Assembly (NCBI GenBank): GCA_036741355.1
Contig: DAINSK010000004.1
Coordinates: 65,289 to 129,288, forward strand
DNA length: 64,000 nucleotides
Source: Chloroflexota bacterium
GTDB lineage: Bacteria > Chloroflexota > Dehalococcoidia > CAUJGQ01
Direction of reading: 5' to 3'
Numbering within the stretch: the stretch's first letter is position 1; every line of letters starts with the position of its first letter. Below, one piece after another: positions 1 to 64,000 of the stretch. Both the position numbers and the translations under genes were made by a program. Below the pieces are notes generated by a model. It was not told the origin of the DNA and did not search any database. It worked only from the letters and a program-made list of their open reading frames with translations.

Positions 1-1586
1 GCTTCCTCGAGTGAAGGGGTTTCCCGGCCCGCGAGGGCGGGTACCCCCGCGGAGGCGGTTGCGGCTGGTTGCGCTATAGACGTGGCCGCGGTATCGGCAA
101 CCGGCGCGGTCGCGGCGTCCACCGGTGCCGTATCGGTTACCGGTTCCGGGGGCAGCACCGCGTCCAGCCGCTGCTGGGCAGCGTCGAGTGCTGCCTGCGC
201 CTGTTGCACCGCTGCCGGATCTGCGGGCGCCGTGACCTGGTTGAATTCTTGCTGGGCCTGGTTAACCCGAAGCTCGACCGTGGCGATATCGTCGGCGCTC
301 GGCGCTGCCACGGCTATTGGCACGGTCGCGGCGATAGGTGCGGCAAGCGTAGACTGGACCGCCGACTGAGGATCTTGTGTGGGAGCGGGTGTTGCCGCGG
401 GGACGCTGTTGCTTTGAACGACGACGTACCCACTTCCACCGCTGCCGTCGCCCGTACCGTCCGGCGAAGAAACCTCATAGGACACGTGATTGGGGTCGCT
501 TGTAGACGGCAGAAACGGCAGCCGGCTGCCGGTAGCGGCGTTCTGGCCAACCACATTAAACGTACCGGGGACTGCCTTTCCCTCGGCGGCAGCAGTCGGA
601 TTTGCCGCTGGAGGCGCTGTCGGTACTGCAGCCGGCGCGGGGATGGCTGTGGCGATCGCCGAAGAGGCCGCAGCCCTGGCTTCAACAACCTGTCTCTGGG
701 CAATGGAAACGGCCTGCTGGGCATCGATCAGCTTGGCTTGCGCTTGTGCGATTTGCGCATCTGAGTACGGGTGCTGCGCTTTCGCAAGCGCCGCCTGCGC
801 GTCGGCAACGTCCTGCTGGGCGGAAGAGACCGCGACGGCGCTCGCCTCCGGTGTGTCAGCTGCGCCCGTTCCCGTCGACTCCGTCTCGCTCGCGCCCGTA
901 GGCGAATTCGTTGGGTCCGCGCTTGCAATAGCGGGCGTGGCGGCGTTTGACTCCAGCATGCGCCGGCTCGCTTCGACCTGCGCCTCTGCCTGCTGCACCG
1001 CCTGCTGTGCGGCGGCGATCTGGCTCGCCGTTGCAGCCTGTTGGAGGGCCTCAACAGCGAGTGTCGCGGTTGCAAGTCGCACCTGGGCGCTCAATACGTC
1101 GCTGAGCGAAGGACCGTCGTACGTGGGCGGCGATGGGATGGCGGCGATGGCCAGCGCAACGATCGACGACGTCTTTGCCTGGTTCACGGCGCTTGCAACC
1201 TGCCACAGGTCCGCGGCGAGCACCGCGCTGACGTGTGAGGGCTGGCGATCAGAGTTGGCTCCGATTCCGGCCGGCAGTCCGACCGTTGACAGCCCAACCG
1301 GTAGACGCACACCGGAGCCCGTGGCGACGATGGTGTGGTCCGTTTGCGATGCCACGGTCTGTTGAACCGGGGCAGCCGTACCAGAAGGCCCCAGGGCATG
1401 CAGCCCGAGCATAGCCAGGACTGCCAACGGAAGAACGGCTGCCATGAGCGGCGTACGACGGCTGCCAAGCTGCCGTCGCAGAAAGCGGTTCGGTCGCGGG
1501 GTTGCGCCGATTGCGACAGCGTCTCCGGAGATTGCAACTGAGAAATTTGTGTCGACGAGCGCCGGACGGCGATGGCGGGCACGCAT
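1..1586 (-). CDS. Partial CDS (C-terminal part lies beyond the window start): secreted or membrane-anchored Ala/Gln-rich low-complexity protein with predicted signal peptide
   Basis: Manual minus-strand translation in a frame not listed in the ORF track. The frame is open from about 1640 to position 1 with no stop. ATG candidates at 1586 and 1445. The product reads ...MAAVLPLAVLAMLGLHALG (hydrophobic signal-like) followed by an Ala/Gln-rich helical repeat region (AQAALAKAQ, AQIAQAQAKLIDAQQAVSIAQ, AVQQAQAALDAAQQRLDAV). The competing listed ORFs here are Arg-rich antisense artefacts. Confidence 0.45.
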   Translation of the reverse strand, partial: MRARHRRPALVDTNFSVAISGDAVAIGATPRPNRFLRRQLGSRRTPLMAAVLPLAVLAMLGLHALGPSGTAAPVQQTVASQTDHTIVATGSGVRLPVGLSTVGLPAGIGANSDRQPSHVSAVLAADLWQVASAVNQAKTSSIVALAIAAIPSPPTYDGPSLSDVLSAQVRLATATLAVEALQQAATASQIAAAQQAVQQAEAQVEASRRMLESNAATPAIASADPTNSPTGASETESTGTGAADTPEASAVAVSSAQQDVADAQAALAKAQHPYSDAQIAQAQAKLIDAQQAVSIAQRQVVEARAAASSAIATAIPAPAAVPTAPPAANPTAAAEGKAVPGTFNVVGQNAATGSRLPFLPSTSDPNHVSYEVSSPDGTGDGSGGSGYVVVQSNSVPAATPAPTQDPQSAVQSTLAAPIAATVPIAVAAPSADDIATVELRVNQAQQEFNQVTAPADPAAVQQAQAALDAAQQRLDAVLPPEPVTDTAPVDAATAPVADTAATSIAQPAATASAGVPALAGRETPSLEE

Positions 1587-1812
1587 GCGTGCCCGCTGGA
1601 TAATCAAAGCCACGTGATATCCCCCGGGGAATGGACTGGTTCTTTAGGGACACACCGCAAAAGAGCGGAAGTGCTCCGCTTTCATGCTAACCGCGGCGCC
1701 GGTTTCGCGTGTTAACAGGCGATTACGGGCGCCAGACGACGGGAACGACCTTTCAACGATACATCATTCCAAGTGCGCCAGTCGCGGCCGCCTCGTCCGT
1801 TCGCGGATGTTG

Positions 1813-3186
1813 CTACAGCTTTAGCAGCGAGTGAAAGCGCTTCTCGCTTCGATAGGGACCTACGATCGCTACTGACAGCCGGTCGCCGCGCAGGATATCC
1901 TCGGCGACGCGCTGGAGATCGGCAGTTGTGACCTTGTCAACGTCCTCGATCACCTCTTCGACCGTCCGCACCTCGCCGAATAACAGCTCTTGCATACCCA
2001 TCCAGCCAGAAACGTTTCGCGTGTCTTCCATCCGCAGAAACGTCCGGCCTTTCGTCAGCTCTCGGGCCTTCTCGAGCTCGGAATCGGGGAAGCCATCCCG
2101 CGTCCGGGCCAGCTCTTCCAGAATGGCGCTCACCGCCTCCGGGGCTTTTTTGGTATCGACACCGGCATAGACGTTGAAGCTGCCCGTGTCCAGGTATTTG
2201 CTCGTGTAACTGTGCACGTCGTAGCAAAGGCTGCGTTTTTCGCGGAGCTCCTGGAAGAGACGGCTGCTCATCCCCTCGCCGACGAGGATGCTGAACAGAT
2301 CGATTGCGTACCGATCCGGATGGCGGCTGGAATAACCGCGCACGGCCATGCTTATGTGCGCCTGCTCCGTCCGCTTGGCTTTCAGCGCCAGCCTGGAGTC
2401 CTGCTGGCAGCCGATGGCCGGAAACCAACTCGTGGACTCGCCGGCCTCCCAGTCACAGAGTTCCCTGTCGATGAGTTCGACGACCTCTTCATGCGTGATA
2501 TTGCCGGCGACACTGACGACGATGTTGTTGGGAACGTACTGGTGGTGGAGATACTGAAGCGCATCGTCGCGGTCGATGCTCAGCACCGTGGATTCGAATC
2601 CTGCTACGTCCCAACCCAGCGGTTGATCGGGGAACATGATCTCGTCGAGCAGCGCCTCAGCCAGTTGCGCCGGGGAGTCGGCAACCGACCGCAACTCTTC
2701 GAGGATGACGGAGCGCTCTTTTTCGACCTCGGCTGGCTCGAACAATGGGCGGCGGAGCATATCGAGCAGGATGTCTGCGGCCAGCTCGAAGTGCGGGCGG
2801 GCGACTTTTACGTAGTAGACGGTCAGCTCCCGGTCGGTGCCGCCGTTTAGCAGGCCGCCTACGCCGTCCACTGCCTCAGAGATCGCGCGCGCTGTCGGCC
2901 GCTTACTCGTGCCTTTGAAGAGCAGATGCTCGACGAAATGGGAGAGTCCCGCCTGCTTCCTGGTTTCGTAGCGGGAGCCAGCGCCAACGTAGATGCTGAT
3001 GCTGACTGAGCGTGTGTGAGGCATGGTCTCGGTGAGGATACGCAGGCCGTTGGACAGCGTGGTGCGTTGATGCAAACAGGTCCGCCCTCTCATCGACAAA
3101 TACGAGGACGAAGGCGAGCCGTGCGGCTCGCCTTCGCTGCCACATTCTATTGGCCGGTTGAAGAGCCGGTCAAACCATGCGGCCAT
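1813..3186 (-). CDS. M16 family zinc peptidase (pitrilysin/insulinase-like)
   Basis: Inverted zinc-binding motif HFVEHLLFKG (HxxEH) near the N-terminus, length about 420-457 aa, two-lobed M16 organisation. Start uncertain (3186 or ATG at 3093). Confidence 0.85.
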   Translation of the reverse strand: MAAWFDRLFNRPIECGSEGEPHGSPSSSYLSMRGRTCLHQRTTLSNGLRILTETMPHTRSVSISIYVGAGSRYETRKQAGLSHFVEHLLFKGTSKRPTARAISEAVDGVGGLLNGGTDRELTVYYVKVARPHFELAADILLDMLRRPLFEPAEVEKERSVILEELRSVADSPAQLAEALLDEIMFPDQPLGWDVAGFESTVLSIDRDDALQYLHHQYVPNNIVVSVAGNITHEEVVELIDRELCDWEAGESTSWFPAIGCQQDSRLALKAKRTEQAHISMAVRGYSSRHPDRYAIDLFSILVGEGMSSRLFQELREKRSLCYDVHSYTSKYLDTGSFNVYAGVDTKKAPEAVSAILEELARTRDGFPDSELEKARELTKGRTFLRMEDTRNVSGWMGMQELLFGEVRTVEEVIEDVDKVTTADLQRVAEDILRGDRLSVAIVGPYRSEKRFHSLLKL

Positions 3187-3253
3187 ACGTTTGGAGCAAC
3201 AGTCCGGCGTCTCTGCGAGCGTGGGCCGCCAACGGCGGCCATCAGACGACCGG

Positions 3254-3802
3254 TCAATTCTCGACGACGGTGCTCTTGATGATTTTATAACCGCTATTCA
3301 GGCAATCGCGCTCCGAGCGCAGGGTATTCGCCGCATAGCTCCTGGGCACGACTACGTAATTGAACTGCCAGAGCGGGCTATATTTCTCCATACCGGGAAC
3401 CGAGTCATAGATGTTCAGTTGCCCCGCCGGCCGCTCAGGCTCGCGAACCAATTTGCCGCCTTCATCCAGCGCTAATTCAAAGACGAGCTGATATTCCTGC
3501 GCTACTTTCACCTTGGTGACGTCGATGTCGACCTCGCCAAGCTCGATGGCGAAGACGATCTTGCCATCGAACCAGACGCGCTCCATCTCCTGCACGTACG
3601 GGTTGTTATAGGAAAGGCGTTCGACACCGCTAGCGGTGTAGCCGGAGACCGACGCACCGGTGCTGACTTCGCCGTCGTCGAACCGCCAGTTTGGTCCTTC
3701 CTGCATGGACATCGGAACCGCATTTGCCCCAGGAATCAGGCTCCCCACGGTGAAGGACCCGCGATCCGGGGCACCAGATGCCGATTGGCTCGAATCGCTC
3801 AT
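3254..3802 (-). CDS. Hypothetical 182-aa protein with N-terminal encapsulin targeting-peptide-like motif (candidate encapsulin cargo)
   Basis: ATG at 3802 preceded by AGGAGA at spacing 6. Ser-rich disordered N-terminus contains DRGSFTVGSLIPG, matching the family-1 cargo-loading peptide consensus (LTVGSL / SLxIGSL). The remainder has normal protein-like composition with no recognisable family. It is divergent from the encapsulin shell gene. Confidence 0.6.
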   Translation of the reverse strand: MSDSSQSASGAPDRGSFTVGSLIPGANAVPMSMQEGPNWRFDDGEVSTGASVSGYTASGVERLSYNNPYVQEMERVWFDGKIVFAIELGEVDIDVTKVKVAQEYQLVFELALDEGGKLVREPERPAGQLNIYDSVPGMEKYSPLWQFNYVVVPRSYAANTLRSERDCLNSGYKIIKSTVVEN

Positions 3803-4017
3803 GACCGGTCTCCTGTGAGTAATGGATTGGTCGGGTCGCGGGCAGCTCGCCGGGCCGAGCCGATCGTAGCTGCTGAAGCGCCGCTCCTTATACTCCCATT
3901 GGCGTTTCCACAGCCACGCGAGTCGTTTCTGACCCCGCGGCGTCCTTTATTAGTCGCCGGCAGTGGCCTACGATGAGTTGGAACGCCGCCGAGACTTGAA
4001 GGAGTGATTCGAAAAGC

Positions 4018-4884
4018 GTGGACTTCCTCATGCGCAGCCAGGGGCCCCTGCGGCCCCAGCAATGGCGGGCCCTAGACGACACCGTAATCCGAATCGCGCG
4101 GGAGTCGCTGACCGGCCGGCGGTTCATCTCCATTTTTGGTCCGCTCGGACCCGGTGTTCAGGCGGTTCCGGATGATCGTTTCCGCGTCAGCGAGGACGGT
4201 GACGTAGACCTGCTTGGTGAGAGCGACGCTGCCAGCATCCAACTCTCCGTCCGCCGCTACCTGCCGATCCCCTTGATCTACAAGGACTTCGTCTTACCCT
4301 GGCGGGATCTCGAGACGAGCTCGCAGTTCGGCAGCCCGCTCGACACCAGCGGTGCGGCCGCGGCCGCGGCCGCGTGCGCCCATACCGAAGACGACCTCAT
4401 CTTTAATGGCAACCTGGCCCTCGATCTGCCCGGTCTGCTCACCGTGGAGGGATCGCAGCGCCTCGCACTCGGCGATTGGAACGTCGCCGGCGAGGCGTTC
4501 GGTGCCATTGTCCAAGCCACGGAGGCGCTTGTTGGCGGGCATTTCTTCGGGCCGTTTACGGTCATCACCAGCCCCGTGTTGTTTGCGCAGTTGAATCGAA
4601 TGTTCGAGAACAGCGGCACACTGACCCTGGAACAGATCCAGAAACTCGTCCGTGGTGGCGTATATCAAACGTCGGCGCTGCCCGAAGGCACTGCGGTCGT
4701 TATCGCCGCCGCGGACGAAAACTTGGATCTGGCGCTCGCCCTGGACATGACGGTTGCTTATGAGGCCGCCGAAAACATGAACCACCGCTTCCGCGTTGTG
4801 GAAGCGGTGGTCTTGCGCATCAAACGCCCGCAATCGATCGTGATTCTTCAGAATCAGATATCGGCGCCGCGGCGGCGCTCCTAA
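4018..4884 (+). CDS. Family 1 encapsulin nanocompartment shell protein (linocin M18-like, HK97 fold)
   Basis: Clear similarity to known family-1 encapsulins (M. tuberculosis/T. maritima type): RRFISIFGPLGPGVQAV aligns to RRVVDV..P.G...AV, DDLIFNGN to EDRxIxxG, and GHFFGPFTVITSPVLFAQL to GVDGPYSxLLSxxxYTKV. Length about 285 aa. Start is GTG 4018 or ATG 4030. Confidence 0.8.
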   Translation: MDFLMRSQGPLRPQQWRALDDTVIRIARESLTGRRFISIFGPLGPGVQAVPDDRFRVSEDGDVDLLGESDAASIQLSVRRYLPIPLIYKDFVLPWRDLETSSQFGSPLDTSGAAAAAAACAHTEDDLIFNGNLALDLPGLLTVEGSQRLALGDWNVAGEAFGAIVQATEALVGGHFFGPFTVITSPVLFAQLNRMFENSGTLTLEQIQKLVRGGVYQTSALPEGTAVVIAAADENLDLALALDMTVAYEAAENMNHRFRVVEAVVLRIKRPQSIVILQNQISAPRRRS

Positions 4885-4920
4885 CCCGTGCCCTCGCGGC
4901 TTGAACGGGTTACTTTGCTG
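4883..4920 (+). terminator. Possible intrinsic terminator after the encapsulin gene
   Basis: Inverted repeat AACCCGT...ACGGGTT immediately after the TAA stop, followed by ACTTTGCTG. The U-tract is weak. Confidence 0.25.
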
Positions 4921-4980
4921 CTAGTACTCGTGAGTGCGGGCCTCGTGCGGAGTGCGGGCGCAGTATGAGGAGTTCGTCGC

Positions 4981-5448
4981 GTGGCAGATACGCAGTCGGT
5001 CATAACGGACGAGATGCGGAAACTGATCGGAGTGGAATCCGAGCCGTGGACGGTTGAAGTTGAAAAGACCGACGTTCGTATGTTCGCTCGTTCGGTTGGC
5101 CATACCGATCCGATCTTCTATGACGAGACGGAAGCGAAGCAACGCGGATACCCATCGATTGTGGCCCCGCCCGGTTATCTTGGCACGCCAATCTTCATGC
5201 CGGGGAGACCCCAACGCGGCGCGGCCCAGTTGAATATCCCCTATAACCGCCGACTCAACGGCGGCACCGAAATCGAGTACTTCGACGATATCTGCGCGGG
5301 CGACGTGCTCAACGCAACCTCGCAGATCGCCAAAATCGAAGAGACTTCCGGCAGGCTGGGCCCGATGGTCATCGTCACGACCGAGACGATCTACCGACGG
5401 GGCAACACGATCGTAGCTAAATTACGTGGTACCGGTATTCGCTATTAA
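4981..5448 (+). CDS. MaoC-like (hotdog fold) dehydratase N-terminal-type domain protein
   Basis: GTG start preceded by GAGGAG. Sequence resembles FAS1-type/HadA-like N-terminal hotdog dehydratase domain proteins (about 155 aa). Confidence 0.65.
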   Translation: MADTQSVITDEMRKLIGVESEPWTVEVEKTDVRMFARSVGHTDPIFYDETEAKQRGYPSIVAPPGYLGTPIFMPGRPQRGAAQLNIPYNRRLNGGTEIEYFDDICAGDVLNATSQIAKIEETSGRLGPMVIVTTETIYRRGNTIVAKLRGTGIRY

Positions 5449-5775
5449 GGGTTATTCGCCAATGCGTAAGATTCGAGGTATAATTCCAGTACCAGAACCG
5501 TCCTCCGCCAAACGATAGACCGGCTTCACGCCCGGTCCTCATCAGGTGTTAATCGTCTGACTACCGAATACGATTCACAGTTTCTCCGATCGAATGACCA
5601 ATAAACGGGGGGGCATATTCGCGTCGCGGCCCTCTTCGGCCTATTTGACAGTTCGACACCGTGTCATGCGGTGCTTTAAAGAGTAGTTCGCGTCTTACAC
5701 GTCGCGCCGTTCAACCGAGCCGGGGGCGCCGACGCCGGTGCCTGCGCTCGCGGAACCGTATCACAGGAGTAGATC

Positions 5776-6828
5776 GTGCCAGGACTAAACGGGGCTCAGG
5801 GCCGCCGCCGGACAAATCAAGCGCGCGTGGGACAGCCACGCGATCAGGACGGCCGGCCGCAAGGGGCGGTTGAGCGCCGAGGCGGTCGCACCTACAAGCC
5901 GGGGTTGCATGATTGGACACCCGGAGCGGCGGGTCGGCGGGCCGACCGGCCGGGCGATGGCGCCACCGGTCGATTTCAGCGACCGTCCGGAAACGACAAC
6001 AAATCCGAGTCTCGTGGAGCGGCCGGTTTCAGGCGGTCGGCGTCTGGACGCCCCTCCCAGGGGGCCGAGTTCGGACCACGTCGGATGAGCGGCTTACGCC
6101 AGTCGGCGCCGGATTCTGCTCCGCGGCAGGGCTCGATGGGCGGTCCGGCGGCGGGATCCCAGGGTGGCGAAAACCGCGGTGGCCCGCCTCCGGCCGGTGA
6201 AGGTCGGGGACCGGCCCGCGTCTGGCAGCCGAAAGGGACGGTGCGCACCGGTATGACGGGAGGGGGTACCCGTTACGGGAGCGAAGAACCGCGCGACGGC
6301 ACCGACCGTAGCCGTTACGGCCGCTATGCGCAGGTTGTTCGACCACAGTCCGGCGGATCGTCTGGGCGCGGAGGCGAAAACGGCAACCAACAAGACGTTC
6401 AGGTTCTCCCGCGGAGCGGGCGTCCGGTTGTTGATCGCCCATACCGGCAATCCATTGGCCTGGGCAACCGGAACCCGCGGCCGGCCGCTCAACGCCCACA
6501 GTCCTCCGGTCCTGGTCGCCGGCCGGGATTCACCCCGCGACCGCAGGGCCGGCCCGCACAGCGCGTGGGGACCACCGGCTCTCCCAACGCACGCGTTACA
6601 GGTCGTCAGTACGCCGATCTAGATCACGTCGATGACGCCGGATCAGGCGACTTCTCGTTCCGTGATGGCACAGACGAGGTTGCTTCATCCGGGGAGCTCG
6701 CGCGGGCTACTGTGTCCCGCCACGCGCAGCGACAACTTATCGCTGATCCGGGCGTGGGCGTATCCGAGGAACAGCCATTTCAACCCGTCCGGACCCATAG
6801 CCCGCGAAGACGCACTCCTAGAACGTAG
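5776..6828 (+). CDS. Hypothetical Arg/Gly/Pro/Gln-rich intrinsically disordered protein (350 aa)
   Basis: GTG start with AGGAG at spacing 6. The whole ORF is low-complexity (RGG-like, PRPQ-rich) and no globular domain is recognisable. Third-codon positions are mostly G/C, consistent with coding in this genome. Preceded by a ~320-bp relatively AT-rich leader. Confidence 0.35.
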   Translation: MPGLNGAQGRRRTNQARVGQPRDQDGRPQGAVERRGGRTYKPGLHDWTPGAAGRRADRPGDGATGRFQRPSGNDNKSESRGAAGFRRSASGRPSQGAEFGPRRMSGLRQSAPDSAPRQGSMGGPAAGSQGGENRGGPPPAGEGRGPARVWQPKGTVRTGMTGGGTRYGSEEPRDGTDRSRYGRYAQVVRPQSGGSSGRGGENGNQQDVQVLPRSGRPVVDRPYRQSIGLGNRNPRPAAQRPQSSGPGRRPGFTPRPQGRPAQRVGTTGSPNARVTGRQYADLDHVDDAGSGDFSFRDGTDEVASSGELARATVSRHAQRQLIADPGVGVSEEQPFQPVRTHSPRRRTPRT

Positions 6829-6904
6829 TCCCAGGTCTCGTTGGGCTGTCAGCCCATAAGACCAGTACGCACAAGTTCTAAACTGCTGGGCCGAGGTGTG
6901 GTAG

Positions 6905-7327
6905 CTAGGGCCGGTTGGTTGCAGCGGCGCGATGGCCGTTGGCATCGCGTTGCTCAGTGAAGCGGGACAACACGCCCAGAAGGTCGTCGAGCTCGAACGG
7001 CTTGCGTAGGAAGGCATCGAACGACGCGCCGCGCGGATCTACGGCGCTCATGCCCACAATGGGCATAGTACGTGCAGGACGGCGCTCGCGAAGGCGCCTG
7101 CACAATTCCCAGCCATTTACCCTCGGCATCATCAGATCGGTAAGCACGAAGGTTGGTTGCTCGCGATCCACTTTGGCCAGCGCGTCATTGCCGTCGCCCG
7201 CGGTCTCCACGCGGTAACCGTTGTCTTCCAGGGCCAACCGCAGAAACTCGATGATTCCCGGCTCGTCGTCTACCACAAGGACAAGCGGCTGAGACGGCTG
7301 GACACTACGCTGCGCCAATTTTGTCAT
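6905..7327 (-). CDS. Single-domain response regulator (CheY-like receiver)
   Basis: LVLVVDDEPGIIEFLRLALEDNGYRVETAGDGNDALAKV...TDLMMPRVNGWEL...KPFELDDLL is a receiver domain with phospho-acceptor Asp context and no output domain. Start taken at the internal ATG (7327) just upstream of the receiver fold. Confidence 0.75.
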   Translation of the reverse strand: MTKLAQRSVQPSQPLVLVVDDEPGIIEFLRLALEDNGYRVETAGDGNDALAKVDREQPTFVLTDLMMPRVNGWELCRRLRERRPARTMPIVGMSAVDPRGASFDAFLRKPFELDDLLGVLSRFTEQRDANGHRAAATNRP

Positions 7328-7504
7328 CACTGCAACGCCGTTTGTTGAGATCGTGGGGTGGATCTTGGCGCTAACCATAGCGCCCCGGTGCACATCTGGC
7401 GATACTCCGTTAAGGGAGTTGGTCCGACTAGGCGGAGTAAGCTTGGTTATGGTCGAGCTAAGCAGTGCGTGCCGTCGTTCGCAGCGCAATACGGAAAGAC
7501 ACGG

Positions 7505-8926
7505 TCAGCTCAACGAAAGGTGCAGTTGCCTCGCCGCTGCCGGCTCCGGCGCGTCAACATCCGACTCAGACCAGAGCTCGGTGACCCTTTGAGACGCTTC
7601 ACGCGCTTCCTCAATATGGCCGGTTGTCGCATTCAAGCGGCTCAGGCGGTAGAAGTCGCGAGGCGACGGCCTGCGGTCGAGTCGCTCGCGGAGGCGTTGC
7701 TCGGCGGCCTCATACCGACCTGTCCGAAGCAGCGCCTCGAGCAGGGTGTCGTGGAAGACCTCCCGCTGCGCCTTGCTGCCGCCCACGAGGTAGATGCGGT
7801 CCTCGATAGGGTCGATCAGCGCCACGGTCGCGTCGTAATCGGCGTTCGCGAATGCGATAAGCCCCTGCAGCAACGGCAAAGCGACGTCACCGGCTGTCGA
7901 GTTGCCGCGTGCGCCGCGAGCCCGAAATGACTCCAGGAGCCTGTCCAAGGGCTCCTGTTGCGCCGTCGTCGCGAGCGCCATGCCGTGGTGCAGGTCAGCG
8001 AATATCATTCCCGGCGCCGCGCGATCATTTGAGATAACACCAAGCTCCTGCCACAACTCCGGGCGGGACTGGCCCGAATAGGCGTCGGTTCGCCAAAGCA
8101 ACGAGATCGGGTCGTAGAGTTGAAACGAGCCCGGTTGCGCCGCCGGACGGATGTGCGACTCGTAGAGATCAAAAACCCGCGAGTACTGGCCGCGAGCCAA
8201 TAAAAAGAGCGCCAGGTGCCACGATAGGTGTAGATGCATGCCGCCGCGGCGGTCGTACGTATCTAGCCAGCCGGGCATGAACGCCGCCCCCTCGCCAACC
8301 TCGCCCGTCTCGTAGAAAACGTGCGCGATCGCGTGGGTCGTGAAGGCGGCCAACGGATAGCGCTCCAGCGATAGCAACGCGGCTCGACGTGCTTCCTCGT
8401 ATCGCCGGACCTCCTGCAGGGCAAACGCGTGCAACCCCAGGTAGAACCAATCGTCCGCAGCGTAGCCACGGCCGGCCGTCTCGGTCACCTGCACCATCTC
8501 GTCTTGCCGTCCGGCAAAGAGCAGGCTCGTGACGCTGCTGTTGAGCATCAGCGCGTCATTCGGGAATTCCTGTAGCTGCTCTCGCATCCGCTCGATTGCC
8601 ATTGGACCCCTTCCGCTCGTCGCATCGACCACGGCGGCAGCGTGCTGTCGTTCCCGCCGCGAAGCCCGCGACGCGAGCCGGCCCGCGGCTTCCGCCGAAG
8701 CGCGGGCCTCGCCCAGTCGCAGGTCTCGCAGGTGCACCAGCGCCAGCGCAGAGTGAGCCAGAGCAAAGTCCGGGTCTTCCGCGATCGAAGCCTCGAAGAA
8801 TCCGGCAGGGTTGACACCGTGGGCAAGTACACATTCCTGGCCGGCCGCGTAAGACGCCGCCGCTCGGTCCGACGACGTGCTGATGGGAAGGCCGTACCGG
8901 TCCTCGCGCGTGGCTGTTGCCGTCAC
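7505..8926 (-). CDS. Tetratricopeptide-repeat (TPR) protein
   Basis: 473-aa helical-repeat protein with repeated A/L/Y/W-rich TPR-like units and no catalytic motifs. Confidence 0.55.
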   Translation of the reverse strand: MTATATREDRYGLPISTSSDRAAASYAAGQECVLAHGVNPAGFFEASIAEDPDFALAHSALALVHLRDLRLGEARASAEAAGRLASRASRRERQHAAAVVDATSGRGPMAIERMREQLQEFPNDALMLNSSVTSLLFAGRQDEMVQVTETAGRGYAADDWFYLGLHAFALQEVRRYEEARRAALLSLERYPLAAFTTHAIAHVFYETGEVGEGAAFMPGWLDTYDRRGGMHLHLSWHLALFLLARGQYSRVFDLYESHIRPAAQPGSFQLYDPISLLWRTDAYSGQSRPELWQELGVISNDRAAPGMIFADLHHGMALATTAQQEPLDRLLESFRARGARGNSTAGDVALPLLQGLIAFANADYDATVALIDPIEDRIYLVGGSKAQREVFHDTLLEALLRTGRYEAAEQRLRERLDRRPSPRDFYRLSRLNATTGHIEEAREASQRVTELWSESDVDAPEPAAARQLHLSLS

Positions 8927-9070
8927 GGTCGTTACTCCTCGTCGCTGGTCGCTCGAACGTCAGGCGGTCGCCACGCCGGATTTTAGCAGACGGGGGCCCT
9001 TTGGCTGGCTATGCTAGACTTTCGGCACTGCCGACAAGACCAGTTCGACGACATCAAGGCCACGTGAGGC

Positions 9071-10360
9071 TTGAACGTGACGGCGTCTGCGGCGACCACT
9101 GAGACCGGGTTCATCGCTTCGCTGCGCTTGCGGGAATACCGTTTGCTCTGGTCGTCGACGATGCTTTCGGCCAGTGGTCAATGGACGCTGGTGGTCGGCC
9201 GGGGGTGGCTGGTCCATAACTTGACCCATAGCTCAGGCTGGGTCGGCGTCGTCACGTTTGCTTCGATGGCGCCCTTTCTGCTGGCGACTCCCATCGGCGG
9301 CGTGCTCGCCGACCGCTTCGACCGCCGCCGCCTGAGCATCGTGATGCAAGGCGTGTCGCTGGTCGCCTCGGTTGCATTGGCGTTACTGGTGTTCGCGGGA
9401 AGTGTGCAGGTATGGGAAGTGGTCGCTCTTGCGCTGATTGCAGGCATTGGCCGCGCTGTCGAGACTCCATCAACGACCGCGATTATCCCGAACGTCGTCC
9501 CCACCGGATACCTGCTCAACGCGATTTCGCTCAACAGCGTCGCAACGTTTGGTTCTCGTCTCGTCGGCCCGGCAGTAGCGGCTCTTCTGCTTCAATACTT
9601 GGACGCGGGCAGCGTATTCGTGATGACCGCCGTCTTTTATTTGGCGGCGATGCTCCTTCTGAGCCGCGTAAGGAAAACCGCCGAGCACGCCCGTGCCGAA
9701 GGGGGGTTGTGGCGCCAAAACGTCGATACCTGGAAGTACATCGCGGTCGCGCCGACGATGGCCGTTGTGTTCCTGCTGGTCGGGCTGCATTGCGGCCTGA
9801 CGATGTCGACCGACGCCATCATGCCTCAATTGGCCGATCGCACGCTGCACGGGTCGAGCGGCACCTACGGCCTGCTCATCATGTCCTTCGGTGCCGGTAC
9901 AATGGCAGGCACCTTTTCACTTGGCGGCTTACGTTCCGATCAGACAAAAGGAACCTTGCTGCTGATCACGGGAGTGCTGAGCGGTGTCACTACCGCAATG
10001 CTTGCTTTGATGCATTCAGTCCTGCCTGCGTTCCTTGCGATGTCGGTCATGGGTGCGTCACAGGGCATGTTCATGGCGCTGGGCAATACGCTGATCCAGG
10101 AGGTTGTCCCCGACCAGTTGCGAGGGCGCGTCTCGGCGGCGTATCTCATGGCTGGGGGCGGCGCGATGTCGATCGGTAACCTGATCGAAGGCCCGGTTGC
10201 CGATCGCTACGGCGTGGGGCTTGTACTCCTGCTGCCTTCACTCGCCTTCCTGGCGTTCATGATGTTATTGTCCGGCATTGGGCCGGGGCTTCGCCGGCTG
10301 TATCGCACGGGCACCTTGCAGCGGGTCCCGCAACCGGTTGTTTCCGCGGGCATCGCGTAG
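9071..10360 (+). CDS. MFS transporter
   Basis: About 12 predicted TM segments, MFS-like loop motif (GGVLADRFDRRRL). Start uncertain (TTG 9071 or ATG 9161). Confidence 0.8.
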   Translation: MNVTASAATTETGFIASLRLREYRLLWSSTMLSASGQWTLVVGRGWLVHNLTHSSGWVGVVTFASMAPFLLATPIGGVLADRFDRRRLSIVMQGVSLVASVALALLVFAGSVQVWEVVALALIAGIGRAVETPSTTAIIPNVVPTGYLLNAISLNSVATFGSRLVGPAVAALLLQYLDAGSVFVMTAVFYLAAMLLLSRVRKTAEHARAEGGLWRQNVDTWKYIAVAPTMAVVFLLVGLHCGLTMSTDAIMPQLADRTLHGSSGTYGLLIMSFGAGTMAGTFSLGGLRSDQTKGTLLLITGVLSGVTTAMLALMHSVLPAFLAMSVMGASQGMFMALGNTLIQEVVPDQLRGRVSAAYLMAGGGAMSIGNLIEGPVADRYGVGLVLLLPSLAFLAFMMLLSGIGPGLRRLYRTGTLQRVPQPVVSAGIA

Positions 10361-10395
10361 TCGATGTCCGGCAGTGAGTAAAGGCGACGCGCAAA

Positions 10396-10716
10396 ATGGT
10401 GTCCGATTTCGCATCGAACGGCGACCGATCTCCCGAAGGTCCGCCTCAGCGCGAGGGTCCCGGACCGGCTCGGGTTTTGCTGTTCGCGCTCGTTGGGGCG
10501 TTGCTTATCGGCACCGCCGGATTCGCCGTTTCTGCCGTCGTCTCTCCCGACCAAGCCGTCGTTCAGACGATGTGTGTCGATTCGGGCTGCACCTCCGCGA
10601 TGTCGGCCGGCGATAAGGCGTCAATGTCAACGGAATCCCCGAAACCCGCCCATCATCACCGATCGCTCCTGCAGAGGGGCGTGAGCGGCATCAAGGACAT
10701 GTTGCACCTGCGGTGA
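10396..10716 (+). CDS. Hypothetical small membrane-anchored protein
   Basis: 106-aa ORF with one hydrophobic segment (VLLFALVGALLIGTAGFAV) and a His-rich C-terminus. No family assignment. Confidence 0.25.
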   Translation: MVSDFASNGDRSPEGPPQREGPGPARVLLFALVGALLIGTAGFAVSAVVSPDQAVVQTMCVDSGCTSAMSAGDKASMSTESPKPAHHHRSLLQRGVSGIKDMLHLR

Positions 10717-10857
10717 GTCCGCTAACCGGATACGGCCGCGATCGTACGCCAGTCTAGCTTGACAACCTGTGCCGCCCGTCGGATGCTTGCGACTAACCGA
10801 ACGGAAGCCGCCGGATGCCGGCTGCGCCGCTCGTTAGGCCAGAAATGGAGCGGTTTC

Positions 10858-11166
10858 ATGACCATTGAGACCCGCGATCAAAGCGCTATGGAGCTTCGAC
10901 CGGCACTCAATCCTGGCCTTGACCTGTCCTGGTTGGACGGTGGGGATGGCTGGGGAACCAGGGCAGAACCGGGACGCAAAGGGCTAACGCTGGAAGGGAT
11001 TGCTATCGGCCGCTACGGCGATATCCCTGAAACGTCGCGCAACTATACGCTGCGGTTGCGCGGGACCCGTCAGCGGGCAGGGGCCCTACGCGTTACTTCC
11101 TGCAGGTCGCCCGAGCGGCGTCAACGGATGGACCCGGCGCTCGCCGTGTACCTGGACGAAAAGTAG
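10858..11166 (+). CDS. Hypothetical small protein, paralogous to the N-terminal domain of the downstream gene
   Basis: ATG 10858 with GGAGCGG upstream. LSWLDGGDGWGTRAEPGRKGLTLEGIAIGRYGDIPE aligns to FVWMTETDTEWGVRARPGPHGLRLADINIGSYCEVPD of the next ORF. Confidence 0.5.
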   Translation: MTIETRDQSAMELRPALNPGLDLSWLDGGDGWGTRAEPGRKGLTLEGIAIGRYGDIPETSRNYTLRLRGTRQRAGALRVTSCRSPERRQRMDPALAVYLDEK

Positions 11167-11188
11167 ACCCGCATCGTCGGGAGGTGTC

Positions 11189-12271
11189 ATGATCACCGAA
11201 TCCCACCCCGCCGGCGGCCCACCCGCACAAGATCGCATGGTTTTTCCACAGGCGCGCAGTTTTGTCTGGATGACCGAGACGGACACCGAGTGGGGCGTAC
11301 GTGCCCGACCTGGGCCACATGGGCTGCGTTTGGCCGACATCAACATCGGCAGCTATTGCGAGGTCCCGGACGTCTGGCCTTACGACACCGAGATCGCACG
11401 CGGCTCTTCGCCCAACCCGGGTGCGGAAGCGATGGGCTACTCGATCTTTGAAAAGCAGGAGGTTTGGGCACCGAGCGCCGCCGACCTGTACGAAGACGCA
11501 ATCCAGGGACGCTGGGCGCCGGCAACCGATATCCAGTGGTCGACGCTCAGTCCGTTGGCACGCGAGATCGAGGCGGCAGTATGCCAGCTCTGTACGGAGC
11601 TCAGCCAGCGGTCGTATGCGGCCGGAGTGGCGCTGGCGGGCTGGCTGCAGCACATCAGCTACGGCTTTATCGAGGTCAAGAGCTATCTCGCCACCCAGAT
11701 CTTCGCACATTTCCGCCATGCCGAAGTGTTTCGTAAACGGGCGCTCGCAAACGGCGGCGGGCTTGGCATCGAGCCGCCCAACAACTTCGTGCAACGCTAC
11801 ATGGAGTCGCTGAAATACACGGAAGCGTTAGTCGCCATCGGCGTGCTTGATGCTGCCTTCCTCGACGTACTGTTTGCCGCCGGCGACGAACTAGCCCAGA
11901 ACGAGGTGGAACGCGACATTTATCGGCGGTGCCTGGCCGACAACCGTCGCCACCTTCAATACGGCGCCGAGCACCTCGCCTGGGTGGTCGAACACGCACC
12001 GCACCGTGCGACTGAGCTCCAGCGCTACCTGCGGAAAGCCGAGGCCGCGCTTGTTCTGGACCTGGAGCACCCACTGTCATCCGAGCCGTTGATCGTGCTG
12101 TTTGGCGGGGGGCTTGACGCCGTCGATCCCGGGGCCGCGAGGCTGCATGCCTTGCGCCGCGCCCAGGTGGAGCGCTACCTGGAAATCCTCGAGCAGGCGG
12201 GGTTGAGCCACGCGGAGTTTGGTCTGCACTCGCACCTGGCGGCCTACGTCGAGGATGCGGTTCCAGTGTGA
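11189..12271 (+). CDS. Hypothetical protein (N-terminal ~70-aa domain plus all-helical C-terminal domain, possibly ferritin/heme-oxygenase-like)
   Basis: ATG 11189 preceded by GGGAGG at spacing 4. The C-terminal region is helical with E/H-containing motifs (HFRHAEVF, EHLAWVVEH). The fold assignment is inference only. Confidence 0.55.
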   Translation: MITESHPAGGPPAQDRMVFPQARSFVWMTETDTEWGVRARPGPHGLRLADINIGSYCEVPDVWPYDTEIARGSSPNPGAEAMGYSIFEKQEVWAPSAADLYEDAIQGRWAPATDIQWSTLSPLAREIEAAVCQLCTELSQRSYAAGVALAGWLQHISYGFIEVKSYLATQIFAHFRHAEVFRKRALANGGGLGIEPPNNFVQRYMESLKYTEALVAIGVLDAAFLDVLFAAGDELAQNEVERDIYRRCLADNRRHLQYGAEHLAWVVEHAPHRATELQRYLRKAEAALVLDLEHPLSSEPLIVLFGGGLDAVDPGAARLHALRRAQVERYLEILEQAGLSHAEFGLHSHLAAYVEDAVPV

Positions 12272-12325
12272 GTACGTGAGGCACGCGAATCTATCCCAAT
12301 TCAGGCGCCGCGGTCCGCAGATCAC

Positions 12326-13504
12326 GTGAATAGACGGAGCCCGTTGAACGCCTTGATGCCTCCAGAACGCGATCGTGGGCTGGTCGCTTTTTCGCAGCGG
12401 CTGGTCTGGCCGCTCGGCGCCCTGCTGCTCATATTCGTGCTGTTGCGGCTTTCGCCGCTGCCGCTGAAACACGTCTTCATCGTGTTATTCACTTCTATCC
12501 TGCTGGCCGCCGCCGTGGCGCCGCCCGCTCGGTTCATGGCCCGCCGCCGCGTTCCTCGCGGCGTGACGATCCTGGTGATCTACCTCCTAGCGGTGCTGAT
12601 TCTGATCGGCGTCGTGGCCCTTGTCGTGCCGCTGGTCGTTTCCGAAGTAGATGCGTTGCGCGCATCGCTGCCCAATTACGTCGATAACGTTCAGCGCGAG
12701 ATCGCAAAAATTGCGCCCAATCAGGCCGAAAGCTTTTCGAGCGCCAGTGTGGTCAACCGGCTTTCGGGCGAACTGGGGAGTGTTGCCGGAGCGCTCACCG
12801 ATATCCTCGTCCGGGTGGTCTCGCTGAGCATCAGTGTCATTCTCATCCTCGTCATCGCCTTTTTCCTGGCAGTCGAAGAAGACTTCGTCGCGCTGGTGAT
12901 TCGGCGGTTTGTACCGCCGCATCGACGCCCGCAAGCGCAACGCCTCCTCGGCCGCATGGGAACTCGCCTCGGTCAATGGGCACGGGCTCAGATGCTGCTC
13001 GCACTGTTTTTCGGCGTCGCGTTCGGAGCTGGTTTGCGGGTCGCGGGCGTGCATTATGCCGTCACGCTGGGCGTCGTGGGCGGCGTGCTCGAGATCATCC
13101 CCTATGTCGGCGGGTTTATTACGGTCGCGCTTGCCGTTCTCGTTGCGCTGACCCAAAACCCCATCCTGATAGCGATCGTGGTCGGCTGGTACACCGTCGT
13201 TGTTGAAATTGAGGGCCACGTATTCGCGCCAAAGCTTATGGACAGGGTGCTCGGTATCCATCCGCTCGTCATCGTGGTCGCACTCTTCCTGGGTGGCGAA
13301 TCGCTCGGCATCCTCGGCGCTTTGCTGGCCGTGCCGATCGCCATCGTTTTCCAGGTCCTGCTCGATGAGTTCTACTCATTTCAGGACTCGCATGATGAGA
13401 ATGAGCCGGCTGCGCCAATTCCCGGCCAACCCGAACGGCAGCCGAATCTGCAGGAGGATGGGCGCGATCAGGCTGTCACCGAATCCGTGGCCGGCCGAGG
13501 ATAG
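12326..13504 (+). CDS. AI-2E family transporter (PerM/YdiK-like, UPF0118)
   Basis: Seven to eight TM helices and the characteristic C-terminal conserved region ...EIIPYVGGFITVALAVLVAL...VPIAIVFQVLLDEF. Confidence 0.85.
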   Translation: MNRRSPLNALMPPERDRGLVAFSQRLVWPLGALLLIFVLLRLSPLPLKHVFIVLFTSILLAAAVAPPARFMARRRVPRGVTILVIYLLAVLILIGVVALVVPLVVSEVDALRASLPNYVDNVQREIAKIAPNQAESFSSASVVNRLSGELGSVAGALTDILVRVVSLSISVILILVIAFFLAVEEDFVALVIRRFVPPHRRPQAQRLLGRMGTRLGQWARAQMLLALFFGVAFGAGLRVAGVHYAVTLGVVGGVLEIIPYVGGFITVALAVLVALTQNPILIAIVVGWYTVVVEIEGHVFAPKLMDRVLGIHPLVIVVALFLGGESLGILGALLAVPIAIVFQVLLDEFYSFQDSHDENEPAAPIPGQPERQPNLQEDGRDQAVTESVAGRG

Positions 13505-13530
13505 TCTGGTTGGCCTGCCGGTTCAGTAGC

Positions 13531-13551
13531 CCGCGCAGGCGGGCTTTGTCA
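13531..13551 (+). terminator. Possible intrinsic terminator downstream of the AI-2E transporter gene
   Basis: CCCGCGCAGGCGGG hairpin followed by CTTTGTC. Confidence 0.25.
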
Positions 13552-13651
13552 GATGAGCCTGCGACTTTAGTCGCCGGGCGACGGCGCTCTTGTCGGAATT
13601 CCGAACTGCTCTGACCGAATTGCTATAACGTACTGCCAAGGGGGATCGGTC

Positions 13652-13840
13652 ATGCCAGCAGTGCGGTGCGAGTTTTGCACCGAGCGACCGCGCGAAGAGG
13701 TGGCTGTGATGAAGTGGCGCGGTGAGGAACGAGAACGGCTGACGATTCAGTTGTGCGCCAAACATCACGGCCGAATTGCGAGAACCGGCGCGCGCGGATG
13801 GGAACACAAGGACTATCGGTGGAAGATAGGCTTCTGGTAA
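13652..13840 (+). CDS. Hypothetical small Cys/His protein (zinc-ribbon-like)
   Basis: 62-aa ORF with AGGGGGA RBS. CEFC...C..HH arrangement. Confidence 0.35.
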   Translation: MPAVRCEFCTERPREEVAVMKWRGEERERLTIQLCAKHHGRIARTGARGWEHKDYRWKIGFW

Positions 13841-13855
13841 GCGCCGCGCACAGAC

Positions 13856-14338
13856 CTATTCGAGCACGATTTCTCCGCTTTTGCCGCCGCTCTTGTGAAC
13901 GAGGCGAACATCGGTCAGCCGCATGCCCCGATCGACCGCCTTGCACATGTCGTAAACAGTCAAAGCCGCGACCGTGACCGCGGTTAGCGCCTCCATTTCG
14001 ACGCCCGTTTTCCCGGCGGTCTTCACGGTGGCCGAAATGTCGACCGAGTGATCGGCTTCGTTTGGCTGCAGGTCGACGTCGATGCCGCTGAGCAGCAGCG
14101 GGTGGCACATCGGGATCAGCTCGTGGGTGCGCTTGGCTGCCATCATGCCCGCGATCTGCGCTGTCGTGAGCACGTTTCCCTTGCTGATCTCTCCCGCGAG
14201 GATCAGCGCCAGCGTCTCCGGCAGCATGATTACCCGCCCCCGCGCCGTTGCTACGCGCGCCGTGTCGGCCTTTGCAGTCACGTCCACCATCCGTGCACGG
14301 CCTTCGGCGTCGATGTGGCTGAGTCGGTCCTGGGTCAT
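13856..14338 (-). CDS. moaC: Cyclic pyranopterin monophosphate synthase MoaC
   Basis: [30 protein letters not shown]...[25 protein letters not shown]...VYDMCKA is a strong MoaC signature. ATG 14338 with GGAGG RBS. 4-nt ATGA overlap with the rdgB stop. Confidence 0.9.
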
Positions 14339-14955
14339 ACTTCCTCCCGGAAGGCACGGTCGTCCCGCAGCTTCTCCAGCACCTCGACGGCGGCGCGCAC
14401 GGCTTTTGAGCGAGAGCTGATGCGGTTCTTTTCGTCGAGACTCAGTTCGGCCATGGTCAGATCGCGGTCGGGTAGCAGGAAAATTGGGTCGTACCCGAAG
14501 CCGTCCCAACCCCGCGGATGCATGGCGATGCGGCCCTCGCACACACCGTCGGTCTGCCACGAACGGCCATCGGGCGTGGCAATCACGATCGCCGCGCGGA
14601 AGCGGGCACGGCGCTTCTCCTCGGGAACGACTTGCAACTCCCGTAATATTAGCTCCGCCTTGCCCTCGGCCGAGAGGTCGATTCCGCCGTAGCGGGCCGA
14701 GTGTACGCCCGGCCGGCCGCCAAGCACATCGACCTCTAGCCCCGAATCGTCGGCTAGGGCTGCCATGTTTGCTTCCCGCGCGAACGCATGCGCCTTGATC
14801 GCGGCGTTCTCGGCGTACGTCGTACCGGTCTCGGGTGGATCGAGGTCCAGCGAGATCTGGGCCGGCGTCAGGACCCGCCATCCGCGCGGCTCCAGCAGCG
14901 CCCGTATCTCCCGGGCTTTGCCGGGATTGCTGGTTGCAAGCAGCAGCCGCGGCAC
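14335..14955 (-). CDS. rdgB: Non-canonical purine NTP pyrophosphatase (RdgB/HAM1 family)
   Basis: [14 protein letters not shown]... and FGYDPIF motifs. 206 aa. GTG start. Confidence 0.9.
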
Positions 14956-14958
14956 GGC

Positions 14959-16470
14959 TTAGCTTCCTTTCGTCGCTGCGGCGAGCGCTGGCACCAGACA
15001 TCCCGCGTCGGGCGAGCCCCAACCCGTGGGGAAGTCCCATCCCGCAAGTGCGGGCTCGCCGGGGTCGTTGCGAAATCGATTGGTTCCCTGGGTCACGTCG
15101 TGGAAGCATTTGCCCGAGGAACCGAGCTGATAGAGCGCGGGGTTGATGTTGCCGAGTCCCTTGCCCGCTGCCTGGTTCGCCAGAGCGACGATGGCGGCCC
15201 AGATCGGCGCGGACGCGCTCGTACCACCGGAGACCCCCGGGTGCGCGCCGCGGTCGGGAGTCGCGGCGAAATAAAGAAGCAGACCTGCGCCGAGAGCGGC
15301 GACGTCGGCCTCGCCGCGTTTGCCGTTCAATAGCTTCTGGAACGAGGGAGGCAGGACGCTCTGCTCCGCCGGTTGGTCGTAAAAGATGCTGATGCCGCTG
15401 CCGCTGGCGACTGAGCTGGAATCGAGCACGGTTTCCGATCCGTAACTGCCGTTTGGGTTCAAACGCAGCATTGTGCCGCCGACGACGGTGATCCACGGAA
15501 CTCCCGCCGGCCAGTCCGCCGACCGAACGGTTGCGACACCGCCCGAGAGCGTATCGGCCAGCGGGCCATGGTCGCCGCTGGCCGTCACAATCGTGACGCC
15601 CTTCCGGCCGGCTTGCTGGTAGAACGCGTCGAAATCGGCCCGCATCGCGGCCCCGTCACTGTCGTCGAGCAGGTTTTCGCTGGTGCCCCAGCTCTGCGAA
15701 ATCACGGAACCAAGCTTGTTGTCCACCGCGTAACGTTCGAGCGCGAGGAATTCCGGCATGCCGTCCACGCCTTCCGTTTCCGAAACCGGGCTGGCCAGTA
15801 CGACGATACGTGCTCCCGGCGCAATGCCATGGACCCACTCGGCGTCGAGCGTCGTTTCGCCCGCCCAGCCCCTGGTGTCAGCCGGGTCGATCTCTTTGAA
15901 GTCGGTACCCAGTGGGTAAAGCTCGATGAGGTCGGCGTCGGGCAGGCCCATCGCATTGCTGAATGCGGCCAGATCCTCTTTCAGCGTGGGGCTGCCAAAG
16001 GAGACGATGATGACGACTGTTTGCCCGGTCCCATCGATGCCGTTGCGGATCAGCCCGTCAACGTTATAGGCAGCGCGTACCTGTGCCGGTTCGTAACAGG
16101 GCACTTTGAGCAACGAGATGCATTCCTGGGTCGTTGGAACGGCGTCGCGGTGCAGCAGCTCTTCCGCCGAGCTCGCGGGCTCGTGGACAGGCCGCGGTGC
16201 CGGCGATATGGCCCGGCCCGGCGCCGATGTCGCCCGGATTTGCGTGCCCGGCGTAGGCGATATGATGACCGGCGTGCTGCCGGCCGCCGCATTCGCAGAC
16301 CCGGTCGGTGCAGTCGTGACGGCGGCAGCCGCGGTCGTGGATCGCGGTTCCACTGTGCCGGCTGGCTGCTTAGACTCGCCACCCGTACACGCCGCGACAG
16401 CCAGTATGACCGCTAGAAAAGCAGCCGCCCGGCAGGCCCTTGAGATCGTTCGTCGGGGGGCAATTACCAC
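14959..16470 (-). CDS. S53 family peptidase (sedolisin/kumamolisin-like) lipoprotein with pro-domain
   Basis: Lipobox ILAVAAC, then a pro-kumamolisin-like activation region. SGDHG (oxyanion Asp) and [13 protein letters not shown] (catalytic Ser) motifs. Confidence 0.8.
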
Positions 16471-16622
16471 ACGACGATCTAATCAGTTACGTCGCGATCC
16501 AAACAAGGGATCGTTCCTTGCCCGGTCGCTCTGGGACGGTGCTGGGCCAGGCGGCTGGAGCGTCTTCTCAACCAGACCCGAAGGAGTAATACTGGAGATG
16601 GTTCAGGATCGGAGGCGATCTC

Positions 16623-17219
16623 ATGGTGGATACGGCACCAGCACGCAGCGAACGCACAGCGGTCGCCGAGCCCGCTCCACGGCTTTTTACGGTCGACGAG
16701 TATTACCGCATGGTCGAAACTGGCATTCTTCACAATAACGACCGCGTCGAGCTGCTTGAAGGGGAGATTATTCAGATGGCGGCAATGGGCAGCCGGCATG
16801 CGGGTTGTATCAACAAGCTGAACAAACGGTTCAGCCACCGGCTTGACGGTCAAGCGCTAATCAGTATCCAGAATCCGTTGCGCCTCTCGTCAAGCTCGGA
16901 ACTCCAGCCCGACGTCATGCTCCTGCGCCCGCGGCCGGATGACTACGCTGAATCGCACCCGGAATCCGCGGACGTGTTGCTGCTAATTGAGGTTTCGGAT
17001 ACCACGCTTCGTTACGACCGAGATACGAAGCTGTCGCTGTACGCTAAGGCCGGTATTCCCGAAGTATGGATCTTCGACCTCGAAGGGGCGCGATTGTTGG
17101 TGCTCCGCAATCCAAGTGCGGACGGCTACGAGCAGGTCTTCACGTTCCGCGCCGGTAGCGCAGTCGCCCCCGCCGCATTTCCAGAGCTCGCGCTCAATGT
17201 TGAAGACATCCTCGGATAG
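16623..17219 (+). CDS. Uma2 family endonuclease (DUF820, putative restriction endonuclease-like fold)
   Basis: FTVDEYYRM...VELLEGEII.M...H...ELQPDV...EV.DTT...D...K...Y pattern typical of Uma2/DUF820. Confidence 0.8.
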   Translation: MVDTAPARSERTAVAEPAPRLFTVDEYYRMVETGILHNNDRVELLEGEIIQMAAMGSRHAGCINKLNKRFSHRLDGQALISIQNPLRLSSSSELQPDVMLLRPRPDDYAESHPESADVLLLIEVSDTTLRYDRDTKLSLYAKAGIPEVWIFDLEGARLLVLRNPSADGYEQVFTFRAGSAVAPAAFPELALNVEDILG

Positions 17220-17296
17220 ATCCGTCGGGGATCACTGTGGCAAGCGGCACCATGAGCAGTCCGCCTATATCGAAACTCGGATATCGCTGGACAATG

Positions 17297-17677
17297 CTAC
17301 CCCCGGGCCTGGTTTGTCCAACTTGCGAGGTCGAAGTAGTCCCGCCAGGCGCTGATCTTGCCGTTGCGAAGCTCGAAGACGCCGGCGACCGGCAGTGCAA
17401 TTGAGTGGTCGCCCTGCTGGAAGCGGTCGATTCGCTCCGTGAAGACGATATCGCCGGCCGCCGCCAGATGCTTGATTTCGAACTCCGCGCTGGACGCCTC
17501 GGCGGCGAAGCGTTCGATGAACCGCGCGATCGCCTCGCGGCCGGTCAACGGCTGCATCGGGATGTTGTGATACACGGCGTCGTCGGTGAAAAACGCCGTG
17601 AGCTCCGTCGGATCCCTGCGCGTCCACGCCTCGCAAAACGAACGAACGGTCGCGGCGTTGTCCGTGTGGTCGGTCAT
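17297..17677 (-). CDS. SnoaL-like / limonene-1,2-epoxide hydrolase family protein (NTF2 fold)
   Basis: 126 aa, ...VRSFCEAWTRRDPTELTAFFTDDAVYHNIPM... is typical of the LEH/SnoaL family. Confidence 0.65.
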   Translation of the reverse strand: MTDHTDNAATVRSFCEAWTRRDPTELTAFFTDDAVYHNIPMQPLTGREAIARFIERFAAEASSAEFEIKHLAAAGDIVFTERIDRFQQGDHSIALPVAGVFELRNGKISAWRDYFDLASWTNQARG

Positions 17678-17695
17678 TGGTCGCCTCGCTGAGCC

Positions 17696-18322
17696 CTAGT
17701 CTTGAAGTACCAGCCGGGTCGATCCACCGTCGCTCCCGACCAGCTTCATCGGAAGCGCCATGATCGTGTAGGCGGCCGGTGGCACGCCGCGCAGGAAGCA
17801 ACCCTCGACAATGGCCACGGCGGCGCCCAGCAGCACCCGGTGCGTCAGCGGCTCCTTCTGACTGAACCCTTCCACCGACAGGTAATCGATCCCCACCAGC
17901 CGGAACCCGTGCGCGACCAGCCAGCGGGCGGCGTCATGAGCGATATAGGTGAAGTCCTCGTGGAAAGTCGAATCCTCAATGAAGGCGCTGTTGCGGCTCT
18001 TGAAGAGGACGCGCTCGAGTCCGGCCGGAAGCTGGAGGTTGTCGAGCAGGTCCGCGGTAATCGCCGTCACACTGCCGACGTCCACGACCAGGCCTGGTCC
18101 GACGAGCGCGTCGAGCGGCACGCTCTCGATGCCGGATCCGCCCGGGATGAAATGGATCGGGGCGTCGACGTGCGTGCCGGTGTGCATCCCCATGCATAAC
18201 CGTGAGACGTTGGCCGGATCGCCCTTATCGATGCCTTTGATCAGGCTCCGGTCGGGTCCCGGTTCCCCCGGCCAGGTAGCCATACCGGCCACCAGCGGCA
18301 GTGTCGCGTCGTAGAGCGTCAT
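17696..18322 (-). CDS. Cyclase family protein (kynurenine formamidase KynB-like)
   Basis: HTGTHVDAPIH motif (HxGTHxDxPxH). ATG 18322 with AGGAT RBS. The listed ORF extends further upstream but lacks support there. Confidence 0.8.
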   Translation of the reverse strand: MTLYDATLPLVAGMATWPGEPGPDRSLIKGIDKGDPANVSRLCMGMHTGTHVDAPIHFIPGGSGIESVPLDALVGPGLVVDVGSVTAITADLLDNLQLPAGLERVLFKSRNSAFIEDSTFHEDFTYIAHDAARWLVAHGFRLVGIDYLSVEGFSQKEPLTHRVLLGAAVAIVEGCFLRGVPPAAYTIMALPMKLVGSDGGSTRLVLQD

Positions 18323-18526
18323 CGGGTTATCCTGAGCCTGGCAGTCGTAGAGGCATGGTACACAATCCAACCCACGTGTCGGATCCAGCCGTACCGCCGG
18401 CTGCAACACGCGCAACACCCGTTCCGCGCCTTGGGTCTGCACTTGGAACGGTCCGCTTCGCGGGCCGCGCTGGAGCCAGTTTCCGTGGCCGAAGGCCAGC
18501 TACCGCTTTCCTCTCGAAGCCGGTCA

Positions 18527-18650
18527 GCGCAATTCGGTAAAGGCGGGCGCTGGTGGACGCTCGGCGCGCTGTGCGTGTGCATGTTCATGATCTTCCTCGA
18601 CGCGACGATCGTGAACGTGGCGCTGCCGTCGATTCAGCGGGGCTGTGGGT
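18527..18650 (+). pseudogene. Remnant of an MFS (DHA2-type) transporter N-terminus
   Basis: ...GRWWTLGALCVCMFMIFLDATIVNVALPSIQRG matches the conserved first TM/motif of DHA2 drug exporters. Reading frame decays immediately afterwards and no continuation is found in other frames. Confidence 0.3.
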
Positions 18651-18760
18651 GCACGGCGGTTCGGCGCCGTCCGCGAGTCCTGTGGAAGCAGAGAGTTTGC
18701 AGGTATCTATCTTCGAGGCGCTGTAGCTGGAACTAACCAGATGAGCGAGGAGGCGAACGG

Positions 18761-19774
18761 GTGAAGATCAAGCGCATTGGCCGCACAGGGCTCAAGGTTT
18801 CGGAGATCTGCCTTGGAACCATGACGTTTGGGAACCAGTGCGACCAGTCGACGAGTTTCGCGATCATGGACCGCGCCGACCTGGGTGGCGTCAACTTTTT
18901 GGACACCGCCGACGTCTATCCGCTTGGCGGCGGTCCAGGCCTTGCCGGCAGGACTGAAGAGTTTGTCGGCGAGTGGATAAAACAGCGGGGCGCCCGCAAC
19001 CGCATCGTCCTTGCGACCAAATGTCGCGGCCAGATGGGCCGCGGCGCCAACGACGTCGGCCTTTCACGCAAACACATCATGGACGCGGTCGAAGGAAGCC
19101 TCCGCCGGCTGCAGACCGATTGCATCGACCTCTATCAGACGCACGGGCCCGACCCCGAGACGCCGATCGACGAGACGATGCGGGCGCTCGACGACCTCGT
19201 ACGCTCGGGCAAGGTGCGCTATATCGGGTGTTCAAACTATCGCGCCTATGAGCTGGCCAAGGCTCTATGGACGAGCGACAAGCTCGGCATCGCGCGCTAC
19301 GACTGCATACAGCCTCGCTACAACATCCTCTATCGCGAAATAGAAAGCGAAATTCTGCCGCTCTGCGCCCAGGAAGGTGTCGGCGTCATCTGCTACAACC
19401 CCCTGGCCGGTGGTTTCCTTACCGGCAAGTACCAGAAAGGCCAGGACATCGTGGAGGGAACGCGTTTTGCGCTTGGAAACCAGGCGGGGAGGCGTTACCA
19501 GGAGCGTTACTGGCACGAGGCGCAGTTCGAGGCGGTGGAAGAGCTTAAGCAAGTGGTGGACGCGCACGGCCTGTCACTGCCGCAGGTCGCGGTCGCCTGG
19601 GTGCTGCGGAACCCCACGGTCACCTCCGCGATCGTCGGGGCAACATCGCCTGGTCAGCTCGATCAGACGCTATCCTCCACGGACATAGCGCTGAGCGATG
19701 AAGTTCGCGATGCCTGTGCGTCAGCGTGGTACAATCTGCCTCGCCCGCGCGACCCTGCCGTGGCGCTGCGTTAG
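18761..19774 (+). CDS. Aldo/keto reductase (Tas-like NADP-dependent oxidoreductase)
   Basis: GTG start with GAGGAGG RBS. KIKRIGRTGLKVSEICLGTMTFG...DTADVY motifs. 337 aa. Confidence 0.9.
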   Translation: MKIKRIGRTGLKVSEICLGTMTFGNQCDQSTSFAIMDRADLGGVNFLDTADVYPLGGGPGLAGRTEEFVGEWIKQRGARNRIVLATKCRGQMGRGANDVGLSRKHIMDAVEGSLRRLQTDCIDLYQTHGPDPETPIDETMRALDDLVRSGKVRYIGCSNYRAYELAKALWTSDKLGIARYDCIQPRYNILYREIESEILPLCAQEGVGVICYNPLAGGFLTGKYQKGQDIVEGTRFALGNQAGRRYQERYWHEAQFEAVEELKQVVDAHGLSLPQVAVAWVLRNPTVTSAIVGATSPGQLDQTLSSTDIALSDEVRDACASAWYNLPRPRDPAVALR

Positions 19775-19938
19775 GGCGGACACTGGCTGCGGGCGATTTC
19801 ATCTTCGCGGGCTCGAGTGTGCTCGTCCGTCGTCGGAAGCCATGCAAACAAGTAAATCGTATCACCTGACGGCGGCTTCGTTGCGGCACGCGTGCAACCA
19901 GTCCGGACCCATCCCAGAACCCGTGGTACCATCCCGTC

Positions 19939-20802
19939 ATGCCGTCCGAAAGCAGGCGCGCCGCAGCAAGTCACGGCGTTCAGCTCAGTCCAAAGCCGAT
20001 AGCTATGGTTGCCGCTCTGTTGCTGATCCTGTTCGCCGGGCCGACATGCGGATCGAGTTCCAATCAGAAACCACCCGCCAACAAGAACGCGGCCCGACCG
20101 CGGATCACGGTCGCCCCTTCCGCCGCAAACGGCGACATCGTTGCCCGCCCGCCGGGCGGTGAAACGGCCGCCGCAGGGTTTGTCCCCAGCTCTCCAACGC
20201 CGGCTGCTACCTGCGGGCCAGGAGACCTGTTGCGGCAGGTGTCCAAAGACGCCGCGTTACCGGCCGACTACGTGCCCCCGGACCTGGTGATGCTCCAGCC
20301 AATCGATGCGTCGCCGAACCTCACAGGATCGTTGATGCTGCGGCGCGAAGCCGAGCAGGCGATTCACCGCCTGCTGGATCAAGCGAGGGCGAACAACCTT
20401 AGCATCGTGGTCCAATCTTCCTATCGCGGTTACCAAGACCAGGCGAAGGTCTACCAATCAGAAGTGCAAAACTTTGGCCAGGCGCAGGCGGACCGCGAGA
20501 GCGCCCGCCCCGGGCACAGCGAGCACCAATTGGGGCTAGCCGTGGATTTCAGCTCGAAGCGCTTGAACTACGACCTGAATGACTCATTCGCGGCGACTCC
20601 GGAAGGAAAGTGGTTGCAGCAAAACGCGACGCAGGCCGGCATCGTGCAGAGTTATCCGGAAGGCCAGGAGCCGGTGACCGGCTACATGTATGAGCCCTGG
20701 CACTACCGGTACATCGGCGTTGAGGCCGCGCAGGCCTTTGCCAGGTCGGGGCAGACGTTGACCGAGTGGCTGTTCGGCCGCCAGCTCGGTTGCCACGCCT
20801 GA
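19939..20802 (+). CDS. M15B-family D-alanyl-D-alanine carboxypeptidase (VanY-like) lipoprotein
   Basis: Signal/lipobox (LFAGPTCG). SYRGYQDQ, SEHQLGLAVD and EPWHYRY motifs of VanY-type zinc peptidases. Confidence 0.8.
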   Translation: MPSESRRAAASHGVQLSPKPIAMVAALLLILFAGPTCGSSSNQKPPANKNAARPRITVAPSAANGDIVARPPGGETAAAGFVPSSPTPAATCGPGDLLRQVSKDAALPADYVPPDLVMLQPIDASPNLTGSLMLRREAEQAIHRLLDQARANNLSIVVQSSYRGYQDQAKVYQSEVQNFGQAQADRESARPGHSEHQLGLAVDFSSKRLNYDLNDSFAATPEGKWLQQNATQAGIVQSYPEGQEPVTGYMYEPWHYRYIGVEAAQAFARSGQTLTEWLFGRQLGCHA

Positions 20803-20815
20803 TCCGCGAGTCGGA

Positions 20816-23800
20816 TTAGGCGCCCTTCTCGAAACGAAGGATGGTCTGGCCGAGCGCCAATTTGGCGCCGTCAGCTAGCTCAGCCGGCTCTGTAAGCAGT
20901 TCGCCGTCCAGCGTCGTGCCGTTGCTGCTGCCACTGTCGGTCACCGTGTAGCTTCCCGATGAGCCGCGATCGATGCGGGCATGAAAACCTGATACTCTGC
21001 GGTCCGCCATGACGATGTCGTTGCTCGGGTGCCGGCCGATGCCCGTGAACTCATCGTTCAAAGTGTACGCGCGGCCCGCATTCTCGCCTTCCAGTACCAG
21101 GAGCCGAGCCCGACGCCGCGTCCACGGCGCGGCCACCATTGCTGCGCTCGCGTCGCTGCGGCCGGTAAGATCCGGCTCCGCCAGTCTTGCGCCAGCCGTA
21201 TGAAAGGCCGCTCCCGCCTCGTCCGTCGAAGCGCTCGTTACCCCCGGCGTCGTCGGGCCGATCGCGTGCGAAGCTTCGCGATCGGCCGCCGCCTGCTCGA
21301 TCGTCTGGCGCATTCCTGGAATAGACTGCAGCAGCGTCCGAAAGTCCTGTTGGTCCAGGGCATAGACGGTGACCGACGTGCGCGCGCGGACGGTCGCGGT
21401 CCGTGGGACGTCGTACATCAGGGCAATTTCACCGAAGTAGTCGCCGGAGCGCAGGACGACGAGGATCCGTCCGGTGGCACCAGAGTCCTGGGTAAGCACC
21501 TCTGCTTCGCCGGAAACGACCAGGTACAGCTTGTCTCCCGCCTCACCCGCCCTGACGATATTTGACCCTACCTCGAATCGCTCCGTGGTCAGACGCGACG
21601 CAAGTCGGGACAGTTGATCGCCGTTCAGTCTCGCGAATATCGGCACGCGACGAAGGTATTCGATCTCCAGCGCCATGCGCAGCACGCCGTCCGTCGTGCC
21701 CCCGCTTTGCTCCTCGTAGAGTCGGGCGTAGAGGCCGCCGGAGGTGAGCAGTTCCGCGTGGGTTCCTTCTTCCATCAACCTGCCGCGGTCGAGGACGTAG
21801 ATACGGTCGGCCGTCGCCGCGGCAGCGAGACGGTGCGTCACGCTGATCGTCGTACGGCCTCGGGCCAGTGAAGCTAGCGTGTGGTTGATCGCGTTCTCGG
21901 TGCGTGGGTCGAGCGCCGAGGTCGCCTCGTCGAGCACCAGGACGCTGGGATTGCGCAGGATGGCGCGCGCGATCGACAGCCGCTGGCGCTGTCCGCCGGA
22001 AAGGTTGGAGCCGCGCTCGCCGACGACAGTATCGTAGCCTTGGGGCATGTTCGTGATGAACTCGTGTACCTCCGCCGCCCTGGCCGCCGCGTCTACCTCC
22101 TGGTCGGTCGCGTCCTCACGTCCAAAGCGGATGTTTTCGCGAACGGAGCGGTTGAAGAGGAAATTCTCCTGGAACACCAGCCCCATCTGACCGCGCAAAG
22201 AATCGATCGACAGGTCACGTGCATCTGCGCCGTCCATGCGCACGGACCCGCGGTCCGCGTCATAAAAACGCAGTATCAGGTTGGTAACCGTACTTTTACC
22301 ACTTCCGGAAGGCCCCACGAACGCGACCGAGGCACCGGCCGGAATGGTGAAGCTGACGTCTTCGAGTTGTGGCTCGCCGCCGGTATAACTGAATGTGACG
22401 TTTTCAAAGGTGATTCCCTGGCGCAGCGGGCCCATTTCGCGGGAGTCGGGCCGATCCGCTACCGCTGGCTCGGCGTTGAGGAGTTCGGTCACCCGGTCCA
22501 TCGCACCGGACGCCTGCTGTAACGACTGGGCAACACCGCTCAAACTCTGTGCGGGCGCGATCAGCCCTCCGAGCAGCGACAGGAACGCGACCAACGCGCC
22601 GAGCGATAGCTGGCCCTGGATTACATAATAACCGCCGACGCCGAACGCGAGTACCTGGATCAGGGTCGTCAGGAGGCTGGCGGAGAGGCCGAACAGCGAC
22701 CCGAGGAAGGTCAGGCGGATGGCGCTTTTGTAGAGCCCGGCCGTCTGGTCCATCCATTCGCGCAAAAACGATCGCTTGAGTCCGTAGGCTCGAATGACCG
22801 GTTGGGCGGTGACGTTTTCCTGAAGAACGGTTGTCACGTCCGAAAGTCGCTCTTGCCGGTCGCGGCTGGCGCGAGACGCGGGCGGGCCAAGGAATCGGGT
22901 GATCAGGTAGAAAAACGGCAGTGCGACAAGCGCGATAACCGTCAGCTTCCAATCGAGATACAGGAGCGACGCGAGGCTGGCGAGGAAGGTCAGCACCAGC
23001 ACCAGCCCTTGCAGCAGGGCGCCGGTGAGTGCGAATTCGACCGCAAACAGGTCGTTCGACATGCGCGACAGGATGTCGCCGGTCCCTGTCTTGCTATAGT
23101 AGCCGGCAGATAGATCCTGGAGCTTCGCAAACATCTGGCGCCGCATGTCACGCAAGACGCCTTCGCCGATCTCGGCGCTCAGGTAGGTTTCCCGCAGCGA
23201 GGCCAGCCCCATCACGAAGAACAGGATCAGCCCCGCTACCAGCATCTTCACCAAGAGCGAGGTGTCTTTCTTGGTAGTGAGCGCGTTGTCGATGAGGTAA
23301 CGCTGAGCGTGGGGCAGAAGCTGGCTGAAGATGATACCGAACAAGATGTAGACGATGATCTCGATCTGCTTGCCGCGGTAAGGGCGCAGATAGACCAGCG
23401 ACGTGCGCAGAAAGCGACCGATCCCGCCGACCGATGGCGCGGACTTGCGGAGCGCCTGCTGCCAGCGCTTTTCGAGCGCCTCGAACGTCTGCCCATAGGC
23501 GGCCTTGGCCGTCGCGGCGGGCTGCTGGGGATCGTAGTCCGATAGCAGCTTGAGGAAACCCTCCGGCCCGCGGTCGGAGATCAACCACCCCACAAATGAC
23601 GTGGAGGCGGCGTCGTAGATCTGTGCGTTCGCCTCACTCGGACCCGCAAACAGCGGCGCAATTTCGAGCGGCATTCCGGAAGCTTTCGCTCCCGCCAGCA
23701 TGAGCGAAAGCTGTTCGGGGGGCGGCACGAGCCCCATGATTTGACCGAAAACGCCTACGAGTCCGTCGAGCAAAAACGGCGCGCGCGCGGGATCGCTGCC

Positions 23801-24232
23801 CGTGTGCATCGATAGGAGGAGCCGCACAAACGTACGTTCGAGGTCTATGCCCGGCGCGTCCGATCGGTAGACACTCCATACCTCGCGCTGGGCTGCAACG
23901 ATGTAGCTTCCCGCGGTAAGCGCCTTGCCGGGTTGCGCCGGGTCCTGCAGCACTTCGCCGAGGTAGACAGATATCTGGCCATCGGGCGCGGGAACAGCGA
24001 GAGTCGCGGCCGCGGCATCGATCAGCGCTTCGAGGCGCTGGGCGACGGCCGACGACTGCTGATCTGCGAAAGAGCCGCTCTGCACGAAGATGCGCAAGTG
24101 AGGGGATTGCTCGACGCGCCGCTCAATCGGCCCGCTAACCCCTAAAGGCTCGAAACAGCTTCCGCAAACCAGCGACCCCGGCGGGTTAGGTTGGCCGCAA
24201 GCCGGGCAGCGTCTATCTGATGCCATCGCCAT
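20816..24232 (-). CDS. Multidomain ABC exporter: N-terminal zinc ribbon plus unknown ~260-aa domain, 6-TM ABC membrane domain, ABC ATPase, cyclic-nucleotide-binding domain, C-terminal FHA domain
   Basis: ATG 24232 with GGAGG RBS. CPACGQPNPPGSLVCGSCFEP zinc ribbon. TMD with 6 helices. Walker A GPSGSGKST, signature LSGGQRQR, Walker B LVLDEATSALD. cNMP-binding region (FARLNGDQLSRL...GDYFGEIALM...RTATVRA). C-terminal FHA (YTLNDEFTGIGRHPSNDIVMADRRVSGFHARI...SSNGTTLDGELL). Confidence 0.85.
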   Translation of the reverse strand: MAMASDRRCPACGQPNPPGSLVCGSCFEPLGVSGPIERRVEQSPHLRIFVQSGSFADQQSSAVAQRLEALIDAAAATLAVPAPDGQISVYLGEVLQDPAQPGKALTAGSYIVAAQREVWSVYRSDAPGIDLERTFVRLLLSMHTGSDPARAPFLLDGLVGVFGQIMGLVPPPEQLSLMLAGAKASGMPLEIAPLFAGPSEANAQIYDAASTSFVGWLISDRGPEGFLKLLSDYDPQQPAATAKAAYGQTFEALEKRWQQALRKSAPSVGGIGRFLRTSLVYLRPYRGKQIEIIVYILFGIIFSQLLPHAQRYLIDNALTTKKDTSLLVKMLVAGLILFFVMGLASLRETYLSAEIGEGVLRDMRRQMFAKLQDLSAGYYSKTGTGDILSRMSNDLFAVEFALTGALLQGLVLVLTFLASLASLLYLDWKLTVIALVALPFFYLITRFLGPPASRASRDRQERLSDVTTVLQENVTAQPVIRAYGLKRSFLREWMDQTAGLYKSAIRLTFLGSLFGLSASLLTTLIQVLAFGVGGYYVIQGQLSLGALVAFLSLLGGLIAPAQSLSGVAQSLQQASGAMDRVTELLNAEPAVADRPDSREMGPLRQGITFENVTFSYTGGEPQLEDVSFTIPAGASVAFVGPSGSGKSTVTNLILRFYDADRGSVRMDGADARDLSIDSLRGQMGLVFQENFLFNRSVRENIRFGREDATDQEVDAAARAAEVHEFITNMPQGYDTVVGERGSNLSGGQRQRLSIARAILRNPSVLVLDEATSALDPRTENAINHTLASLARGRTTISVTHRLAAAATADRIYVLDRGRLMEEGTHAELLTSGGLYARLYEEQSGGTTDGVLRMALEIEYLRRVPIFARLNGDQLSRLASRLTTERFEVGSNIVRAGEAGDKLYLVVSGEAEVLTQDSGATGRILVVLRSGDYFGEIALMYDVPRTATVRARTSVTVYALDQQDFRTLLQSIPGMRQTIEQAAADREASHAIGPTTPGVTSASTDEAGAAFHTAGARLAEPDLTGRSDASAAMVAAPWTRRRARLLVLEGENAGRAYTLNDEFTGIGRHPSNDIVMADRRVSGFHARIDRGSSGSYTVTDSGSSNGTTLDGELLTEPAELADGAKLALGQTILRFEKGA

Positions 24233-24276
24233 CGCTGGACCTCCGGTGCATGGCGGCAGTATCTGCTATGCGGAAT

Positions 24277-24624
24277 TCATGCGACAAGCATGTGGGGCCC
24301 ACGGATCCCGATATTTTTCAGCATGCATAAACCACCCATCGAGTGGCCGATGAGCAAGAACCGGGGCAGATCGAGGTGCAGGACCAGCTCAAACACATCT
24401 TCTGCATAGCGTTCGATCGTGTATCCGGTCTTAGCGTGGCTGCTGTCCCCGGCGCCGCGGAGGTCGACGCGAATGATCCGCCAGTCCGCCGGCAGACGCG
24501 GCACGGTCTCGTCCCAATCGCGCATTGAACCGGTGTAGCCATGTACGCGCACGATGACATCGCCGGAACCCTGGCGGTCTTCGTAGTGGAGTACGGTGCC
24601 ATCGCTGGTTGTAAAGGTCGTCAT
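24277..24624 (-). pseudogene. Truncated alpha/beta-hydrolase (N-terminal 115 aa only, nucleophile elbow GHSMGG present, Asp/His part missing)
   Basis: Strong RBS (AAGGAGA) and ATG, HGYTGS and GHSMGG motifs. ORF stops about 20 aa after the nucleophile elbow and no continuation is found in other frames. Confidence 0.45.
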
Positions 24625-24658
24625 GCGAGTCTCCTTTGGCGGTGGTCCCGTAAAATTG

Positions 24659-25561
24659 TCAGTCTACGCGCGGTTGCGCGGACGCAAACGGGTCGCGTCC
24701 GGCCTGAATGCGGTTGGCTACTTCCCGGCTCAACACCGGGTTGGCGGCAACAATCGACCCGTGCCACTTGCGAAGGCCGAGATCCTGGGGCGCTTCGAAC
24801 GCATACAACGGCGTCCAAGGTTGGTCCCGCTCGTCGCGCCGGAGGACGACGCCGTTGCTCTCGAGGATGAGCGAGACGCCGGCCGCTACGTCCCACAGCC
24901 GCGGAATCCAGAAAGCGACGAACGGCAGCGCACCGCAGGATGTGAGTGCCAGTTCGAGCGCAATGCTGCCAAGCGTGCGGACATCTTTGCGACCGCGGAG
25001 CTCCCGCCGCCGTTCGATCTCTGATTGATAGGCGGCCGGCAAATGTGATAGGCGCGCGGGATGCAGGCACGGATCGGCGTCGACCGAGATCGGCTGGCCG
25101 TTCATCCTCGCGCCGCCGGCCTTGCGCGCCGTGAACAACGCCGGACCGCCATCGGGACCCAGCGGCGTGTAGATCGCGCCCGCTATGGGGACCCCGTACC
25201 AGAGCACGCCAATTGACACGCACCACAGCGACAGACCGTTCAGGTAATTTGTGGTGCCGTCTAACGGGTCGATGACCCAGACGATGGGCGTGCGGTCGGG
25301 GCCCGGATCGCGGCCCTCCTCGCCGATGACGCACTCGTCGGGAAATCGGTGTGAGATCTCTCGAAAGAGGAACTCTTCGGCTTCGCGATCGGCTTCACTG
25401 ACGGGGTTGCCGGTGCCGTTGCCCTTATATTCGATGTGTAATGAGCCGCGGGCTCTGGCTGCGAGCCGCTCACCCGCCTCGATGGCCCACTTCCCTGCGC
25501 AAGCCTCGATCTCTTTGAAGAGAGACGTTTCTACCTTGTCCGCCGCGTCCGTCGTCACCAC
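24659..25561 (-). CDS. Inositol monophosphatase family protein (SuhB/ImpA/HisN-like)
   Basis: WVIDPLDGTTNY and related IMPase metal-binding motifs. 300 aa. Confidence 0.85.
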   Translation of the reverse strand: MVTTDAADKVETSLFKEIEACAGKWAIEAGERLAARARGSLHIEYKGNGTGNPVSEADREAEEFLFREISHRFPDECVIGEEGRDPGPDRTPIVWVIDPLDGTTNYLNGLSLWCVSIGVLWYGVPIAGAIYTPLGPDGGPALFTARKAGGARMNGQPISVDADPCLHPARLSHLPAAYQSEIERRRELRGRKDVRTLGSIALELALTSCGALPFVAFWIPRLWDVAAGVSLILESNGVVLRRDERDQPWTPLYAFEAPQDLGLRKWHGSIVAANPVLSREVANRIQAGRDPFASAQPRVD

Positions 25562-25597
25562 TCCACGAGACTCAAACCCAATGTCGCGTCTCGTTTA

Positions 25598-25915
25598 TCA
25601 TGCCACAGTGACCGGTACCCGGCACGATTTGGCGACCTTCGTGGTCATCAGTGCAACCAACGAATGAGCTCCTACCGCATTTGCCGTTTGAGTGCCGGCG
25701 CGTTGCAAGGTAGTTTTGGCGCCCTCAGACGCTTGCCTGGCCTGCGAGACCGCATTGGCCGCCGCCTGGTCTGCTAGTATTGACCAGCCGCGGTTTCGCG
25801 ATCTGAGAAGGGCGTCTACCAGCGTCGTACGGGGTCCGGGGAGAGTGACGGGATGAACACCAACGGCTATGCGCGTCCGGAATTGCTCGCCGAGCCCGAG
25901 TGGCTGGCCGAGCAT
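25598..25915 (-). CDS. Very uncertain small Ala/Gln-rich ORF
   Basis: Protein-like (non-Arg-rich) composition in its C-terminal two-thirds, but the only ATG overlaps the rhodanese 5' end on the opposite strand. Confidence 0.15.
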   Translation of the reverse strand: MLGQPLGLGEQFRTRIAVGVHPVTLPGPRTTLVDALLRSRNRGWSILADQAAANAVSQARQASEGAKTTLQRAGTQTANAVGAHSLVALMTTKVAKSCRVPVTVA

Positions 25916-26683
25916 ATCAACGACGAAACCGTGCGCGTAATCGACTGCGCCACGCTAGATGCTTACCGACGGGCCCATATCACCGGCGCGGTGGGGCTGC
26001 CGGTTCACATCTATATCAAGGATCCCAAGGACGAGACCTTCGTCATGCCGCCCGACCAGTTTGCAGAACTCATGGGCAAGCTTGGGGTCGGGGACGACAC
26101 GACCGTCGTGACCTACGACGATAACAACAGCCTGGTCGCAACTCGCCTCTGGTGGGTGCTGAATTACTACGGCCATACCAAAAGCAAAGTGCTCAACGGC
26201 GGCTGGCACCGCTGGCTGCATGAGGGCAGGGCCATCACCCCCCACGCGGCGCACCCGCAGCCAGCAACCTTCACGCCAACGACCAACGAGGACCTGGTTT
26301 GCGGCCTCGATGACCTCAAGGGGCGCATCGGCAAGGCGGGCGTACAGATCATGGACGTGCGCACCGACGAGGAATGGACGGGTGCGAACGACCGTGGCAA
26401 CAAGCGTAGCGGCCACGTTCCCGGAGCCGTCCACCTCGAATGGCTTAAATTCGTCTCGAAAGACGACCGGCGCGTGTTCCTGCCCGCCGACGATCTGCGG
26501 GCGATGCTAAGAGAGGTTGGCATCACTCCAGAATCGGAAGTCGTCACTTATTGACAGGGAGGCATCCGTGCGGCGCACGGAATGTTTGTGTTGAAGCTGC
26601 TCGGTTGGGACCGCGTCCGCAACTACGATGGCTCGATGCGCGACTGGGCGAACCGCGACGATACGCCGCTGACGGTCGACTAG
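25853..26683 (+). CDS. Two-domain rhodanese (thiosulfate/3-mercaptopyruvate sulfurtransferase) with in-frame TGA at the catalytic Cys position (candidate selenocysteine, otherwise pseudogene)
   Basis: ATG 25853 with GGGGAGAG RBS. N-terminal inactive and C-terminal active rhodanese domains. ...EVVTY-TGA-QGGIRAAHGMFVLKLLGWDRVRNYDGSMRDW... means the UGA (26552-26554) replaces the active-site Cys of the CxGGxR loop. 43 codons continue in frame to TAG 26681-26683. Confidence 0.6.
26561..26590 (+). other. Hairpin 11 nt downstream of the in-frame UGA (possible bacterial SECIS element)
   Basis: GGCAU-CCGUGC-GGC-GCACGG-A-AUGUU: a perfect 6-bp GC-rich stem with GGC loop, extendable by 5 more pairs with one bulge. 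The apical loop lies 18-20 nt after the UGA. Confidence 0.3.
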
Positions 26684-26699
26684 CAGTCAGGCCGGCACG

Positions 26700-27512
26700 A
26701 TGCGGCGCGGCGGCGTACGGTTAACAACCTCGAAATCGGCCCGGTGCTACACTTGTCGCGTGCATAAGTGGCGAGAAATTGGGCTATCTCGGAGGCGCCT
26801 CCTCCTGCTGAACGTGGCCCCGGCTGCGTTCGCCCTGCTTGCCTGTTCGAATGCAAAGCGACTGGCGCTAAAGAACGTCGAGCCGCTCCTTCTTGCTGAA
26901 TTGGCGCTCGCGCCTGCCGATCTCGGCGGGCTCTATGTTGTTGATTCTGATCGCTATCTGGACCAGGACGGCAACAGCGTTTCGGCGCCGAGCAAGAATT
27001 TCATCCGCCAATTACGAGTCAAAGACACGACAGCCGCCGCCAGCCCTGACACCGCGGCCACGGTAATCCTCGTCACGCTGGACGATCAGGGACAGGAGGC
27101 CGCGACCGAGTTCGTCGATGCCGCCGATGACCAGGACGTGGGACCGGCAAATCTGGCCGACTACATTCAGCAGCGGATTCCGGGAAGCCACGACGCCCAC
27201 GCCGAACTGATCGAAGATTTCCCCACCTACGACGATGCTACAGTGGCAAATCGCCTGACCTGGCAGCAGCCGGTTAACGGCGCCGAGCAGACGATGAAGG
27301 CCTATGGCGTCTATATTCGCAGTGGTGGCCTGCTGACGCTGGTAGCGCTACGAGCGCCCGCAGACTCCGAGGGTAACGAGCCGGAAAGCCTTCGTCACCA
27401 AGCCGAAACGGTCGTTCACATACAGGCAGACAAGCTCACATATCCCCCGGCGTCGCGGAACGGACCGCGGACGCGATTCCAATCGACCGGAAACCCGGTG
27501 GATAAGGAGTAG
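26700..27512 (+). CDS. Hypothetical lipoprotein
   Basis: n-region RRR, hydrophobic core and LLAC lipobox. Acidic mature part with no recognisable domain. Start uncertain (ATG 26700 or GTG 26760). Confidence 0.5.
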   Translation: MRRGGVRLTTSKSARCYTCRVHKWREIGLSRRRLLLLNVAPAAFALLACSNAKRLALKNVEPLLLAELALAPADLGGLYVVDSDRYLDQDGNSVSAPSKNFIRQLRVKDTTAAASPDTAATVILVTLDDQGQEAATEFVDAADDQDVGPANLADYIQQRIPGSHDAHAELIEDFPTYDDATVANRLTWQQPVNGAEQTMKAYGVYIRSGGLLTLVALRAPADSEGNEPESLRHQAETVVHIQADKLTYPPASRNGPRTRFQSTGNPVDKE

Positions 27513-27519
27513 CGGGACC

Positions 27520-27756
27520 ATGATCGATGTAAAGCTCATGCCGTTGCTGGCAAAGCGAGCGGCATCGAAAAAAGAGCAGCTGACGGTCGCATTCCACTCG
27601 GGGCTGACGCCTGCAGCTGTGGCCGAGTCCGAAGGCTTTCACGGCGCCGACCTCGATCCGCTGCTCGCGGTGGTCAACGGCAGCCAGGTCGAGCTTGACT
27701 CGCAGCTTGCGGACGGCGACCGTCTCGAGCTGATGATCGGCATCGCGGGAGGCTAG
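27520..27756 (+). CDS. MoaD/ThiS family sulfur-carrier protein (ubiquitin-like, C-terminal Gly-Gly)
   Basis: 78 aa, AAGGAG RBS. ...VAFHSGL...VVNGSQVELDSQLADGDRLELMIGIAGG* is the characteristic beta-grasp carrier ending in GG. Confidence 0.75.
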   Translation: MIDVKLMPLLAKRAASKKEQLTVAFHSGLTPAAVAESEGFHGADLDPLLAVVNGSQVELDSQLADGDRLELMIGIAGG

Positions 27757-27761
27757 CCGGA

Positions 27762-28232
27762 GTGCGACCTACCGCTTCCGAAGTCATCCGCGGCGTTAGC
27801 CGCAGCCTGTTCGACGAGATCCTACCCGAGTTGTCGTCGCCCTGGTCGCAGGCGCAGTTGCGCTATGCTCTGACCGCGCTGGATACGGTGGCCAATGAGT
27901 GGGATGCCGCGGTCGAAAATCTCGTCCGCGAAAATGCGCGACTGGAGGTCTTCTGCCGCTCCGCGGAGGAGGCTACGGTCGGTTTCCCCGATGAGAGGCT
28001 TGCGGCCATTGCACGTCCGCTCAGCGCCGTCCTCGAGTTGTCGCCGCCGCCGGACCTCCGTGTCGGCACCCTCTCCGAACGCAATAACGCGCTGTGGAGA
28101 GCTATCGAACCGCTGATCGAGTTCTTGGCCGCCACGGACGAAGGACCGAAGCGGGTAGTAGCCCTGCGCGCTGAGTTGCAATCGATGTTGCGTGACTACG
28201 TTATCGCGCGTCAGTATCGCAAGGGCGGCTAG
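27762..28232 (+). CDS. Hypothetical helical protein (also ends in Gly-Gly)
   Basis: GTG start 5 nt after the MoaD-like stop. 156 aa with no family recognised. C-terminus ...QYRKGG*. Confidence 0.45.
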   Translation: MRPTASEVIRGVSRSLFDEILPELSSPWSQAQLRYALTALDTVANEWDAAVENLVRENARLEVFCRSAEEATVGFPDERLAAIARPLSAVLELSPPPDLRVGTLSERNNALWRAIEPLIEFLAATDEGPKRVVALRAELQSMLRDYVIARQYRKGG

Positions 28233-28357
28233 TGTTCCGTCACTCGAATTCTGATGGTTTTCGCGCCCGATGCCACAAAGCAAACAAAGCACGGTAACAG
28301 TCAATTCCCCCGTGATGGAACACTGGCGGCGATTCCTCTTACCGGTTTACTCACAAA

Positions 28358-28705
28358 TTACGCCGTTACGAAGCGGCCGACTTTGTCCAGCAGATCGGTG
28401 AGCTCGAACGGCTTGGCAAGGCTGTCGTCTGCCTGCAGCTCCCGGCTGTAGCTTGCGACCTCGGTACCGGCGGTCATGACGATGATGGGCAAGTCTCGAA
28501 ACTCTTTCCGAGCCTCGCGAGCGAATTCGGGACCGTCCATGACGGGCATGTTGATGTCCAGCAGTACGACCGCGACTACGACTTCCCGCAGTCTCTCAAG
28601 CGCAACCCGGCCGTTGCGAGCGGTAGTTACGGCAATTCCTTCCGCTTCGAGCGCCATCCGGATGAAGCCAACGATGTCTGGATCGTCGTCCACAACCAGT
28701 ATCAA
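28358..28705 (-). CDS. Single-domain response regulator (CheY-like receiver), paralogue of 6905-7327
   Basis: TTG start with GGGAGGA RBS. ILVVDDDPDIVGFIRMALEAEG...LLDINMPVMDG...KPFELTDLL. Confidence 0.75.
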   Translation of the reverse strand: MILVVDDDPDIVGFIRMALEAEGIAVTTARNGRVALERLREVVVAVVLLDINMPVMDGPEFAREARKEFRDLPIIVMTAGTEVASYSRELQADDSLAKPFELTDLLDKVGRFVTA

Positions 28706-28889
28706 CGCGTCCTCCCGTCGCGAATCTGAGCCGCAATCGTGGCAAAGCCCACACTCGGTGCATTGGTAGGGTGCCGTCGATGCACGGACGGAACGTTACC
28801 ATCCCGTTTGCCGCGGGACAATGCACGCCGCTCGCAACTTTATGGCAACCTTGGCGACGACGAGGTGCGATGGAGGACCGTTTGACGGC

Positions 28890-29201
28890 CTAGTCCGAGT
28901 CCATGTAAGAGAGCGGAACGCGCATGCCGATAAGGAGCGCGCGGCGGGCTTCGGAGGTGGTTCGGGCTTCGCAGATTAGACAGATACCACCGGAAACAGT
29001 ATGCGTTTGGGTCGCAGGTATGTAGAAATAATCGCATACGGCGCAACGAGTCATGATGGACACCCCCGCTACTATCGCTCCTAATCGCTCATTGTGCACG
29101 GGAATGAAACGATATGCCGTGGAGATTACTGAATTAGCGTATTGCAGCCTCTCGGGGCTTACAAGGCCCAATCCATCGCTATTGTCTATCGCATGCATCA
29201 A
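28890..29201 (-). CDS. Hypothetical small Cys-containing protein in an AT-rich islet
   Basis: 103-aa ORF with A/T-rich third codon positions atypical for this genome. CAVCDYFY...CLICE. Confidence 0.2.
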   Translation of the reverse strand: MMHAIDNSDGLGLVSPERLQYANSVISTAYRFIPVHNERLGAIVAGVSIMTRCAVCDYFYIPATQTHTVSGGICLICEARTTSEARRALLIGMRVPLSYMDSD

Positions 29202-29273
29202 AATTCGTCACTGAGCGTCCCATTACGGCTACACTGCGAGCGTGGCAGTGATCTGCGGCGAACGGAGCGTGCA

Positions 29274-29780
29274 ATGTCGGACGAGACCCGGCGTCTAATC
29301 CGCGAGTTACAGCAGGCGATGAATCAAACGCTGGACAGCCTGTACGACCTGGCTGATGCGAAGCTCGACGAGGCATGCACCCACCCGTGCGGACGTGGGC
29401 CCGGACAGACGGCGTCGCTCTGGCACCTGTTGGCGAACGACATCGACCACGAAAAAATGCATGCCGCGCAGATTCTCTCTACCCGTCACGATCTGCGCCT
29501 GATGCAGACCCAGACCCAACGTCTCCTTGCTGGCTGGTTGCAGGAACGCGCGGCGCTCATAGGATCGTTGATCGGTTTGCCCGATGAGGCATTGGACAGC
29601 CGCGTGAAGGGCGAGTGGAGCATTCGAGAGGCGGTGGAGCACACGATGTTCTGGGAGCGAGACTCTATCCAGGCGGGTCTGCAGGATATTGCCGGGGGCG
29701 GACCCTGGCGTGCCGATCCCGGTCTAGAATACGGCGGCCCCGTACCGCGGCAGGCCGTCTCGGCATTCAAGGAATCATGA
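29274..29780 (+). CDS. DinB/YfiT-like (DinB_2) family metal-dependent protein
   Basis: ATG 29274 with GGAGCG RBS. Four-helix-bundle DinB_2-like pattern with His-containing motifs (LWHLLANDIDHEKMHAAQI). Confidence 0.6.
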   Translation: MSDETRRLIRELQQAMNQTLDSLYDLADAKLDEACTHPCGRGPGQTASLWHLLANDIDHEKMHAAQILSTRHDLRLMQTQTQRLLAGWLQERAALIGSLIGLPDEALDSRVKGEWSIREAVEHTMFWERDSIQAGLQDIAGGGPWRADPGLEYGGPVPRQAVSAFKES

Positions 29781-29788
29781 GCGGGGCT

Positions 29789-29958
29789 CCTAACCCTCGT
29801 CTCCCTTCCCGGTGCGGGAAGGGACGATATTTGGAAGCAGGGGTCCGGCCCGGTGGTGGTTCGGATTGGATGCATTGCCATGCGCCCCTACGGCAGTTGC
29901 AGCAACGGGACTCGTAGCAAGCTCCCCTTCCCTCTCAGGGAAGGGGACGGGGGTTAGG
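29789..29958. repeat. MITE-like element copy A: two inverted ~38-bp GC-rich hairpin arms with conserved outer end CCTAACCC(C/T)CGTC(C/T)CC flanking a ~95-bp spacer
   Basis: Left arm CCTAACCCTCGTCTCCCTTCCCGGTGCGGGAAGGGACG (29789-29826). Right arm CTCCCCTTCCCTCTCAGGGAAGGGGACGGGGGTTAGG (29923-29958) is its near reverse complement. Each arm contains its own internal hairpin. Confidence 0.5.
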
Positions 29959-30702
29959 TGTGACGGCGCGGGCAGCGATCGCTGCGATCGTATCCGGCTG
30001 GGCGCGGACGGTGCCGCAGTGCGGGCAAAAGTGCCAACTCGCGCGCAAGGGTTTGTGGCAGTCAGCGCAGCGTTTGGCAGCGCCGGGTACGCCGCGCACC
30101 GCGGCTATCGCTGCCGTGGCTTTCTCCAGAGTGACTCCCTGTCGGGCGAGGCTACTGACCATTTGAATATCGGAGAGGCGTAGAACGGCCAGAAGAAGGT
30201 GCTCGGTGCCGATGCTTGGATCGTGCCAGCGTCGGGCTTCATTCTTCGCCAGGCCGGCGAAGCGGCGGCCGCTTACCGCGCGGGACAGCACCGATACATT
30301 GAGCATCAGCGGACGGAGGGTCGGTTCGTTGACCCCCAAGCCGCGGAGGACGCGGGCTCCGAGGCCGTCGTCTGACCTTGCGAGCGCAAGCAGCACGTGC
30401 TCGGGATAGAGTACGGCATAGTCGGAAAGTTGCCAGGCGGCGAGCACGACCTGTGCAGCTTCCGTCGTGCAGATCTGCAGCCGCCATCCGGGCGGCGACG
30501 CCACCGCGCTCGCCGGAGGCGCGATACCGGGTGGCAGCACTTTGCCGATATAGCGGCTGACGGTGCGGGCCTTCACCTTCCAAAACACATACCAGTAGGG
30601 CCCGTGTCCGCCCTTGCGGTCGCAGGTCTTACACCCTTGCTTCCCGCAGCGCACAAGCTGCGGGCGGTAGGAGCGTCCCTCGAAGCTGAACGATGCGTCC
30701 AC
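29935..30702 (-). CDS. Clp N-terminal (Clp_N repeat) domain protein flanked by zinc-ribbon-like motifs
   Basis: Two Clp_N repeats (EHVLLALARSDDGLGARVLRGLGV, TEHLLLAVLRLSD). N-terminal CGKQGCKTCDRKGGHGPYWY and C-terminal CADCHK...CPHCG Cys clusters. The 3' end overlaps repeat copy A. Confidence 0.6.
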   Translation of the reverse strand: MDASFSFEGRSYRPQLVRCGKQGCKTCDRKGGHGPYWYVFWKVKARTVSRYIGKVLPPGIAPPASAVASPPGWRLQICTTEAAQVVLAAWQLSDYAVLYPEHVLLALARSDDGLGARVLRGLGVNEPTLRPLMLNVSVLSRAVSGRRFAGLAKNEARRWHDPSIGTEHLLLAVLRLSDIQMVSSLARQGVTLEKATAAIAAVRGVPGAAKRCADCHKPLRASWHFCPHCGTVRAQPDTIAAIAARAVTPNPRPLP

Positions 30703-30854
30703 GTACGTATCCGATTTCTGACGTCCGGCCCGCGGCGCAAAGCACCATCACCGGGTTTGCGTGTATCCGGATAATAGCAGCCTGCGGAGCGCTGTCCATC
30801 CCGCGGCAAACTCGATGTAGCGATTCCGGCAACGTGCTGGAGGCTACTCCTCGA

Positions 30855-31100
30855 TTACAGGCCGGGCTCCGGGATCGTTACCAGGCTGGTTGTGCTCTCG
30901 ATGCCGTCGATTCTGCGTATGCCTTCGCCGAGGATCGGCGGCATCTCGGATAGGTCGCTGACTTCGATTTCGACGACGATATCGTACGGTCCCATGACTT
31001 CGTACGAGGCTTTGACCGCCTCGATGTTACGAATCTTCGCGAGCACCTCGGTGGTCATCACCGGATCGGTCACGATCAGCACATAAGCTTTGATAGCCAC
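30855..31100 (-). CDS. Stand-alone Lrp/AsnC ligand-binding (RAM) domain protein
   Basis: GTG start with GAGGAG RBS. 81 aa ...VLIVTDPVMTTEVLAKIRNIEAVKASYEVMGPYDIVVEIEV... is typical of the AsnC C-terminal domain without the HTH. Confidence 0.65.
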   Translation of the reverse strand: MAIKAYVLIVTDPVMTTEVLAKIRNIEAVKASYEVMGPYDIVVEIEVSDLSEMPPILGEGIRRIDGIESTTSLVTIPEPGL

Positions 31101-31226
31101 GAAATACTCCTCTTTCCGTCCGCGCCCGACCCGGCAGCCGCAGTGTCGCCGCGGCAGGTGGGCTCGTCAAGTCCCCTCATGGTATGCTCCGGCCATGTTG
31201 AAACGTGAGATCGATTGGAGCCCGCG

Positions 31227-32069
31227 ATGAAGCTAGCGCGAATTGCACGCGACGGCTCGGCGGTCGTGGTCCTGCGAGGAAGCACTGACGCGGTTGCAAC
31301 CGTCGACGGGCGGACGTTCGACGATCTACCTGAGCTCCTGGCGGCCGCCGGTGGTGAAGCGTCGAAGATCGTACCTGGTCAGCATGTAACCGTTCGTGAC
31401 GCAGATCTGCTGAGCCCGGTGGCACGACCGCGGAAGCTGGTCTGTATCGGCCTCAACTACCGTGCCCATGCAGAGGAGTCGGGCGCGGAACTACCTCGGA
31501 AACCGATAATCTTTCCCAAGTGGGACAACTGCATTACCGGGCCGTTCGACGACATCCCACTTCCGCCAGAGTCGAAGGCCGTCGACTGGGAGTCTGAGCT
31601 GGCCTTCGTGTTCGGCAGGCAGTGCCGGCGCGTTAAGGCCGCGGACGCCGCTTCGGTCGTGTTCGGTTTTACGGCCGCCAACGACGTTTCGATGCGCGAT
31701 TACCAGTTCCACACTTCGCAATGGGGGCCGGGAAAATGTTGGGACCGATCCACACCGCTAGGACCTGTCGTCGTTACACCGGAGGAAGTCGGCGGCGCGC
31801 CGCCTGACCTCGCGATTCGAGGCTTTCTAAACGGTAAAATGGAACAAGACAGCCGTACGAACGATCTGATCTTTGGCGTGGGCGAGCTGGTGGAGTACAT
31901 CACGTCCATCATGACCATGGAACCTGGCGACATCGTCCTCACCGGCACGCCCTCGGGCGTGGGCAGCGGACACAAGCCGCGGCTCTATCTCAAGGATGGC
32001 GATGTGTACGAAGTCTCGATCGAGGGGATTGGCAGCCTGCGCAACCGGTTCGTCGCCGAGGTTAGTTGA
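31227..32069 (+). CDS. Fumarylacetoacetate hydrolase (FAH) family protein
   Basis: KLVCIGLNYRAHAEE...ESELAFVFG...GDIVLTGTPSGVG FAH-family motifs. ATG 31227 with GGAG RBS. Confidence 0.85.
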   Translation: MKLARIARDGSAVVVLRGSTDAVATVDGRTFDDLPELLAAAGGEASKIVPGQHVTVRDADLLSPVARPRKLVCIGLNYRAHAEESGAELPRKPIIFPKWDNCITGPFDDIPLPPESKAVDWESELAFVFGRQCRRVKAADAASVVFGFTAANDVSMRDYQFHTSQWGPGKCWDRSTPLGPVVVTPEEVGGAPPDLAIRGFLNGKMEQDSRTNDLIFGVGELVEYITSIMTMEPGDIVLTGTPSGVGSGHKPRLYLKDGDVYEVSIEGIGSLRNRFVAEVS

Positions 32070-32107
32070 TTCCTGTCTCCCGTAGCGGTTACGGAGGACC
32101 GCAGTAC

Positions 32108-32959
32108 ATGACCACGCATTCGAAACACGTCTACGATGTGGAAGACGCAACGTTTCAGGCGGCCGTTATCGACCGATCGCACACCGTTCCGGTGGTCGTC
32201 GACTTTTGGGCACCGTGGTGCGGACCGTGCCGGCAACTAGGACCGTTGCTGGAGCGGCTCGCCGATCAGTACGACGGCCAGTTTGAGCTGGCAAAGCTAA
32301 ACACCGATGAGAATCCAAGTACGTCCCAGGCCTTTCACATCGAAGGGATCCCGGCGGTAAAGGCGTTCAAAGACGGCCGCATGGTCACAGAGTTCACCGG
32401 AGCCCTGCCGGAATCCCAGGTTCGGGCGTTTCTGACGCGTATCCTGCCATCAGAAGCCGACCGCATGGCTCAGCGCGCCGACGAACTGGCCGCCGCAGGA
32501 CACGTAAACGCCGCCGAAGACAGCTATCGCGAAGCGCTGTCGAAACAGGCAGTGCACTCGGGCGCGGCCGTGGGGCTGGCGCGCCTGCTGGCGAACCGTG
32601 GCGAAGAAGACGAGGCGCTACGCATTCTCTCGCCCTATCCCAATGACGCATCTGCAAACCAGTTACGCGCCGAAATCGGGCTGCGAAAGGCAAACGGCAG
32701 CACGGACCGCAAGGAGCTGGAAGAGCGCCTGGCTGCCGATCCGAAAGACGTTGAGGCCAACTATCAGCTTGGCATGGCGCGGGCTGCCGAGGGTGACTAC
32801 GAGCCCGCGTTCGAGCACATGCTGGCTGTGGTGCGCCTGGACCGCGGGTACGGGGAAGACGCCGGGCGCAAGGCGATGCTCGATCTGTTCAATCTGTTGG
32901 GCGACGAGAGCCCGCTAACACAGAGATACCGAAAACAGCTTTCGTACCTGCTGTTTTAG
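32108..32959 (+). CDS. Thioredoxin-domain protein with C-terminal TPR region (YbbN/CnoX-like)
   Basis: WCGPC active site in an N-terminal thioredoxin fold, followed by a helical TPR-like C-terminus. ATG 32108 with GGAGGA RBS. Confidence 0.8.
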   Translation: MTTHSKHVYDVEDATFQAAVIDRSHTVPVVVDFWAPWCGPCRQLGPLLERLADQYDGQFELAKLNTDENPSTSQAFHIEGIPAVKAFKDGRMVTEFTGALPESQVRAFLTRILPSEADRMAQRADELAAAGHVNAAEDSYREALSKQAVHSGAAVGLARLLANRGEEDEALRILSPYPNDASANQLRAEIGLRKANGSTDRKELEERLAADPKDVEANYQLGMARAAEGDYEPAFEHMLAVVRLDRGYGEDAGRKAMLDLFNLLGDESPLTQRYRKQLSYLLF

Positions 32960-32963
32960 GGTT

Positions 32964-33995
32964 TCATTCCTGTCCGAGGGCGCGCAGCATCAGCGCGTGT
33001 GCGGCGTCAGCCGGCCCGGCGCGTCCGTTGACAACGGCCTCGACCTGGGCTGTTATCGGAAGCTCGATGTTCAGTCGGGCGGCGAGCATCAGCGCCGCCG
33101 TCGTCGTCGCCGCGCCCTCGGCAATGTGTCCGCCCGCCGATATGGCTTCCGCCAGAGGAACGCCTTTGCCCAGGGCCACCCCGAGCGAGTAATTCCGGCT
33201 CGCCGCGCTGGCAACTGTCGTCATTAAATCGCCAAGTCCCGCCAGACCCGCCAGCGTCCGCTCATAGCCTCCTGCAGCCATGGCCAGGCGAGTCATCTCG
33301 GCTAGTCCACGCGTGATCAGCCCTGCGCGGGCGTTGTGACCGTAGCCCAGGCCGTCGCAAATGCCACAGGCGATGGCGATCACGTTTTTGAGGGCCCCTC
33401 CTAGCTCGACGCCGGGCTGATCGTCGCTCGTATACACGCGAAGTTTGTTCGATGAGATGAGTGCCTGGACGCGGACCGCGGACGCACGGGCACCCGGTGG
33501 ACCCGCTACGACCGTGGCCGCTGGTAGTCCAGCGACAATCTCGCCCGACAGATTGGGACCCGATAGCGTCAGCGGGTCCCTGATGCGGTCTCCACCGGCT
33601 TCGGTAATGACTTCGGACATGCGCAGACCCGTCTGCAGCTCAATGCCTTTGCTGGCGCACAGCACGATGGTTCCGGGCTGTAACCAGGTCCAAAGCTGTT
33701 GGACATTCGTCCGCGTCTGCTGCGCTGGCACCGCCAGTACGAGTAGCTCAGCCGATGCCACCGCCCGGGCCGGATCAGCGGAAATCATGAGCGATTCAGG
33801 CAGGGCAACGCCCGGCAGAAAACGCCGGTTCTCCCGCCGCGTCGCAAGCTCGCCGGCTTCCGCTTCCGTTCGAGCGAGGAGTGTCGTCTCGCCGCCGCAG
33901 CGGCTAAGGAGGATGGACAGCGCGGTGCCCCAGGCGCCTGTTCCCGCCACGGTGACAGTACGAATAGGGATCGACTCCGTTCGTTCGTCGGGCAT
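32964..33995 (-). CDS. gpsA: NAD(P)H-dependent glycerol-3-phosphate dehydrogenase
   Basis: VAGTGAWGTALS Rossmann motif and GpsA-typical C-terminal region. 343 aa. Confidence 0.9.
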   Translation of the reverse strand: MPDERTESIPIRTVTVAGTGAWGTALSILLSRCGGETTLLARTEAEAGELATRRENRRFLPGVALPESLMISADPARAVASAELLVLAVPAQQTRTNVQQLWTWLQPGTIVLCASKGIELQTGLRMSEVITEAGGDRIRDPLTLSGPNLSGEIVAGLPAATVVAGPPGARASAVRVQALISSNKLRVYTSDDQPGVELGGALKNVIAIACGICDGLGYGHNARAGLITRGLAEMTRLAMAAGGYERTLAGLAGLGDLMTTVASAASRNYSLGVALGKGVPLAEAISAGGHIAEGAATTTAALMLAARLNIELPITAQVEAVVNGRAGPADAAHALMLRALGQE

Positions 33996-34032
33996 GCGCC
34001 TCGCTTCGTCTCACCTTGGATCTGTTGGCGGT

Positions 34033-35031
34033 TTACTCTCGGGCGCTTCCAACGAGCGCGTAGTGGGGCCGCTCTTCCCACTCGGCATCGGGCGGATTCT
34101 CCTGCGCGCCGATGGCTGCTTTACGCTCATCCTCTTCGATCGTCTTCGCCTCTTGCTTTACGGCCTCGCGACGTTCGTGCTCGGCGATTTTCGTGGCTTC
34201 AGGTGCCGCGGTCTCCTTGCGGATGCCGGGCTCGATAACCAGGCGTCCCTCCTGCTCCAGTTGCCTGAGGTGGGCCTGGACATTGCTGTCGGCGGCACGG
34301 CGCAGCCGAGGATTTACGTCAGTATAGATTTTGAGCATGAGGTCCCAACTCGTCTGTTCGGGACGTTCTTCCAAAGCAGCCAGGATCTGGCGTTCTCGCT
34401 CGTTGCGATGGGCGATGTACATCTCGATCCGTTGCCGAGGGTCGTTCACCACTTGCCCATGTCCGGGGCAGATGACGTCGATCTTTGGCAGTTCCCGGAG
34501 CCGCTGCAGGCTGCGCCGGTATTGACCGAGGTCGTGAACGGTGGTCGTGCTGCTGCCGAGCAGCGTATCGCCGCTGAACAATACGCCTTCTTCCTCCAGG
34601 TAGAAGCAAATGGAGTCCGGCGAGTGCCCGGGCGTCATCAACACCTGGACACGCACGCCGCCGTCCAGGTTGATCACCTGGCCCTCTTCGAGCGTCCTCA
34701 CGCCGTCTTCCGGGAGACGCTCTTCAAGCAACGGTTTGCCGGTCTCGGTTACCAGCACGTCCGCCTTGAGTGCCTCTCGCATCCACTTCAGGTTACCGCT
34801 GTGGTCGAGGTGGAAGTGCGTAATCCCGGCAAGTGCAATCTCAGCGCGCTCGGTCGCGGCAAGGTAGCCGCGCAACATCCAGCGATATCGGTCGATAGCC
34901 TCGCCCGAGTCGATCGTCAAAGCCTCGCCGCCACCGGCTTTGCCCACGAGGTAAATGGACGTGAACAACGGGTGCATCGGGTTTTCGTCGGGCACCTGGA
35001 CGGCGCGTACGCTCGGACTTATCTGCACCAC
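34033..35031 (-). CDS. MBL-fold metallo-hydrolase with charged C-terminal extension
   Basis: ITHFHLDHSGN (HxHxDH) motif. GTG start with GGGAG RBS. Confidence 0.8.
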   Translation of the reverse strand: MVQISPSVRAVQVPDENPMHPLFTSIYLVGKAGGGEALTIDSGEAIDRYRWMLRGYLAATERAEIALAGITHFHLDHSGNLKWMREALKADVLVTETGKPLLEERLPEDGVRTLEEGQVINLDGGVRVQVLMTPGHSPDSICFYLEEEGVLFSGDTLLGSSTTTVHDLGQYRRSLQRLRELPKIDVICPGHGQVVNDPRQRIEMYIAHRNERERQILAALEERPEQTSWDLMLKIYTDVNPRLRRAADSNVQAHLRQLEQEGRLVIEPGIRKETAAPEATKIAEHERREAVKQEAKTIEEDERKAAIGAQENPPDAEWEERPHYALVGSARE

Positions 35032-35072
35032 CGTAACTCCCGTATCTCAAGCCGGGCCATTCCTGAAGTCGG

Positions 35073-35936
35073 TCAATCCCTGAAAGGCTCGAAGTGCCGC
35101 TTCCTGCGCTCAAAGCGCGTATAGCCGGTGTACCCGGCTTCGCGGGCTGCGGTCATCGCCAGGTCGAACGCCTGGCCGAGCCGTTCGGGCACGTGGGCGT
35201 CGGACGCCAACGTCACCGGAATGCCGGCTCGATTTGCAGCGCGGAGCAGCGCCGGCGACGGGTAAAGCTCGGCTACGGGTTTGCGCAGTCCATTGGTGTT
35301 GATCTCCAGTGCGCAGCCGCCCCGGACCGCGGCCGCAACGATCTCATCGTGCCATGGCCGGAAGCTGACCGGCTTGTGGCCGAAGATTTTGGGGACGTCG
35401 GGGTGCGCGAGCACGTCTGCAAGACCGCTGTCCGCGAGTTCGCCGATCATCCGGCCGTATTCAGCAAAAACGGTGTCTGCGTCACGCCTGTCCCATTCGT
35501 CGAGGTTCTCTTCTTCGTCGAAGCCGAACGCGCCGACCCAATGGACTGAACCCAATACGACATCCCAGGCATATGGTGCCAGGATTCCGCGAAGAACGTC
35601 GGCTTTGCCGGGGATCCAGTCCATCTCCATGCCGAGGAATACCGGTAAACCCTCGCTCTTCGCCTGTTCGATAAGCGACACGTAGTTGCTCAACGAAAGG
35701 TTGACGTGGTCGCGCCAGTACGCGGCAGCCGCGCCGGCCATGTGCGGATTTGGGTCGGCGTCCCACCAGCCCTGCAGCAGGTCGTACGCCTCGTGAAAGC
35801 GGAAGAGGTGTTCGGTGAAGACGACGCCGTCCAGCCCGTTTGCAAAGGCAGTATCGACGTAGAGCTGAATTCGCTCGCGGTCAACCGGGGGCTGCTCGCC
35901 GTGCGGCTGCAGATGGACGTGTGCGTCGACAAGCAT
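35073..35936 (-). CDS. PHP-domain histidinol-phosphatase (HisJ family)
   Basis: MLVDAHVHLQPHG... is a PHP N-terminal HxH motif. HisJ-like length (287 aa). Confidence 0.8.
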   Translation of the reverse strand: MLVDAHVHLQPHGEQPPVDRERIQLYVDTAFANGLDGVVFTEHLFRFHEAYDLLQGWWDADPNPHMAGAAAAYWRDHVNLSLSNYVSLIEQAKSEGLPVFLGMEMDWIPGKADVLRGILAPYAWDVVLGSVHWVGAFGFDEEENLDEWDRRDADTVFAEYGRMIGELADSGLADVLAHPDVPKIFGHKPVSFRPWHDEIVAAAVRGGCALEINTNGLRKPVAELYPSPALLRAANRAGIPVTLASDAHVPERLGQAFDLAMTAAREAGYTGYTRFERRKRHFEPFRD

Positions 35937-35962
35937 TGATTTCCTCGCGCGGGTTCGGTGGC

Positions 35963-36203
35963 GGGGACCTCACCCCCTACCCCTCTCCATTGGCTGGCGC
36001 CAACGGAGAGGGGCGATTTCCGGTTACAGGTAGCGGGCTTGGATGTAGCGCGGGAACACTCGCCGTGGCCCGCGGTCGGCGCTCTCGATGGCCCGCCTTC
36101 GGAAATGGATCCCGCGGAACGGCCGCCCCGGTCCGATCAGCACACAAAGATCGCCCCCTCTCCATCGCATCGCGATGGAGAGGGGGACGGGGGGTGAGGT
36201 CTC
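35963..36203. repeat. MITE-like element copy B: inverted ~50-bp hairpin arms (outer end CCTCACCCC..CCCC, inner hairpin CCCTCTCCAT...ATGGAGAGGG) flanking a ~135-bp spacer
   Basis: Left arm 35963-36015 (GGGGACCTCACCCCCTACCCCTCTCCATTGGCTGGCGCCAACGGAGAGGGG). Right arm 36152-36203 (CGCCCCCTCTCCATCGCATCGCGATGGAGAGGGGGACGGGGGGTGAGGTCTC). Intergenic between hisJ-like and the SBP gene. Confidence 0.5.
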
Positions 36204-36210
36204 GCCGGGC

Positions 36211-38070
36211 CTACGCCGTCACGTACATGTAATCGTACATGCGCCAGAAGATGTTCCAGGTTGGCACCGCTGCGCCGCTCTTGTCCTTCGGCATGCCGCC
36301 GATGTTCGGCTTCAGCAGACCGAGGTTCTGCGGGTAGTGGGTGAAGATCGCGCCCGCCTGCGCCGCCAGGATCTGGTCCGCCTGCTGGTACAAATCAAAC
36401 CGCTTCTTCGGGTCTGTCTCGCCGGCTGCCTGAACGACCAGCTTGTCGAAGTTGTCGTCGTGCCACGCCTGCCGGTGGCCGGAGTCGCCGCCGGACTTCG
36501 ACCAGAACACAAGGTACTGCTCGTCGTTCGGGTCCGGGTAGTCCTCATACCAGCGCAACCAGATCAGTTGCAGCTTGCGTTGGTACATGCGCCCGTAGAC
36601 TTCCTTGCGATCGCCGATCTCGTGATCGATCTTCATGCCCAGGTTGTCCTGGAGCATCTGGATGATCGCGTCGCCGGCAGCGGCTGCGGCGTCGTCCTCG
36701 GTGCGCTGCGTCAACGTGATCTTGGGCCAGTTCTTACCGCCCTCGTACGGCGTGCCCACAAGCTGGGCCTTTGCCAGTGCCGGATCGAACTTGGTGAACT
36801 CGTCGTACTTGTTCGGGTTAAAGCCGGGCGTCCCCGGTGGTATGAACGTATACGCCGGGGAGCCCAGGCCCTGCAGGACGTTCTTGACGATCGAGTCGCG
36901 GTCGATGGCGTGGGCCATCGCCAGCCGAACCTTGGGGTTGGTGAACGGCTCTTTGTCCGCTTCGGGCACGAGGTACCAGGTGCCGTCGAGGAAGTACTTG
37001 ACGACCTGCTTGCTCTCATTGGCGTCGCTCAGGATACGCTTGTAGTCGCCCGGACCCACGCGCGCTACCCAGTCGATTTCGTTGTTCTCGTATGCCGCCG
37101 TGGCGGCGTCGGCTTTGATGATCGGCCGCTGGATCGTCGTCAGGTGAATGTTTTTCGCGTTCCAGTAGCCGTCATGCTTCTGGAGCTCATAGCTCTTGTC
37201 GTGGTCCCACTTGGTGAGCTTGTAGGGGCCGTTGGAGACGATATTACCCGGCTCGGTCCACTTGTCGCCGAACTTTTCGACGGCGTCCTTGTAGGCGGGC
37301 AGTGCCGAGTTATAAGCCAGCAGCGCCGGTAAGTAACCGGCCGGATGCTCGAGCGTCATCTCGAGCGTGTAGTCGTCGACGACCTTCAGGCCGAGCGTCT
37401 TGTCGTCGGGTATCTTGCCGGTGTTGTACGCTTCGGCATTCTTGATGTCGTAAAGGAAATTGGCGTACGCGTCCTTCGTGTCGGGATTGAGCTGCCGACG
37501 GAACGAGTAATCGAAGTCTTTGGCCGTCACCGGCTGGCCGTTGGTCCATTTGCTGTCCTTGCGGATCTTGAACGTGTAAACCGTCCCGTCCGGGCTGACA
37601 GTGAAGCTCTCCGCCATATCCGGCACCGGCTCGAGGTCGGGGTTGAACACCAGCAGCCCCGCAAACACCTCGGCGTCCCCCTGGCAGTAGAGGTCCTTGT
37701 TATAGTCAAAGCTCGAAGGCTCGCTCTCGTTTTGTTGGTTAGTGCGGAAGACCTGGTTTGCCGCTAGTTTCACATTGGCGGGCAATGGACCCGGGCCAAG
37801 TACCTTCGCGCCTGCAACTGGACTGCCGCCCGCTGCGCTCGCATTGGCGGCGGGCGCCTTCGGGGCAGCGTTGTTTGTCGTCTTGGTGCTGTTGTTATTG
37901 CTGCTGCCGCAGGCAGCCAGACCGGCGGCGCCACCCGCTGCAGCGAAGATCAGCAGCGCCTGGCGGCGATCGACCTTGATCGCGCGGAGCCGCTTCTGGA
38001 ACATGCGAAGCTGCTCGGCTTCGTCGTAGACAACGCCAGGTTCTTGACCGTCCAATTCACCGTTACTCAC
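36211..38070 (-). CDS. ABC transporter substrate-binding protein, family 5 (peptide/nickel, DppA/OppA-like), Tat/lipoprotein signal
   Basis: GTG 38070 with GAGGAG RBS. RR-containing n-region, AAGLAAC lipobox, SBP_bac_5 features along 619 aa. Confidence 0.85.
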   Translation of the reverse strand: MSNGELDGQEPGVVYDEAEQLRMFQKRLRAIKVDRRQALLIFAAAGGAAGLAACGSSNNNSTKTTNNAAPKAPAANASAAGGSPVAGAKVLGPGPLPANVKLAANQVFRTNQQNESEPSSFDYNKDLYCQGDAEVFAGLLVFNPDLEPVPDMAESFTVSPDGTVYTFKIRKDSKWTNGQPVTAKDFDYSFRRQLNPDTKDAYANFLYDIKNAEAYNTGKIPDDKTLGLKVVDDYTLEMTLEHPAGYLPALLAYNSALPAYKDAVEKFGDKWTEPGNIVSNGPYKLTKWDHDKSYELQKHDGYWNAKNIHLTTIQRPIIKADAATAAYENNEIDWVARVGPGDYKRILSDANESKQVVKYFLDGTWYLVPEADKEPFTNPKVRLAMAHAIDRDSIVKNVLQGLGSPAYTFIPPGTPGFNPNKYDEFTKFDPALAKAQLVGTPYEGGKNWPKITLTQRTEDDAAAAAGDAIIQMLQDNLGMKIDHEIGDRKEVYGRMYQRKLQLIWLRWYEDYPDPNDEQYLVFWSKSGGDSGHRQAWHDDNFDKLVVQAAGETDPKKRFDLYQQADQILAAQAGAIFTHYPQNLGLLKPNIGGMPKDKSGAAVPTWNIFWRMYDYMYVTA

Positions 38071-38197
38071 GGGGACTCCTCTCTTCGTAGCGCGGCAATC
38101 GCCGCGGTAAGGTCTCGCGGGCTAGATCGCGATCTGTGCTTTTATCCTTCTCAGTGCAGGTGGACCCTCCTTTCGTTGCTCCCGCCGCGTCGCGGCG

Positions 38198-39124
38198 TCA
38201 GTTATTCATGCGAGGATCCAGCGCGTCGCGGATTCCGTCGCCGAGGAAGGTGAATGAAAGCATCGTAAGCCCGAGCGCTGCCGACGGGAATGCCGCCAGG
38301 AACCAGTATGAGCGTACGCTCCTTACGGATTCCGCCACCATCTGCCCCCAGCTCGGGATAGGCGGGTTGACGCCGATGCCGAAGAAGCTGAGCGTCGCCT
38401 CCGTAAAGATGGCGGCCGGAATTCCGAAGGTAATAGCGACGATGATCGGCGTCATCGAGTTTGGCAACATGTGGCGCATGATGATCTGCCAGCCGCGGCC
38501 CCCCGATAGCCTGGCCGCCTTGATGTACTCCTTTTCGCGGATCGAAAGCATTTGTGCGCGTGTCAGCCGGGCGATGATCGGCCAGCTGGTCAGGGAGAGC
38601 GCCAAGATGATGTGATTGACGCTCTTACCCAGCGATTCCATTACCAGGATCGCGAAGAACAGGACCGGAATCGAGTAGATCACGTCCACGGCCCGCATAA
38701 TCGCGTTATCGGTGCGGCCCGCATAGAACCCCGCGAGGCTGCCGATCGTCACGCCGATGAGAGTCGCGAAGAGCTGCGAGACCAGTCCAACTTCCATGGA
38801 AATGCGGGCGCCGTAAATGATGCGGCTGTACAGATCGCGACCCAACAAGTCGGCGCCGAGCCAGTAGGTCGGGTTTGGGCTTACGCCGTGGTCGGCCAGG
38901 TGCTGGCGTGCATAGCCAAACCGCATGAGCTGGTCGGCGACGAGGGCCGTCAAGATGAGGACCAGCACGCCGATGCCGCCGATGATCGCCAGTTTGTTCT
39001 TGATGAGCCGCCGCCAGGCATCCCCCCACAGGCTGGCCCGTCGCAGCGACACGCCCTCCGTTTCAAACGAGGACGTTTGTCGTGGCGAGATGACCGTGCC
39101 GATCTGGGCATCCGGCATCGCCAT
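38198..39124 (-). CDS. ABC transporter permease (DppC/OppC-like)
   Basis: OppC_N plus BPD_transp_1 permease with EAA-like loop. 308 aa. Confidence 0.85.
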   Translation of the reverse strand: MAMPDAQIGTVISPRQTSSFETEGVSLRRASLWGDAWRRLIKNKLAIIGGIGVLVLILTALVADQLMRFGYARQHLADHGVSPNPTYWLGADLLGRDLYSRIIYGARISMEVGLVSQLFATLIGVTIGSLAGFYAGRTDNAIMRAVDVIYSIPVLFFAILVMESLGKSVNHIILALSLTSWPIIARLTRAQMLSIREKEYIKAARLSGGRGWQIIMRHMLPNSMTPIIVAITFGIPAAIFTEATLSFFGIGVNPPIPSWGQMVAESVRSVRSYWFLAAFPSAALGLTMLSFTFLGDGIRDALDPRMNN

Positions 39125-39200
39125 TGTCAGGGCTCCTTCTGACCGTTGGCTTTCACCTTACCCCCGTCCGGTTTCCATCGCGTTACTTGCACCAGGCTTC

Positions 39201-40130
39201 TCATGAATAGCGGATGCGGGGATCGACGACGCCGTAGAGCAGGTCCACGATCAAGTTGAGTATGGTGATGAACACGCCTAACAGCAGGATGATCGCCATG
39301 ATCATCGGGTAGTCGCGGCCGGTAAAGCTTTCCACGAAGTACTTACCGATCCCCGGAACGCGGAAGATGCTCTCGATCGCGGGTGAGCCGGTCAAGATCG
39401 CGGCGAAGATCGGCGCCATGATCGTCAGTGGTGGGATGAGCCCGTTCTTGACGACGTGGACCAGCATCACGCGTTGCTCCGTGAGCCCCTTTGCGCGTGC
39501 GGTGCGCACGTAGTCGGAGCGAATCACGTCGATCATGCTGGAGCGCGTGTAGCGGGCGATGGTCGCCAGCGGCGTCATGCCAAGCGCGATCGCCGGCATG
39601 ATGACGTCGGAAGGGCTGTTCCAGCCACCCGTGTGGGGGATCCAGTGTAAAGCCAGCACGAACAGCAAGATCAGGAAGACGCCCAGCACAAAGTTGGGCA
39701 GGGCGATGCCGAGCATCGCCGTCACGCTGCAGGCGTAATCTATCGGGCCATTCTGGTTCATGGCTGCTGCGATGCCGAATGCCAGCCCGCCCACGACCGC
39801 GAGTGTCAGCGCCACCGCGCCGAGCTCAAGCGAGGTCTTGGTATTCTTCTGCAGGATCTCGGTGACGTCCCGCGTTTTGTAGACGAACGACTTACCGAAG
39901 TCCAGATGAACGCCCCGCCAGACGAACGTCAGGTACTGCCGATAGAGCGGCTTGTCGAGTCCCCAGGCCTTTTTCAGGACGTTCTGCTCGGTGGGGGTGA
40001 GCGGGTTATTGGCCGAGTCGGGCTGGATCGGGCTGCCCGGAGTCGCGTGCATAAAGATGAAGGTGATCAACGAAAGTGACAGCAGCGTTGGCACCATCCA
40101 AGCGACGCGAAATGCAGCATACCGGAGCAT
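39201..40130 (-). CDS. ABC transporter permease (DppB/OppB-like)
   Basis: Six-TM permease with conserved DppB-type loop. 309 aa. Confidence 0.85.
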   Translation of the reverse strand: MLRYAAFRVAWMVPTLLSLSLITFIFMHATPGSPIQPDSANNPLTPTEQNVLKKAWGLDKPLYRQYLTFVWRGVHLDFGKSFVYKTRDVTEILQKNTKTSLELGAVALTLAVVGGLAFGIAAAMNQNGPIDYACSVTAMLGIALPNFVLGVFLILLFVLALHWIPHTGGWNSPSDVIMPAIALGMTPLATIARYTRSSMIDVIRSDYVRTARAKGLTEQRVMLVHVVKNGLIPPLTIMAPIFAAILTGSPAIESIFRVPGIGKYFVESFTGRDYPMIMAIILLLGVFITILNLIVDLLYGVVDPRIRYS

Positions 40131-40300
40131 CCGCCAACCCCCACCCCAAGGCGCGCCAGATGCCGGCCCGCCCCAATCGAGGAAATTAAGCGAGTTATAC
40201 TCCTAACAAGTCGCCACGGCAAGTTCTTTACGCGTTGATTCCGTCAAGCCCCGCCTGCATCGCATAACATCGGCCCCGTAACCGCGAGTGCCCGCGTATC

Positions 40301-42811
40301 ATGAGCGCAATCTCGACCATCGAGGACGCGCCTTTGCCAAGGAAACGACCCGCTCCCCGCAGCTTTATACTGCCGTTGCTCCCCCGCCGCCGCGGCGTCA
40401 TGTTTCCGAATGTGGCCGCGCCAATCCTCGTCGGCCGGCGCTCCTCCGTGCTCGCCATCGACGAGGCGACGCAGCGTGGGCTCGACGTCGCCGTCGTCAC
40501 CCAACGCGATCCCTCGCTTACCGACCTGGAGATGGGCGACCTTTTCCCGATCGCGACTGAAGCCGTCATCAATCGCGCCTTACGCCTGCCCGATGGCACC
40601 ACCCAGGTTTGGGCTCAGGGCCAGCGGCGGCTACAGGTGCTCGAAATCGTCGCCACCGAGCCGTATTACCAGGTGCGCGTGGTGCCGATTCTGGAGGGCG
40701 ACGACGGTTCGGTGGCAACCGAGGCGCTGACGCGGGCCGTGCTCGCACTGTTCGAAAAGGTTGTCCGGCTGTCGCCGTCGTTGCCCGAAGATGCCTATGT
40801 CATGGCGATGAACATCGACAAGCCGGGATGGCTGGCCGACTTTGTCGCTTCTTCACTGGATCTCGACGACGGAGAGGCTCAGGCCGTTCTCTCAACGCTG
40901 GAGCCCGGTGAGCGCCTGCAGCGCGTGAACATCATCCTAGCGCGTGAGCTTGATGTGCTGGAGCTCCAGAGCCGCATCCACACCAAGGTGCAGGAAGAGG
41001 TCGACAAGTCGCAGCGGGAGTACTTCCTGCGCGAGCAGCTCAAAGCGATCCAGAAGGAGCTGGGCGAGATCGACCCGCAGTCGCGCGAAGTCGCCGTGCA
41101 GCGGGAGAAGATCGAAGCATCGGGCATGCCCGCCGAGGTGTCGGCAAAAGCCGAAGAGGAGTTACGACGGCTCGAACAGATGCCGCTGGCGGCGCCGGAG
41201 ACGGCGGTGATCCGCAGCTACGTCGATTGGCTGGTGGCGCTCCCCTGGACGAAGCGCACCGAGGACACGTTGGACCTCAAGCACGCCGCGCAGATCCTCG
41301 ACCGCAATCATTACGGGCTCCCGCGCGTGAAGGAACGCATTCTCGAGTTTATGGCGGTCCGCAGTCTGGCCAAAGAGCGGCACCGCAGCCCGATCCTCTG
41401 CTTCGTCGGACCGCCCGGCGTTGGTAAGACGAGCCTGGGCCGCTCGATCGCAGAGGCGCTGGGACGACGGTTTGCCCGCATCAGCCTGGGCGGAATCCGC
41501 GACGAGGCGGAGATCCGCGGCCACCGCCGCACGTATGTAGGCGCACTTCCGGGGCGGATAATCCACACGATGCGACAGGTCGGAACGGTTAACCCCGTGT
41601 TCATGTTGGATGAGATCGACAAGGTGGGCACCGACTTCCGCGGCGACCCGTCGTCGGCGCTATTGGAGGCGCTCGATCCGGAGCAGAACTCCGGCTTCTC
41701 CGACCATTACCTTGACGTGGCGTACGACCTTTCACAAGTGCTGTTCATTACGACCGCGAATATGCTCGATCCGATCATCCCGGCGCTTCGCGACCGCCTG
41801 GAAGTGATTGAGCTCTCAGGCTACGTCGAAGACGAGAAACTCAACATCGCGCGGCGTTTTTTGGTACCACGCCAGATCGACGAAAACGGTCTGACACCGG
41901 CGAACCTGACTTTCAACGACGCGGCGCTGCGCCGGCTGATACGCGAGTACACGCACGAAGCCGGCGTACGGGGACTGGAGCGCGAAATCGGTCAGATCTG
42001 TCGCAAGGTCGCGCGGCAGGTTGCCGAAGGCCAGACGCGCTTGGTGCACGTCGGCCCGGGTGCCCTCGCCCGGTTCGTCGGTGCGCAAAAATACTTCTGG
42101 GGCATGGCCGAGGAGCACGATGAGATCGGCCTCGCGACAGGCGTCGCCCGCACCGATATGGGCGGCGATATTCTGGGTATCGAGGTGACCTTGATGCCCG
42201 GAAAAGGCAACCTGATCCTTACCGGACAGTTGGGCGAGGTAATGCGAGAGTCGGCGCAGGCGGCGCTCTCATTCGCGCGGTCGCGATCGGCAGAGCTCGG
42301 CATTTCCCTTGTTGACGCCGAAAAACAGGATATCCATGTCCACGTTCCGGCCGGCGGAATCCCCAAGGACGGTCCTTCGGCTGGTATCACCATCGCGACG
42401 GCGTTGATCTCGGCGCTGACACAGCAGCCGGTCGATCGACAAGTGGCGATGACCGGAGAAATCACGCTTCGCGGCCGTGTGTTGCCGGTGGGCGGCATCA
42501 AGGACAAGGTGCTGGCGGCGCACCGGGCAGGGATCAAGACGTTCGTGTTGCCAGCCAAGAACGAAAAAGACCTGGACGAAGTGCCGCAGCTCGTACGCCG
42601 CAGTTTGAGATTCGTATTCGCCGATGAGATGCGTGACGTGCTTCGAGTGGCGTTCCCGGGCTGGCAGCCGAGCAGGACGGCTGGTTTGAGTGATCCGGTG
42701 GAGCTGCGAACAGAACGCACCGCGGTGAGCGTCCCGAGCCGAACCCACGGCGGACCGCCGGTGCCGCATCTGCGTCCACCGGAGGTACATCGTAGCCCGC
42801 CGCCGGCGTGA
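40301..42811 (+). CDS. lon: ATP-dependent Lon protease (LonA)
   Basis: N-terminal LON domain (LPLLPRRRGVMFPNVAAPILVGR), AAA+ Walker A GPPGVGKTSLG, protease catalytic PKDGPSAGIT. 836 aa. Confidence 0.9.
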   Translation: MSAISTIEDAPLPRKRPAPRSFILPLLPRRRGVMFPNVAAPILVGRRSSVLAIDEATQRGLDVAVVTQRDPSLTDLEMGDLFPIATEAVINRALRLPDGTTQVWAQGQRRLQVLEIVATEPYYQVRVVPILEGDDGSVATEALTRAVLALFEKVVRLSPSLPEDAYVMAMNIDKPGWLADFVASSLDLDDGEAQAVLSTLEPGERLQRVNIILARELDVLELQSRIHTKVQEEVDKSQREYFLREQLKAIQKELGEIDPQSREVAVQREKIEASGMPAEVSAKAEEELRRLEQMPLAAPETAVIRSYVDWLVALPWTKRTEDTLDLKHAAQILDRNHYGLPRVKERILEFMAVRSLAKERHRSPILCFVGPPGVGKTSLGRSIAEALGRRFARISLGGIRDEAEIRGHRRTYVGALPGRIIHTMRQVGTVNPVFMLDEIDKVGTDFRGDPSSALLEALDPEQNSGFSDHYLDVAYDLSQVLFITTANMLDPIIPALRDRLEVIELSGYVEDEKLNIARRFLVPRQIDENGLTPANLTFNDAALRRLIREYTHEAGVRGLEREIGQICRKVARQVAEGQTRLVHVGPGALARFVGAQKYFWGMAEEHDEIGLATGVARTDMGGDILGIEVTLMPGKGNLILTGQLGEVMRESAQAALSFARSRSAELGISLVDAEKQDIHVHVPAGGIPKDGPSAGITIATALISALTQQPVDRQVAMTGEITLRGRVLPVGGIKDKVLAAHRAGIKTFVLPAKNEKDLDEVPQLVRRSLRFVFADEMRDVLRVAFPGWQPSRTAGLSDPVELRTERTAVSVPSRTHGGPPVPHLRPPEVHRSPPPA

Positions 42812-42899
42812 GCAGCGGAGCAATCATTTCTTAAAATGCTGGCGGGCGGCACAGTTTTTTGCATATCAATACGGCGGGCGGCCGGGTACGGGCTCAGCG

Positions 42900-43397
42900 T
42901 TGAACTGGCTCGATTTCGCGATCATCGTGACGATCCTGTGGTTCGCGATCACAGGGCTGACCGTCGGTCTTCTGCGCGAAGTGGTGACGCTGGTTGCTGC
43001 CTTTCTTGGGGTGGTCCTGGCCGGGCGGCTGTATGCGCGTCTCGCGGACGATATCCGCATCGTTCACGCCGACACGCGGATGGACCAGTTGATCGCCTTC
43101 ATCGCTATTTTTGGGGCGACTGCGCTTGCCGGCCAGATCGCCGGCAGCCTGCTCAAGCAGACCGCGTCACTGCTGCTGCTGGGGCCCGTTGACCGCGTGG
43201 CCGGCCTGGCGTTTGGGCTCCTCAAAGGGCTGATCATCGTCGAGCTGGTCTTGATCGCCTTTGCTGTGTTCCCATCAGCGATGTGGATGAAGACGGCGAT
43301 CGATACTTCGTTGCTGGCACCGCTGTTTCTCGATGGCGCGCCCTGGCTGCTTCACCTGCTGCCGGGCGGGTTCCGTTCAGCCGTACACGCGGTGTAG
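42900..43397 (+). CDS. cvpA: CvpA family membrane protein (colicin V production protein)
   Basis: TTG start. N-terminus LNWLDFAIIVTILWFAITGL matches the CvpA start (MVWIDYAIIA...). Four TM segments. Confidence 0.7.
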   Translation: MNWLDFAIIVTILWFAITGLTVGLLREVVTLVAAFLGVVLAGRLYARLADDIRIVHADTRMDQLIAFIAIFGATALAGQIAGSLLKQTASLLLLGPVDRVAGLAFGLLKGLIIVELVLIAFAVFPSAMWMKTAIDTSLLAPLFLDGAPWLLHLLPGGFRSAVHAV

Positions 43398-43490
43398 TGG
43401 AGACACACCCGCGCGTTGTCAGCCGTTCGAATGCTCTGTTATGATTCGGCCACCACCAGCTGTGCGTGATTTCTCGGTCGAGCGTGCTCT

Positions 43491-44018
43491 ATGGAGCCTG
43501 CTGTACTCGTTCTTAATCAGAATTACGATCCGATCAACGTGTGTAACGCTCGCCGTGCCTTCACGCTCCTGTACGGGGGCAAGGCCGAAGTGCTGGAACA
43601 CGGCCTTGGCGTTCTTCGCAGCCCTAGCTTTGCGTTTCCGCTTCCTTCCGTCATCCGCCTGGTCTACATGGTGAAGCGGCCCCGTCCGCAAATGCGCCTG
43701 ACCAGGCGCGAAGTCTTCATGCGCGACCGCTACACCTGCCAGTATTGCGGCCGCCAGGCGCGCGAGTTGACGCTCGATCACGTCTTTCCACGCCACCGTG
43801 GCGGACGGCATACCTGGGAGAACCTGGTGGCGGCGTGCAAGGGCTGCAACCACCGGAAGGCCGGTCGCACGCCGTCAGAGGCGCGGATGCTGTTGAGCAG
43901 GGCGCCCTACCGGCCCAGAGTGAGCAGCTATTACCTGTTCTACCAGTACCTCGACGTCCAGCACGAATGGCGCAAATTTATCCCGGGCTGGGACGAAGCC
44001 AGCATCGGCATCTCTTGA
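43491..44018 (+). CDS. HNH endonuclease family protein
   Basis: CQYCGRQ...LDHVFPRHRGG...NLVAACKGCNHRK HNH motif. Confidence 0.75.
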   Translation: MEPAVLVLNQNYDPINVCNARRAFTLLYGGKAEVLEHGLGVLRSPSFAFPLPSVIRLVYMVKRPRPQMRLTRREVFMRDRYTCQYCGRQARELTLDHVFPRHRGGRHTWENLVAACKGCNHRKAGRTPSEARMLLSRAPYRPRVSSYYLFYQYLDVQHEWRKFIPGWDEASIGIS

Positions 44019-44031
44019 AAGCGAGCGTGCG

Positions 44032-44691
44032 TTACCCCAGCAGGACTGCGCGTAAAGCGTCCTCGGTTTCCGGCGGGGTAACTGCGAGCACCTGGTCGCC
44101 GTCCTGCAGCACCGTATCCGGGGTGGGGACCTTGGCAAAGCCGTCCGAATCGACCAGCAGCGGAATCAGGGAGCGCTGAGGCAGCAGCAGGTCGCGCACG
44201 CGCCGGCCCACCGAAGGCGAATCCTGGACCAATTGGGCCTCTACAAGCTCCAGGCCGCTATTGCGGAGCGTAAGCAAAGGGATCAAGTGGTGAGTGGGAA
44301 GCGCCTGTTCGATGTGGGCGAGGATGACGGCTGTGGCGCTGACAGTCGTGTCAATGCCCAGCTTTTTGAAGATCGCCTCGTTCTTCGGGTTGTTTATACG
44401 GGCGATGGTGCGCGGCACGTCGAACTTGTTGCGTGCCACCTGGCAGGCCACGAGGTTATCCTCATCGCCACCGGTCACCGCAATGAACATGTTGGCTCGG
44501 CCCGTCCCGGCGTTGTCGAGCACCGCGGCCTCGCAGCCGTCTCCGCATAAGGTGATGTCGCCGAGCTCGTCGGTGATGCGCTCGCACTTGGTCGGATCCT
44601 GCTCGATGACAAGTAGCTCATGTCCCTCACTGACCAGCTCTCGGGCAAGGTAAAAACCGACTTTGCCGCCGCCGACGACAATGATGTACAC
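44032..44691 (-). CDS. trkA: TrkA/KtrA family K+ transport regulatory protein (RCK N+C domains)
   Basis: IVVGGGKVG NAD-binding motif, TrkA-N then TrkA-C. 219 aa. GTG start. Confidence 0.85.
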   Translation of the reverse strand: MYIIVVGGGKVGFYLARELVSEGHELLVIEQDPTKCERITDELGDITLCGDGCEAAVLDNAGTGRANMFIAVTGGDEDNLVACQVARNKFDVPRTIARINNPKNEAIFKKLGIDTTVSATAVILAHIEQALPTHHLIPLLTLRNSGLELVEAQLVQDSPSVGRRVRDLLLPQRSLIPLLVDSDGFAKVPTPDTVLQDGDQVLAVTPPETEDALRAVLLG

Positions 44692-44709
44692 GGTTGGCCG
44701 CCTTCTTGC

Positions 44710-45111
44710 TTAGCGTTCCAGTGCGTCGTGAAGTAGTTGCGCGCCGACTTTTGTCGGGCTGATCGTTTCAAGCCCAAGGGTGTGGTACAGCTCTTCCCGG
44801 ATGGGGTCGTAGATGCGGCAAACGACGCGCTTAACGTTGAACAGGTGTTGAGCGATCTGTGCCGCCATGACGTTGCGATTATCGCCCTGCGTCACGGCAA
44901 CAAACGCGTCCGCGTCCTGGATACCCGCGCGACGCAACACGTCCATGTCGATGCCGTTACCGACCAGGGCGCGCCCGCTAAAGTCCGAAGGTAGCCGCTT
45001 CCTGAATGACTCGCTGCGCAGATCGAGGATGGTTACGTCGTGACCTTCGCGGTCCAGCGTGGTGGCGAGTTGCGCGCCCACACGGCCGCAGCCCATGATC
45101 ACGACCTTCAC
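44710..45111 (-). CDS. TrkA-N (RCK N-terminal) domain protein
   Basis: VKVVIMGCGRVG Rossmann motif. GTG 45111 with GAGGAGAG RBS. The listed ORF starts further upstream at 45153 without support. Confidence 0.75.
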   Translation of the reverse strand: MKVVIMGCGRVGAQLATTLDREGHDVTILDLRSESFRKRLPSDFSGRALVGNGIDMDVLRRAGIQDADAFVAVTQGDNRNVMAAQIAQHLFNVKRVVCRIYDPIREELYHTLGLETISPTKVGAQLLHDALER

Positions 45112-45156
45112 AATTCTCTCCTCGTGCCACGTCAAGTATGTGAAACCAAACACATG

Positions 45157-46344
45157 CTAGGTATCGGTCTGATCTCTGTCAACGCGGCAAATCAACACCG
45201 AATGCCGGCCGAGCACACGCGTCAGTACAAGGATCCGTTCCCCAGAACCTTCTAACCTGAGAGAGCGCTCCAGCTCCTGCGGATCTAGCGGCGAAGCGCG
45301 TGTCTTGACGACTACGTGGCCGATATCGAGCGCCCGCAGGCGGCGGCGTAGCTGTTTCAGATTGAATGGCATCCACTCCTCGACGCGGTAAGCCGTCGCG
45401 AACGGCGTTTGCTGCGAAACGTCGGCGCATAGGAAGGCGGTCGAGTCGTCGATCTTGGTGGCGCCCAGGCTGTGGGCGACCTGCTCAATCGCGTGGGCGC
45501 GGATCACGGCTGGTCCGGGTTCGAAGAGGAACTGACGCGGTGGCGCCGCCGGCACATGCGCCACGGAAACGGTGGTGAGGGTCTGCCCGCCCGGCAACAG
45601 GGTGGCGCGCCGGCGGGTCGTAGCCAGCGGCCCCAGCCAGAGCACCGCCTGCTTGAGGTCACCACGCTCCTGGATGAATTCGACTTCGCAGCCGGACGGA
45701 AGCGCTTCGTCGCGTATCCCGGGGGAAACCTTGATGGCCAGCGCCGGCATACTGCCGGCCAGCGCGGTCACGGCGCCAAGCGGTGGCTCGTAATGCCGCG
45801 GGTCAAATATGCGCCGTCCGTCGGACCGCCGGCCCGGGTCGCAAAAGGCTGCCTCTACGTTCGCTAATGGCACCGACCGGATGTCGCCGAGCAGGAAGTC
45901 GGTGCGCTCTGTGACGCCGTATACCTCGGCGTTGGCCCGGGCGATGGCCAGCCGCAGCGGATCACGATCGATCGCCACGACACGGCTAATTCGCGCCAGC
46001 GCAATCGTGTCGCCGCCGATCCCGCATCCGAGGTCGGCCATTCGTTCGAAGCCTGCGAAGCGTGCGGCACAATGGGCTGAGACGGCTTCGCCGGTGGCTT
46101 GCTCCAGCGCGTCGCGGGTGAAAAACATGCGAGACGCAAATGAGAACTTGCGCGCGGCCCGCTTGCGGAGGTCAATCGTCTCGATCGCGGCAGCCACGTG
46201 GTCGGGCGGGTAGTCCCGTCGCAAGCGGGTCAGCGCCTGCAGCTCGCTTGCCGATTCCAGCATGACTTCGGCGGCACGGCTCAACAGAACCTCGCCCGCA
46301 GCCGAGCGCAAAAAAGCGAGGGTTTCAAGCCCTTTCACTTCAAC
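45157..46344 (-). CDS. Class I SAM-dependent methyltransferase
   Basis: SAM motif I LGCGIGGDTIALA followed by the acidic motif II region. The N-terminal extension in the listed ORF (to 46569) overlaps the next gene and is Arg-rich, so the start is placed near 46344 or 46263. Confidence 0.55.
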   Translation of the reverse strand, partial: VEVKGLETLAFLRSAAGEVLLSRAAEVMLESASELQALTRLRRDYPPDHVAAAIETIDLRKRAARKFSFASRMFFTRDALEQATGEAVSAHCAARFAGFERMADLGCGIGGDTIALARISRVVAIDRDPLRLAIARANAEVYGVTERTDFLLGDIRSVPLANVEAAFCDPGRRSDGRRIFDPRHYEPPLGAVTALAGSMPALAIKVSPGIRDEALPSGCEVEFIQERGDLKQAVLWLGPLATTRRRATLLPGGQTLTTVSVAHVPAAPPRQFLFEPGPAVIRAHAIEQVAHSLGATKIDDSTAFLCADVSQQTPFATAYRVEEWMPFNLKQLRRRLRALDIGHVVVKTRASPLDPQELERSLRLEGSGERILVLTRVLGRHSVLICRVDRDQTDT

Positions 46345-46895
46345 TGTTCGATCCAGGCCTGCGCCCGGCCGCGGTGAAACTCGAGATAGCCTATGTTGCC
46401 AAGCGACGTTTGCATATTGCGCGGAAACATGGGGCTGCCGGGGTTTACTACGAGGACACCTTTGTAGTTTATCACCTGGCTGACGTGGGTGTGGCCGCAG
46501 ACGACGATGTCCACCGGTCCGCCGAACGAATAGTCGAGCATCTTGTCGAACGTTCGGTAGGGCGGCCATTCGGGGAACTCAAAGGCGTGCGTCATGCCAA
46601 CGCGGAAGCCGTCCAGGTCGATGATCCACGAATTGCGCAAGCGAGGATCCTCAGGCACAACCGGCCGGCCTGCACCGCCGTCGTCGCCGTTGCCGCGCGC
46701 CACGTAAATCGGCGCCAGGCGCTCCAAACGGTCCACCACGTCGAGCACGTGCAGGTCGCCCGCGTGCAGGATCAGGTCAACATGGCTGAACGCTTCGTAG
46801 ACCTGCGGCCACATGTCGGGCGCGGCTTCGGGTATGTGAGTGTCGGAGATCAAGCCAATGAGCAACAATCGCCCTCCTGAGCACACCGGCGTCAT
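46335..46895 (-). CDS. YfcE/MJ0936-family metallophosphoesterase
   Basis: LLIGLISDTH, GDL, GNGD and GHTH motifs. AGGAGGG RBS before the TTG/ATG near 46869-46895. The listed 343-aa ORF is over-extended. Confidence 0.75.
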   Translation of the reverse strand: MTPVCSGGRLLLIGLISDTHIPEAAPDMWPQVYEAFSHVDLILHAGDLHVLDVVDRLERLAPIYVARGNGDDGGAGRPVVPEDPRLRNSWIIDLDGFRVGMTHAFEFPEWPPYRTFDKMLDYSFGGPVDIVVCGHTHVSQVINYKGVLVVNPGSPMFPRNMQTSLGNIGYLEFHRGRAQAWIEQLK

Positions 46896-47112
46896 TGTAC
46901 CGTGGCCCCGAGGCGATCGGGCGCGCTGAACCCTCCGGTGTTCGGATGGGTCGCCTCGTGCGTCGGCCGCGCAAGACATTGACGCGCGCGCCGCACGCGA
47001 AGCCGTTTGCGGGCCGCATGGCCAGCCGGTAAACTTAATTAGATGGTCGGGCACGGAATCAAGCTGCCGTTTGCGGCATCCCGCTTGTAATACCGGCAGG
47101 GGAGATCGAATT

Positions 47113-48000
47113 ATGGCGGTTGAAAAAGGAACCTGGCTGCTGAAGCGTGGTCTGGCGCAGATGCTGAAGGGCGGCGTGATCATGGACGTTGTGACGCCGG
47201 AACACGCGAAAATCGCCGAAGAAGCGGGCGCCTGCGCGGTGATGGCGCTCGAGCGCGTGCCGTCCGATATTCGAGCCGCGGGCGGCGTGGCGCGGATGAG
47301 CGATCCGGACATGATCATCGGCATCAGAGAAGCCGTGACGATCCCGGTCATGGCCAAGGCGCGCATCGGCCACTTCGTCGAAGCGCAGGTGCTGGAAGCG
47401 CTCGGCGTGGACTATATCGACGAGTCTGAAGTGCTAACGCCGGCCGACGAAGCGCACCATATTAATAAGCATAACTTCCGCGTCCCGTTTGTTTGTGGCT
47501 GTCGCGACTTGGGCGAGGCGCTGCGCCGTATCGCCGAGGGTGCTGCGATGATCCGCACCAAAGGCGAGGCCGGCACGGGGGACATCGTCGAGGCTGTGCG
47601 CCACATGCGCCAGCTCTGGGACGACATCCGCCGGCTTAAGAATATGCCGGAGGAAGAGCTGTACGCCGAAGCGAAGAACCTGGGCGCACCATACGACCTG
47701 GTAAAAGAGGTACACGACCTCGGCCGTCTGCCGGTGGTGAACTTCTCCGCCGGCGGTGTGGCGACCCCGGCCGACGCGGCGCTCATGATGCAGCTCGGAG
47801 CCGAGGGCGTGTTCGTCGGCTCCGGCATCTTCAAAGCGGGCAATCCTGAGCAACGCGCCAAAGCGATCGTTAAAGCCGTCACCCATTACTCGAACCCGGA
47901 GATCCTTGCCGAAGTCTCTCGCGGGCTCGGAGAGGCGATGCGCGGCCAATCTGTACGGGCTCTGCCAAAAGAAGAGCTGCTCGCAAGTCGCGGCTGGTAG
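47113..48000 (+). CDS. pdxS: Pyridoxal 5'-phosphate synthase lyase subunit PdxS
   Basis: Near-canonical PdxS sequence (GGVIMDV...[12 protein letters not shown]...[13 protein letters not shown]). ATG 47113 with GGGGAG RBS. Confidence 0.9.
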
Positions 48001-48165
48001 GCAAGCGGAATCGGTTTTCCGGATTGCCGATGGACAAAAAATGACAGCCGGGCTCAGGGCCCGGCTGTTTTGCGCCCGTACGAGGACCGCATGCCGGCTC
48101 TGAGGCAACCGGGGCAAGTACGATACAATTACCTAGGATCTCCGCACTTTGAGAGCTTCGGGACG

Positions 48166-48774
48166 ATGACCACGGGACGAATTGGCGTGCTCGCCCTGCA
48201 AGGCGACTTTGCCGAACACGCCGAAGCGCTACGGCGCCTCGGCGTCGAGCCGGTGGAAGTGCGCTTGCCCGCCGACCTGGCTGATCTCGATGGGTTGATC
48301 ATTCCGGGTGGCGAAAGTACTACGATCGCCCGTCTGCTAGACGCCTGCGGGTTGCTCGAACCGATCCGGTCACTGACTCGAGCTGGTTTCCCGACCTGGG
48401 GTACCTGTGCCGGCGCCATAATGCTCGCCGAACGGGCGCCCGGATTGGACAGGCCTAACCTGGGGGCAATGGACATAGGCGTGCGACGGAACGCGTTCGG
48501 CAGTCAGAAGGACAGCTTCGAGACGGACCTGGAAGTTTCTGGGCTGAGTGATGATGCGTTCCATGCCGTCTTCATCCGCGCTCCCGTGATCGAAGAGGTA
48601 GGGCCGGATGTGGAAGTGCTGGCCAAACTGGATGATGGCACAGTGGTTGCCGCACGTCAGGGGGCGCTGCTCGCCACGTCATTTCATCCCGAGCTCACCG
48701 GTGACGACCGATTTCATCGCTACTTCGTCGAACTCGCCCGCGCTTGCAACCGTTCCACACCAAATCTCGAATAG
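48166..48774 (+). CDS. pdxT: Pyridoxal 5'-phosphate synthase glutaminase subunit PdxT
   Basis: [13 protein letters not shown] (catalytic Cys) and C-terminal His/Glu. The listed ORF's 5' extension is unsupported. Confidence 0.85.
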
Positions 48775-48789
48775 GCGGCGGCCCTCTGC

Positions 48790-49755
48790 ATGACCACTGC
48801 ACGTCCAGTGCGACCCACTGATCTTGTTGCGCTTGTTTCATTCGATGGAAAGGTCTATCCAAACGAGGCGCACACATGGGACCGTCTTGGCCGGAATGCC
48901 GATGGGCCGCGGCTGTTGGAAAATGCATTTGAGCAATGGCTTTCGTTCGCGACCGGCCGGCACACGTGGATTAGCATACAGGGACAAACGATCCGGGGAG
49001 TTGCCTCCGCACGACCACGGGGCAGCCGTCTTGCCTGGGAGATCGATTGCCTGATCGTCGCAGCTGACGATAGCGAACCGATCTTGCTGGCGTTGCTTGA
49101 GCAGCTTTCGGCGGCGGCCGCGAGGGCGCGCGTTTTGCGGGTATTCCTGCGGGCCGAAGCCGGAAGCGACGTAGTCGTGGCGGCGCGCAAGGCCGGGTTC
49201 GCGCCGTACGTGTCGGAAAAGCTCTTCCGGCTGAGCGCTGGTCTGGAGAACGAGTCAATCGATCCGATGCTGGAAGTACATGACCGCAATCGTGCCCACG
49301 GATTTGCACTCTTCCGCCTGTACAACCGCGTGACGCCCATGGAGGTGCGCCAGTTCGAAGCCGCGACGTACGCCGAATGGATCGCATGCCAGGAAAAGCG
49401 CAGCCAGGGGCGGGGCCGCCTGGACGCAGTAGCGGAAATAGGCGGCGAAGCAATGGCGTGGGTTCGATCGGTGCCCGACGGCGGCGTCGGGCGAATTGAT
49501 TTGCTGCTGCATCCGGACGCCTTCTTACACGCCGGATCGCTGCTATCGCTCGCGGTTACGGCGCTCGGCGACCGGCGACCGGTGTTCTGCCTGGTGCCGG
49601 CTGATGCCGAGGGGCTGGCGGGGTTACTGCAGGCGCGAGGCTTTGAGCCGGCAGCTGAATATCTGGGAATGGTGAAGCGTCTTGCCATTCCCGCGCGCCA
49701 GGCGGCCTCGGTTCGGGTCCCTGTCCACACTCCCCTGGCTACTGTTTTGTTTTGA
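48790..49755 (+). CDS. Hypothetical protein
   Basis: 321-aa ORF with normal composition. 4-nt overlap (ATGA) with the downstream ATPase gene. No family recognised. Confidence 0.5.
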
Positions 49756-51509
49756 CAAATCCTTCGGAAGCCACACCCAGACCCTGGAGACCTACGATGC
49801 AACGGACAATTACTGACGATCTGGACGCACTGCTGGGCGCGTTGCCTCCCTATATTTGTGAGCCGGTCCGCGCCCGCGAGGACAATTACGAGCTCCTCGA
49901 GATCGTGATGGATCTCGGCCGGCTGCCGACCGCGCGCTACCCGGGTCGAGAGATCGTGCTGGGTAATGTCGAAGTAACCCAGGCCGACCTGGATTATCTG
50001 GTCGACCGCATCGGTGAGTTCGGCGACGACAATCGCGCCGGCATCGAGCGCACCCTTCACCGTATCTCGGCAATGCGTAACCGGCGCGGCAAGATCGTGG
50101 GGCTAACTTGCCGGGTCGGACGGGCGGTATTCGGCACGATTCAACTCATCGAAGATCTGGTGCAAAGCGGGAAGAGCATCCTGCTGCTCGGTAAGCCCGG
50201 CGTCGGTAAGACGACGATGCTGCGCGAAACGGCGCGCGTGCTCGCCGACGACATAAACAAACGCGTGGTGATCGTAGACACGAGCAATGAAATCGCGGGC
50301 GACGGCGATATTCCGCACCCCGCCATCGGCGGCGCCCGTCGCATGCAGGTAACGACGCCAAGCGCCCAACACTCAATCATGATTGAAGCAGTCGAGAACC
50401 ACATGCCGGAAGTGATCGTGATCGATGAGATCGGGACGGAACTGGAGGCCGCGGCCGCCCGAACGATCGCCGAACGCGGCGTGCAGTTGGTGGGCACGGC
50501 GCACGGCACGACCCTGAACAATCTGATGATGAATCCCACGTTGTCCGACCTGGTCGGCGGAATCCAATCCGTGACGTTGGGTGACGAAGAGGCGCGCCGG
50601 CGCGGCACGCAGAAGTCGATCCTTGAGCGAAAGGCGCCGCCGACCTTTGACATCATCGTCGAGATCCAGAGCTGGGATCGGATGGCCTTGCATCCTGTTG
50701 TGTCTGAAACGGTCGACGCCCTGTTGCGCGGCTATGCCATCCAGGTGGAAGTACGGGCGATGCGGTCCGACGGCTCGATCGAGACGATGATTGAAGAGCA
50801 CGGAGACGGCAACGAGCCGGGCGGCTTCGAAGGGCGTGGGGGATTTGGCGAGCGGCGGGAACGTCACGACCGGCGCGCCGGCAGACGGTACGCCGAGCAC
50901 CGCCAGGCGCCGACCGCGGCCGCGCCGCCTCGCGCCCTGCCCGACATTTACGGCGGAGCCAACGACGCCTACTTCAATCCCGCGCGTGACCGCGAGAACG
51001 CGCCGGCGCAGCCGTTGAGCCGCATCTACCCTTTCGGGATCTCCCGATCTCGTCTCGAACAGGCGATCCGCGAGACGGGCGTAAAGGCAAAGGTCGTCGA
51101 CAACCTCGATGACGCGGATAGCGTGTTTACGTTGAACAGCTACTTCAGGAAGCGCCCGCCGGCGCTGCGTGATGCCGAAGAGCGGAACATTCCGCTTGCC
51201 GTGCTTCGCAGCAACGCGGTGTCGCAGATCGAAAAGATGCTCGTCTCCATGTCTCCGGCACAGGCGGTCCGCTCCTTTGATCCCGAGCTCGAGGCGTTGC
51301 GGGACGCGGAGGACGCGATCAACGACATACGCAATCGTGGCGAGGCGGAGATCGAGCTGGCGCCCCAGCCCTCCTACATCCGCCGCAAGCAGCATGAACT
51401 GGCCCAGCGTTTCAACCTCGCCTCCTCCAGCCGCGGCCGAGAGCCGCACCGCAGCGTTCGCATATTCCGTGAAGGCGGCGGCGACATGCCTTTCGGCCGG
51501 CGGTCCTGA
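49752..51509 (+). CDS. AAA-type ATPase of the Ycf45/R3H-domain nucleic-acid-binding family with Arg/Gly-rich linker
   Basis: Walker [10 protein letters not shown], Walker B VIVIDEIG, sensor VGTAHG. Overall similarity to Ycf45/SpoIIIAA-like ATPases. Low-complexity RG-rich segment ([21 protein letters not shown]) before the C-terminal domain. Confidence 0.6.
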
Positions 51510-51564
51510 CTCCCGGGCTTCGTCGCGGGGGCCCTTTCCCCCATCCCGGCGAGCCCCCAATCCC

Positions 51565-51745
51565 CCGTCCCCTTGCCCCCAATGCTGGGGATAAGGGGCG
51601 ATCTCTGGGTGCTGGCTTCGGACGCCATCTAGCGTCTTGAATGCTGAGGCTCTCGCGCCCGGTCTCACGATCAACCGCCTAAGCTCCCTCTTGCCCCTAG
51701 AATTGGGGGAAAGAGGGCCGGGGAGTTAGGGGGCCCGGCTCCGCG
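51565..51745. repeat. MITE-like element copy C: inverted hairpin arms with outer end ..CAATCCCCCGTCCCC / GGGGAGTTAGGG flanking a ~85-bp spacer
   Basis: Left arm about 51565-51608 (CCCCAATCCCCCGTCCCCTTGCCCCCAATGCTGGGGATAAGGGG). Right arm about 51693-51745 (CTCCCTCTTGCCCCTAGAATTGGGGGAAAGAGGGCCGGGGAGTTAGGGGGCC). Same organisation as copies A and B. Confidence 0.45.
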
Positions 51746-51809
51746 CCATCTTGACAGGCCCTGCCTCCGCCCGCCAAAATTTGGCGCACCCATAGAGGAG
51801 GTCCGCGTT

Positions 51810-54146
51810 ATGACCGCTCAGGTTGAAGTTCCGAAACTGGTTGGTACTCGTGTCAAGCGACGTGAAGATCCGCGCCTTATCACCGGTAATGCGAAGTATG
51901 CCGATGACCTGCAGCCACGCGGCGCGCTTTCGATGGCGATCCGCCGCAGCGAGTACGCACACGCGCGGATCCTCAGCGTCAACACCGAGGCGGCAAAGAA
52001 AATGCCCGGTGTCGTCGCGGTATTGACCGCGGCTGACCTTGAGGGCGTGATCGCACCGCTGCCAACCGTGCCGGCGACACCTGATACGAAGCTACCGCCT
52101 CACTATCCGCTGGCAAAGGGAAAGGTGCGTCACGTTGGCGATCCAATCGCGGTGGTTGTCGCCGAGGATCGCTATTTAGCTCGCGACGCCGTGGACGCCA
52201 TCGAGGTCGAGTTCGAAGAGCTGCCGGCCGTCACCGAGCTCGAAGAGGCGATCAAGCCCGGTTCACCTAAAGTACACGACGAGTTCGATGACAACGTCAC
52301 CTATTACTGGACGCTCGCAACCGGCGATGTGGATGATGCGTTCGCCAAAGCCAGCGTCAAGGTCTCGCAGCGGATGGTTAGCCAGCGGTTGATGGGCACA
52401 CCGTTGGAGACTCGTTCGATCGTCGCCGACTACCAGCCCGGCGAAGGGCAATTGACCCTGTGGTCCTCGACGCAGATCCCACACCTGCTCAAGCCCAACA
52501 TCGCCGGCCTGTTGGGAATGTCGGAGAACTACGTCCGCGTGATCGCGCCCGAAGTCGGCGGCGGCTTCGGCGTCAAGGCAGAGGTCTACGCCGAAGAGGC
52601 CCTTTGCGCCGCGATTTCGCGGATGACGGGCCGGCCCGTGAAGTACACGGAGACGCGGCAGGAGAACTTTCAGGCCACCGTCCAGGGCCGTGGCCAGATC
52701 GGCTTCTTCGACGTAGCCGCCACCAGAGAGGGCAAGGTCACCGGTCTGCGGGTGAAGATCCTCGCCGATATTGGCGCCTACTGCCAGCTCTTCACGAACA
52801 TCGTACCCACGCTTTCCGGCTTGATGCTTACCGGCGTCTACGATATTCCGGCGCTGAGCGCCGAAATCTACGGCCTCTTTACTAATAAAACGGCCACCGG
52901 CGCCTATCGCGGTGCCGGTCGTCCGGAAGCCACCTACTACATCGAGCGCATGATGGACCTGCTTGCGCTCGAGCTGAACCTGGATCCCGTCGAAGTGCGA
53001 CGCCGCAACCTGATCCCGACGGAGAAGTTCCCGTACACGACCGCCTGCGGCATGGTCTACGACAGCGGCAACTACTTGCCGGCCCTCGACAAGGCGCTGA
53101 AGATGGCCGATTACGACGGTGTCCGCAGGCAACAGCAAGGCGGACCGAAAGACGGGAAGTATTTGGGTATCGGCGTTTCCACGTGGACGGAGATCTGCGG
53201 CTTCGGACCGTCGGCGGCTCTGCCTGCGGGGGGCTGGGAGTTCGGCAAGGTTTCCTTCGAACGCAGCGGCATGATTACCGTGCAGACCGGGGCTTCGCCG
53301 CACGGCCAGGGTCAGGAGACGAGCTTTGCGCAGATCGTCGCCGACGAGTTCGGGGTGCCGATCGAAACGATCAAAGTAGTTCATGGCGACACCGACAAAG
53401 TGCCTCACGGCGTCGGCACGTTCGGTAGTCGGGCCACCGTAGTCGGCGGTGCGGCGATCGTGATGTCGGTAAACAAGGTCAAAGAGAAGATGAAGCGCTT
53501 CGCCGCCCACCTGATGGACGCGAACGAAGCCGACCTCGAAGTGAGCAACGGTAAGGTGTGGGTCAAAGGCTCGCCCGACAGATCGGTCGGATTAGCCGAG
53601 ATCGTCGGCGCTGCCTACAACGCGATTAACCTGCCGCCCGAAACCGAGCCGGGTCTAGAAGCGACGAGCTACTTCGAGCCGCCGAACTTCACCTTTCCAT
53701 TTGGCGTCCACATCGCGGTTGTGGAGGTCGACAGCGCAACCGGCGACGTTCAGTTGAAACGTTACGTAGCCGTCGATGATTGCGGCGTGGTGATTAATCC
53801 GCTGCTAGTAGACGGGCAAATTCACGGCGGCGTGGCTCAAGGCATCGGTCAGGCGCTCTACGAAGAGGTTGTCCACGACGAAAACGGCCAGCTTATCAGC
53901 GGCTCGCTGATGGACTACGCGCTGCCGCACGCCGAGAACTTCCCGATGATTGAAACGTCGAACACGGTGACGCCGAACCCGCTCAACCCGCTGGGGGCTA
54001 AGGGAATTGGCGAGGCAGGCACGATCGCGGCTTCGCCCACGCTCGTGAGCGCCGTCATGGACGCGCTTAAGCCGTTTGGCGTCAAACATCTCGATATGCC
54101 GCTCAGGCCGGAAAAGGTCTGGAGGGCAATGAACCCGGCGTCGTAG
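51810..54146 (+). CDS. Molybdopterin-binding large subunit of a xanthine dehydrogenase-family Mo-hydroxylase (CoxL form II-like)
   Basis: ATG with AGAGGAGG RBS. N-terminal a/b-hammerhead, Mo-cofactor motif GAYRGAGRPEA. 778 aa. No adjacent small (2Fe-2S) or medium (FAD) subunit genes. Confidence 0.85.
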   Translation: MTAQVEVPKLVGTRVKRREDPRLITGNAKYADDLQPRGALSMAIRRSEYAHARILSVNTEAAKKMPGVVAVLTAADLEGVIAPLPTVPATPDTKLPPHYPLAKGKVRHVGDPIAVVVAEDRYLARDAVDAIEVEFEELPAVTELEEAIKPGSPKVHDEFDDNVTYYWTLATGDVDDAFAKASVKVSQRMVSQRLMGTPLETRSIVADYQPGEGQLTLWSSTQIPHLLKPNIAGLLGMSENYVRVIAPEVGGGFGVKAEVYAEEALCAAISRMTGRPVKYTETRQENFQATVQGRGQIGFFDVAATREGKVTGLRVKILADIGAYCQLFTNIVPTLSGLMLTGVYDIPALSAEIYGLFTNKTATGAYRGAGRPEATYYIERMMDLLALELNLDPVEVRRRNLIPTEKFPYTTACGMVYDSGNYLPALDKALKMADYDGVRRQQQGGPKDGKYLGIGVSTWTEICGFGPSAALPAGGWEFGKVSFERSGMITVQTGASPHGQGQETSFAQIVADEFGVPIETIKVVHGDTDKVPHGVGTFGSRATVVGGAAIVMSVNKVKEKMKRFAAHLMDANEADLEVSNGKVWVKGSPDRSVGLAEIVGAAYNAINLPPETEPGLEATSYFEPPNFTFPFGVHIAVVEVDSATGDVQLKRYVAVDDCGVVINPLLVDGQIHGGVAQGIGQALYEEVVHDENGQLISGSLMDYALPHAENFPMIETSNTVTPNPLNPLGAKGIGEAGTIAASPTLVSAVMDALKPFGVKHLDMPLRPEKVWRAMNPAS

Positions 54147-54154
54147 CGGCCTGG

Positions 54155-55183
54155 TCAGCCTGCCGGTCTGTCTGGTGTCGGCGTCGCGGTAGGACGGGCG
54201 GCCGGGGCCGGCTGAACCGCGGGCACCGCGGGCGAGGCTTCGGCAGCAGGTGGGCGCGACGGCGTAGTTGACGGCGCCGTGTTTGTGGCCGCGGCCGGCG
54301 CTGGAGCGGGGCTAGGCTGAGCGGGAGCGGTCCGCTGCAACACGTAAACGCCGTCGATCCACTTGTAGACCTCGGTGGTGGTCGTGTTCGTTACCCCCGC
54401 GGCCGGCAAATTGGCCGCTGAAACCGCGCCCGTGAGGATGATTTCGTCGCTATCCTTAACGGTCGCGATCAACTCGAACAGGCCATCGCCGCCGATGTCC
54501 TGGAACACCCATTCGACGTCTTCGGCAAATCGTTCAACATAACCGGCGTTGCTGGTGTCGGTTGACCGGAAGAAATCAGTACGGGACCAGACCGTGGCGA
54601 GCGTTAAGTCGTAGATCTCGACCACCGTTTCCGTTTCGGCGAGGCTCGGGCTGACGAGCCCGTCGGCCGTGTAGCCGACTGTGAAGACTTTCCAGTCCTG
54701 GGCCGGCGGTGCCGCGAGCGCCGAAATGTCAGTCAGATTTCGCGCGAGCCAGAGGTCGTCCGGCGACGTTAGCTGCCGCCCGGGATAGTCGGGTAGGCCG
54801 ATAAGCCACTGGCGACCGTCCCACTGTAAGTAGTTAGTCAACAGCCATACGGTGCTACCGCCCTGGCCGTCGTAGATCGGGTAGACCGTCGCAATGAACA
54901 CCACGTAGCCGCCGGGCGCGTCCGGCATGTCGGTCCTGGCCCACTTGCCGGGCAACTGGGTGTTGTTCCTGACCGACGCGGGCAAAAGCGTGCGTACGGC
55001 GGTGTCGTTGTCGATCGCGGGCGCGGCAGAGACTGCAGACAACGCGGCAGCGGCGGTCGGGCTCGGCTGGGTCTGGCCGGCAGTCGTAGAAGGTGGGAGC
55101 GACACTGCCGCCACAGCAAATATGGCCGCAACGGCGAACGCCGGCAGCAGCCAGAGTCGGTGACCGGGCAGGATGGGGTTCAT
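54155..55183 (-). CDS. Hypothetical secreted protein with Pro/Ala/Thr-rich C-terminal tail
   Basis: Signal peptide (MNPILPGHRLWLLPAFAVAAIFAVAAVS), globular middle and low-complexity PAPAPAAATNTAPSTTP tail. Confidence 0.55.
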   Translation of the reverse strand: MNPILPGHRLWLLPAFAVAAIFAVAAVSLPPSTTAGQTQPSPTAAAALSAVSAAPAIDNDTAVRTLLPASVRNNTQLPGKWARTDMPDAPGGYVVFIATVYPIYDGQGGSTVWLLTNYLQWDGRQWLIGLPDYPGRQLTSPDDLWLARNLTDISALAAPPAQDWKVFTVGYTADGLVSPSLAETETVVEIYDLTLATVWSRTDFFRSTDTSNAGYVERFAEDVEWVFQDIGGDGLFELIATVKDSDEIILTGAVSAANLPAAGVTNTTTTEVYKWIDGVYVLQRTAPAQPSPAPAPAAATNTAPSTTPSRPPAAEASPAVPAVQPAPAARPTATPTPDRPAG

Positions 55184-55275
55184 CGGGTAACTCCTTCAGT
55201 GCGGGCCCACCCTGGTGGCCCGCACTGAAGGATAGCATAGGGTTTCAGGTTGCTGCCCGAGCAGAACTCGGCGCC

Positions 55276-55554
55276 TCAGCGATAGGCTTCCCGGCGGTGC
55301 AGAACGTGCTCGACCATGAGCCATTCCCGCCGATCCTTGTCGTCAACGGTGGGCGGCTCCGTATGGAAGCTCACCCGGTAATCGCCAACGCGGAGCCGCC
55401 ACGTTGCCGGCGTGGTATTCACGAGTCGACGTATGTCCCCATGCTCGGTCTCGGCGTACTGCTCAATCGCGCGTCGAACTCGGTCAACCGTTGTGCGGTC
55501 GAGATGTCGAAGGTCACGTAGAGCAGGTCCAGACCACGCGACGCGCCGGCTCAC
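55276..55554 (-). CDS. Type II toxin-antitoxin system RelE/ParE family toxin
   Basis: 92 aa with ...TWRLRVGDYRVSFH... RelE/ParE core. GTG start overlaps the antitoxin stop (GTGA). Confidence 0.7.
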   Translation of the reverse strand: MSRRVAWSGPALRDLRHLDRTTVDRVRRAIEQYAETEHGDIRRLVNTTPATWRLRVGDYRVSFHTEPPTVDDKDRREWLMVEHVLHRREAYR

Positions 55555-55799
55555 CGGCGTAGTTCACTGTCCAAGTCTTCATGACGAATCCAGTCCCCGC
55601 GAGCAATGGCGGCCCGCGCTTCGGCAATGCCGGCACGGTCCTCCTCGGTTACGGGTTCATCGTCTAGCGGTGCCTCGTGCAGCGGCACGAATGGCGCGGC
55701 CTCGTCAGCTTCCAACTCAGTGAGGAAGCGTGCAGCGATCGGCAGCGCATCGTCGGGCAATTCGTCAATAAGCCGGTGCAAGTCGGTTTTCGTCACCAT
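55551..55799 (-). CDS. Putative antitoxin (acidic 82-aa partner of the RelE/ParE toxin)
   Basis: Small acidic ORF immediately upstream with 4-nt overlap to the toxin gene. Confidence 0.5.
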   Translation of the reverse strand: MVTKTDLHRLIDELPDDALPIAARFLTELEADEAAPFVPLHEAPLDDEPVTEEDRAGIAEARAAIARGDWIRHEDLDSELRR

Positions 55800-55903
55800 C
55801 AGTCCGTCCCCCCAGGCGATTTTACCGTCCCCGGGCTCCCCCTGCGTATCAAACGGTGCGAACGGGGGCGTTATGATGATTTTCTAATATTGCCGCCAAC
55901 GGT

Positions 55904-57575
55904 CTACACCCGGAAAGCTGCCGGTTTCCGTTTCCGTTCGGCCTCGCGTTGGCGTAGCTCGATACGGCGGATCTTACCGCTGATCGTCTTCGGCAGCTCG
56001 GTGACGAACTCTACCTCGCGCGGGTACTTGTATGGCGCGGTGACGTTCTTGACGTGGTCCTGAAGCTCCTGAGCCAGGCGCTCCGAAGCCTCGAATTCCT
56101 TACCGATTACGACAAATGCCTTCACGACCTCGCCTCGTACCGGGTCGGGGGAAGCGACTACCGCCGCTTCGACGACGGCCGGATGTTCCAGAAGGGCGCT
56201 TTCTACTTCGAACGGCCCGATGCGATATCCCGCGCTGATAATCACGTCGTCGGCGCGGCCCACGAACCAGAAGTAGCCGTCGCCATCGGTGTAGGCGCGG
56301 TCGCCGGTGATGTACCAGTCGCCGCGAAGCGAGTTCTTCGTCGCCTCCGGGTCGTTCCAGTACTCGCGAAAGATGCCAATGGGCCGCTTCGGGCTAATGC
56401 GGACCGCTATGTCGCCTTCCTCGCCCGGCTCGCACACGTTGCAGTCCTGATCGATGACCGCGACTTCGAAGCCCGGCGAGGGCTTGCCCATCGAGCCCGG
56501 CCGCACCTCGAGCGGCGGAAAGTTACCCAACGAGCAGCACGGTTTCGGTCTGGCCGTAGCCGTCGCGGATCAGCTTGCCGGTTCCGGCCTTCCAGGCGTC
56601 GATCACTTCCGGGTTGAGTGGCTCACCGGCGCCGACACAGTGGCGCAGGTCGGAGAGGTCGTAATTCGGGAGGTCTTCCAGCACCAGCAGGCGGTAGGCC
56701 GTGGGCGGGGCGCAGAAGGTGGTGACGCCAAAGTTCTGCAGCGTCTCCAGCGTCAGCACCGGGTCGAAGCGTCCGGGAACGTCCTGAATGAACAACGCTG
56801 CGCCCTGGCTCCAGGGACCGAACAGGCAGCCCCAGGCCGCCTTCGCCCAGCCGGTGTCGGAAAGCGTCCAGTGCAGGTCGGAAGGTTGCAGGTCGAGCCA
56901 ATACTTGCCGGTGATCGCGTGGCCGATGCCGTACGATGCGTGCGAATGCAGCACCATCTTCGGGTAACCGGTCGTGCCGGAGGTGAAGTAAAGCAACATG
57001 TCATCGTCGGCTCGGGTGCGCTCAGGTTCAAAATTGCGCGACGCCTGCGCTGTCTCCGCCTCGTAGCGAATGCACCCCTCAACGTCGCCTCCGATCACGA
57101 AGATCGTCTCCAGGCCGGGGCACTGGTCGCGTACGGTCATCAGCTTGGCAGCGTTCTCCACGTCCACGATGGCGACCTTCGCCTTGCAGAGCTCGAGCCG
57201 GTACTTCATGTCGCGGCCGGTGAGCTGGGTCGTGCCCGGCGCAGCCACCGCTCCGACCTTCATCAAGCCGAGCAGCGCCTCCCACCACTCGGGGATTCGA
57301 GAGGCGACGACGACGACGCGGTCACGTTTACTGATGCCATGCTCGCGGAAGACGTTCGCCGCCCGGTTGCTGCCCCAACTGAAGTCGTGAAACGTCAGCG
57401 TGCGCGTGCGGTTCTCGGTACCCACCCAGACCATGCCGACGCGGTTGCGGTCCTGCGCCCAGCGGTCGACCACGTCCACGGCGAAGTTGAAATATTCGGG
57501 CACCTCTGGATTGAACTCGGCGCGCTCACGCTCGTAATCGGTCATGTTGTGCAATTTGGGATCGACGACGGCCAT
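55904..57575 (-). pseudogene. Medium-chain acyl-CoA synthetase (ACSM-like AMP-binding enzyme) interrupted by a +1 frameshift in a G/C homopolymer near 56526-56528
   Basis: N-terminal ORF (56523-57575) ends ...[13 protein letters not shown]-terminal ORF (55904-56530) continues [16 protein letters not shown]... in the +1 frame. Removing one C from CCC at 56526-56528 restores a contiguous ~555-aa protein highly similar to ACSM-type synthetases ([51 protein letters not shown]). Confidence 0.7.
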
Positions 57576-57636
57576 CTCGTCCTCCTCTGCGTCAAGCGTG
57601 CCGCTCCAGTGCCGCTTATCTTACACGTGCGCTAAA

Positions 57637-58647
57637 CTACCGCTCAGCCATCGCAGAGGTCAGCGCCCGGATCTCACCGACCAGGTGTTTCAACTGATCG
57701 ACGTCGATCGCCGACTCTGATTCGGCCGAGACCGGAGCACCGGCGCCGTGTACTTCGAGAACGAGGCCATGAGTGCCCGCGGCGACGGCTGCGAGTGCCA
57801 GCGGCGCAACGAGGTGCCGGTGGCCCGATCCGTGGCTGGGGTCGACGAGCACCGGCAGATGCGAGACGCGGCGAATGAGCGGGACGGCGCTGAGGTCAAG
57901 GGTGTAGCGGGTAGCGGTCTCATAGGTGCGGATTCCTTGTTCGCAGAGGAGGATCTGCCGGTTGCCACCGGCCAGCAGGCCGTCGGCAGCCTGTAGCCAC
58001 TCCTGGATCTGCGCGGAGTCCGCACGCTGCAGGATGACGGGGCGGTTGCTCCAGCCGCAAGCCTGCAGCAGCGCCCGAGAATGCATCTGAGCCGCTCCGA
58101 CGATGAGTATGTCGGCATGACGCGCGACCGCCGGTACGTCCTCCGCGGCAAGCACTTCGGTCGTCACCGGTAACCCCGACTCGCGGCGCGCACCGTCCAG
58201 CCGCTGTAGGGCTTCGGGGTCTATCTGCGGCGTGCCGAACATGCCCGACATCCGCCGGTAGACTCCGGTTCGAACGATCGAGGCTCCGGCGTCGTGAAGC
58301 GCCTTGGCGGTCTCAATCGCGTTGGGATCGGCGACGATTGCGGCTGCACCGGCGATGATGACCGGCGTGGAGGAGCCGATGATCAATCCTTCTACCTGTA
58401 CAACAGTGTCCTGGGGATGCACTTCGCGCCCGGAGAGCCGGTACGGGCGGGTGAGGGGCTTGAGCTGGTCTACGCCCGGCAATGAAGCGAACGCCTGCTC
58501 CACTTCCTCCGGGTCGCCACCGCCGACGATCAGCACGGCGCGCTCCGCCCCTCGCGATAAGTGATAGTCGAGCCCCAGCGCCACAGCCCGGGCGACAATC
58601 GCACGCACCTGATCTTCGGTGGCATCGGCGCGAATGACGACGATCAT
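57637..58647 (-). CDS. aroF: 3-deoxy-7-phosphoheptulonate (DAHP) synthase, type I-beta, with N-terminal ACT-like regulatory domain
   Basis: Core KDO8PS/DAHPS-I-beta fold with [10 protein letters not shown] motif. About 65-aa N-terminal ferredoxin-like domain as in Thermotoga-type regulated DAH7PS. Start at the internal ATG 58647. Confidence 0.8.
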
Positions 58648-58970
58648 GTCTCTCCATGTCCGTGAATGGCAGATCCGAGTAGCCACGCGCCTTTGTCAGC
58701 TTACAGAAGCATGGCTCGGCATCACCACGGGGCTCTGGATCGCTCCACTCTGCAAACTGTCGGCATGCTGCTCGATGCCACATGATTACGTTTGACTAAC
58801 GTACTGGCGCCGCCCGTGGCGCAATAGGGGGATGGGATGGCAGACGCCGCGACAGGGCCGGGCAGTGACGCGGTGTATGATTGGCTGAGCCCGCAGCCAG
58901 ACCTCACGGAGGAGCGGCAAGGGCGTTCGTTTCTCCGAGTTTGCTTTCGTGATCCGGAGTATTGCCTGCC

Positions 58971-60152
58971 ATGCCTGCACCGCTTGAAGGCATCAAGATC
59001 CTCGACTTCACGCGCTACCAGCAGGGGCCTTTCGCCACGGTAATGCTGGCGGACATGGGCGCCGACGTAATTAAAGTTGAAGAGCGGCGCAACGGCGACC
59101 TGGGACGTGCGCTCGGCGCCCAACCAGACGGCTTCTGCGGCTATTTCGAAGCCCACAACCGCAATAAGCGCAGCATGACACTGGACGTCCGCACGGAGGA
59201 AGGTAAGCAGATCGTGCGGCGGCTGGCCGAGCGGGTTGACGTCGTAGTCGAGAACTTCCGTCCCGGCGTCATGGACCGGCTGGGCATCGGCTACGCGGAC
59301 CTGAAAGCGGTGAACCCACGCATTATCATGGCGTCGGCTTCCGGCTACGGAATGCGAGGCCCCGATGCCAAAAAGCCAAGCTTCGACATTATCGGTCAGG
59401 CAGTGGGCGGCATCATGGTGTCGCAGGGCGGGGGCCCGGAAAATGAGCCGCAGATGGTCACTGCCGGCTTCGCCGACCACGTCGGCGCCATGTTCCTCGC
59501 GTTCGGCGTGGCCATGGCGTTGATCGCCCGCGACCGATTCGGTATCGGCCAGCACTTGGATGCTTCGCTTTTGGGCGGCCAGATCGCTTTCCAGGCGATG
59601 GGATACTGTCGCAGCCTGCAGAACGGCGTTCATAGCAGCTTCGTTGCCGGTGGTAACCCGCTGTTTCGCGCGTACGGCTGCGCCGACGGTAGGTGGCTGG
59701 CCATCGGCATCCTTGACCCCAAAGTGTGGCCATCGCTCACGGCCGCGCTGGACCGACCAGACCTGGAGCACGGCCAGCGCTTCGCGGAGCCCTTTGCGCG
59801 GCATCAGAACGCCCACGAGTTGACCGGGCAACTGGCCGAGATCTTCCGTACCAGGCCACGCGACGAATGGCTGAAGCTGCTGGAACAACACGACGTGGCC
59901 GCGGGCCCCGTGCGCGATCACGTCGAGGCGGCGGAGGACCCGCAGGTGCTGGCGAACGAGTACATCGTGACCGTGGAGCATCCGCACATCGGACCGATCC
60001 GCGTTCCTGGCATTCCGGTCAACTTCTCCGAGACGCCGGGATCGGTGCGCACGGCCGCGCCCGAGCTTGGACAGCACACCGAAGAGGTGCTGCTCGAGCT
60101 GGGCTACACCTGGGAAGAGATGGGACGGCTGCGCGAAGAAGAGATCATCTAG
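58971..60152 (+). CDS. CoA-transferase family III protein (CaiB/BaiF / formyl-CoA transferase / racemase family)
   Basis: LEGIKILDFTRYQQGPFATVMLADMGADVIKVE... and the conserved Asp region. 394 aa. Confidence 0.85.
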   Translation: MPAPLEGIKILDFTRYQQGPFATVMLADMGADVIKVEERRNGDLGRALGAQPDGFCGYFEAHNRNKRSMTLDVRTEEGKQIVRRLAERVDVVVENFRPGVMDRLGIGYADLKAVNPRIIMASASGYGMRGPDAKKPSFDIIGQAVGGIMVSQGGGPENEPQMVTAGFADHVGAMFLAFGVAMALIARDRFGIGQHLDASLLGGQIAFQAMGYCRSLQNGVHSSFVAGGNPLFRAYGCADGRWLAIGILDPKVWPSLTAALDRPDLEHGQRFAEPFARHQNAHELTGQLAEIFRTRPRDEWLKLLEQHDVAAGPVRDHVEAAEDPQVLANEYIVTVEHPHIGPIRVPGIPVNFSETPGSVRTAAPELGQHTEEVLLELGYTWEEMGRLREEEII

Positions 60153-60575
60153 TGCGCTTCGCCGTTCTGCACCACCCGGTCTGGAGCTATTGCAAACGCG
60201 GCGGTCGGGAAGCTCGCGAATCAGGCGGCGCAGGCTTACGCGCATGGCGCCGGATAGAGCGTTGAGCTTATCGGGTCGGTTGAGCGTCGCTACGACGACT
60301 CCATTGTGCTGCTCGACCCGCCCGTCCTCGAACTCGCCCCAGTCACCGGTGCCCTCTGTCATGATTCGCCCTCTAACTACTTTCGCGGGCATTGTGCTGG
60401 GCTCTTGCGGCGGCGCGCAAGCGGCGACGCGGCGCAGCCTCCCGAGTGCGGCCGCGGAGTTGAGCAGGCGTGCGGGGCTGTAGTACGCTCGTGTTGCCGA
60501 TCGGTGCGGCTGCAGAGACCAGGCGGCATAACCCGGTCCCACCCCACGCGTCCACCAGCGACGCCCGTCCACTAT

Positions 60576-60652
60576 CCCGGGATAGCTCAGTTGGCCAGAG
60601 CAGCGGACTGTAAATCCGCGTGTCCGTGGTTCGAATCCACGTCCCGGGACCA
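60576..60652 (+). tRNA. tRNA-Tyr (anticodon GUA), class I (5-nt variable loop), C1:G72 acceptor pair, A73 discriminator, encoded CCA
   Basis: Manual cloverleaf: acceptor CCCGGGA/UCCCGGG, U8, D-stem GCUC/GAGC, anticodon stem GCGGA/UCCGC with loop CUGUAAA (GUA at 34-36), variable GUGUC, T-arm CGUGG-UUCGAAU-CCACG, A73, CCA. The antisense ORF 58722-60653 in the track reads GFEPRTRG through it. Confidence 0.8.
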
Positions 60653-60721
60653 CGTTTTACGCGTGAAATCCGGTCGGGAATGATCCTCCCTCGAATCAAT
60701 ACCCCAGGTGACCGATTGCGA

Positions 60722-61573
60722 CTAACTTGGTGCAAGGTACCGAGCGACGTCACGGTCGTACTGTTCCCTGGCCGTGAGCGCGGCCATCAGGTCCGGCGGC
60801 GCTTCCATGCCTGCCGCCTCCGGGCGCAGCGCTTTCAACGCGTCGTACGCCGCCTGAGCAGCGGCACGGTACGGTGTGTGGCCGAGCAACCGGATTCGCA
60901 CGCCTTGCGCTGCAAGGTAATCTGGGTCCTGCAGTTCAGCGGCGGCGCCCCCCAACACGATCGGCAACGGCGTTACAGAGCGCAGCGCTTCCAGCTCTCG
61001 CCGCGTTTGCACCCCGACGAAGAACATTCCATCGATGCCGGTGCGGGCGTAGACCTCAGCCCGCCGCAGGCAACCGTCGAGCCCTTCACCCCTGATCGCA
61101 CCGGTACGTCCCAGTACGACTAGCGTGGGATCGGTACGAGCCGCAACCGCGGCCTCCAGCTTGCCGACGGCCTCGGCGATCGGGATGAACGTGTCTCTAC
61201 CGGCGCCGAAGGGGAGAGGCAGCGCGGTGTCCTCAATCGACAGCGCAGCGACGCCTGCAGCCTCTAGTTCCTGGACGCAGCGCATGACGTTGAGCGCATT
61301 CCCATAACCGTGGTCGGCATCTACCAGCAGCGGCAGATCGGAGGCGCGTGTGATCCGCCGGATCTGTTCTGCGAACTCGGTCAACGTCAGCACAATCAGG
61401 TCGGGTGCGCCAAGCACGGTGGCGGAGGCAACCGAGCCCGCGAGCATAATCATCTCGAAGCCAAGCAGCGTAGCAGCGCGCGCCGAAAGGGGATCGAAAA
61501 CGGAAGCAGGCCCGATACAGCGGTCCGCCGCGAGCAGAGCTCGCAGGCCGCGCCTGCGCTCACTGAATTGCAT
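60722..61573 (-). CDS. Isocitrate lyase/PEP mutase family protein (2-methylisocitrate lyase / carboxyvinyl-carboxyphosphonate phosphorylmutase-like)
   Basis: TIM-barrel ICL/PEPM family pattern (...LLVDADHGYGNALNVMR...). 283 aa. Confidence 0.8.
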   Translation of the reverse strand: MQFSERRRGLRALLAADRCIGPASVFDPLSARAATLLGFEMIMLAGSVASATVLGAPDLIVLTLTEFAEQIRRITRASDLPLLVDADHGYGNALNVMRCVQELEAAGVAALSIEDTALPLPFGAGRDTFIPIAEAVGKLEAAVAARTDPTLVVLGRTGAIRGEGLDGCLRRAEVYARTGIDGMFFVGVQTRRELEALRSVTPLPIVLGGAAAELQDPDYLAAQGVRIRLLGHTPYRAAAQAAYDALKALRPEAAGMEAPPDLMAALTAREQYDRDVARYLAPS

Positions 61574-61728
61574 GCTGTCCTCTTTATCCGGGCGTACCTG
61601 ATGGGTAGAGCCGGCTCGCTCATGTTACCGCTCCACGCGATCCGCTCTCACCCCTGCGGCGCGGACCTCGGCAACGAGTGCGGGCTCATGAATGAATATA
61701 ATGGGCGGGACCGCAAACGAGGTTGACA

Positions 61729-62652
61729 ATGAGGGTATTGGTCACCGGCGGAGCCGGTTTCATTGGCTCGCACGCCGTTGAACAGCTTGCCATTGATGGT
61801 CACGAGGTAACCGTCTTCGACAACCTTTCTAGTGGTAGTCGCGAAAACCTGAGGTTAGAACAGGGTTCGATTCGCCTGGTGTGCGGCGATGTTCGGGATC
61901 GCGACGTCTGCATGAACTTGGTCAGCGAAACACGCCCCGAGGCGATCGCTCACCTGGCGGCCGTGGCCTCGGTGCCGCAGAGCATCGTTGAGCCGGAGCT
62001 CGCCCACGAAGTCAACCTGGACGGGACGTTCAACGTGCTGGAAGCAGCCCGCAGGTTTGGAGTTCGGCGATTCGTTTTCATCAGTTCTGCGGCCGTGTAT
62101 GGCAGCAGCCCCCGCTTACCGTCGAGCGAAGACGACCCGGTCGCGCCTGCATCGCCATACGCGGCGCAAAAGGCGGCGGGCGAATTACTGGCCGCGGCCT
62201 ATCGAAACATGTGGGGGCTGGAAACCGTATCGCTGCGGTTGTTCAACGTTTTCGGCGAACGGCAGCGCGTCGACAACAGTTATTCGGGCGTCATTTCTAT
62301 ATTCATCGACAAACTGCGCCGGAGTGAATCAGTGGCGATCACTGGTGACGGACAACAAAGCCGCGACTTCATTTACGTGTGGGATGTGGTGACCGTGATC
62401 GCGCGTTGTTTGTCTGGCGACGATCCAGGGCCGGGTCCTTTCAATGTCGGACGGGGCGAATCGATCACAATCCGTCAACTGTTCTCCCTGATCGCCCGTC
62501 AACTGGGGCAAGACTGCGATCCGTCGTTTATTCCCGATCGTCCGGGTGACGTCAAGCACTCACGTGCCTGCATCCGAAGAGCCGCAGATATTTTGCAGTT
62601 TGTTCCGCGGTTCAGTGTGGAGCACGGTCTTGCGCGGTTAATCTCAGGGTAG
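61729..62652 (+). CDS. NAD-dependent epimerase/dehydratase (UDP-glucose 4-epimerase-like SDR)
   Basis: VLVTGGAGFIGSH Rossmann motif and YAAQK (YxxxK) catalytic motif. ATG 61729 with GAGG RBS. Confidence 0.85.
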   Translation: MRVLVTGGAGFIGSHAVEQLAIDGHEVTVFDNLSSGSRENLRLEQGSIRLVCGDVRDRDVCMNLVSETRPEAIAHLAAVASVPQSIVEPELAHEVNLDGTFNVLEAARRFGVRRFVFISSAAVYGSSPRLPSSEDDPVAPASPYAAQKAAGELLAAAYRNMWGLETVSLRLFNVFGERQRVDNSYSGVISIFIDKLRRSESVAITGDGQQSRDFIYVWDVVTVIARCLSGDDPGPGPFNVGRGESITIRQLFSLIARQLGQDCDPSFIPDRPGDVKHSRACIRRAADILQFVPRFSVEHGLARLISG

Positions 62653-63594
62653 TTGGAACAATTCCGCGAGCCATCTGCTCGACGCCCGGCTGCTGCGCCC
62701 CAGCGGCGGCAACTGCCAGAGGTCTTCGATCGCGCCGAGGAGTCCGTAATGGTCGAATGGTGATGCGGTGCGGGTTCCCGGATGCATCCCCGGTGCGATC
62801 ACCAACAGGGGAATGTGTCCGCCGCCGCTCTGGCCGCAGCAGCCGCCATCGTCATTACCCTCATCCCAGGTGATGAACAGCAGCCCTCCCTGCATCCACG
62901 CTGGGGACAACAGGATCTGGGGCACGAAATCACGCAGCCAGTCGTCGCCCGTCTCAACCGGCGCGTCGTGGGAATTGTGGTTTTCGTTCGGGGTGATCCA
63001 GACAAAATCGGCGATATCGCCTGAGGACAGGTCGCGCGATATCGCCGCGAGTGGTACGACGTTGCGGCATCGCTGAGGCCGGTCGCGGATGTCGCGAAAG
63101 TAGAGGAACGGATCGTGCTTGACGTCGTACCGACCGGCAGACGTCACGGTTGAACATGGCGCCGGCAGATCCTCCATGTAAGCCCTCCATGTATGACCGG
63201 CGGCTTCCAGTTCGTCGACCAGGTTAGGGGCATCTTGAAAGCAATCGACACAGTCTGACCGAACACCCAGCGTATCGCCCGCGAGCAGCGCCAGGTAATT
63301 GGGCAAGCTGGGATGCGCCACAGCATAGTAACGGGTGGCCAGCCCGTACGAGGCGACAAGTTCGTTTTCGTAGCGAGCAGCCGGGTTGCCGATGACCTCG
63401 CTGTACGACTTGTTTTCCATCACGATGACGAAAATGTGGAGGGCGGACGGCAGCGGCGCGACGGCCGGCGATGCAGTTGTCGGCGGCGATCCGGCTGGCG
63501 CGAGAGCCGCGGGGGCCGAGGGCGACGTATCCGAGCAGCCGATCAGGATCACGAAGACAAAAATCAGGAGCGCGGGCTTCACCAAAGCAATCAC
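62644..63594 (-). CDS. Phosphoesterase-family lipoprotein (phospholipase C / acid phosphatase AcpA family)
   Basis: Lipobox LIGCSD. IFVIVMENKSY and downstream conserved His/Asp regions of the PLC/AcpA phosphoesterase family. GTG start. Confidence 0.8.
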   Translation of the reverse strand: MIALVKPALLIFVFVILIGCSDTSPSAPAALAPAGSPPTTASPAVAPLPSALHIFVIVMENKSYSEVIGNPAARYENELVASYGLATRYYAVAHPSLPNYLALLAGDTLGVRSDCVDCFQDAPNLVDELEAAGHTWRAYMEDLPAPCSTVTSAGRYDVKHDPFLYFRDIRDRPQRCRNVVPLAAISRDLSSGDIADFVWITPNENHNSHDAPVETGDDWLRDFVPQILLSPAWMQGGLLFITWDEGNDDGGCCGQSGGGHIPLLVIAPGMHPGTRTASPFDHYGLLGAIEDLWQLPPLGRSSRASSRWLAELFQLP

Positions 63595-63768
63595 GATGGC
63601 TGTCTCCTAGTCATGGGCTCTGCAAGCGTCCGATCAATGGCAGTTGTCATGACACGGTATCGGCTGGTCCACGTACGACCCAAAAAAGCGCGGGGCATCA
63701 TCCGCCAGCGTCGTACACCGGAACGTGCCATCCGGCGGGCTTCGAAGCCGGCGATGACCGGCCGGGCA

Positions 63769-64000
63769 CTAGCGGATTGCGGCCCAGCCCGCGGCGCCAC
63801 CCGCGAGGATCAGGAGGGCCGGATTGCCGCGTCGGAACCCGGCGCCATCGATCTCGAGTCGGTAGATCGTGCCAATGTTGCGCGCACCGCCGGCAGCAGT
63901 CGTACCGAACAACGTCGAGCCAGACAAGAGGATCGAGTCATGACGCGGCCCGGCGCCATCGGAGGGCCCACCGGCGAATGAATGAACCAGCCGTAGCCCG
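63769..64000 (-). CDS. Partial CDS (C-terminal ~76 aa, start beyond window end) ending in a Gly/Ala-rich hydrophobic segment
   Basis: Minus-strand frame open from the right window edge to a TAG at 63769-63771: ...GTIYRLEIDGAGFRRGNPALLILAGGAAGWAAIR*. Not in the ORF track because no start lies inside the window. Confidence 0.25.
   Translation of the reverse strand, partial: GLRLVHSFAGGPSDGAGPRHDSILLSGSTLFGTTAAGGARNIGTIYRLEIDGAGFRRGNPALLILAGGAAGWAAIR

Follow-up and report, generated by a model that had tools for sequence, protein, structure and literature searches.

A minimal family 1 encapsulin locus in Chloroflexota with a probable DUF7482-like cargo bearing an N-terminal targeting peptide

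The 64-kb stretch of a soil Chloroflexota genome analyzed here (the window) probably encodes a minimal two-gene family 1 encapsulin system, in which a 182-amino-acid (aa) protein would be the dedicated cargo of the shell and would be loaded through a peptide near its N terminus. Family 1 encapsulins are known for a short list of cargo types, almost always loaded via C-terminal peptides, and the known roles of encapsulins concern iron, peroxide, and sulfur. An earlier note, made from the sequence alone, had suggested a new cargo class with an N-terminal tag at this locus; comparative genomics argued for this proposal (a conserved peptide, its linkage to a shell, and nearest shells that bind [L/F]TVGSL), whereas the link to a protease and the view that the cargo body matches nothing recognizable were not supported.

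Results

The shell gene lies at positions 4018 to 4884 on the plus strand (288 aa, GTG start, with GAAGGAG ahead of it at 3998 to 4004). Its initial reading as a family 1 encapsulin was confirmed by Pfam Linocin_M18 (PF04454; E = 3e-68, 230.1 bits against a threshold of 24.3) and by the NCBIfam equivalog encap_f1 (NF041155; 254.8 bits, cutoff 100). Searches with phmmer against the PDB aligned residues 2 to 283 with EncA of Myxococcus xanthus (4pt2; E = 9e-83) and also matched the shell of Quasibacillus thermotolerans (6nj8; E = 4e-64). The identity with EncA is ~46 to 50% over the full length, in an alignment that is ungapped from residue 2 and strongly conserved in sequence across the N-helix region, and the gene product is predicted to be a complete HK97-type protomer, with the N-terminal helix that builds the binding site for the peptide. 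The shell groups with the EncA/Q. thermotolerans branch of large shells, and this similarity of sequence makes a T=3 or T=4 architecture probable. In 22 distinct shells adjoining a cargo gene, two of the EncA residues that contact the peptide, R34 and D243, show no variation, and the position of R28 holds R or Q in 20, while the positions of D38 and D213 are acidic in none, leaving two of the five side-chain contacts not conserved; their nonacidic character would fit an N-terminal version of the peptide that lacks the trailing Arg-Arg.

The candidate cargo gene (3254 to 3802, minus strand) is transcribed divergently from the shell gene across a 215-bp intergenic region (3803 to 4017), a spacing of the ~150 to 250 bp common to most related loci, in which neither a consensus promoter nor a convincing, informative palindrome was found. 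The divergent 182-aa open reading frame (ORF) with a strong ribosome-binding site that had been described was recovered with the same coordinates: it begins with ATG, its N terminus reads MSDSSQSASGAPDRGSFTVGSLIPG, and a Shine-Dalgarno-like AGGAGA read from the sequence (3809 to 3814, minus strand) precedes the start with a 6-nucleotide (nt) spacer. The position of AGGAGA supports this upstream start, which includes the peptide, over the JGI gene call P0001, which begins at Met31 and leaves the peptide out. From N to C terminus, the product would consist of a targeting peptide joined by a short linker to a DUF7482-like beta domain. Residues 1 to 34 (3701 to 3802) form a predicted disordered segment holding the peptide and a linker of ~11 to 16 residues, and AlphaFold2 gave pLDDT values below 50 across residues 1 to 53, in agreement with the disordered, motif-bearing N terminus described in the earlier note. 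The FTVGSL core corresponds to residues 17 to 22 (3737 to 3754), and its extension FTVGSLI (residues 17 to 23; 3734 to 3754) is identical at 7 of 7 positions to the peptide HKKKGFTVGSLIQ of the Q. thermotolerans IMEF cargo (PMC6668986). Homologues have linkers of 15 to 48 residues (median, 33) that are rich in Pro and Ala; a flexible connection between peptide and folded core is thus predicted.

The peptide belongs to the [L/F]-x-[V/I]-G-S-L type, as defined in bioRxiv 10.1101/2025.09.13.676036. Loss of the motif among orthologues had been named beforehand as an outcome that would speak against the proposal, and instead every residue of TVGSL is kept in 45 to 46 of the 46 distinct peptide-bearing homologues, with the consensus P-R-L-T-V-G-S-L-[LIVM]-G-[LV]-P-[LQ]-G; TVGSL is fixed while its flanks in the disordered segment vary freely. 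Peptide-bearing members make up ~95 of the 120 database clusters closest to the cargo. TVGSL occurs once in the six frames of the window (127,996 residues) and 52 times in the six-frame translation of 160 related loci (2.9 million residues), where 51 occurrences are at the N termini of cargo homologues and the last falls in an ORF on the strand opposite an alanyl-tRNA-synthetase-like gene. The background is thus ~1 per 2.9 million six-frame residues, and these counts exclude a chance origin of the motif. By its conservation, the sequence appears to be a genuine terminal targeting peptide, located N-terminally and away from the usual C-terminal position, which in family 1 is found "almost always" (PMC11664910). 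The C terminus of the cargo is a conserved ...VEN, in which E is invariant and N is present in at least 90% of 120 sequences.

The distribution of the peptide follows that of the shell. The 160 loci, each encoding a cargo homologue and all drawn from metagenomes or metagenome-assembled genomes (MAGs), comprise 54 with an N-terminal xTVGSL peptide and 106 without. As the search for homologues beside encapsulin genes proposed at the outset revealed, a family 1 shell lies within 600 bp of 44 of the 54 peptide-bearing homologues versus 0 of the 106 peptide-less ones (Fisher p = 4.6e-30, a value that overstates independence, since the peptide-bearing sequences fall essentially into a single clade, with a second, small clade besides), and the association may reflect descent from one or two ancestral events. 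The flanks are too short to judge in 6 of the 10 peptide-bearing loci without a shell at this distance; the other four (L008, L020, L033, and L103), with adequate flanks, have no shell within 6 to 10 kb. Gene order is divergent in most loci and cargo-then-shell in seven; the linkage has thus outlasted rearrangement. Among 23 shell-containing loci, only the shell and the cargo are conserved together, and none of the other neighboring ORFs carries a terminal peptide-like motif. Starting from shell homologues, the shells with 83%, 52%, and 51% identity adjoin a peptide-bearing homologue (L161, L164, and L165), and those with 50%, 50%, and 47% identity adjoin ferritin-like cargos ending in GWTVGSLLGRPQA (L163), GWTVGSLLGRKQV (L166), and RPTVGSLFGELQS (L167); for one shell with 56% identity (L162), no cargo homologue was found in the available sequence. 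Across these loci, the candidate thus displays the conserved shell linkage by which cargos are operationally defined (PMC8346489).

The peptide-less homologues have other surroundings. In several loci, including Limnocylindria MAGs, the gene sits within a housekeeping cluster whose ORFs resemble, by eye, IspDF, CysS, and an rRNA methyltransferase, and in a few Actinomycetota loci (L005, L013, and L111) its flanking ORFs look, by eye, like SufB and a molybdopterin oxidoreductase. These partners were considered as a functional clue and set aside, as only lineage-specific synteny was found.

The folded core of the cargo (residues 35 to 182; 3257 to 3700, minus strand) consists mostly of beta strands with one short helix. 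It had been said to match nothing, which did not hold: residues 77 to 182 (3257 to 3574) constitute a single DUF7482-type repeat unit. All 1,333 cargo homologues are unnamed or "hypothetical," and Pfam DUF7482 (PF24298) scores the cargo at 13.4 bits, under the gathering threshold of 27.5, with weak direct matches in 21 of 35 members (best E-value, 0.0055). The cargo-family profile aligned by hhalign with 15 units from multirepeat DUF7482 proteins with a probability of 99.5% (E = 3.5e-23, 100 columns), and it matches bona fide multirepeat DUF7482 proteins with E-values down to 1e-58. At the level of sequence, this demonstrates homology between the cargo body and the DUF7482 repeat unit. The alignment spans one whole unit, with the common signature GQ-NI-D-VPG...YS-LW-V--V-VP-DY-ANT-RS. 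The cargo differs in adding an N-terminal hairpin segment of ~40 residues to its one unit and in terminating with ...VEN where the repeats have VNCP; typical DUF7482 proteins hold two to six tandem units in apparently secretory architectures, whereas the cargo is single-unit. Such tandem proteins are fused to cupredoxin, PQQ-propeller, DUF4399, and Lipoprotein_15 domains and are apparently secreted.

The profile and structure searches recommended for the 182-aa protein thus yielded the DUF7482 homology and, in addition, a confident AlphaFold2 model of the domain (pLDDT 94) for which no PDB counterpart was found; a sequence search of the PDB likewise returned no match at E <= 10. Apart from the weak DUF7482 hits, Pfam and NCBIfam gave no match to the known family 1 cargo classes (DyP, Flp/EncFtn, IMEF, hemerythrin, bacterioferritin, and rubrerythrin). 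Neither a catalytic or metal-binding signature nor an invariant histidine was recognized in the cargo domain; the invariant residues specific to the cargo family are KVAQEYQ and C167. By eye, no hydrophobic signal sequence is present in the cargo or in the peptide-less homologues.

That the usual cargos are missing, as was remarked initially, held true for a six-frame peptide scan of the whole window, which revealed no further terminal peptide-like motif, for Pfam searches of ten ORFs located in the region from 490 to 12271, and for tblastn with the three ferritin-like cargos of the sister systems, which found no homologue in the window. A CRISPR-DR28 Rfam match at 13527 to 13550 was dismissed as spurious, repeats being lacking nearby.

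Discussion

Several readings compete with that of a dedicated cargo. In M. xanthus, some cargos are encoded at a distance from the shell gene, and the window spans only 64 kb of the genome; the 182-aa protein could then be encapsulated as a secondary or accessory component (for instance, as a scaffold, or carrying electrons or ligands in the manner of the IMEF ferredoxins), with the main cargo elsewhere. The lack of an enzymatic signature in the domain fits such a role, as does the fact that the sole established precedent for an N-terminal TVGSL is a secondary cargo, the ferredoxins (PMC8346489). Nevertheless, we consider this improbable, given that the 182-aa gene is the only conserved shell neighbor in the 23 loci and the only one with a terminal peptide-like motif, and that the window contains neither a second TVGSL in any frame nor a homologue of the ferritin-like cargos found in sister systems. 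Far less probable is that the protein stays outside the shell, with the motif serving another purpose and its adjacency to the shell being synteny inherited within one Chloroflexota clade. The peptide-bearing sequences are nearly monophyletic, so that a single ancestral arrangement could yield the correlation between peptide and shell, but the motif is identical to structurally characterized targeting peptides of the nearest shells and occurs on the ferritin-like cargos of sister shells, it stays fixed amid freely varying disordered flanks and is rare in the six-frame background, and the linkage was kept despite changes of gene order.

The two remaining readings concern the neighborhood and the shell. 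The M16 peptidase gene (1813 to 3186, minus strand), which has both M16 domains and an intact HFVEH zinc motif, follows the cargo gene in the same orientation after a gap of 67 bp, and the earlier note had raised the idea of a protease-associated nanocompartment. This idea is highly improbable: an M16 gene adjoins the cargo in none of the 159 other loci (L001 being the window sequence itself), nor is it a conserved neighbor among the shell-containing loci, the protein has no terminal peptide-like motif, and a promoter-like TTGACC-18 nt-TAGAAT (3173 to 3144, minus strand) upstream of the catalytic domain suggests a separate transcription unit. With no M16 gene near the pair in any independent locus, the peptidase appears to be an unrelated neighbor. 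The downstream dehydratase was also considered as a system component and rejected, as it is absent from all independent loci. Finally, weak sub-threshold Pfam matches to Major_capside and DUF6260 could recall an HK97-type prophage capsid remnant in place of an encapsulin; with an encapsulin equivalog score so far over its cutoff, full-length identity with EncA through the N-helix region, and Pfam-matched neighbor ORFs that are cellular (M16 peptidase, dehydratase, response regulator, and MFS transporter), the chance of this is negligible.

For the dedicated-cargo reading, we infer from the sequence relationships that the 182-aa protein is physically encapsulated and, by analogy with solved shells, that its peptide occupies the shell groove. 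We propose that during assembly FTVGSLI (residues 17 to 23) would bind in the groove that the shell N-helix and P-domain form on the luminal side, where F17, V19, and L22 would fill three hydrophobic pockets, as seen for RLTVGSL in EncA. The short flexible linker would tie the 148-residue beta domain, a solitary, cytoplasmic DUF7482 unit, inside the lumen, and the cargo body would exit the groove from the end opposite to that of cargos with C-terminal peptides. We know of no structure of a shell with a bound peptide placed N-terminally. As to function, the partners of DUF7482 domains and the iron-handling cargos of sister shells lead us to a speculative suggestion, which we hold with low confidence, that the cargo may bind or sequester a ligand, a metal, or a redox cofactor rather than act as a classical enzyme. 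A broader proposal, which we rate as possible though a little short of even, is that the locus represents a new functional class of nanocompartment. Its sole dedicated cargo, a DUF7482-type domain whose fold the PDB lacks, would descend from free-standing cytoplasmic proteins that acquired, at the N terminus, the TVGSL peptide that sister shells recognize at the C terminus of ferritin-like cargos, and would have a chemistry distinct from the iron, peroxide, and sulfur roles known for encapsulins. A literature search on encapsulin cargo, N-terminal targeting, and DUF7482 did not find a description of this cargo. In the part of the 2021 census supplement available as text, there are no Chloroflexi entries, and "Minor" family 1 operons are described there as being without defined cargos or targeting peptides.

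If the proposal is correct, family 1 encapsulins would gain a structurally unprecedented cargo class, the N-terminal peptide would for the first time mark a core cargo instead of an accessory protein, and DUF7482, a repeat found with cupredoxin and PQQ-dehydrogenase domains, would receive its first cellular context, and with it a handle for study. The shell-cargo system is widespread among soil Chloroflexota, and its peptide-bearing and peptide-less relatives, together with sister shells whose cargos carry the peptide C-terminally, constitute a natural experiment on the recruitment of proteins into compartments. Moreover, N-terminal tagging would broaden the options for the engineering of encapsulin nanoreactors.

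Compared with known systems, the closest solved shell is EncA of M. xanthus (cargos EncB, EncC, and EncD; T=3/T=1; PDB 4PT2, 7S5K, and 8VJO), in which the RLTVGSL peptide of EncC was modeled at about 2.5 A (PMC10402063). RLTVGSL resembles the PRLTVGSL consensus of the cargo homologues, and EncA R34 and D243 are conserved in the cargo-adjacent shells described here, whereas the acidic D38 and D213 are replaced. The peptide there is C-terminal and followed by Arg-Arg, whereas here it occupies the N-terminal region, with G-x-P-x-G and the linker after it, and a DUF7482-like beta domain takes the place of a ferritin-like or flavin-binding cargo. In the IMEF system of Q. thermotolerans (T=4; PDB 6NJ8), which has a related shell, FTVGSLI is identical over seven residues, TVGSLIQ was built into the shell density, and deletion of HKKKGFTVGSLIQ takes away the targeting peptide of the IMEF cargo (PMC6668986). 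An N-terminal TVGSL is documented on the ferredoxins that copurify with IMEF encapsulins (PMC6668986; PMC8346489), but there the tag at the N terminus belongs to an accessory protein and the core cargo is tagged C-terminally, whereas here the N-tagged protein is the only conserved partner; the hosts also differ (Bacillota versus Chloroflexota), and the cargo folds are unrelated. The sister shells of L163, L166, and L167 (double ferritin-like [DFLP] and EncFtn-like cargos; bioRxiv 10.1101/2025.09.13.676036), 47 to 50% identical to the shell of the window, have cargos that end in WTVGSLLGRPQA, WTVGSLLGRKQV, and PTVGSLFGELQS, and the same TVGSL[L/F]G stands N-terminally in the cargo homologues, e.g., LTVGSLLGQPQGR. 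In the sister systems the peptide is thus at the other terminus, on a four-helix-bundle ferroxidase-type protein in place of a DUF7482-like domain.

RESULTS

The shell, its candidate cargo and their surroundings

The window carries a family-1 encapsulin shell gene (4018-4884, + strand; Pfam Linocin_M18, E = 3e-68; NCBIfam encap_f1 equivalog, 254.8 bits for a cutoff of 100) and, divergent from it across 215 bp, the gene of a 182-residue candidate cargo (3254-3802, - strand; ATG start, AGGAGA upstream) with FTVGSL at residues 17-22 (3737-3754). An M16 zinc peptidase gene (1813-3186, - strand), in which the two domains are present and the HFVEH motif is intact, lies 67 bp downstream of the cargo gene on the same strand; since a promoter-like TTGACC-18 nt-TAGAAT (3173-3144) is located inside its annotated 5' end, the true M16 start may be an internal Met. 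The earlier note had described these three genes accurately. The best solved-structure match of the shell is M. xanthus EncA (4pt2; E = 9e-83, aligned residues 2-283, ~46-50% identity), with the T=4 shell of Q. thermotolerans (6nj8) at E = 4e-64 and the T=1 Thermotoga shell weaker, at only ~1e-19.

Directly downstream of the shell, a FAS1-like/HadA-like (MaoC-fold) dehydratase subunit (4981-5448, + strand) is not conserved beside the pair elsewhere. A 423-aa ORF (11000-12271, + strand) had no Pfam match at E <= 0.01. The only Rfam matches in the window are a tRNA gene (60576-60649, + strand) and a single CRISPR-DR28 match (13527-13550, - strand; 37.3 bits for a threshold of 35), the latter probably spurious, with no direct repeats in 12300-16000.

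A predicted targeting peptide at the N-terminus

When the entire window is translated in six frames (127,996 residues), TVGSL appears a single time. The same translation of 160 related loci (2.9 million residues) contains it 52 times: 51 are N-termini of homologues of the 182-aa protein, and the last is in an ORF that runs antisense to an alanyl-tRNA-synthetase-like gene. Each of the residues T, V, G, S, and L is kept in 45-46 of the 46 distinct members that bear the peptide, within the consensus P-R-[L/F/W]-TVGSL-[LIVM]-G-[LV]-P-[LQ]-G. In contrast to the fixed TVGSL, the Pro/Ala-rich linker that follows (15-48 residues; median, 33; window protein, 16) is unconstrained in sequence among homologues. 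Residues 1-53 of the cargo are predicted to be disordered (AlphaFold2). Judged from its sequence, the segment is built like an encapsulin targeting peptide and linker, placed at the N-terminus, and the near-restriction and conservation of TVGSL carry the targeting-peptide likeness proposed from the window alone beyond chance. In a public JGI gene call (P0001), the identical protein starts at internal Met31 (window 3712), which gives 152 aa and omits the peptide; automated start-codon choice can thus conceal N-terminal targeting peptides in cargo surveys.

Residues 17-23, FTVGSLI, are identical to a stretch of the Q. thermotolerans IMEF peptide. The IMEF cargo ends in HKKKGFTVGSLIQ, 13 residues that the authors left out to remove the targeting peptide, and its TVGSLIQ was built into shell density (PMC6668986). 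In M. xanthus, the EncC peptide EKRLTVGSLR was modelled at about 2.5 Å, its L, V, and L filling three hydrophobic pockets and EncA contacting it through R28, R34, D38, D213, and D243; acidic patches bind the C-terminal basic residues of targeting peptides (PMC10402063). When these contacts were mapped onto 22 distinct shells adjoining this cargo, R34 and D243 were invariant, the R28 position held R or Q in 20/22, and the D38 and D213 positions were acidic in 0/22. Unlike its M. xanthus counterpart, the N-terminal peptide has no trailing Arg-Arg, and we infer that loss of acidity at D38/D213 is therefore what co-adaptation would predict.

Linkage between cargo and shell

The cargo family is large: at E < 1e-3 it comprises 1333 clusters, none with a name other than "hypothetical", and its named sources are Chloroflexota and Dehalococcoidia MAGs. 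We sampled 160 loci, 80 from species-representative genomes and 80 from metagenomes. The peptide was present on 54 homologues, 44 of them with a family-1 shell within 600 bp, and a shell was found near 0/106 peptide-less homologues, 66 of which had adequate flanks. The p-value of this association (Fisher p = 4.6e-30) overstates independence, since the peptide-bearing sequences form one main clade and a small second one in a neighbour-joining tree, implying few events. Most pairs diverge across 150-250 bp, and in seven the cargo lies upstream and co-directional; linkage that outlasts such changes of gene order argues for selection rather than frozen synteny.

For six of the ten peptide-bearing exceptions, the flanks are too short to decide on a shell. 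L008, L020, L033, and L103 encode a peptide-bearing homologue (with the variant MTVGQL in L008) and, over flanks of 6-10 kb to either side (about 5 kb downstream for L020), no shell gene; these homologues may be directed to a shell encoded far away, or their partner may have been lost. Members lacking the peptide are present in both Chloroflexota and Actinomycetota; their gene contexts are lineage-specific and yielded no hint of function. In a few Actinomycetota loci (L005, 8664-9872; L013, 2510-4762; L111, 6578-8830), ORFs flanking the peptide-less homologue resemble known genes by eye: one upstream in L005 has a SufB-like C-terminus, and a downstream 750-aa ORF in L013 and L111, partial in L005, is molybdopterin-oxidoreductase-like; these are too few loci for inference.

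Reciprocally, shells at 83%, 52%, and 51% identity (L161, L164, L165) adjoin peptide-bearing homologues of the 182-aa protein, and shells at 50%, 50%, and 47% identity (L163, L166, L167) adjoin double-ferritin-like or EncFtn-like proteins. The latter end in GWTVGSLLGRPQA, GWTVGSLLGRKQV, and RPTVGSLFGELQS, nearly the same string as several of the N-terminal versions in the cargo family, e.g., LTVGSLLGQPQGR. This shared peptide points to one shell lineage that would recognise the same TVGSL[L/F]G in both positions, on ferritin-like C-termini and on the N-terminus of the 182-aa protein. Targeting of double ferritin-like proteins via a C-terminal FTVGSL has already been described (bioRxiv 10.1101/2025.09.13.676036). 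The L162 shell (5001-5873, 56% identity) had no cargo homologue in the sequence available, only 0.5 kb downstream; it is flanked by the C-terminus of an RND-type transporter and by glycolate-oxidase-like genes (FAD-oxidase and Fe-S, CCG). Three shells at 45-46% identity (L168-L170, 5001-5880; two of the genomes labelled Blastocatellia) stand alone, with a holA-like gene (DNA polymerase III delta) on one side and rpsT on the other, which implies a cargo encoded elsewhere in those genomes.

The cargo domain

Pfam and NCBIfam scans of the cargo gave no match above threshold, and 21/35 family members weakly matched DUF7482 (PF24298, an uncharacterised repeat) in the same region. A profile search of 1.8 billion representatives returned 309 relatives, many of them long proteins in which two to six stretches match the profile's C-terminal 60 residues; these are bona fide DUF7482 proteins with a type IX secretion tail, PQQ propeller, cupredoxin, Lipoprotein_15, DUF4399, or Kelch. 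When the family profile was compared with that of 15 repeat units cut out of such proteins (probability 99.5%, E = 3.5e-23), residues 77-182 aligned with one whole unit, by which the cargo reads as a single DUF7482-type unit after an additional beta segment (~40 residues). Its body, which the earlier note could not recognise, is thereby placed. The AlphaFold2 model of the domain is confident (pLDDT 94.4, pTM 0.87) and combines several beta strands with a single short helix; no signal peptide was evident by eye. Invariant or nearly so in the family are NNP, E-R-V-W, KVAQEYQ, N-I-Y-D, P-G-M, Y-S-P-x-W-Q-F-N, P-R, D-C, and a C-terminal E-N, and the alignment has no invariant histidine. In two apparently secreted relatives (P0163, P0168), a pair of DUF7482 units occurs together with a plastocyanin-like cupredoxin at the C-terminus and with Lipoprotein_15 repeats or DUF4399 as well, an architecture hinting that DUF7482 works in company with copper and redox modules.

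DISCUSSION

Peptide conservation, shell linkage (44/54 versus 0/106), and the reciprocal shell test support the proposal of a new peptide-targeted encapsulin cargo, and the 182-aa protein is probably a genuine one. The most likely picture is peptide-directed co-assembly with the shell, in which the N-terminal FTVGSLI would dock in each protomer's luminal groove, and the beta domain would be kept by its linker within a shell of probably T=3 or T=4.

In the main rival reading, the 182-aa protein would be an accessory cargo and the genome would encode the principal one elsewhere, a question on which the window covers 64 kb. Across 23 shell-containing loci around this cargo, conservation is limited to the shell and the cargo, and none of the other neighbouring ORFs carries a terminal peptide-like motif. 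Neither the M16 gene nor the downstream dehydratase accompanies a cargo homologue at any independent locus, so the suggestion of a protease-associated compartment is not supported. As to the role of the peptide-targeted cargo, binding or sequestering of a ligand, metal, or cofactor is our best guess, held at low confidence, given that DUF7482 is found with copper and redox modules and that the cargos of sister shells handle iron.

The 2021 census lists DyP, ferritin-like, IMEF, bacterioferritin, fusion, and cytochrome systems, leaves 90 family-1 systems unassigned ("Minor" operons, for which neither cargo nor peptide is defined), and reports N-terminal TVGSL on ferredoxin secondary cargos only (PMC8346489); a 2024 review describes family-1 loading as almost always C-terminal (PMC11664910). 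The literature searched made no mention of DUF7482 or of this cargo. The compartment family and the loading principle are therefore already known, whereas the cargo class and its fold would be new, and the peptide position would be unusual for a core cargo.

Follow-up and report, generated by a model that had tools for sequence, protein, structure and literature searches.

The ABC gene described here, located in a 64-kb stretch of Chloroflexota DNA (the window), encodes a real and conserved membrane pump that belongs to an unstudied Chloroflexota family. Since relatives of the gene lie inside gene clusters for secreted peptides, the pump probably represents a hitherto undescribed kind of regulated peptide exporter. 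Specifically, we propose a signal-gated pump that would export a peptide cargo, employ a dead protease domain as cargo dock and be gated by cyclic nucleotides and phospho-threonine, a reading to which we give an even chance. This proposal builds on the architecture of the protein and its conservation, on the loss of a metal site, on intact sensor motifs and on the association of the family with peptide clusters and cyclases.

Domain Organization of the Exporter and of Its Family

The protein is encoded by a single ORF, opened by an ATG and read without interruption, in which ABC_membrane, ABC_tran, cNMP_binding and FHA domains all score above their Pfam gathering thresholds (Table 1). These four domains and a CxxC-x12-CxxC zinc ribbon bear out the domain list of the initial annotation, including its cNMP-binding and FHA assignments.

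Table 1. Position of the ABC gene, of its encoded domains and of its neighbors in the window.
Feature	Position	Strand	Evidence or remark
ABC half-transporter gene, complete, 1138 aa	20816..24232	-	ORF and translation; Pfam domains; full-length homologues at 43-65% identity
C4 zinc ribbon, residues 7-30, CPAC-x12-CGSC	24143..24214	-	Motif; sub-threshold DZR; double-ribbon homologues
Cytoplasmic pseudo-zincin domain, residues 36-270 (metallopeptidase fold without HExxH; YRSDAPG..LER and LLDGL conserved)	23423..24127	-	
Six-helix transmembrane domain (TMD), ABCB-type exporter, residues 285-600	22433..23380	-	PF00664, E 2.9e-44; hydropathy
ABC ATPase domain (NBD), residues 605-845, all catalytic motifs	21698..22420	-	PF00005, E 2.2e-35; motifs
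cNMP-binding domain, residues 860-985, directly after the ATPase	21278..21655	-	PF00027, E 2.2e-21; PKG/PKA matches
Disordered linker, Ala/Pro/Thr/Ser-rich, residues 990-1039	21116..21265	-	pLDDT 24-36 in the full-length model; alignment
C-terminal FHA domain, residues 1040-1136, RRRxRL stretch ahead	20825..21115	-	PF00498, E 3e-16; GarA match
VanY-type D-Ala-D-Ala carboxypeptidase	19939..20802	+	Convergent with the ABC gene; absent from L001-L009
Alpha/beta-hydrolase remnant, 115 aa, directly upstream of the ABC gene	24277..24624	-	Pfam; tblastn
Inositol-monophosphatase-family gene, upstream	24659..25561	-	Synteny kept only among the closest relatives (L001, L002)

About 18 metagenome proteins of Chloroflexota/Dehalococcoidia share this layout at 43-65% identity. 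They represent one branch of a sizeable family, defined in this analysis by the core order pseudo-zincin, TMD, NBD and cNMP domain, to which the ABC protein belongs by its HExxH-less zincin domain with YR.D.PG..LE and (D/E)G(L/I), its ABCB core and its C-terminal cNMP domain. In other words, the combined architecture that had been considered unusual is real, but it is not a one-off. A search with the family profile returned 1811 matches. Literature searches found no study or description of an exporter combining pseudo-zincin, TMD, NBD and cNMP domains, with or without FHA; a review bearing on transporter-fused sensor domains covers MFS transporters only and calls related UspA fusions uncharacterised (PMC10710835).

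The FHA domain is an add-on to this family, fused N-terminally or C-terminally or supplied by a neighboring gene. Among the 60 full-length members of the inspected matches, 43 have no FHA domain, while in 12 it is C-terminal and in 5 N-terminal; the third form of this tie is a separate zinc-ribbon-FHA gene in the same operon, as in the relatives L004, L010 and L027. The separate FHA proteins of L004 and L010 are 43-47% identical to the FHA domain of the ABC protein, and the lead-in RRRPRxL is common to both.

Gene Neighborhoods of Relatives

The neighborhood evidence comes from relatives at just 30-50% identity to the ABC protein. In 14 distinct locus groups, the ABC gene is immediately preceded by one to three small ORFs in tandem, whose leader is conserved and whose tail is hypervariable. 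In 8 of the 9 groups with enough flanking sequence, the ABC gene adjoins the gene for an S8 peptidase that is cytoplasmic and has its triad intact, the gene for a GAF protein, or both. At L007, precursors of the NHLP clan score above the NCBIfam cut-off. Other members are flanked by B12-radical SAM, ATP-grasp and P450 genes (P0018), by LanC-like and radical SAM genes (the FHA-fused P0011), or by an MvdD-type ATP-grasp gene and six paralogous precursor-like ORFs (P0290, with an N-terminal FHA domain). A putative leader junction, [DE]-V-x-[GA]-[YFH], is found in the precursors of relatives and is common to at least three unrelated precursor families; if real, this motif would offer a direct handle on cargo discovery. 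In addition, a CHASE2-cyclase is encoded near P0018, in L010 and L027 zinc-ribbon, cyclase and STAND genes are oriented divergently to the ABC gene, and a Crp-like gene adjoins the ABC gene in L004, L010, L027 and L036.

QhpE and QhpF provide the precedent of a cytoplasmic subtilisin-like leader peptidase paired with an ABC exporter. The S8 peptidases of the sister-clade loci have no signal peptide, and their best-matching model is QhpE (E 1e-32 to 1e-34), though below its equivalog cut-off. By analogy, this suggests that in the sister clades the leader may be removed in the cytoplasm and the peptide then exported by the ABC protein. In contrast, no such peptidase is encoded near the ABC gene of the window.

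The Transporter Core and the Nature of the Cargo

ABCB-type exporters have the type IV fold, formerly called type I. The core of the protein is a half-transporter of this type, in which six hydrophobic segments (residues 290 to 560; ABC_membrane match at 292-560) are followed in the same chain by one ATPase (ABC_tran match at 623-772). The catalytic motifs of the latter are complete: Walker A GPSGSGKS (640-647), Q-loop VFQE (686-689), signature LSGGQ (744-748), Walker B VLVLDE (764-769) and H-loop VTHR (798-801). The solved half-transporters nearest to the TMD are Sav1866, which matches over the full length (E 1.8e-109), TM287/288, MsbA and HlyB, and the halves of BmrCD and P-glycoprotein are also among the nearest structures to the core. 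Lipid and drug exporters thus resemble the core no less than peptide exporters do, which counts against the peptide reading. Membership of the MsbA, HlyB, CydDC and NHLP-ABC equivalogs was rejected, as every NCBIfam score is below its cut-off.

Two alternatives have to be weighed at this point. The first is a regulated MsbA-type flippase for lipids, glycolipids or envelope precursors, whose accessory domains would tune export to growth signals and whose N-terminal domain would be a scaffold unrelated to the cargo. MsbA_rel (3.1e-138) and MsbA (5.3e-126) do lead the NCBIfam matches, the VanY cell-wall peptidase gene adjoins the ABC gene, and no cargo gene is present at the window locus or in the closest relatives. 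Nevertheless, such a flippase is unlikely, given that the scores stay far under the equivalog cut-offs (TIGR02203, TIGR02204; 421.4 against 602 and 462 against 780), that VanY is not kept beside homologues and that peptide-product clusters repeatedly surround the genes of the wider family. Quite unlikely is also the second, a general multidrug or xenobiotic efflux pump switched by second messengers, for which a location in peptide clusters would mean self-resistance rather than leader-guided export. The similarity of the core to Sav1866, TM287/288, BmrCD and P-glycoprotein would agree with a drug pump, as would the fact that the gene stands alone in the clade of the window protein; however, a conserved, cleft-bearing N-terminal domain at the cargo-handling position is unexpected for drug pumps, and the family of leader-bearing ORFs directly upstream in the 14 locus groups points to a dedicated cargo.

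A Zincin Fold without Its Metal Site

The fold search with the N-terminal domain leads to zincins, not to cysteine peptidases, and the mixed sheet, the active-site helix and the lower helical subdomain of the zincin fold are all present. This domain, initially described as about 260 residues of no recognisable family, is a zincin of the MA clan, similar to Peptidase_MA_2, in which the HExxH metal site is gone and which is predicted to be catalytically dead. Specifically, no HExxH is found in the ABC protein, where DLERTFVRLLLSMH lacks the His pair, and the pair is absent from more than 100 ABC-fused copies of the domain in any alignment register; an active metalloprotease was accordingly rejected, the domain having no His ligand. 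Stand-alone relatives of the domain retain both HExxH and EG(L/I)A. The scores for Peptidase_MA_2 itself (PF13485) reach 14.6-17.6 bits against a gathering cut-off of 32.4, and even such a weak match is seen in only 13 of 30 family members. The invariant residues R123, D125, P127 and G128 come just after the edge strand and run on into the helix that once held the active site, and the conserved residues of the domain gather at the old cleft. A homologue search with a 30-sequence alignment of the domain gave no match, and a search of genome collections with a closer alignment gave one locus, incomplete.

It is very unlikely that the domain is still an enzyme that employs a non-canonical site (for example, Glu132 or Asp156) and cleaves the cargo during export, as a peptidase-containing ABC transporter (PCAT) of a new clan. 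In its favor, most copies retain an acidic residue in the LER and LLDG motifs, and conserved residues cluster at the former cleft, but, besides the general loss of both His ligands, Glu132 gives way in some members to another residue (D in P0011, to T in P0015 and to F in P0016). Moreover, sister clades encode a separate, intact S8 peptidase beside the pump, so that a second protease would be superfluous.

What is currently understood of dedicated peptide exporters comes from a single accessory domain, the C39 peptidase, together with the dead version of it in HlyB. In HlyB, this C39-like domain has no catalytic activity and functions in the handling of cargo (PMC11026475, PMC6363468). Like PCATs and HlyB, the ABC protein is an ABCB-type half-transporter in which a domain with a protease fold, located in the cytoplasm, directly precedes the first membrane helix, and leader-bearing small ORFs adjoin its relatives. 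On the other hand, its domain has the fold of a zincin metallopeptidase and not of the papain-like C39 (PF03412), for which Pfam gives no match in the ABC protein, the putative leader junction of the relatives is not a double glycine, and two sensor domains follow the ATPase. A membrane-fusion or outer-membrane partner of the ABC protein is not seen, and an adjoining cargo gene with a cleavable leader, typical of PCATs, is absent from the window but present beside relatives. As the zincin domain sits where the C39 domain of PCATs and the C39-like domain of HlyB sit, we propose that it may be a docking site for the cargo or its leader. If this is true, a second, unrelated protease fold would have been inactivated in the same position, and a dead protease as cargo dock would be a general solution.

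Zinc Ribbon and Sensor Domains

The zinc ribbon CPACGQPNPPGSLVCGSC occupies residues 9-26 of the ABC protein and gives a Pfam match under threshold (DZR, E 0.0057), while homologues present DZR and Zn_Ribbon_1 matches. The alignment shows a double ribbon in close relatives, the second of which has been lost from the ABC protein.

Both sensor domains keep their ligand-contact residues within a conserved layout, in agreement with the initial view of a signal-integrating exporter. The cNMP_binding match (residues 884-970) scores 76.1 bits against a cut-off of 27.5, and its phosphate-binding cassette FGEIALMYDVPRTAT (933-947) is intact. This cassette (FGE...PRTAT, with the conserved Glu and Arg) lines up with those of the PKG and PKA regulatory domains, which are also the best solved matches of the domain (E down to 2.6e-41). 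The ligand nevertheless cannot be presumed: the cNMP-type domain of HetC from Nostoc PCC 7120, required for function, binds ppGpp and not cAMP in vitro (PMC10986499). HetC and the NHLP bacteriocin exporters (TIGR03796/TIGR03797) resemble the family in being peptide-type ABC exporters with a cNMP-type domain. In HetC, however, this domain is N-terminal, ahead of C39, whereas in the ABC protein it comes after the ATPase, and its phosphate-binding cassette resembles those of PKA and PKG; the NCBIfam scores are also well below cut-off (356.6 against 853.3 and 322.9 against 709.4). MalK, MetN and ModC, too, have a C-terminal regulatory domain after the ATPase. By this likeness, a ligand domain so placed would lie under the ATPase dimer, whose closure it could control, even if all three are importers in which the fold is unrelated and the ligand is of the substrate type, while the ABC protein is an exporter with a cyclic-nucleotide-binding beta-barrel.

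The linker that follows differs in length and sequence between homologues. Beyond it, the FHA match (residues 1065-1128) scores 60 bits against a cut-off of 20.7 and keeps the Arg, Ser, His and Asn residues for phospho-threonine contact (GR, SxxH, NG) in GR 1066-1067, SGFH 1081-1084 and NGT 1104-1106, which align to GarA (E 3e-11). The initial annotation had compared the protein with Rv1747 of Mycobacterium tuberculosis, a member of another exporter class in which the ATPase domain lies ahead of an ABC-2-type membrane domain. In Rv1747, two FHA domains stand at the N-terminus, and the operon includes a kinase gene, pknF (PMC3138270). The comparison holds as an analogy, since both are exporters with a fused FHA domain (PMC3138270, PMC5549992), a fusion that would link transport to Ser/Thr-kinase signaling. 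It does not extend to the Rv1747 type proper: the ABC protein has a single C-terminal FHA domain, the TMD precedes the NBD, and no kinase gene is found among about 50 ORFs of the 64 kb.

A Proposed Model for Signal-Gated Export

For the ABC protein, we infer the cargo class, the docking role of the N-terminal domain and both gating steps. The half-transporter would pair with itself to form an ABCB-type exporter similar to Sav1866, MsbA or HlyB. The accessory domains would all be cytoplasmic, with the zinc ribbon and the dead zincin just before the first membrane helix, the cNMP domain directly behind the ATPase and the FHA domain attached by a disordered tether about 50 residues long. The cargo would be a ribosomally made peptide, docked directly or through its leader on the dead protease domain and exported by the pump. 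Binding of cAMP or cGMP to the cNMP domain beneath the ATPase dimer might tune ATPase closure, and the FHA domain might tie activity or clustering to Ser/Thr-kinase signaling by recognizing a phospho-threonine that belongs either to a partner or to the linker of the ABC protein itself.

A broader and more tentative reading, which falls somewhat short of being probable, is that of a new class of leader-guided exporters, in which the dead zincin would replace C39 and read [DE]-V-x-[GA]-[Y/F/H], cyclic nucleotide and Ser/Thr phosphorylation would jointly license export, and the window protein would show this scheme at its most condensed, with its cargo encoded elsewhere in the genome. Chloroflexota have few characterised products, and the family, if the proposal is true, would be a new genome-mining marker for their peptide natural-product clusters. 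Furthermore, a PKA-like cNMP domain on an ATPase together with an FHA domain would represent a compact test case for second-messenger and kinase signals that act post-translationally on a transporter.

The Locus in the Window

Gene content was assessed by Pfam over about 50 ORFs of the window and in the four closest relatives (L001, L002, L005, L009). No precursor-like ORF, S8 partner, GAF, cyclase, kinase or STAND gene is present at the window locus or at these four, in keeping with the initial remark that no substrate gene is obvious. Kinases and cyclases, to which attention had been drawn, are both missing among the window ORFs, but cyclases do occur near the ABC genes of relatives. When sister-clade S8, GAF, cyclase-STAND, STAND-LuxR and precursor sequences were searched against the window by tblastn, they recovered only the cNMP, FHA and zinc-ribbon parts of the ABC gene itself; an S8 ORF of the window (14959-16470) is, by the same search, not the conserved partner peptidase. 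The leader HMM had no match in all six frames of the window, the junction-motif scan gave no candidate within 6 kb, and a promoter and terminator scan of 20400-26000 gave nothing above shuffle expectation.

The two neighbors noticed initially are as described, VanY being convergent with the ABC gene and the upstream hydrolase a remnant: its Pfam match covers profile positions 2-84 of 245, and tblastn aligns it to just residues 1-98 of the 275-aa L001 orthologue. Since neither is a conserved partner across the family, they are uninformative on function and were discarded as functional partners; the hydrolase remnant is not part of the exporter system. This remnant attests to past deletions in the region, yet nothing was found in support of an assembly or frameshift artefact joining separate genes, a concern raised initially whose probability is practically nil, because the frame is uninterrupted and the whole order of five to six domains recurs in homologues at 43-65% identity from independent NCBI, JGI, ENA and Logan assemblies.

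Domain organization of the exporter

The minus-strand gene at 20816-24232 is a single long ORF of 1138 codons that starts with ATG, and its base composition (GC3 0.76) is in line with that of the neighbouring genes. In addition to the four domains that Pfam assigns to its product (see Table), residues 9-26 form a zinc ribbon (CPAC-x12-CGSC), for which the Pfam DZR match in the window protein is sub-threshold (E 0.0057). Six hydrophobic segments are found within residues 290-560, and the NBD carries the full set of ATPase motifs on sequence inspection. Since the protein combines six membrane helices with a cytoplasmic ATPase, its N-terminal 280 residues must be cytoplasmic too. The cNMP domain, of the PKA/PKG-like type, lies about 15 residues past the ATPase domain, and its phosphate-binding cassette, FGEIALMYDVPRTAT, lines up position by position with those of the PKG and PKA regulatory domains. 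A 50-residue tether (residues 990-1039), disordered in the predicted structure (pLDDT ~25), precedes the FHA domain, whose GR, SxxH and NGT motifs align with GarA, with all phospho-threonine contacts kept. The protein is a half-transporter of the ABCB type whose ATPase is intact, and a dead zincin domain, the N-domain (residues 36-270), lies directly ahead of helix 1. The ORF and the list of domains in the initial annotation, drawn from the sequence alone, are confirmed by Pfam, by motif checks and by homologues with the same layout.

Table. Domains of the window protein and features of the loci that carry its relatives
Feature	Location	Evidence or description
ABC_membrane	window protein, residues 292-560	Pfam, E 2.9e-44, above gathering score
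ABC_tran	window protein, residues 623-772	Pfam, E 2.2e-35, above gathering score
cNMP_binding	window protein, residues 884-970	Pfam, E 2.2e-21, above gathering score
FHA	window protein, residues 1065-1128	Pfam, E 3e-16, above gathering score
Type A operons	L004:5604-9790; L010:2877-15613; L027:5983-16728	conserved operon for signalling and processing around sister-clade pumps
Precursor-like ORFs, type B	L011-L024, L026, L030-L035 (e.g. L015:9583-9867, L019:4059-5325)	
Precursor-like ORFs, other families	L036:14640-18647; L007:3585-4031 and 9282-9701	

Homologues and family layout

A search of 5.8 billion proteins returned about 18 clusters with the identical domain order and 43-65% identity, the named ones being Chloroflexota or Dehalococcoidia MAGs. 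As these clusters come from NCBI, JGI, ENA and Logan assemblies alike, a fusion artefact is ruled out. The closest relatives possess a double zinc ribbon, the second of which, according to the alignment, has been lost from the window copy. The transporter core is equally near to lipid, drug and protein exporters in comparisons with family models and solved half-transporters.

A profile run against 1.84 billion representatives gave 1811 hits, the best 150 of which were annotated with domain HMMs made from the alignment. Among these best 150, most full-length hits show the order pseudo-zincin-TMD-NBD-cNMP in 940-1040 aa. FHA is absent from 43 of the 60 full-length members inspected, C-terminal as in the window protein in 12 and N-terminal in 5. 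The homologues P0012, P0014 and P0016-18 stop after the cNMP domain and have no FHA. An additional clade with N-terminal FHA comprises nine clusters, one of which is a Nitrolancea MAG protein. In the loci L004, L010 and L027 the FHA domain is instead encoded by its own gene within the pump operon, with zinc ribbons ahead of it; this operon-encoded domain is 43-47% identical to the window FHA, and the RRRPRxL lead-in is common to both. Because FHA is found fused at either end as well as operon-linked, this Rosetta-stone-type evidence suggests that it functions together with the pump family.

A protease-like fold without the metal site

In sequence searches the N-domain gives no more than a weak Peptidase_MA_2 signal: 13 of the 30 members match, the best at E 1.9e-4, and none of them reaches the cut-off. 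In the alignment of the active-site helix, stand-alone relatives retain HExxH (HETTH, HEQAH, HETVH and others) together with the downstream EG(L/I)A glutamate. No His pair is present in any ABC-fused copy aligned, in any register tried, the wobble of the alignment register being at most 2 residues; the window protein reads DLERTFVRLLLSMH at this helix, and its lone His is not conserved. Since the His pair is missing from every ABC-fused copy and HExxH is kept in the stand-alone relatives, the N-domain can be regarded as a pseudo-protease, with much higher confidence than the full mechanism discussed below. Residues R123, D125, P127 and G128 are invariant, and E132 and D156 are usually kept. 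To judge from secondary-structure positions rather than from superposition, these residues would lie at or near the strand-helix pair which, in zincins, makes up the substrate cleft.

Operons of the sister clades

Gene contexts of the more remote relatives differ markedly from that of the window. A metagenome scan with an N-domain alignment yielded 26 loci, whose ORFs were classified by our own HMM and phmmer runs; in all, the neighbourhood analysis covered roughly 35 loci, and the context evidence is drawn from relatives with 30-50% identity. In type A operons the ABC gene is followed by genes for a Crp-like regulator, a GAF protein, an S8 peptidase and a zinc-ribbon-FHA protein, and a divergent gene encodes a protein of 1196-1198 aa with zinc ribbon, class III cyclase, AAA_16 and TPR. 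Zinc ribbons stand at the head of three proteins encoded in type A operons, and the window ribbon resembles the one on the cyclase-STAND protein of L027 (45% over 33 aa, E 0.001).

Type B, represented by 14 distinct locus groups, starts with a divergent NB-ARC-TPR-LuxR regulator; next come small ORFs of 80-120 aa, one to three in tandem, then the ABC gene and, usually, GAF and S8 peptidase genes. The small ORFs have in common the leader MADQ..DVQSLAQKL..F.QTLTPGEQ...DVQG[FY], after which comes a hypervariable tail; the family has no Pfam match, and its members look like textbook precursor peptides. The partner S8 peptidase, of about 290 aa, is strongly conserved, with an intact Asp-His-Ser triad; it lacks a signal peptide and is cytoplasmic, and its best-scoring models are the QhpE leader-peptidase and mycosin. 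At one locus (L025:3772-6808), secreted pentapeptide-repeat proteins follow the pump where GAF and S8 peptidase genes would otherwise lie. At another, a type B pump is followed 4 kb downstream by a large protein (L011:17199-20657, minus strand), whose gene is cut by the locus end and which joins an N-terminal part that is protein-kinase-like by eye only to Guanylate_cyc, NB-ARC, TPR and LuxR.

Four other contexts agree with this picture. In L007, two precursors of the NHLP clan score above the NCBIfam cut-off; their cores are rich in Trp and Gly, and the locus also has two sulfotransferase-like genes, GAF and S8. The locus of P0018 encodes a B12-radical SAM enzyme, an ATP-grasp protein, a P450, two small ORFs and a CHASE2-cyclase. 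L008 houses the FHA-fused homologue P0011, 49% identical to the window protein; a LanC-like gene lies directly upstream, and on the downstream side come genes for a STAND-LuxR regulator and a B12-radical SAM protein. In L036, of the N-terminal-FHA clade, a Crp-like gene lies upstream and six paralogous precursor-like ORFs surround an MvdD-type ATP-grasp gene downstream.

At the leader-core junction, each of the 29 distinct type B ORFs has DVQGF, DVQGY, DVAGF or DLEGF; five of the six L036 ORFs have DVQGH, DVSGY, DVSAY, EVSGY or DVTGY, and the L007 precursors (2/2) have EEVRAY or EEVRGY. Because the motif recurs in these three settings, and the strict form [DE][DE][VL].[GA][YFH] has a chance count of only 0-1 in short frames per whole locus, a junction [DE]-[VL]-x-[GA]-[YFH] common to three unrelated leader families beside the same pump family is a lead, obtained from a small sample and a short motif.

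The window locus

The window and the loci of its closest relatives have only two neighbours in common, an inositol-monophosphatase gene located upstream and an alpha/beta hydrolase. Of the hydrolase (24277-24624, minus strand), the window keeps no more than the first 98 residues, ending just past the GHSMGG nucleophile elbow; the L001 orthologue has 275 aa. The VanY neighbour is not conserved beside the relatives. An isocitrate/isopropylmalate dehydrogenase-family gene, located in the relatives between the inositol-monophosphatase-family and ABC genes, is missing from the window. Pfam scans of about 50 window ORFs found no kinase, PP2C-type phosphatase, nucleotide cyclase, STAND ATPase or peptide-modifying enzyme; a leader HMM search of the window found no cargo ORF, nor did a junction-motif search within 6 kb. 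The clade to which the window protein belongs is an orphan, with no cargo, peptidase, cyclase or kinase gene close by.

Proposed mechanism and comparison with known exporters

The cargo of the exporter would be a ribosomal peptide, whose leader might dock on the dead protease domain, at the position held by the C39 domain in PCATs and the C39-like domain in HlyB (PMC6363468, PMC11026475). In the sister clades the adjoining S8 peptidase would then take off the leader. A cyclic nucleotide from an associated cyclase may bind under the ATPase dimer and tune its closure. C-terminal regulatory domains are known to tune closure of the ATPase dimer in MalK, MetN and ModC. A cyclic nucleotide is not to be assumed as the ligand, since the cNMP-type domain of HetC binds ppGpp and not cAMP (PMC10986499). 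In the manner of Rv1747 (PMC3138270), the FHA domain could recognize a phospho-threonine carried by a partner or by the Thr-rich linker. For the window protein, the full reading of a regulated peptide exporter with docking and gating has about even chances of being correct; confidence in its architecture is much higher.

The window protein might function like a mixture of PCAT/HlyB, Rv1747, HetC/NHLP and MsbA types, from each of which it differs. It lacks the C39 fold that defines PCAT/HlyB; it departs from Rv1747-type pumps in exporter class, FHA number, FHA position and the lack of a kinase; its cNMP domain is at the opposite end from that of HetC/NHLP exporters, with a family-model score below cut-off; and its MsbA score is likewise below the family cut-off. 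The literature searches, which did not extend to subscription journals, turned up no ABC exporter described as carrying a zincin-fold domain and no account of this order of domains. The protein would be an ABC exporter both dedicated and regulated, in which a new domain on the cargo side is combined with an unusual pair of sensors. The earlier idea of a signal-integrating exporter is largely right; its "unknown" N-domain is replaced by the pseudo-zincin, and the family context, previously missing, has been added.

Other features of the window

Four ORFs of 321-473 aa with good codon bias (7505-8926 and 54155-55183 on the minus strand, 11000-12271 and 48790-49755 on the plus strand) have no Pfam match at E 1e-4. 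An AMP-binding enzyme ORF of 350 aa (56523-57575, minus strand) spans only profile positions 5-326 of 384 and is directly followed by a second ORF (55904-56530, minus strand), and the region 55904-57575 may be a split or frameshifted gene. A 255-aa protein (29935-30702, minus strand) consists of DUF6788, two Clp_N repeats and a C-terminal zinc ribbon. Finally, an encapsulin shell protein gene (4018-4884, plus strand; Linocin_M18, E 3.3e-68) has a small ORF downstream at 4981-5448.

What the first reader, a model, noticed from the sequence alone, without database searches (positions are those of the whole stretch)
25853..26683. Rhodanese with an in-frame UGA at the catalytic cysteine position and a downstream hairpin: candidate selenocysteine sulfurtransferase
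The two-domain rhodanese reads ...SEVVTY-UGA-QGGIRAAHGMFVLKLLGWDRVRNYDGSMRDWANRDDTPLTVD*. The UGA (26552-26554) sits exactly where the active-site Cys of the C-x-G-G-x-R loop is expected, and 43 more in-frame codons with rhodanese-typical motifs follow before a TAG. A GC-rich hairpin starts 11 nt after the UGA, with its apical GGC loop at +18 to +20. That is within the spacing window of bacterial SECIS elements. Rhodanese-related sulfurtransferases are among the reported bacterial selenoprotein families. The ORF track truncates the gene at the UGA.
Basis: partly seen in the sequence, partly recalled or inferred. Interest (0 to 1): 0.75.

Follow-up and report, generated by a model that had tools for sequence, protein, structure and literature searches.

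The report
Selenocysteine rhodanese gene with SECIS hairpin
This gene encodes a sulfur-transfer enzyme whose catalytic cysteine is replaced by selenocysteine, read from a UGA "stop" codon with the help of a small RNA hairpin; the enzyme family is already known, so this is a correct but ordinary finding that gene callers mis-annotate as truncated.

Summary
The two-domain rhodanese CDS at 25853-26683 (+) has an in-frame TGA (26552-26554) exactly where homologues and solved rhodaneses have the catalytic Cys. Then come 42 conserved codons and a TAG.

It is not an error or a pseudogene:
- The same TGA occurs in five independent assemblies.
- It also occurs in 6 of 80 GTDB species representatives and in at least 120 metagenome contigs, whose proteins are only 41-79% identical to this one.
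- The codons after the UGA are under purifying selection (dN/dS about 0.26).

The hairpin CCGUGC-GGC-GCACGG, 12-26 nt after the UGA, meets all four criteria of the published bacterial SECIS model. It forms in 91 of 97 UGA-forms and in 0 of 71 Cys-forms that encode the same I-R-A-A-H peptide. Synonymous sites inside it are frozen only in the UGA-forms.

TGA is an ordinary stop for neighbouring genes, so the codon is not reassigned genome-wide.

The family, "rhodanese-related sulfurtransferase" (COG2897/cd01449, UxxG), has been a described bacterial selenoprotein family since 2005. This is a new member, from a Chloroflexota (Dehalococcoidia-like) genome.

I could not test whether this genome has selA, selB, selD or tRNA-Sec. 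None lies in the window.

The parts
25853..26683 (+). Complete coding sequence of a two-domain rhodanese-type sulfurtransferase. It is 276 residues with selenocysteine at residue 234, and ends in TAG at 26681-26683. Gene callers stop at the TGA and report a 233-aa product plus a spurious 33-aa ORF.
   Evidence: sequence and translation. (Pfam Rhodanese x2, E=1.8e-36). (aligns end to end with the solved rhodanese 1UAR, E=8e-49). (public gene calls show the 233-aa and 33-aa split).
26552..26554 (+). UGA codon read as selenocysteine. It is the first residue of the active-site loop U-Q-G-G-I-R-A.
   Evidence: It aligns with the catalytic Cys of 93 of 93 full-length homologues and with the Cys of the 1UAR CRIAERS loop. 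TGA is present at this column in L001-L005, L076 and about 120 metagenome loci. It is identical in five independent assemblies.
26565..26581 (+). Core of the bacterial SECIS hairpin, U-CCGUGC-[GGC]-GCACGG-A. The stem is 26566-26571 paired with 26575-26580. The apical loop GGC is at 26572-26574. The hairpin lies inside codons I-R-A-A-H-G.
   Evidence: fold; the codons are CGT-GCG-GCG-CAC in 97 of 97 UGA-forms but vary freely in 71 Cys-forms, and the six core pairs form in 91/97 versus 0/71; a C-G to A-U compensatory change in 8 sequences, and 83.8% of cells paired versus 14-61% when the pairing register is slid.
26560..26587 (+). Extended, lineage-specific lower stem of the same hairpin: 12 bp with one bulged A in this sequence.
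   Evidence: MFE structure. The lower pairs are not conserved across the family: A-U at columns 16/34 occurs in only 40 of 110 sequences. This part is inferred for this sequence only.
25840..25845 (+). GGAGAG Shine-Dalgarno-like motif 7 nt upstream of the ATG.
   Evidence: Read directly. Its function is inferred.

Best explanation
The locus is one intact gene for a tandem-domain rhodanese (thiosulfate/3-mercaptopyruvate sulfurtransferase type). Its catalytic nucleophile is selenocysteine rather than cysteine. I infer the mechanism from the established bacterial Sec pathway. When the ribosome reaches UGA 26552-26554, the hairpin 12-26 nt downstream (GG at the start of a 3-nt loop) recruits SelB-GTP-Sec-tRNA(Sec). 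Sec is inserted, and translation continues for 42 more codons to the TAG. These codons complete the active-site loop (U-QGGIRA) and the C-terminal half of the catalytic domain. The enzyme would then carry sulfane sulfur, or selenium, on the selenolate as a Se-S or Se-Se intermediate, in place of the Cys persulfide of ordinary rhodaneses. What is shown: the UGA sits at the Cys column; the UGA is conserved in very diverged orthologues; the downstream codons are under protein-level selection; there is RNA-level selection on the hairpin that is specific to the UGA forms. What is inferred: SelB-dependent insertion in this organism, and the chemistry and physiological substrate.
For: (1) Of the best 120 homologue clusters, 27 end exactly at ...TY and the other 93 have C-QGGIRA. 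(2) DNA of five Dehalococcoidia/Chloroflexota species representatives plus L076 shows TGA at that codon, followed by 41-47 conserved in-frame codons. Nearly all continue for 40-48 codons through the conserved YDGSMxEWAN motif. Their proteins are 41-79% identical to the window protein. (4) dN/dS for codons 12-40 after the UGA has a median of 0.26 over 45 pairs. (5) Third-position entropy at the R, A, A and H codons is 0 bits in 97 distinct UGA-forms, against 1.4, 1.6, 1.4 and 0.6 bits in 71 Cys-forms. The two Gly codons just upstream vary freely in the UGA-forms (1.6-1.9 bits). The hairpin forms in 91/97 versus 0/71. (6) There is a compensatory AUC..GGN to AUA..GUA change. (7) Sub-families with other residues have different hairpins at the same distance: GGCGAAC-AGUUU-GUUCGUC and CGCGGC-AGUU-GCCGCG. 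(8) All four criteria of the published bSECIS model (PMC13188914, Fig. 2 legend) are met: a 3-nt loop, a 6-7 bp stem, GG in the first loop positions, 17 nt between the UGA and the loop, and an MFE of -12.9 kcal/mol. (9) The TGA is identical in five independent assemblies, including a 98.7% strain variant. (10) TGA ends 7 of 20 neighbouring genes. (11) The family is a published selenoprotein family. Dehalococcoidia MAGs with 46-49 selenoprotein genes are on record.
Against: No selA, selB, selD or tRNA-Sec was found in the 64-kb window or in about 2 Mb of related loci. The machinery is therefore unverified for this genome. No second selenoprotein gene was found in the window. In this single sequence the hairpin is not more stable than shuffles. 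Formal covariation is limited to one base pair, because the stem is nearly invariant. There is no experimental evidence of Se incorporation for any member that I could find.
Confidence: 0.93

Rival explanations
1. The gene is a recent nonsense pseudogene: an ordinary Cys-rhodanese killed by a TGC/TGT to TGA mutation.
For: A single base separates TGA from TGT or TGC. Close Cys-form relatives exist at 78-79% identity. Gene callers treat it as truncated.
Against: The same TGA is kept in orthologues down to 41% identity. The downstream frame is always open, with dN/dS about 0.26. The hairpin is under UGA-form-specific constraint.
Confidence: 0.01
2. The A of the TGA is a sequencing or assembly error.
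For: None beyond the prior possibility.
Against: Five contigs from five different samples and assemblers have TGA. Four are identical over the 834 bases compared (the CDS plus 3 nt), and one is a strain variant with three other substitutions. A 23-member cluster at 90% identity consists almost entirely of 233-residue products.
Confidence: 0.005
3. The UGA is read through by a route other than Sec: genome-wide reassignment to Trp or Gly, or near-cognate Cys/Trp suppression stimulated by the hairpin.
For: The Sec machinery was not seen. A downstream hairpin could in principle stimulate readthrough.
Against: TGA terminates 7 of 20 neighbouring genes. The site is the catalytic Cys column, where only Sec or Cys keeps function. 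The hairpin fits the SelB-type bSECIS model, including the loop GG. The class is known to be rich in selenoproteins.
Confidence: 0.03
4. The gene is a genuine Sec-type gene, but it sits in a genome that has lost the Sec machinery, so only the inactive 233-residue fragment is made.
For: The machinery is not observable here. Sec/Cys turnover in this family is rapid: L210 is a TGT form that still carries the hairpin.
Against: The gene, UGA and hairpin are intact and identical to the family consensus. They are also maintained in a 98.7% strain variant. Loss of the machinery would be expected to lead quickly to conversion to Cys or to decay.
Confidence: 0.03

Closest known systems
Rhodanese-related sulfurtransferase selenoprotein family. 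It is listed under COG2897 in the Sargasso Sea selenoproteome (PMC1088965) and under cd01449 in the GOS selenoproteome (PMC2398784). [quoted passage not shown]
   Same: It has the tandem rhodanese architecture. Sec replaces the catalytic Cys. The motif is U-x-x-G (U-Q-G-G). A bSECIS hairpin with a G-containing small loop lies directly downstream. Cys homologues are widespread.
   Different: The published counts were tiny: 3 sequences in the Sargasso Sea and 8 in GOS, all marine. This member comes from a high-GC Chloroflexota (Dehalococcoidia-like) lineage that is also found in non-marine samples. I could not fetch the published representatives (AACY01016424, MCY3690685.1, MBM9537886.1), so I could not say whether it is form 2 or form 4.
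Tandem-domain rhodaneses with solved structures: Thermus thermophilus rhodanese 1UAR, Azotobacter RhdA 1E0C, Mycobacterium SseA/CysA 3HZU and 3AAX, bovine rhodanese 1RHD, and E. coli SseA 1URH.
   Same: The alignment is end to end (E = 8e-49 to 2e-29). There is an inactive N-terminal domain and a catalytic C-terminal domain. The nucleophile opens a six-residue cradle loop.
   Different: The nucleophile is Sec, not Cys. The loop QGGIRA matches neither the TST motif (CRKGVTA / CRIxERS) nor the 3-MST motif (CG[ST]GVTA). The best NCBIfam model (3-MST, PRK11493) scores 132 bits, below its cut-off of 250. Substrate specificity is therefore unknown.
E. coli fdhF/fdnG-type bacterial SECIS elements, which bind SelB.
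   Same: The hairpin lies inside the coding sequence directly 3' of the UGA. The loop is small and begins with G, followed by G or U. The spacing falls within the 16-37 nt window.
   Different: The loop here has 3 nt (GGC), and the conserved core has no bulged U. The sequence is unrelated to fdhF. The core is nearly invariant across a whole protein family, rather than being gene-specific.

Membership tests
Bacterial selenoprotein gene (Sec-UGA plus bSECIS) | The in-frame UGA aligns with Cys in homologues. | tested here: met
   93 of 93 full-length homologues have Cys at this column. 73 genome loci have TGC or TGT. The UGA aligns with the catalytic Cys of 1UAR.
Bacterial selenoprotein gene (Sec-UGA plus bSECIS) | The reading frame downstream of the UGA is conserved and under purifying selection. 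| tested here: met
   40-48 open codons follow the UGA in about 120 loci. Median dN/dS is 0.26. The GC3 signature is the same on both sides of the UGA.
Bacterial selenoprotein gene (Sec-UGA plus bSECIS) | The bSECIS consensus model of PMC13188914: a 3-9 nt loop, a 4-16 bp upper stem, G in the first two loop positions, 16-37 nt between UGA and loop, and MFE <= -7.5 kcal/mol. | tested here: met
   The loop is GGC (3 nt). The stem is 6-7 bp. There are 17 nt between the UGA and the loop. The MFE is -12.9 kcal/mol. The loop G at +18 is a synonymous site, yet it is G in 114 of 115 UGA-forms.
Bacterial selenoprotein gene (Sec-UGA plus bSECIS) | The hairpin is conserved in UGA-forms but not in Cys-forms. 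| tested here: met
   The six core pairs form in 91/97 UGA-forms versus 0/71 Cys-forms. Synonymous-site entropy is 0 bits versus 0.6-1.6 bits. There is one compensatory pair.
Bacterial selenoprotein gene (Sec-UGA plus bSECIS) | selA, selB, selD and tRNA-Sec are present in the same genome. | not testable with these tools
   Only 64 kb of the genome is available. None of these genes is in the window or in 2 Mb of related loci. At class level only, Dehalococcoidia MAGs with 46-49 selenoprotein genes are reported.
Bacterial selenoprotein gene (Sec-UGA plus bSECIS) | Selenium is actually incorporated at the UGA. | not testable with these tools
   This needs 75Se labelling or mass spectrometry.
Rhodanese-related sulfurtransferase selenoprotein (COG2897 / cd01449, UxxG) | Two tandem rhodanese domains of the SseA/TST type. 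| tested here: met
   Pfam finds PF00581 twice. The best NCBIfam model is SseA/3-MST, aligned over residues 14-274. The PDB tandem rhodaneses align end to end.
Rhodanese-related sulfurtransferase selenoprotein (COG2897 / cd01449, UxxG) | Sec at the first position of the catalytic loop, with a U-x-x-G motif. | tested here: met
   U-Q-G-G at residues 234-237. The motif as listed in PMC13188914.
Rhodanese-related sulfurtransferase selenoprotein (COG2897 / cd01449, UxxG) | Direct sequence similarity to the published representatives (AACY01016424, MCY3690685.1, MBM9537886.1). | not tested
   Those accessions could not be retrieved with the available tools.
Thiosulfate sulfurtransferase or 3-mercaptopyruvate sulfurtransferase, in the strict sense | Active-site loop CRKGVTA / CRxGx[RT] for TST, or CG[ST]GVTA for 3-MST. 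These motifs are recalled from established knowledge of the family. | tested here: not met
   The loop is U-QGGIRA. The NCBIfam 3-MST equivalog scores 132 bits against a cut-off of 250. It is a rhodanese by fold and architecture, but substrate class should not be assigned.

The most novel reading that the evidence does not exclude
The 15-nt SECIS core CCGUGCGGCGCACGG is identical in rhodaneses that share only 41-55% protein identity and come from marine and terrestrial lineages. At least two alternative hairpins exist in sister sub-families, and a close TGT (Cys) relative still carries a 'fossil' hairpin. This could mean that the catalytic loop and SECIS behave as a co-evolved, perhaps horizontally exchanged, cassette that lets lineages toggle between Cys and Sec. 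In this lineage the Sec-rhodanese could also work with the ThiS-like Gly-Gly protein two genes downstream, in a sulfur or selenium relay that has not been described.
Probability: 0.1. Interest if true: 0.5.

Novelty: new member of a known kind. Interest (0 to 1): 0.3.

Why it matters
The practical consequence is for annotation. Public gene calls for this gene and for dozens of its orthologue clusters stop at the UGA. They report a 233-residue 'sulfurtransferase' that lacks its active site, plus a spurious 33-residue ORF. These should be merged into one selenoprotein.

The data also show that this selenoprotein family is far larger and more widespread than the 3 and 8 sequences originally reported.

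The Sec-form versus Cys-form contrast at synonymous sites is an unusually clean natural demonstration of a SECIS constraint embedded in a coding sequence.

None of this changes current understanding of Sec decoding.

Tried and rejected
- **Rfam** (gathering thresholds on the window, and permissive thresholds on 26400-26750): no SECIS-like family matched.
- **Single-sequence folding statistics:** not significant (z = -0.61).
- **Local folding energy, Sec-forms versus Cys-forms:** not discriminating (-12.3 versus -13.0 kcal/mol). The Cys set is much more GC-rich, 71% versus 60%, so I used position-specific pairing and synonymous-site entropy instead.
- **tRNA-Sec searches** with ARAGORN on the window and on 206 loci: none found.
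- **tblastn with E. coli SelA, SelB and SelD** against the window and all loci: only weak GTPase-domain hits for SelB, mostly in Cys-form loci.
- **Codon-usage log-odds scan for other TGA-split genes:** this failed to recover even the rhodanese. I replaced it with a GC-by-codon-position scan. That ranked the rhodanese first and found no other convincing candidate in the window or in relatives' contigs.
- **A conserved resolving Cys** (C32 or C150): C150 is invariant in the 27 closest Sec-forms but not across the wider Sec family, so I rejected the idea.
- **Linkage to the ThiS-like gene:** syntenic only in the closest relatives, so it is not a family-wide association.

Full report
**Observation**

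An ORF starts at ATG 25853, preceded by GGAGAG at 25840-25845. It runs through 233 codons to a TGA at 26552-26554. It then continues in the same frame for 42 codons (QGGIRAAHGMFVLKLLGWDRVRNYDGSMRDWANRDDTPLTVD) to a TAG at 26681-26683.

Joined, the 276-residue protein has two Pfam rhodanese domains (E = 1.8e-36). It aligns end to end with solved tandem rhodaneses. The best match is Thermus thermophilus 1UAR (E = 8e-49), and the UGA falls on the catalytic Cys of its CRIAERS loop.

The hairpin is real. The stem CCGUGC (26566-26571) pairs with GCACGG (26575-26580), with the loop GGC at 26572-26574. An extra U-A pair and, in this sequence, a longer bulged lower stem span 26560-26587.

On its own the fold is unremarkable for 63% GC DNA (z = -0.61). 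Rfam has no matching family. GC by codon position is the same on both sides of the TGA. This was the best TGA-split coding signal in the whole window.

**Is the TGA real?**

The exact 233-residue truncated product is encoded on five contigs, from five different samples and assembly pipelines. Four are identical to the window over the 834 bases compared (the CDS plus 3 nt). One is a 98.7% strain variant that differs at three other positions in the gene but keeps the TGA. A sequencing error is excluded.

TGA also terminates 7 of 20 neighbouring genes, so the codon is not reassigned genome-wide.

**Comparative evidence for recoding**

- Of the 120 best homologue clusters, 27 (72-98% identical over the aligned part) end exactly at ...TY. 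The other 93 are full length with C-QGGIRA.
- Among 80 GTDB species representatives with a homologue, five Dehalococcoidia/Chloroflexota MAGs (L001-L005) and one 'Thermoflexaceae' MAG (L076) have TGA at this codon, followed by 41-47 conserved in-frame codons. Another 73 have TGC or TGT; one locus (L050) was not matched by the motif search.
Nearly every hit is a rhodanese in which the UGA is followed by 40-48 open codons ending in the conserved YDGSMxEWAN motif. One hit (L107) is evidently a chance match and another (L117) is cut off by the contig end.
- These proteins are only 41-79% identical to the window protein.
- For codons 12-40 after the UGA, beyond the hairpin, median dN/dS among ten relatives is 0.26.

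A nonsense pseudogene cannot explain a stop codon that is maintained across this much divergence and followed by a protein-constrained frame.

**The hairpin is a selected RNA element specific to the UGA forms**

In 97 distinct UGA-form sequences that encode I-R-A-A-H after Q-G-G, the codons are CGT-GCG-GCG-CAC without exception. Third-position entropy there is 0 bits. The two Gly codons immediately upstream vary freely in the same sequences (1.6-1.9 bits).

In 71 Cys-form homologues that encode the same peptide, the same sites vary: 1.4, 1.6, 1.4 and 0.6 bits, with CGT in only 6 of 71.

All six core base pairs form in 91 of 97 UGA-forms and in 0 of 71 Cys-forms.

The search pattern left these third positions free, and everything after the first Ala codon lay outside it. 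The genome-derived UGA-forms, which were found by protein similarity rather than by the DNA pattern, show the same hairpin.

At the base of the stem, AUC...GGN (C-G) is replaced by AUA...GUA (A-U) in eight sequences. That is a compensatory change, and 0 of 500 shuffles reached the same count of doubly changed cells. With the proposed register 83.8% of cells pair, against 14-61% when the register is slid.

Sub-families with different residues carry different hairpins at a similar distance. R-A-A-N-S forms have GGCGAAC-AGUUU-GUUCGUC. L136 and L166 have CGCGGC-AGUU-GCCGCG.

The published bacterial SECIS model requires a 3-9 nt loop, a 4-16 bp stem, G in the first two loop positions, 16-37 nt between UGA and loop, and MFE <= -7.5 kcal/mol (PMC13188914). 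The window's element meets all of these: loop GGC, a 6-7 bp stem, 17 nt of spacing, and -12.9 kcal/mol.

**Sec/Cys turnover**

The closest Cys-forms are as close to the window protein as the closest Sec-forms (78-79%). One of them (L210, TGT) still carries ATC-CGT-GCG-GCG-CAC, a fossil hairpin. The other (L208, TGT) has lost it. This fits the dynamic Sec/Cys exchange described for bacterial selenoproteins.

**Machinery**

I found no tRNA-Sec, selA, selB or selD in the window or in about 2 Mb of fetched related loci. I also found no second selenoprotein candidate. Pfam annotation of the larger ORFs in the rest of the window shows ordinary housekeeping and transport genes.

Whether this particular genome has the Sec machinery could therefore not be tested. 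The scans of the genome and metagenome collections were already spent.

At class level, the BSepDB paper lists Dehalococcoidia MAGs with 46 and 49 selenoprotein genes (PMC13326102). The window's nearest relatives, which share gene order (inositol monophosphatase, rhodanese, a 270-aa protein, a 78-aa protein, a 156-aa protein), are labelled Dehalococcoidia or Chloroflexi.

**What is known**

'Rhodanese-related sulfurtransferase' (COG2897) was reported as a new selenoprotein family in the Sargasso Sea selenoproteome. That study found three sequences and drew a predicted bSECIS for AACY01016424 (PMC1088965). The family appears again in the GOS data set as cd01449, with eight sequences (PMC2398784). 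A 2026 review lists it as rhodanese-like forms 2 and 4 with the motif UxxG (PMC13188914).

The window gene has that architecture and motif (U-Q-G-G), so it is a new member of a known selenoprotein family.

Its loop, QGGIRA, matches neither the classical TST signature nor the 3-MST signature. The best NCBIfam model (3-MST) scores well below its cut-off. The physiological substrate should therefore be left open.

**Mechanism and verdict**

The most likely mechanism (confidence 0.93) is SelB- and SECIS-dependent insertion of Sec at residue 234. This would give a full-length rhodanese whose selenolate carries the transferred sulfur or selenium.

Shown:
- the position of the UGA;
- its conservation across diverged orthologues;
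- translation-level constraint downstream;
- RNA-level constraint on the hairpin.

Inferred:
- SelB dependence in this organism;
- the chemistry of the enzyme.

Rivals are each at or below a few per cent: pseudogene, sequencing error, non-Sec readthrough, and a Sec gene stranded without its machinery.

Because the family is already described, interest is modest (0.3). The main value is correcting a systematic mis-annotation and showing how large and widespread the family is.

Noticed in passing
window 27520-27756 (+): A 78-residue ORF ending in ...IGIAGG, two genes downstream of the rhodanese. It matches Pfam ThiS just below threshold (E = 6.7e-4, 20.6 bits against a cut-off of 22.5), aligned to the C-terminal Gly-Gly. 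It may be a ubiquitin-fold sulfur carrier next to a sulfurtransferase. Public Pfam records show no hit for it. The linkage is seen only in the closest relatives (L001/L152, L002, L099, L210).
   Followed up: partly
L210:2358-3188 (Cys-form homologue, 78% identical): This TGT (Cys) form still carries the SECIS-type codons ATC-CGT-GCG-GCG-CAC, a 'fossil' hairpin. Another close TGT form (L208) has lost them. This suggests very recent Sec/Cys switching in this lineage.
   Followed up: partly
L092, L101, L105, L109, L112, L118 and others (R-A-A-N-S sub-family); L136 and L166: Sister sub-families of the Sec-rhodanese use different downstream hairpins. One is GGCGAAC-AGUUU-GUUCGUC, about 8 nt further 3'. 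The other is CGCGGC-AGUU-GCCGCG. Neither is the near-invariant CCGUGC-GGC-GCACGG.
   Followed up: partly
window 26582-26683 (+); equals L201:10730-10831: Public gene calls annotate a separate 33-residue ORF here. It is simply the in-frame C-terminal remainder of the rhodanese, starting at an internal ATG.
   Followed up: yes
window 13527-13550 (-): A single Rfam CRISPR-DR28 hit just above its gathering score (37.3 against 35 bits, E = 0.004). There is no repeat array around it, so it is probably a chance match.
   Followed up: yes
window 4018-4884 (+): An encapsulin shell protein (Pfam Linocin_M18, E = 3e-68). I did not look for a cargo gene.
   Followed up: no
window 13856-15496 (-) and 51810-54146 (+): A MoaC domain lies at the C-terminal end of an over-long ORF, and there is a xanthine-dehydrogenase-family molybdenum enzyme. 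Both are molybdenum-cofactor-related genes in the same window as a sulfurtransferase. No link to the rhodanese was tested.
   Followed up: no
window 20816-24232 (-): A large ABC transporter fused to cNMP-binding and FHA domains, according to the precomputed Pfam hits for L201. This is an unusual domain combination.
   Followed up: no
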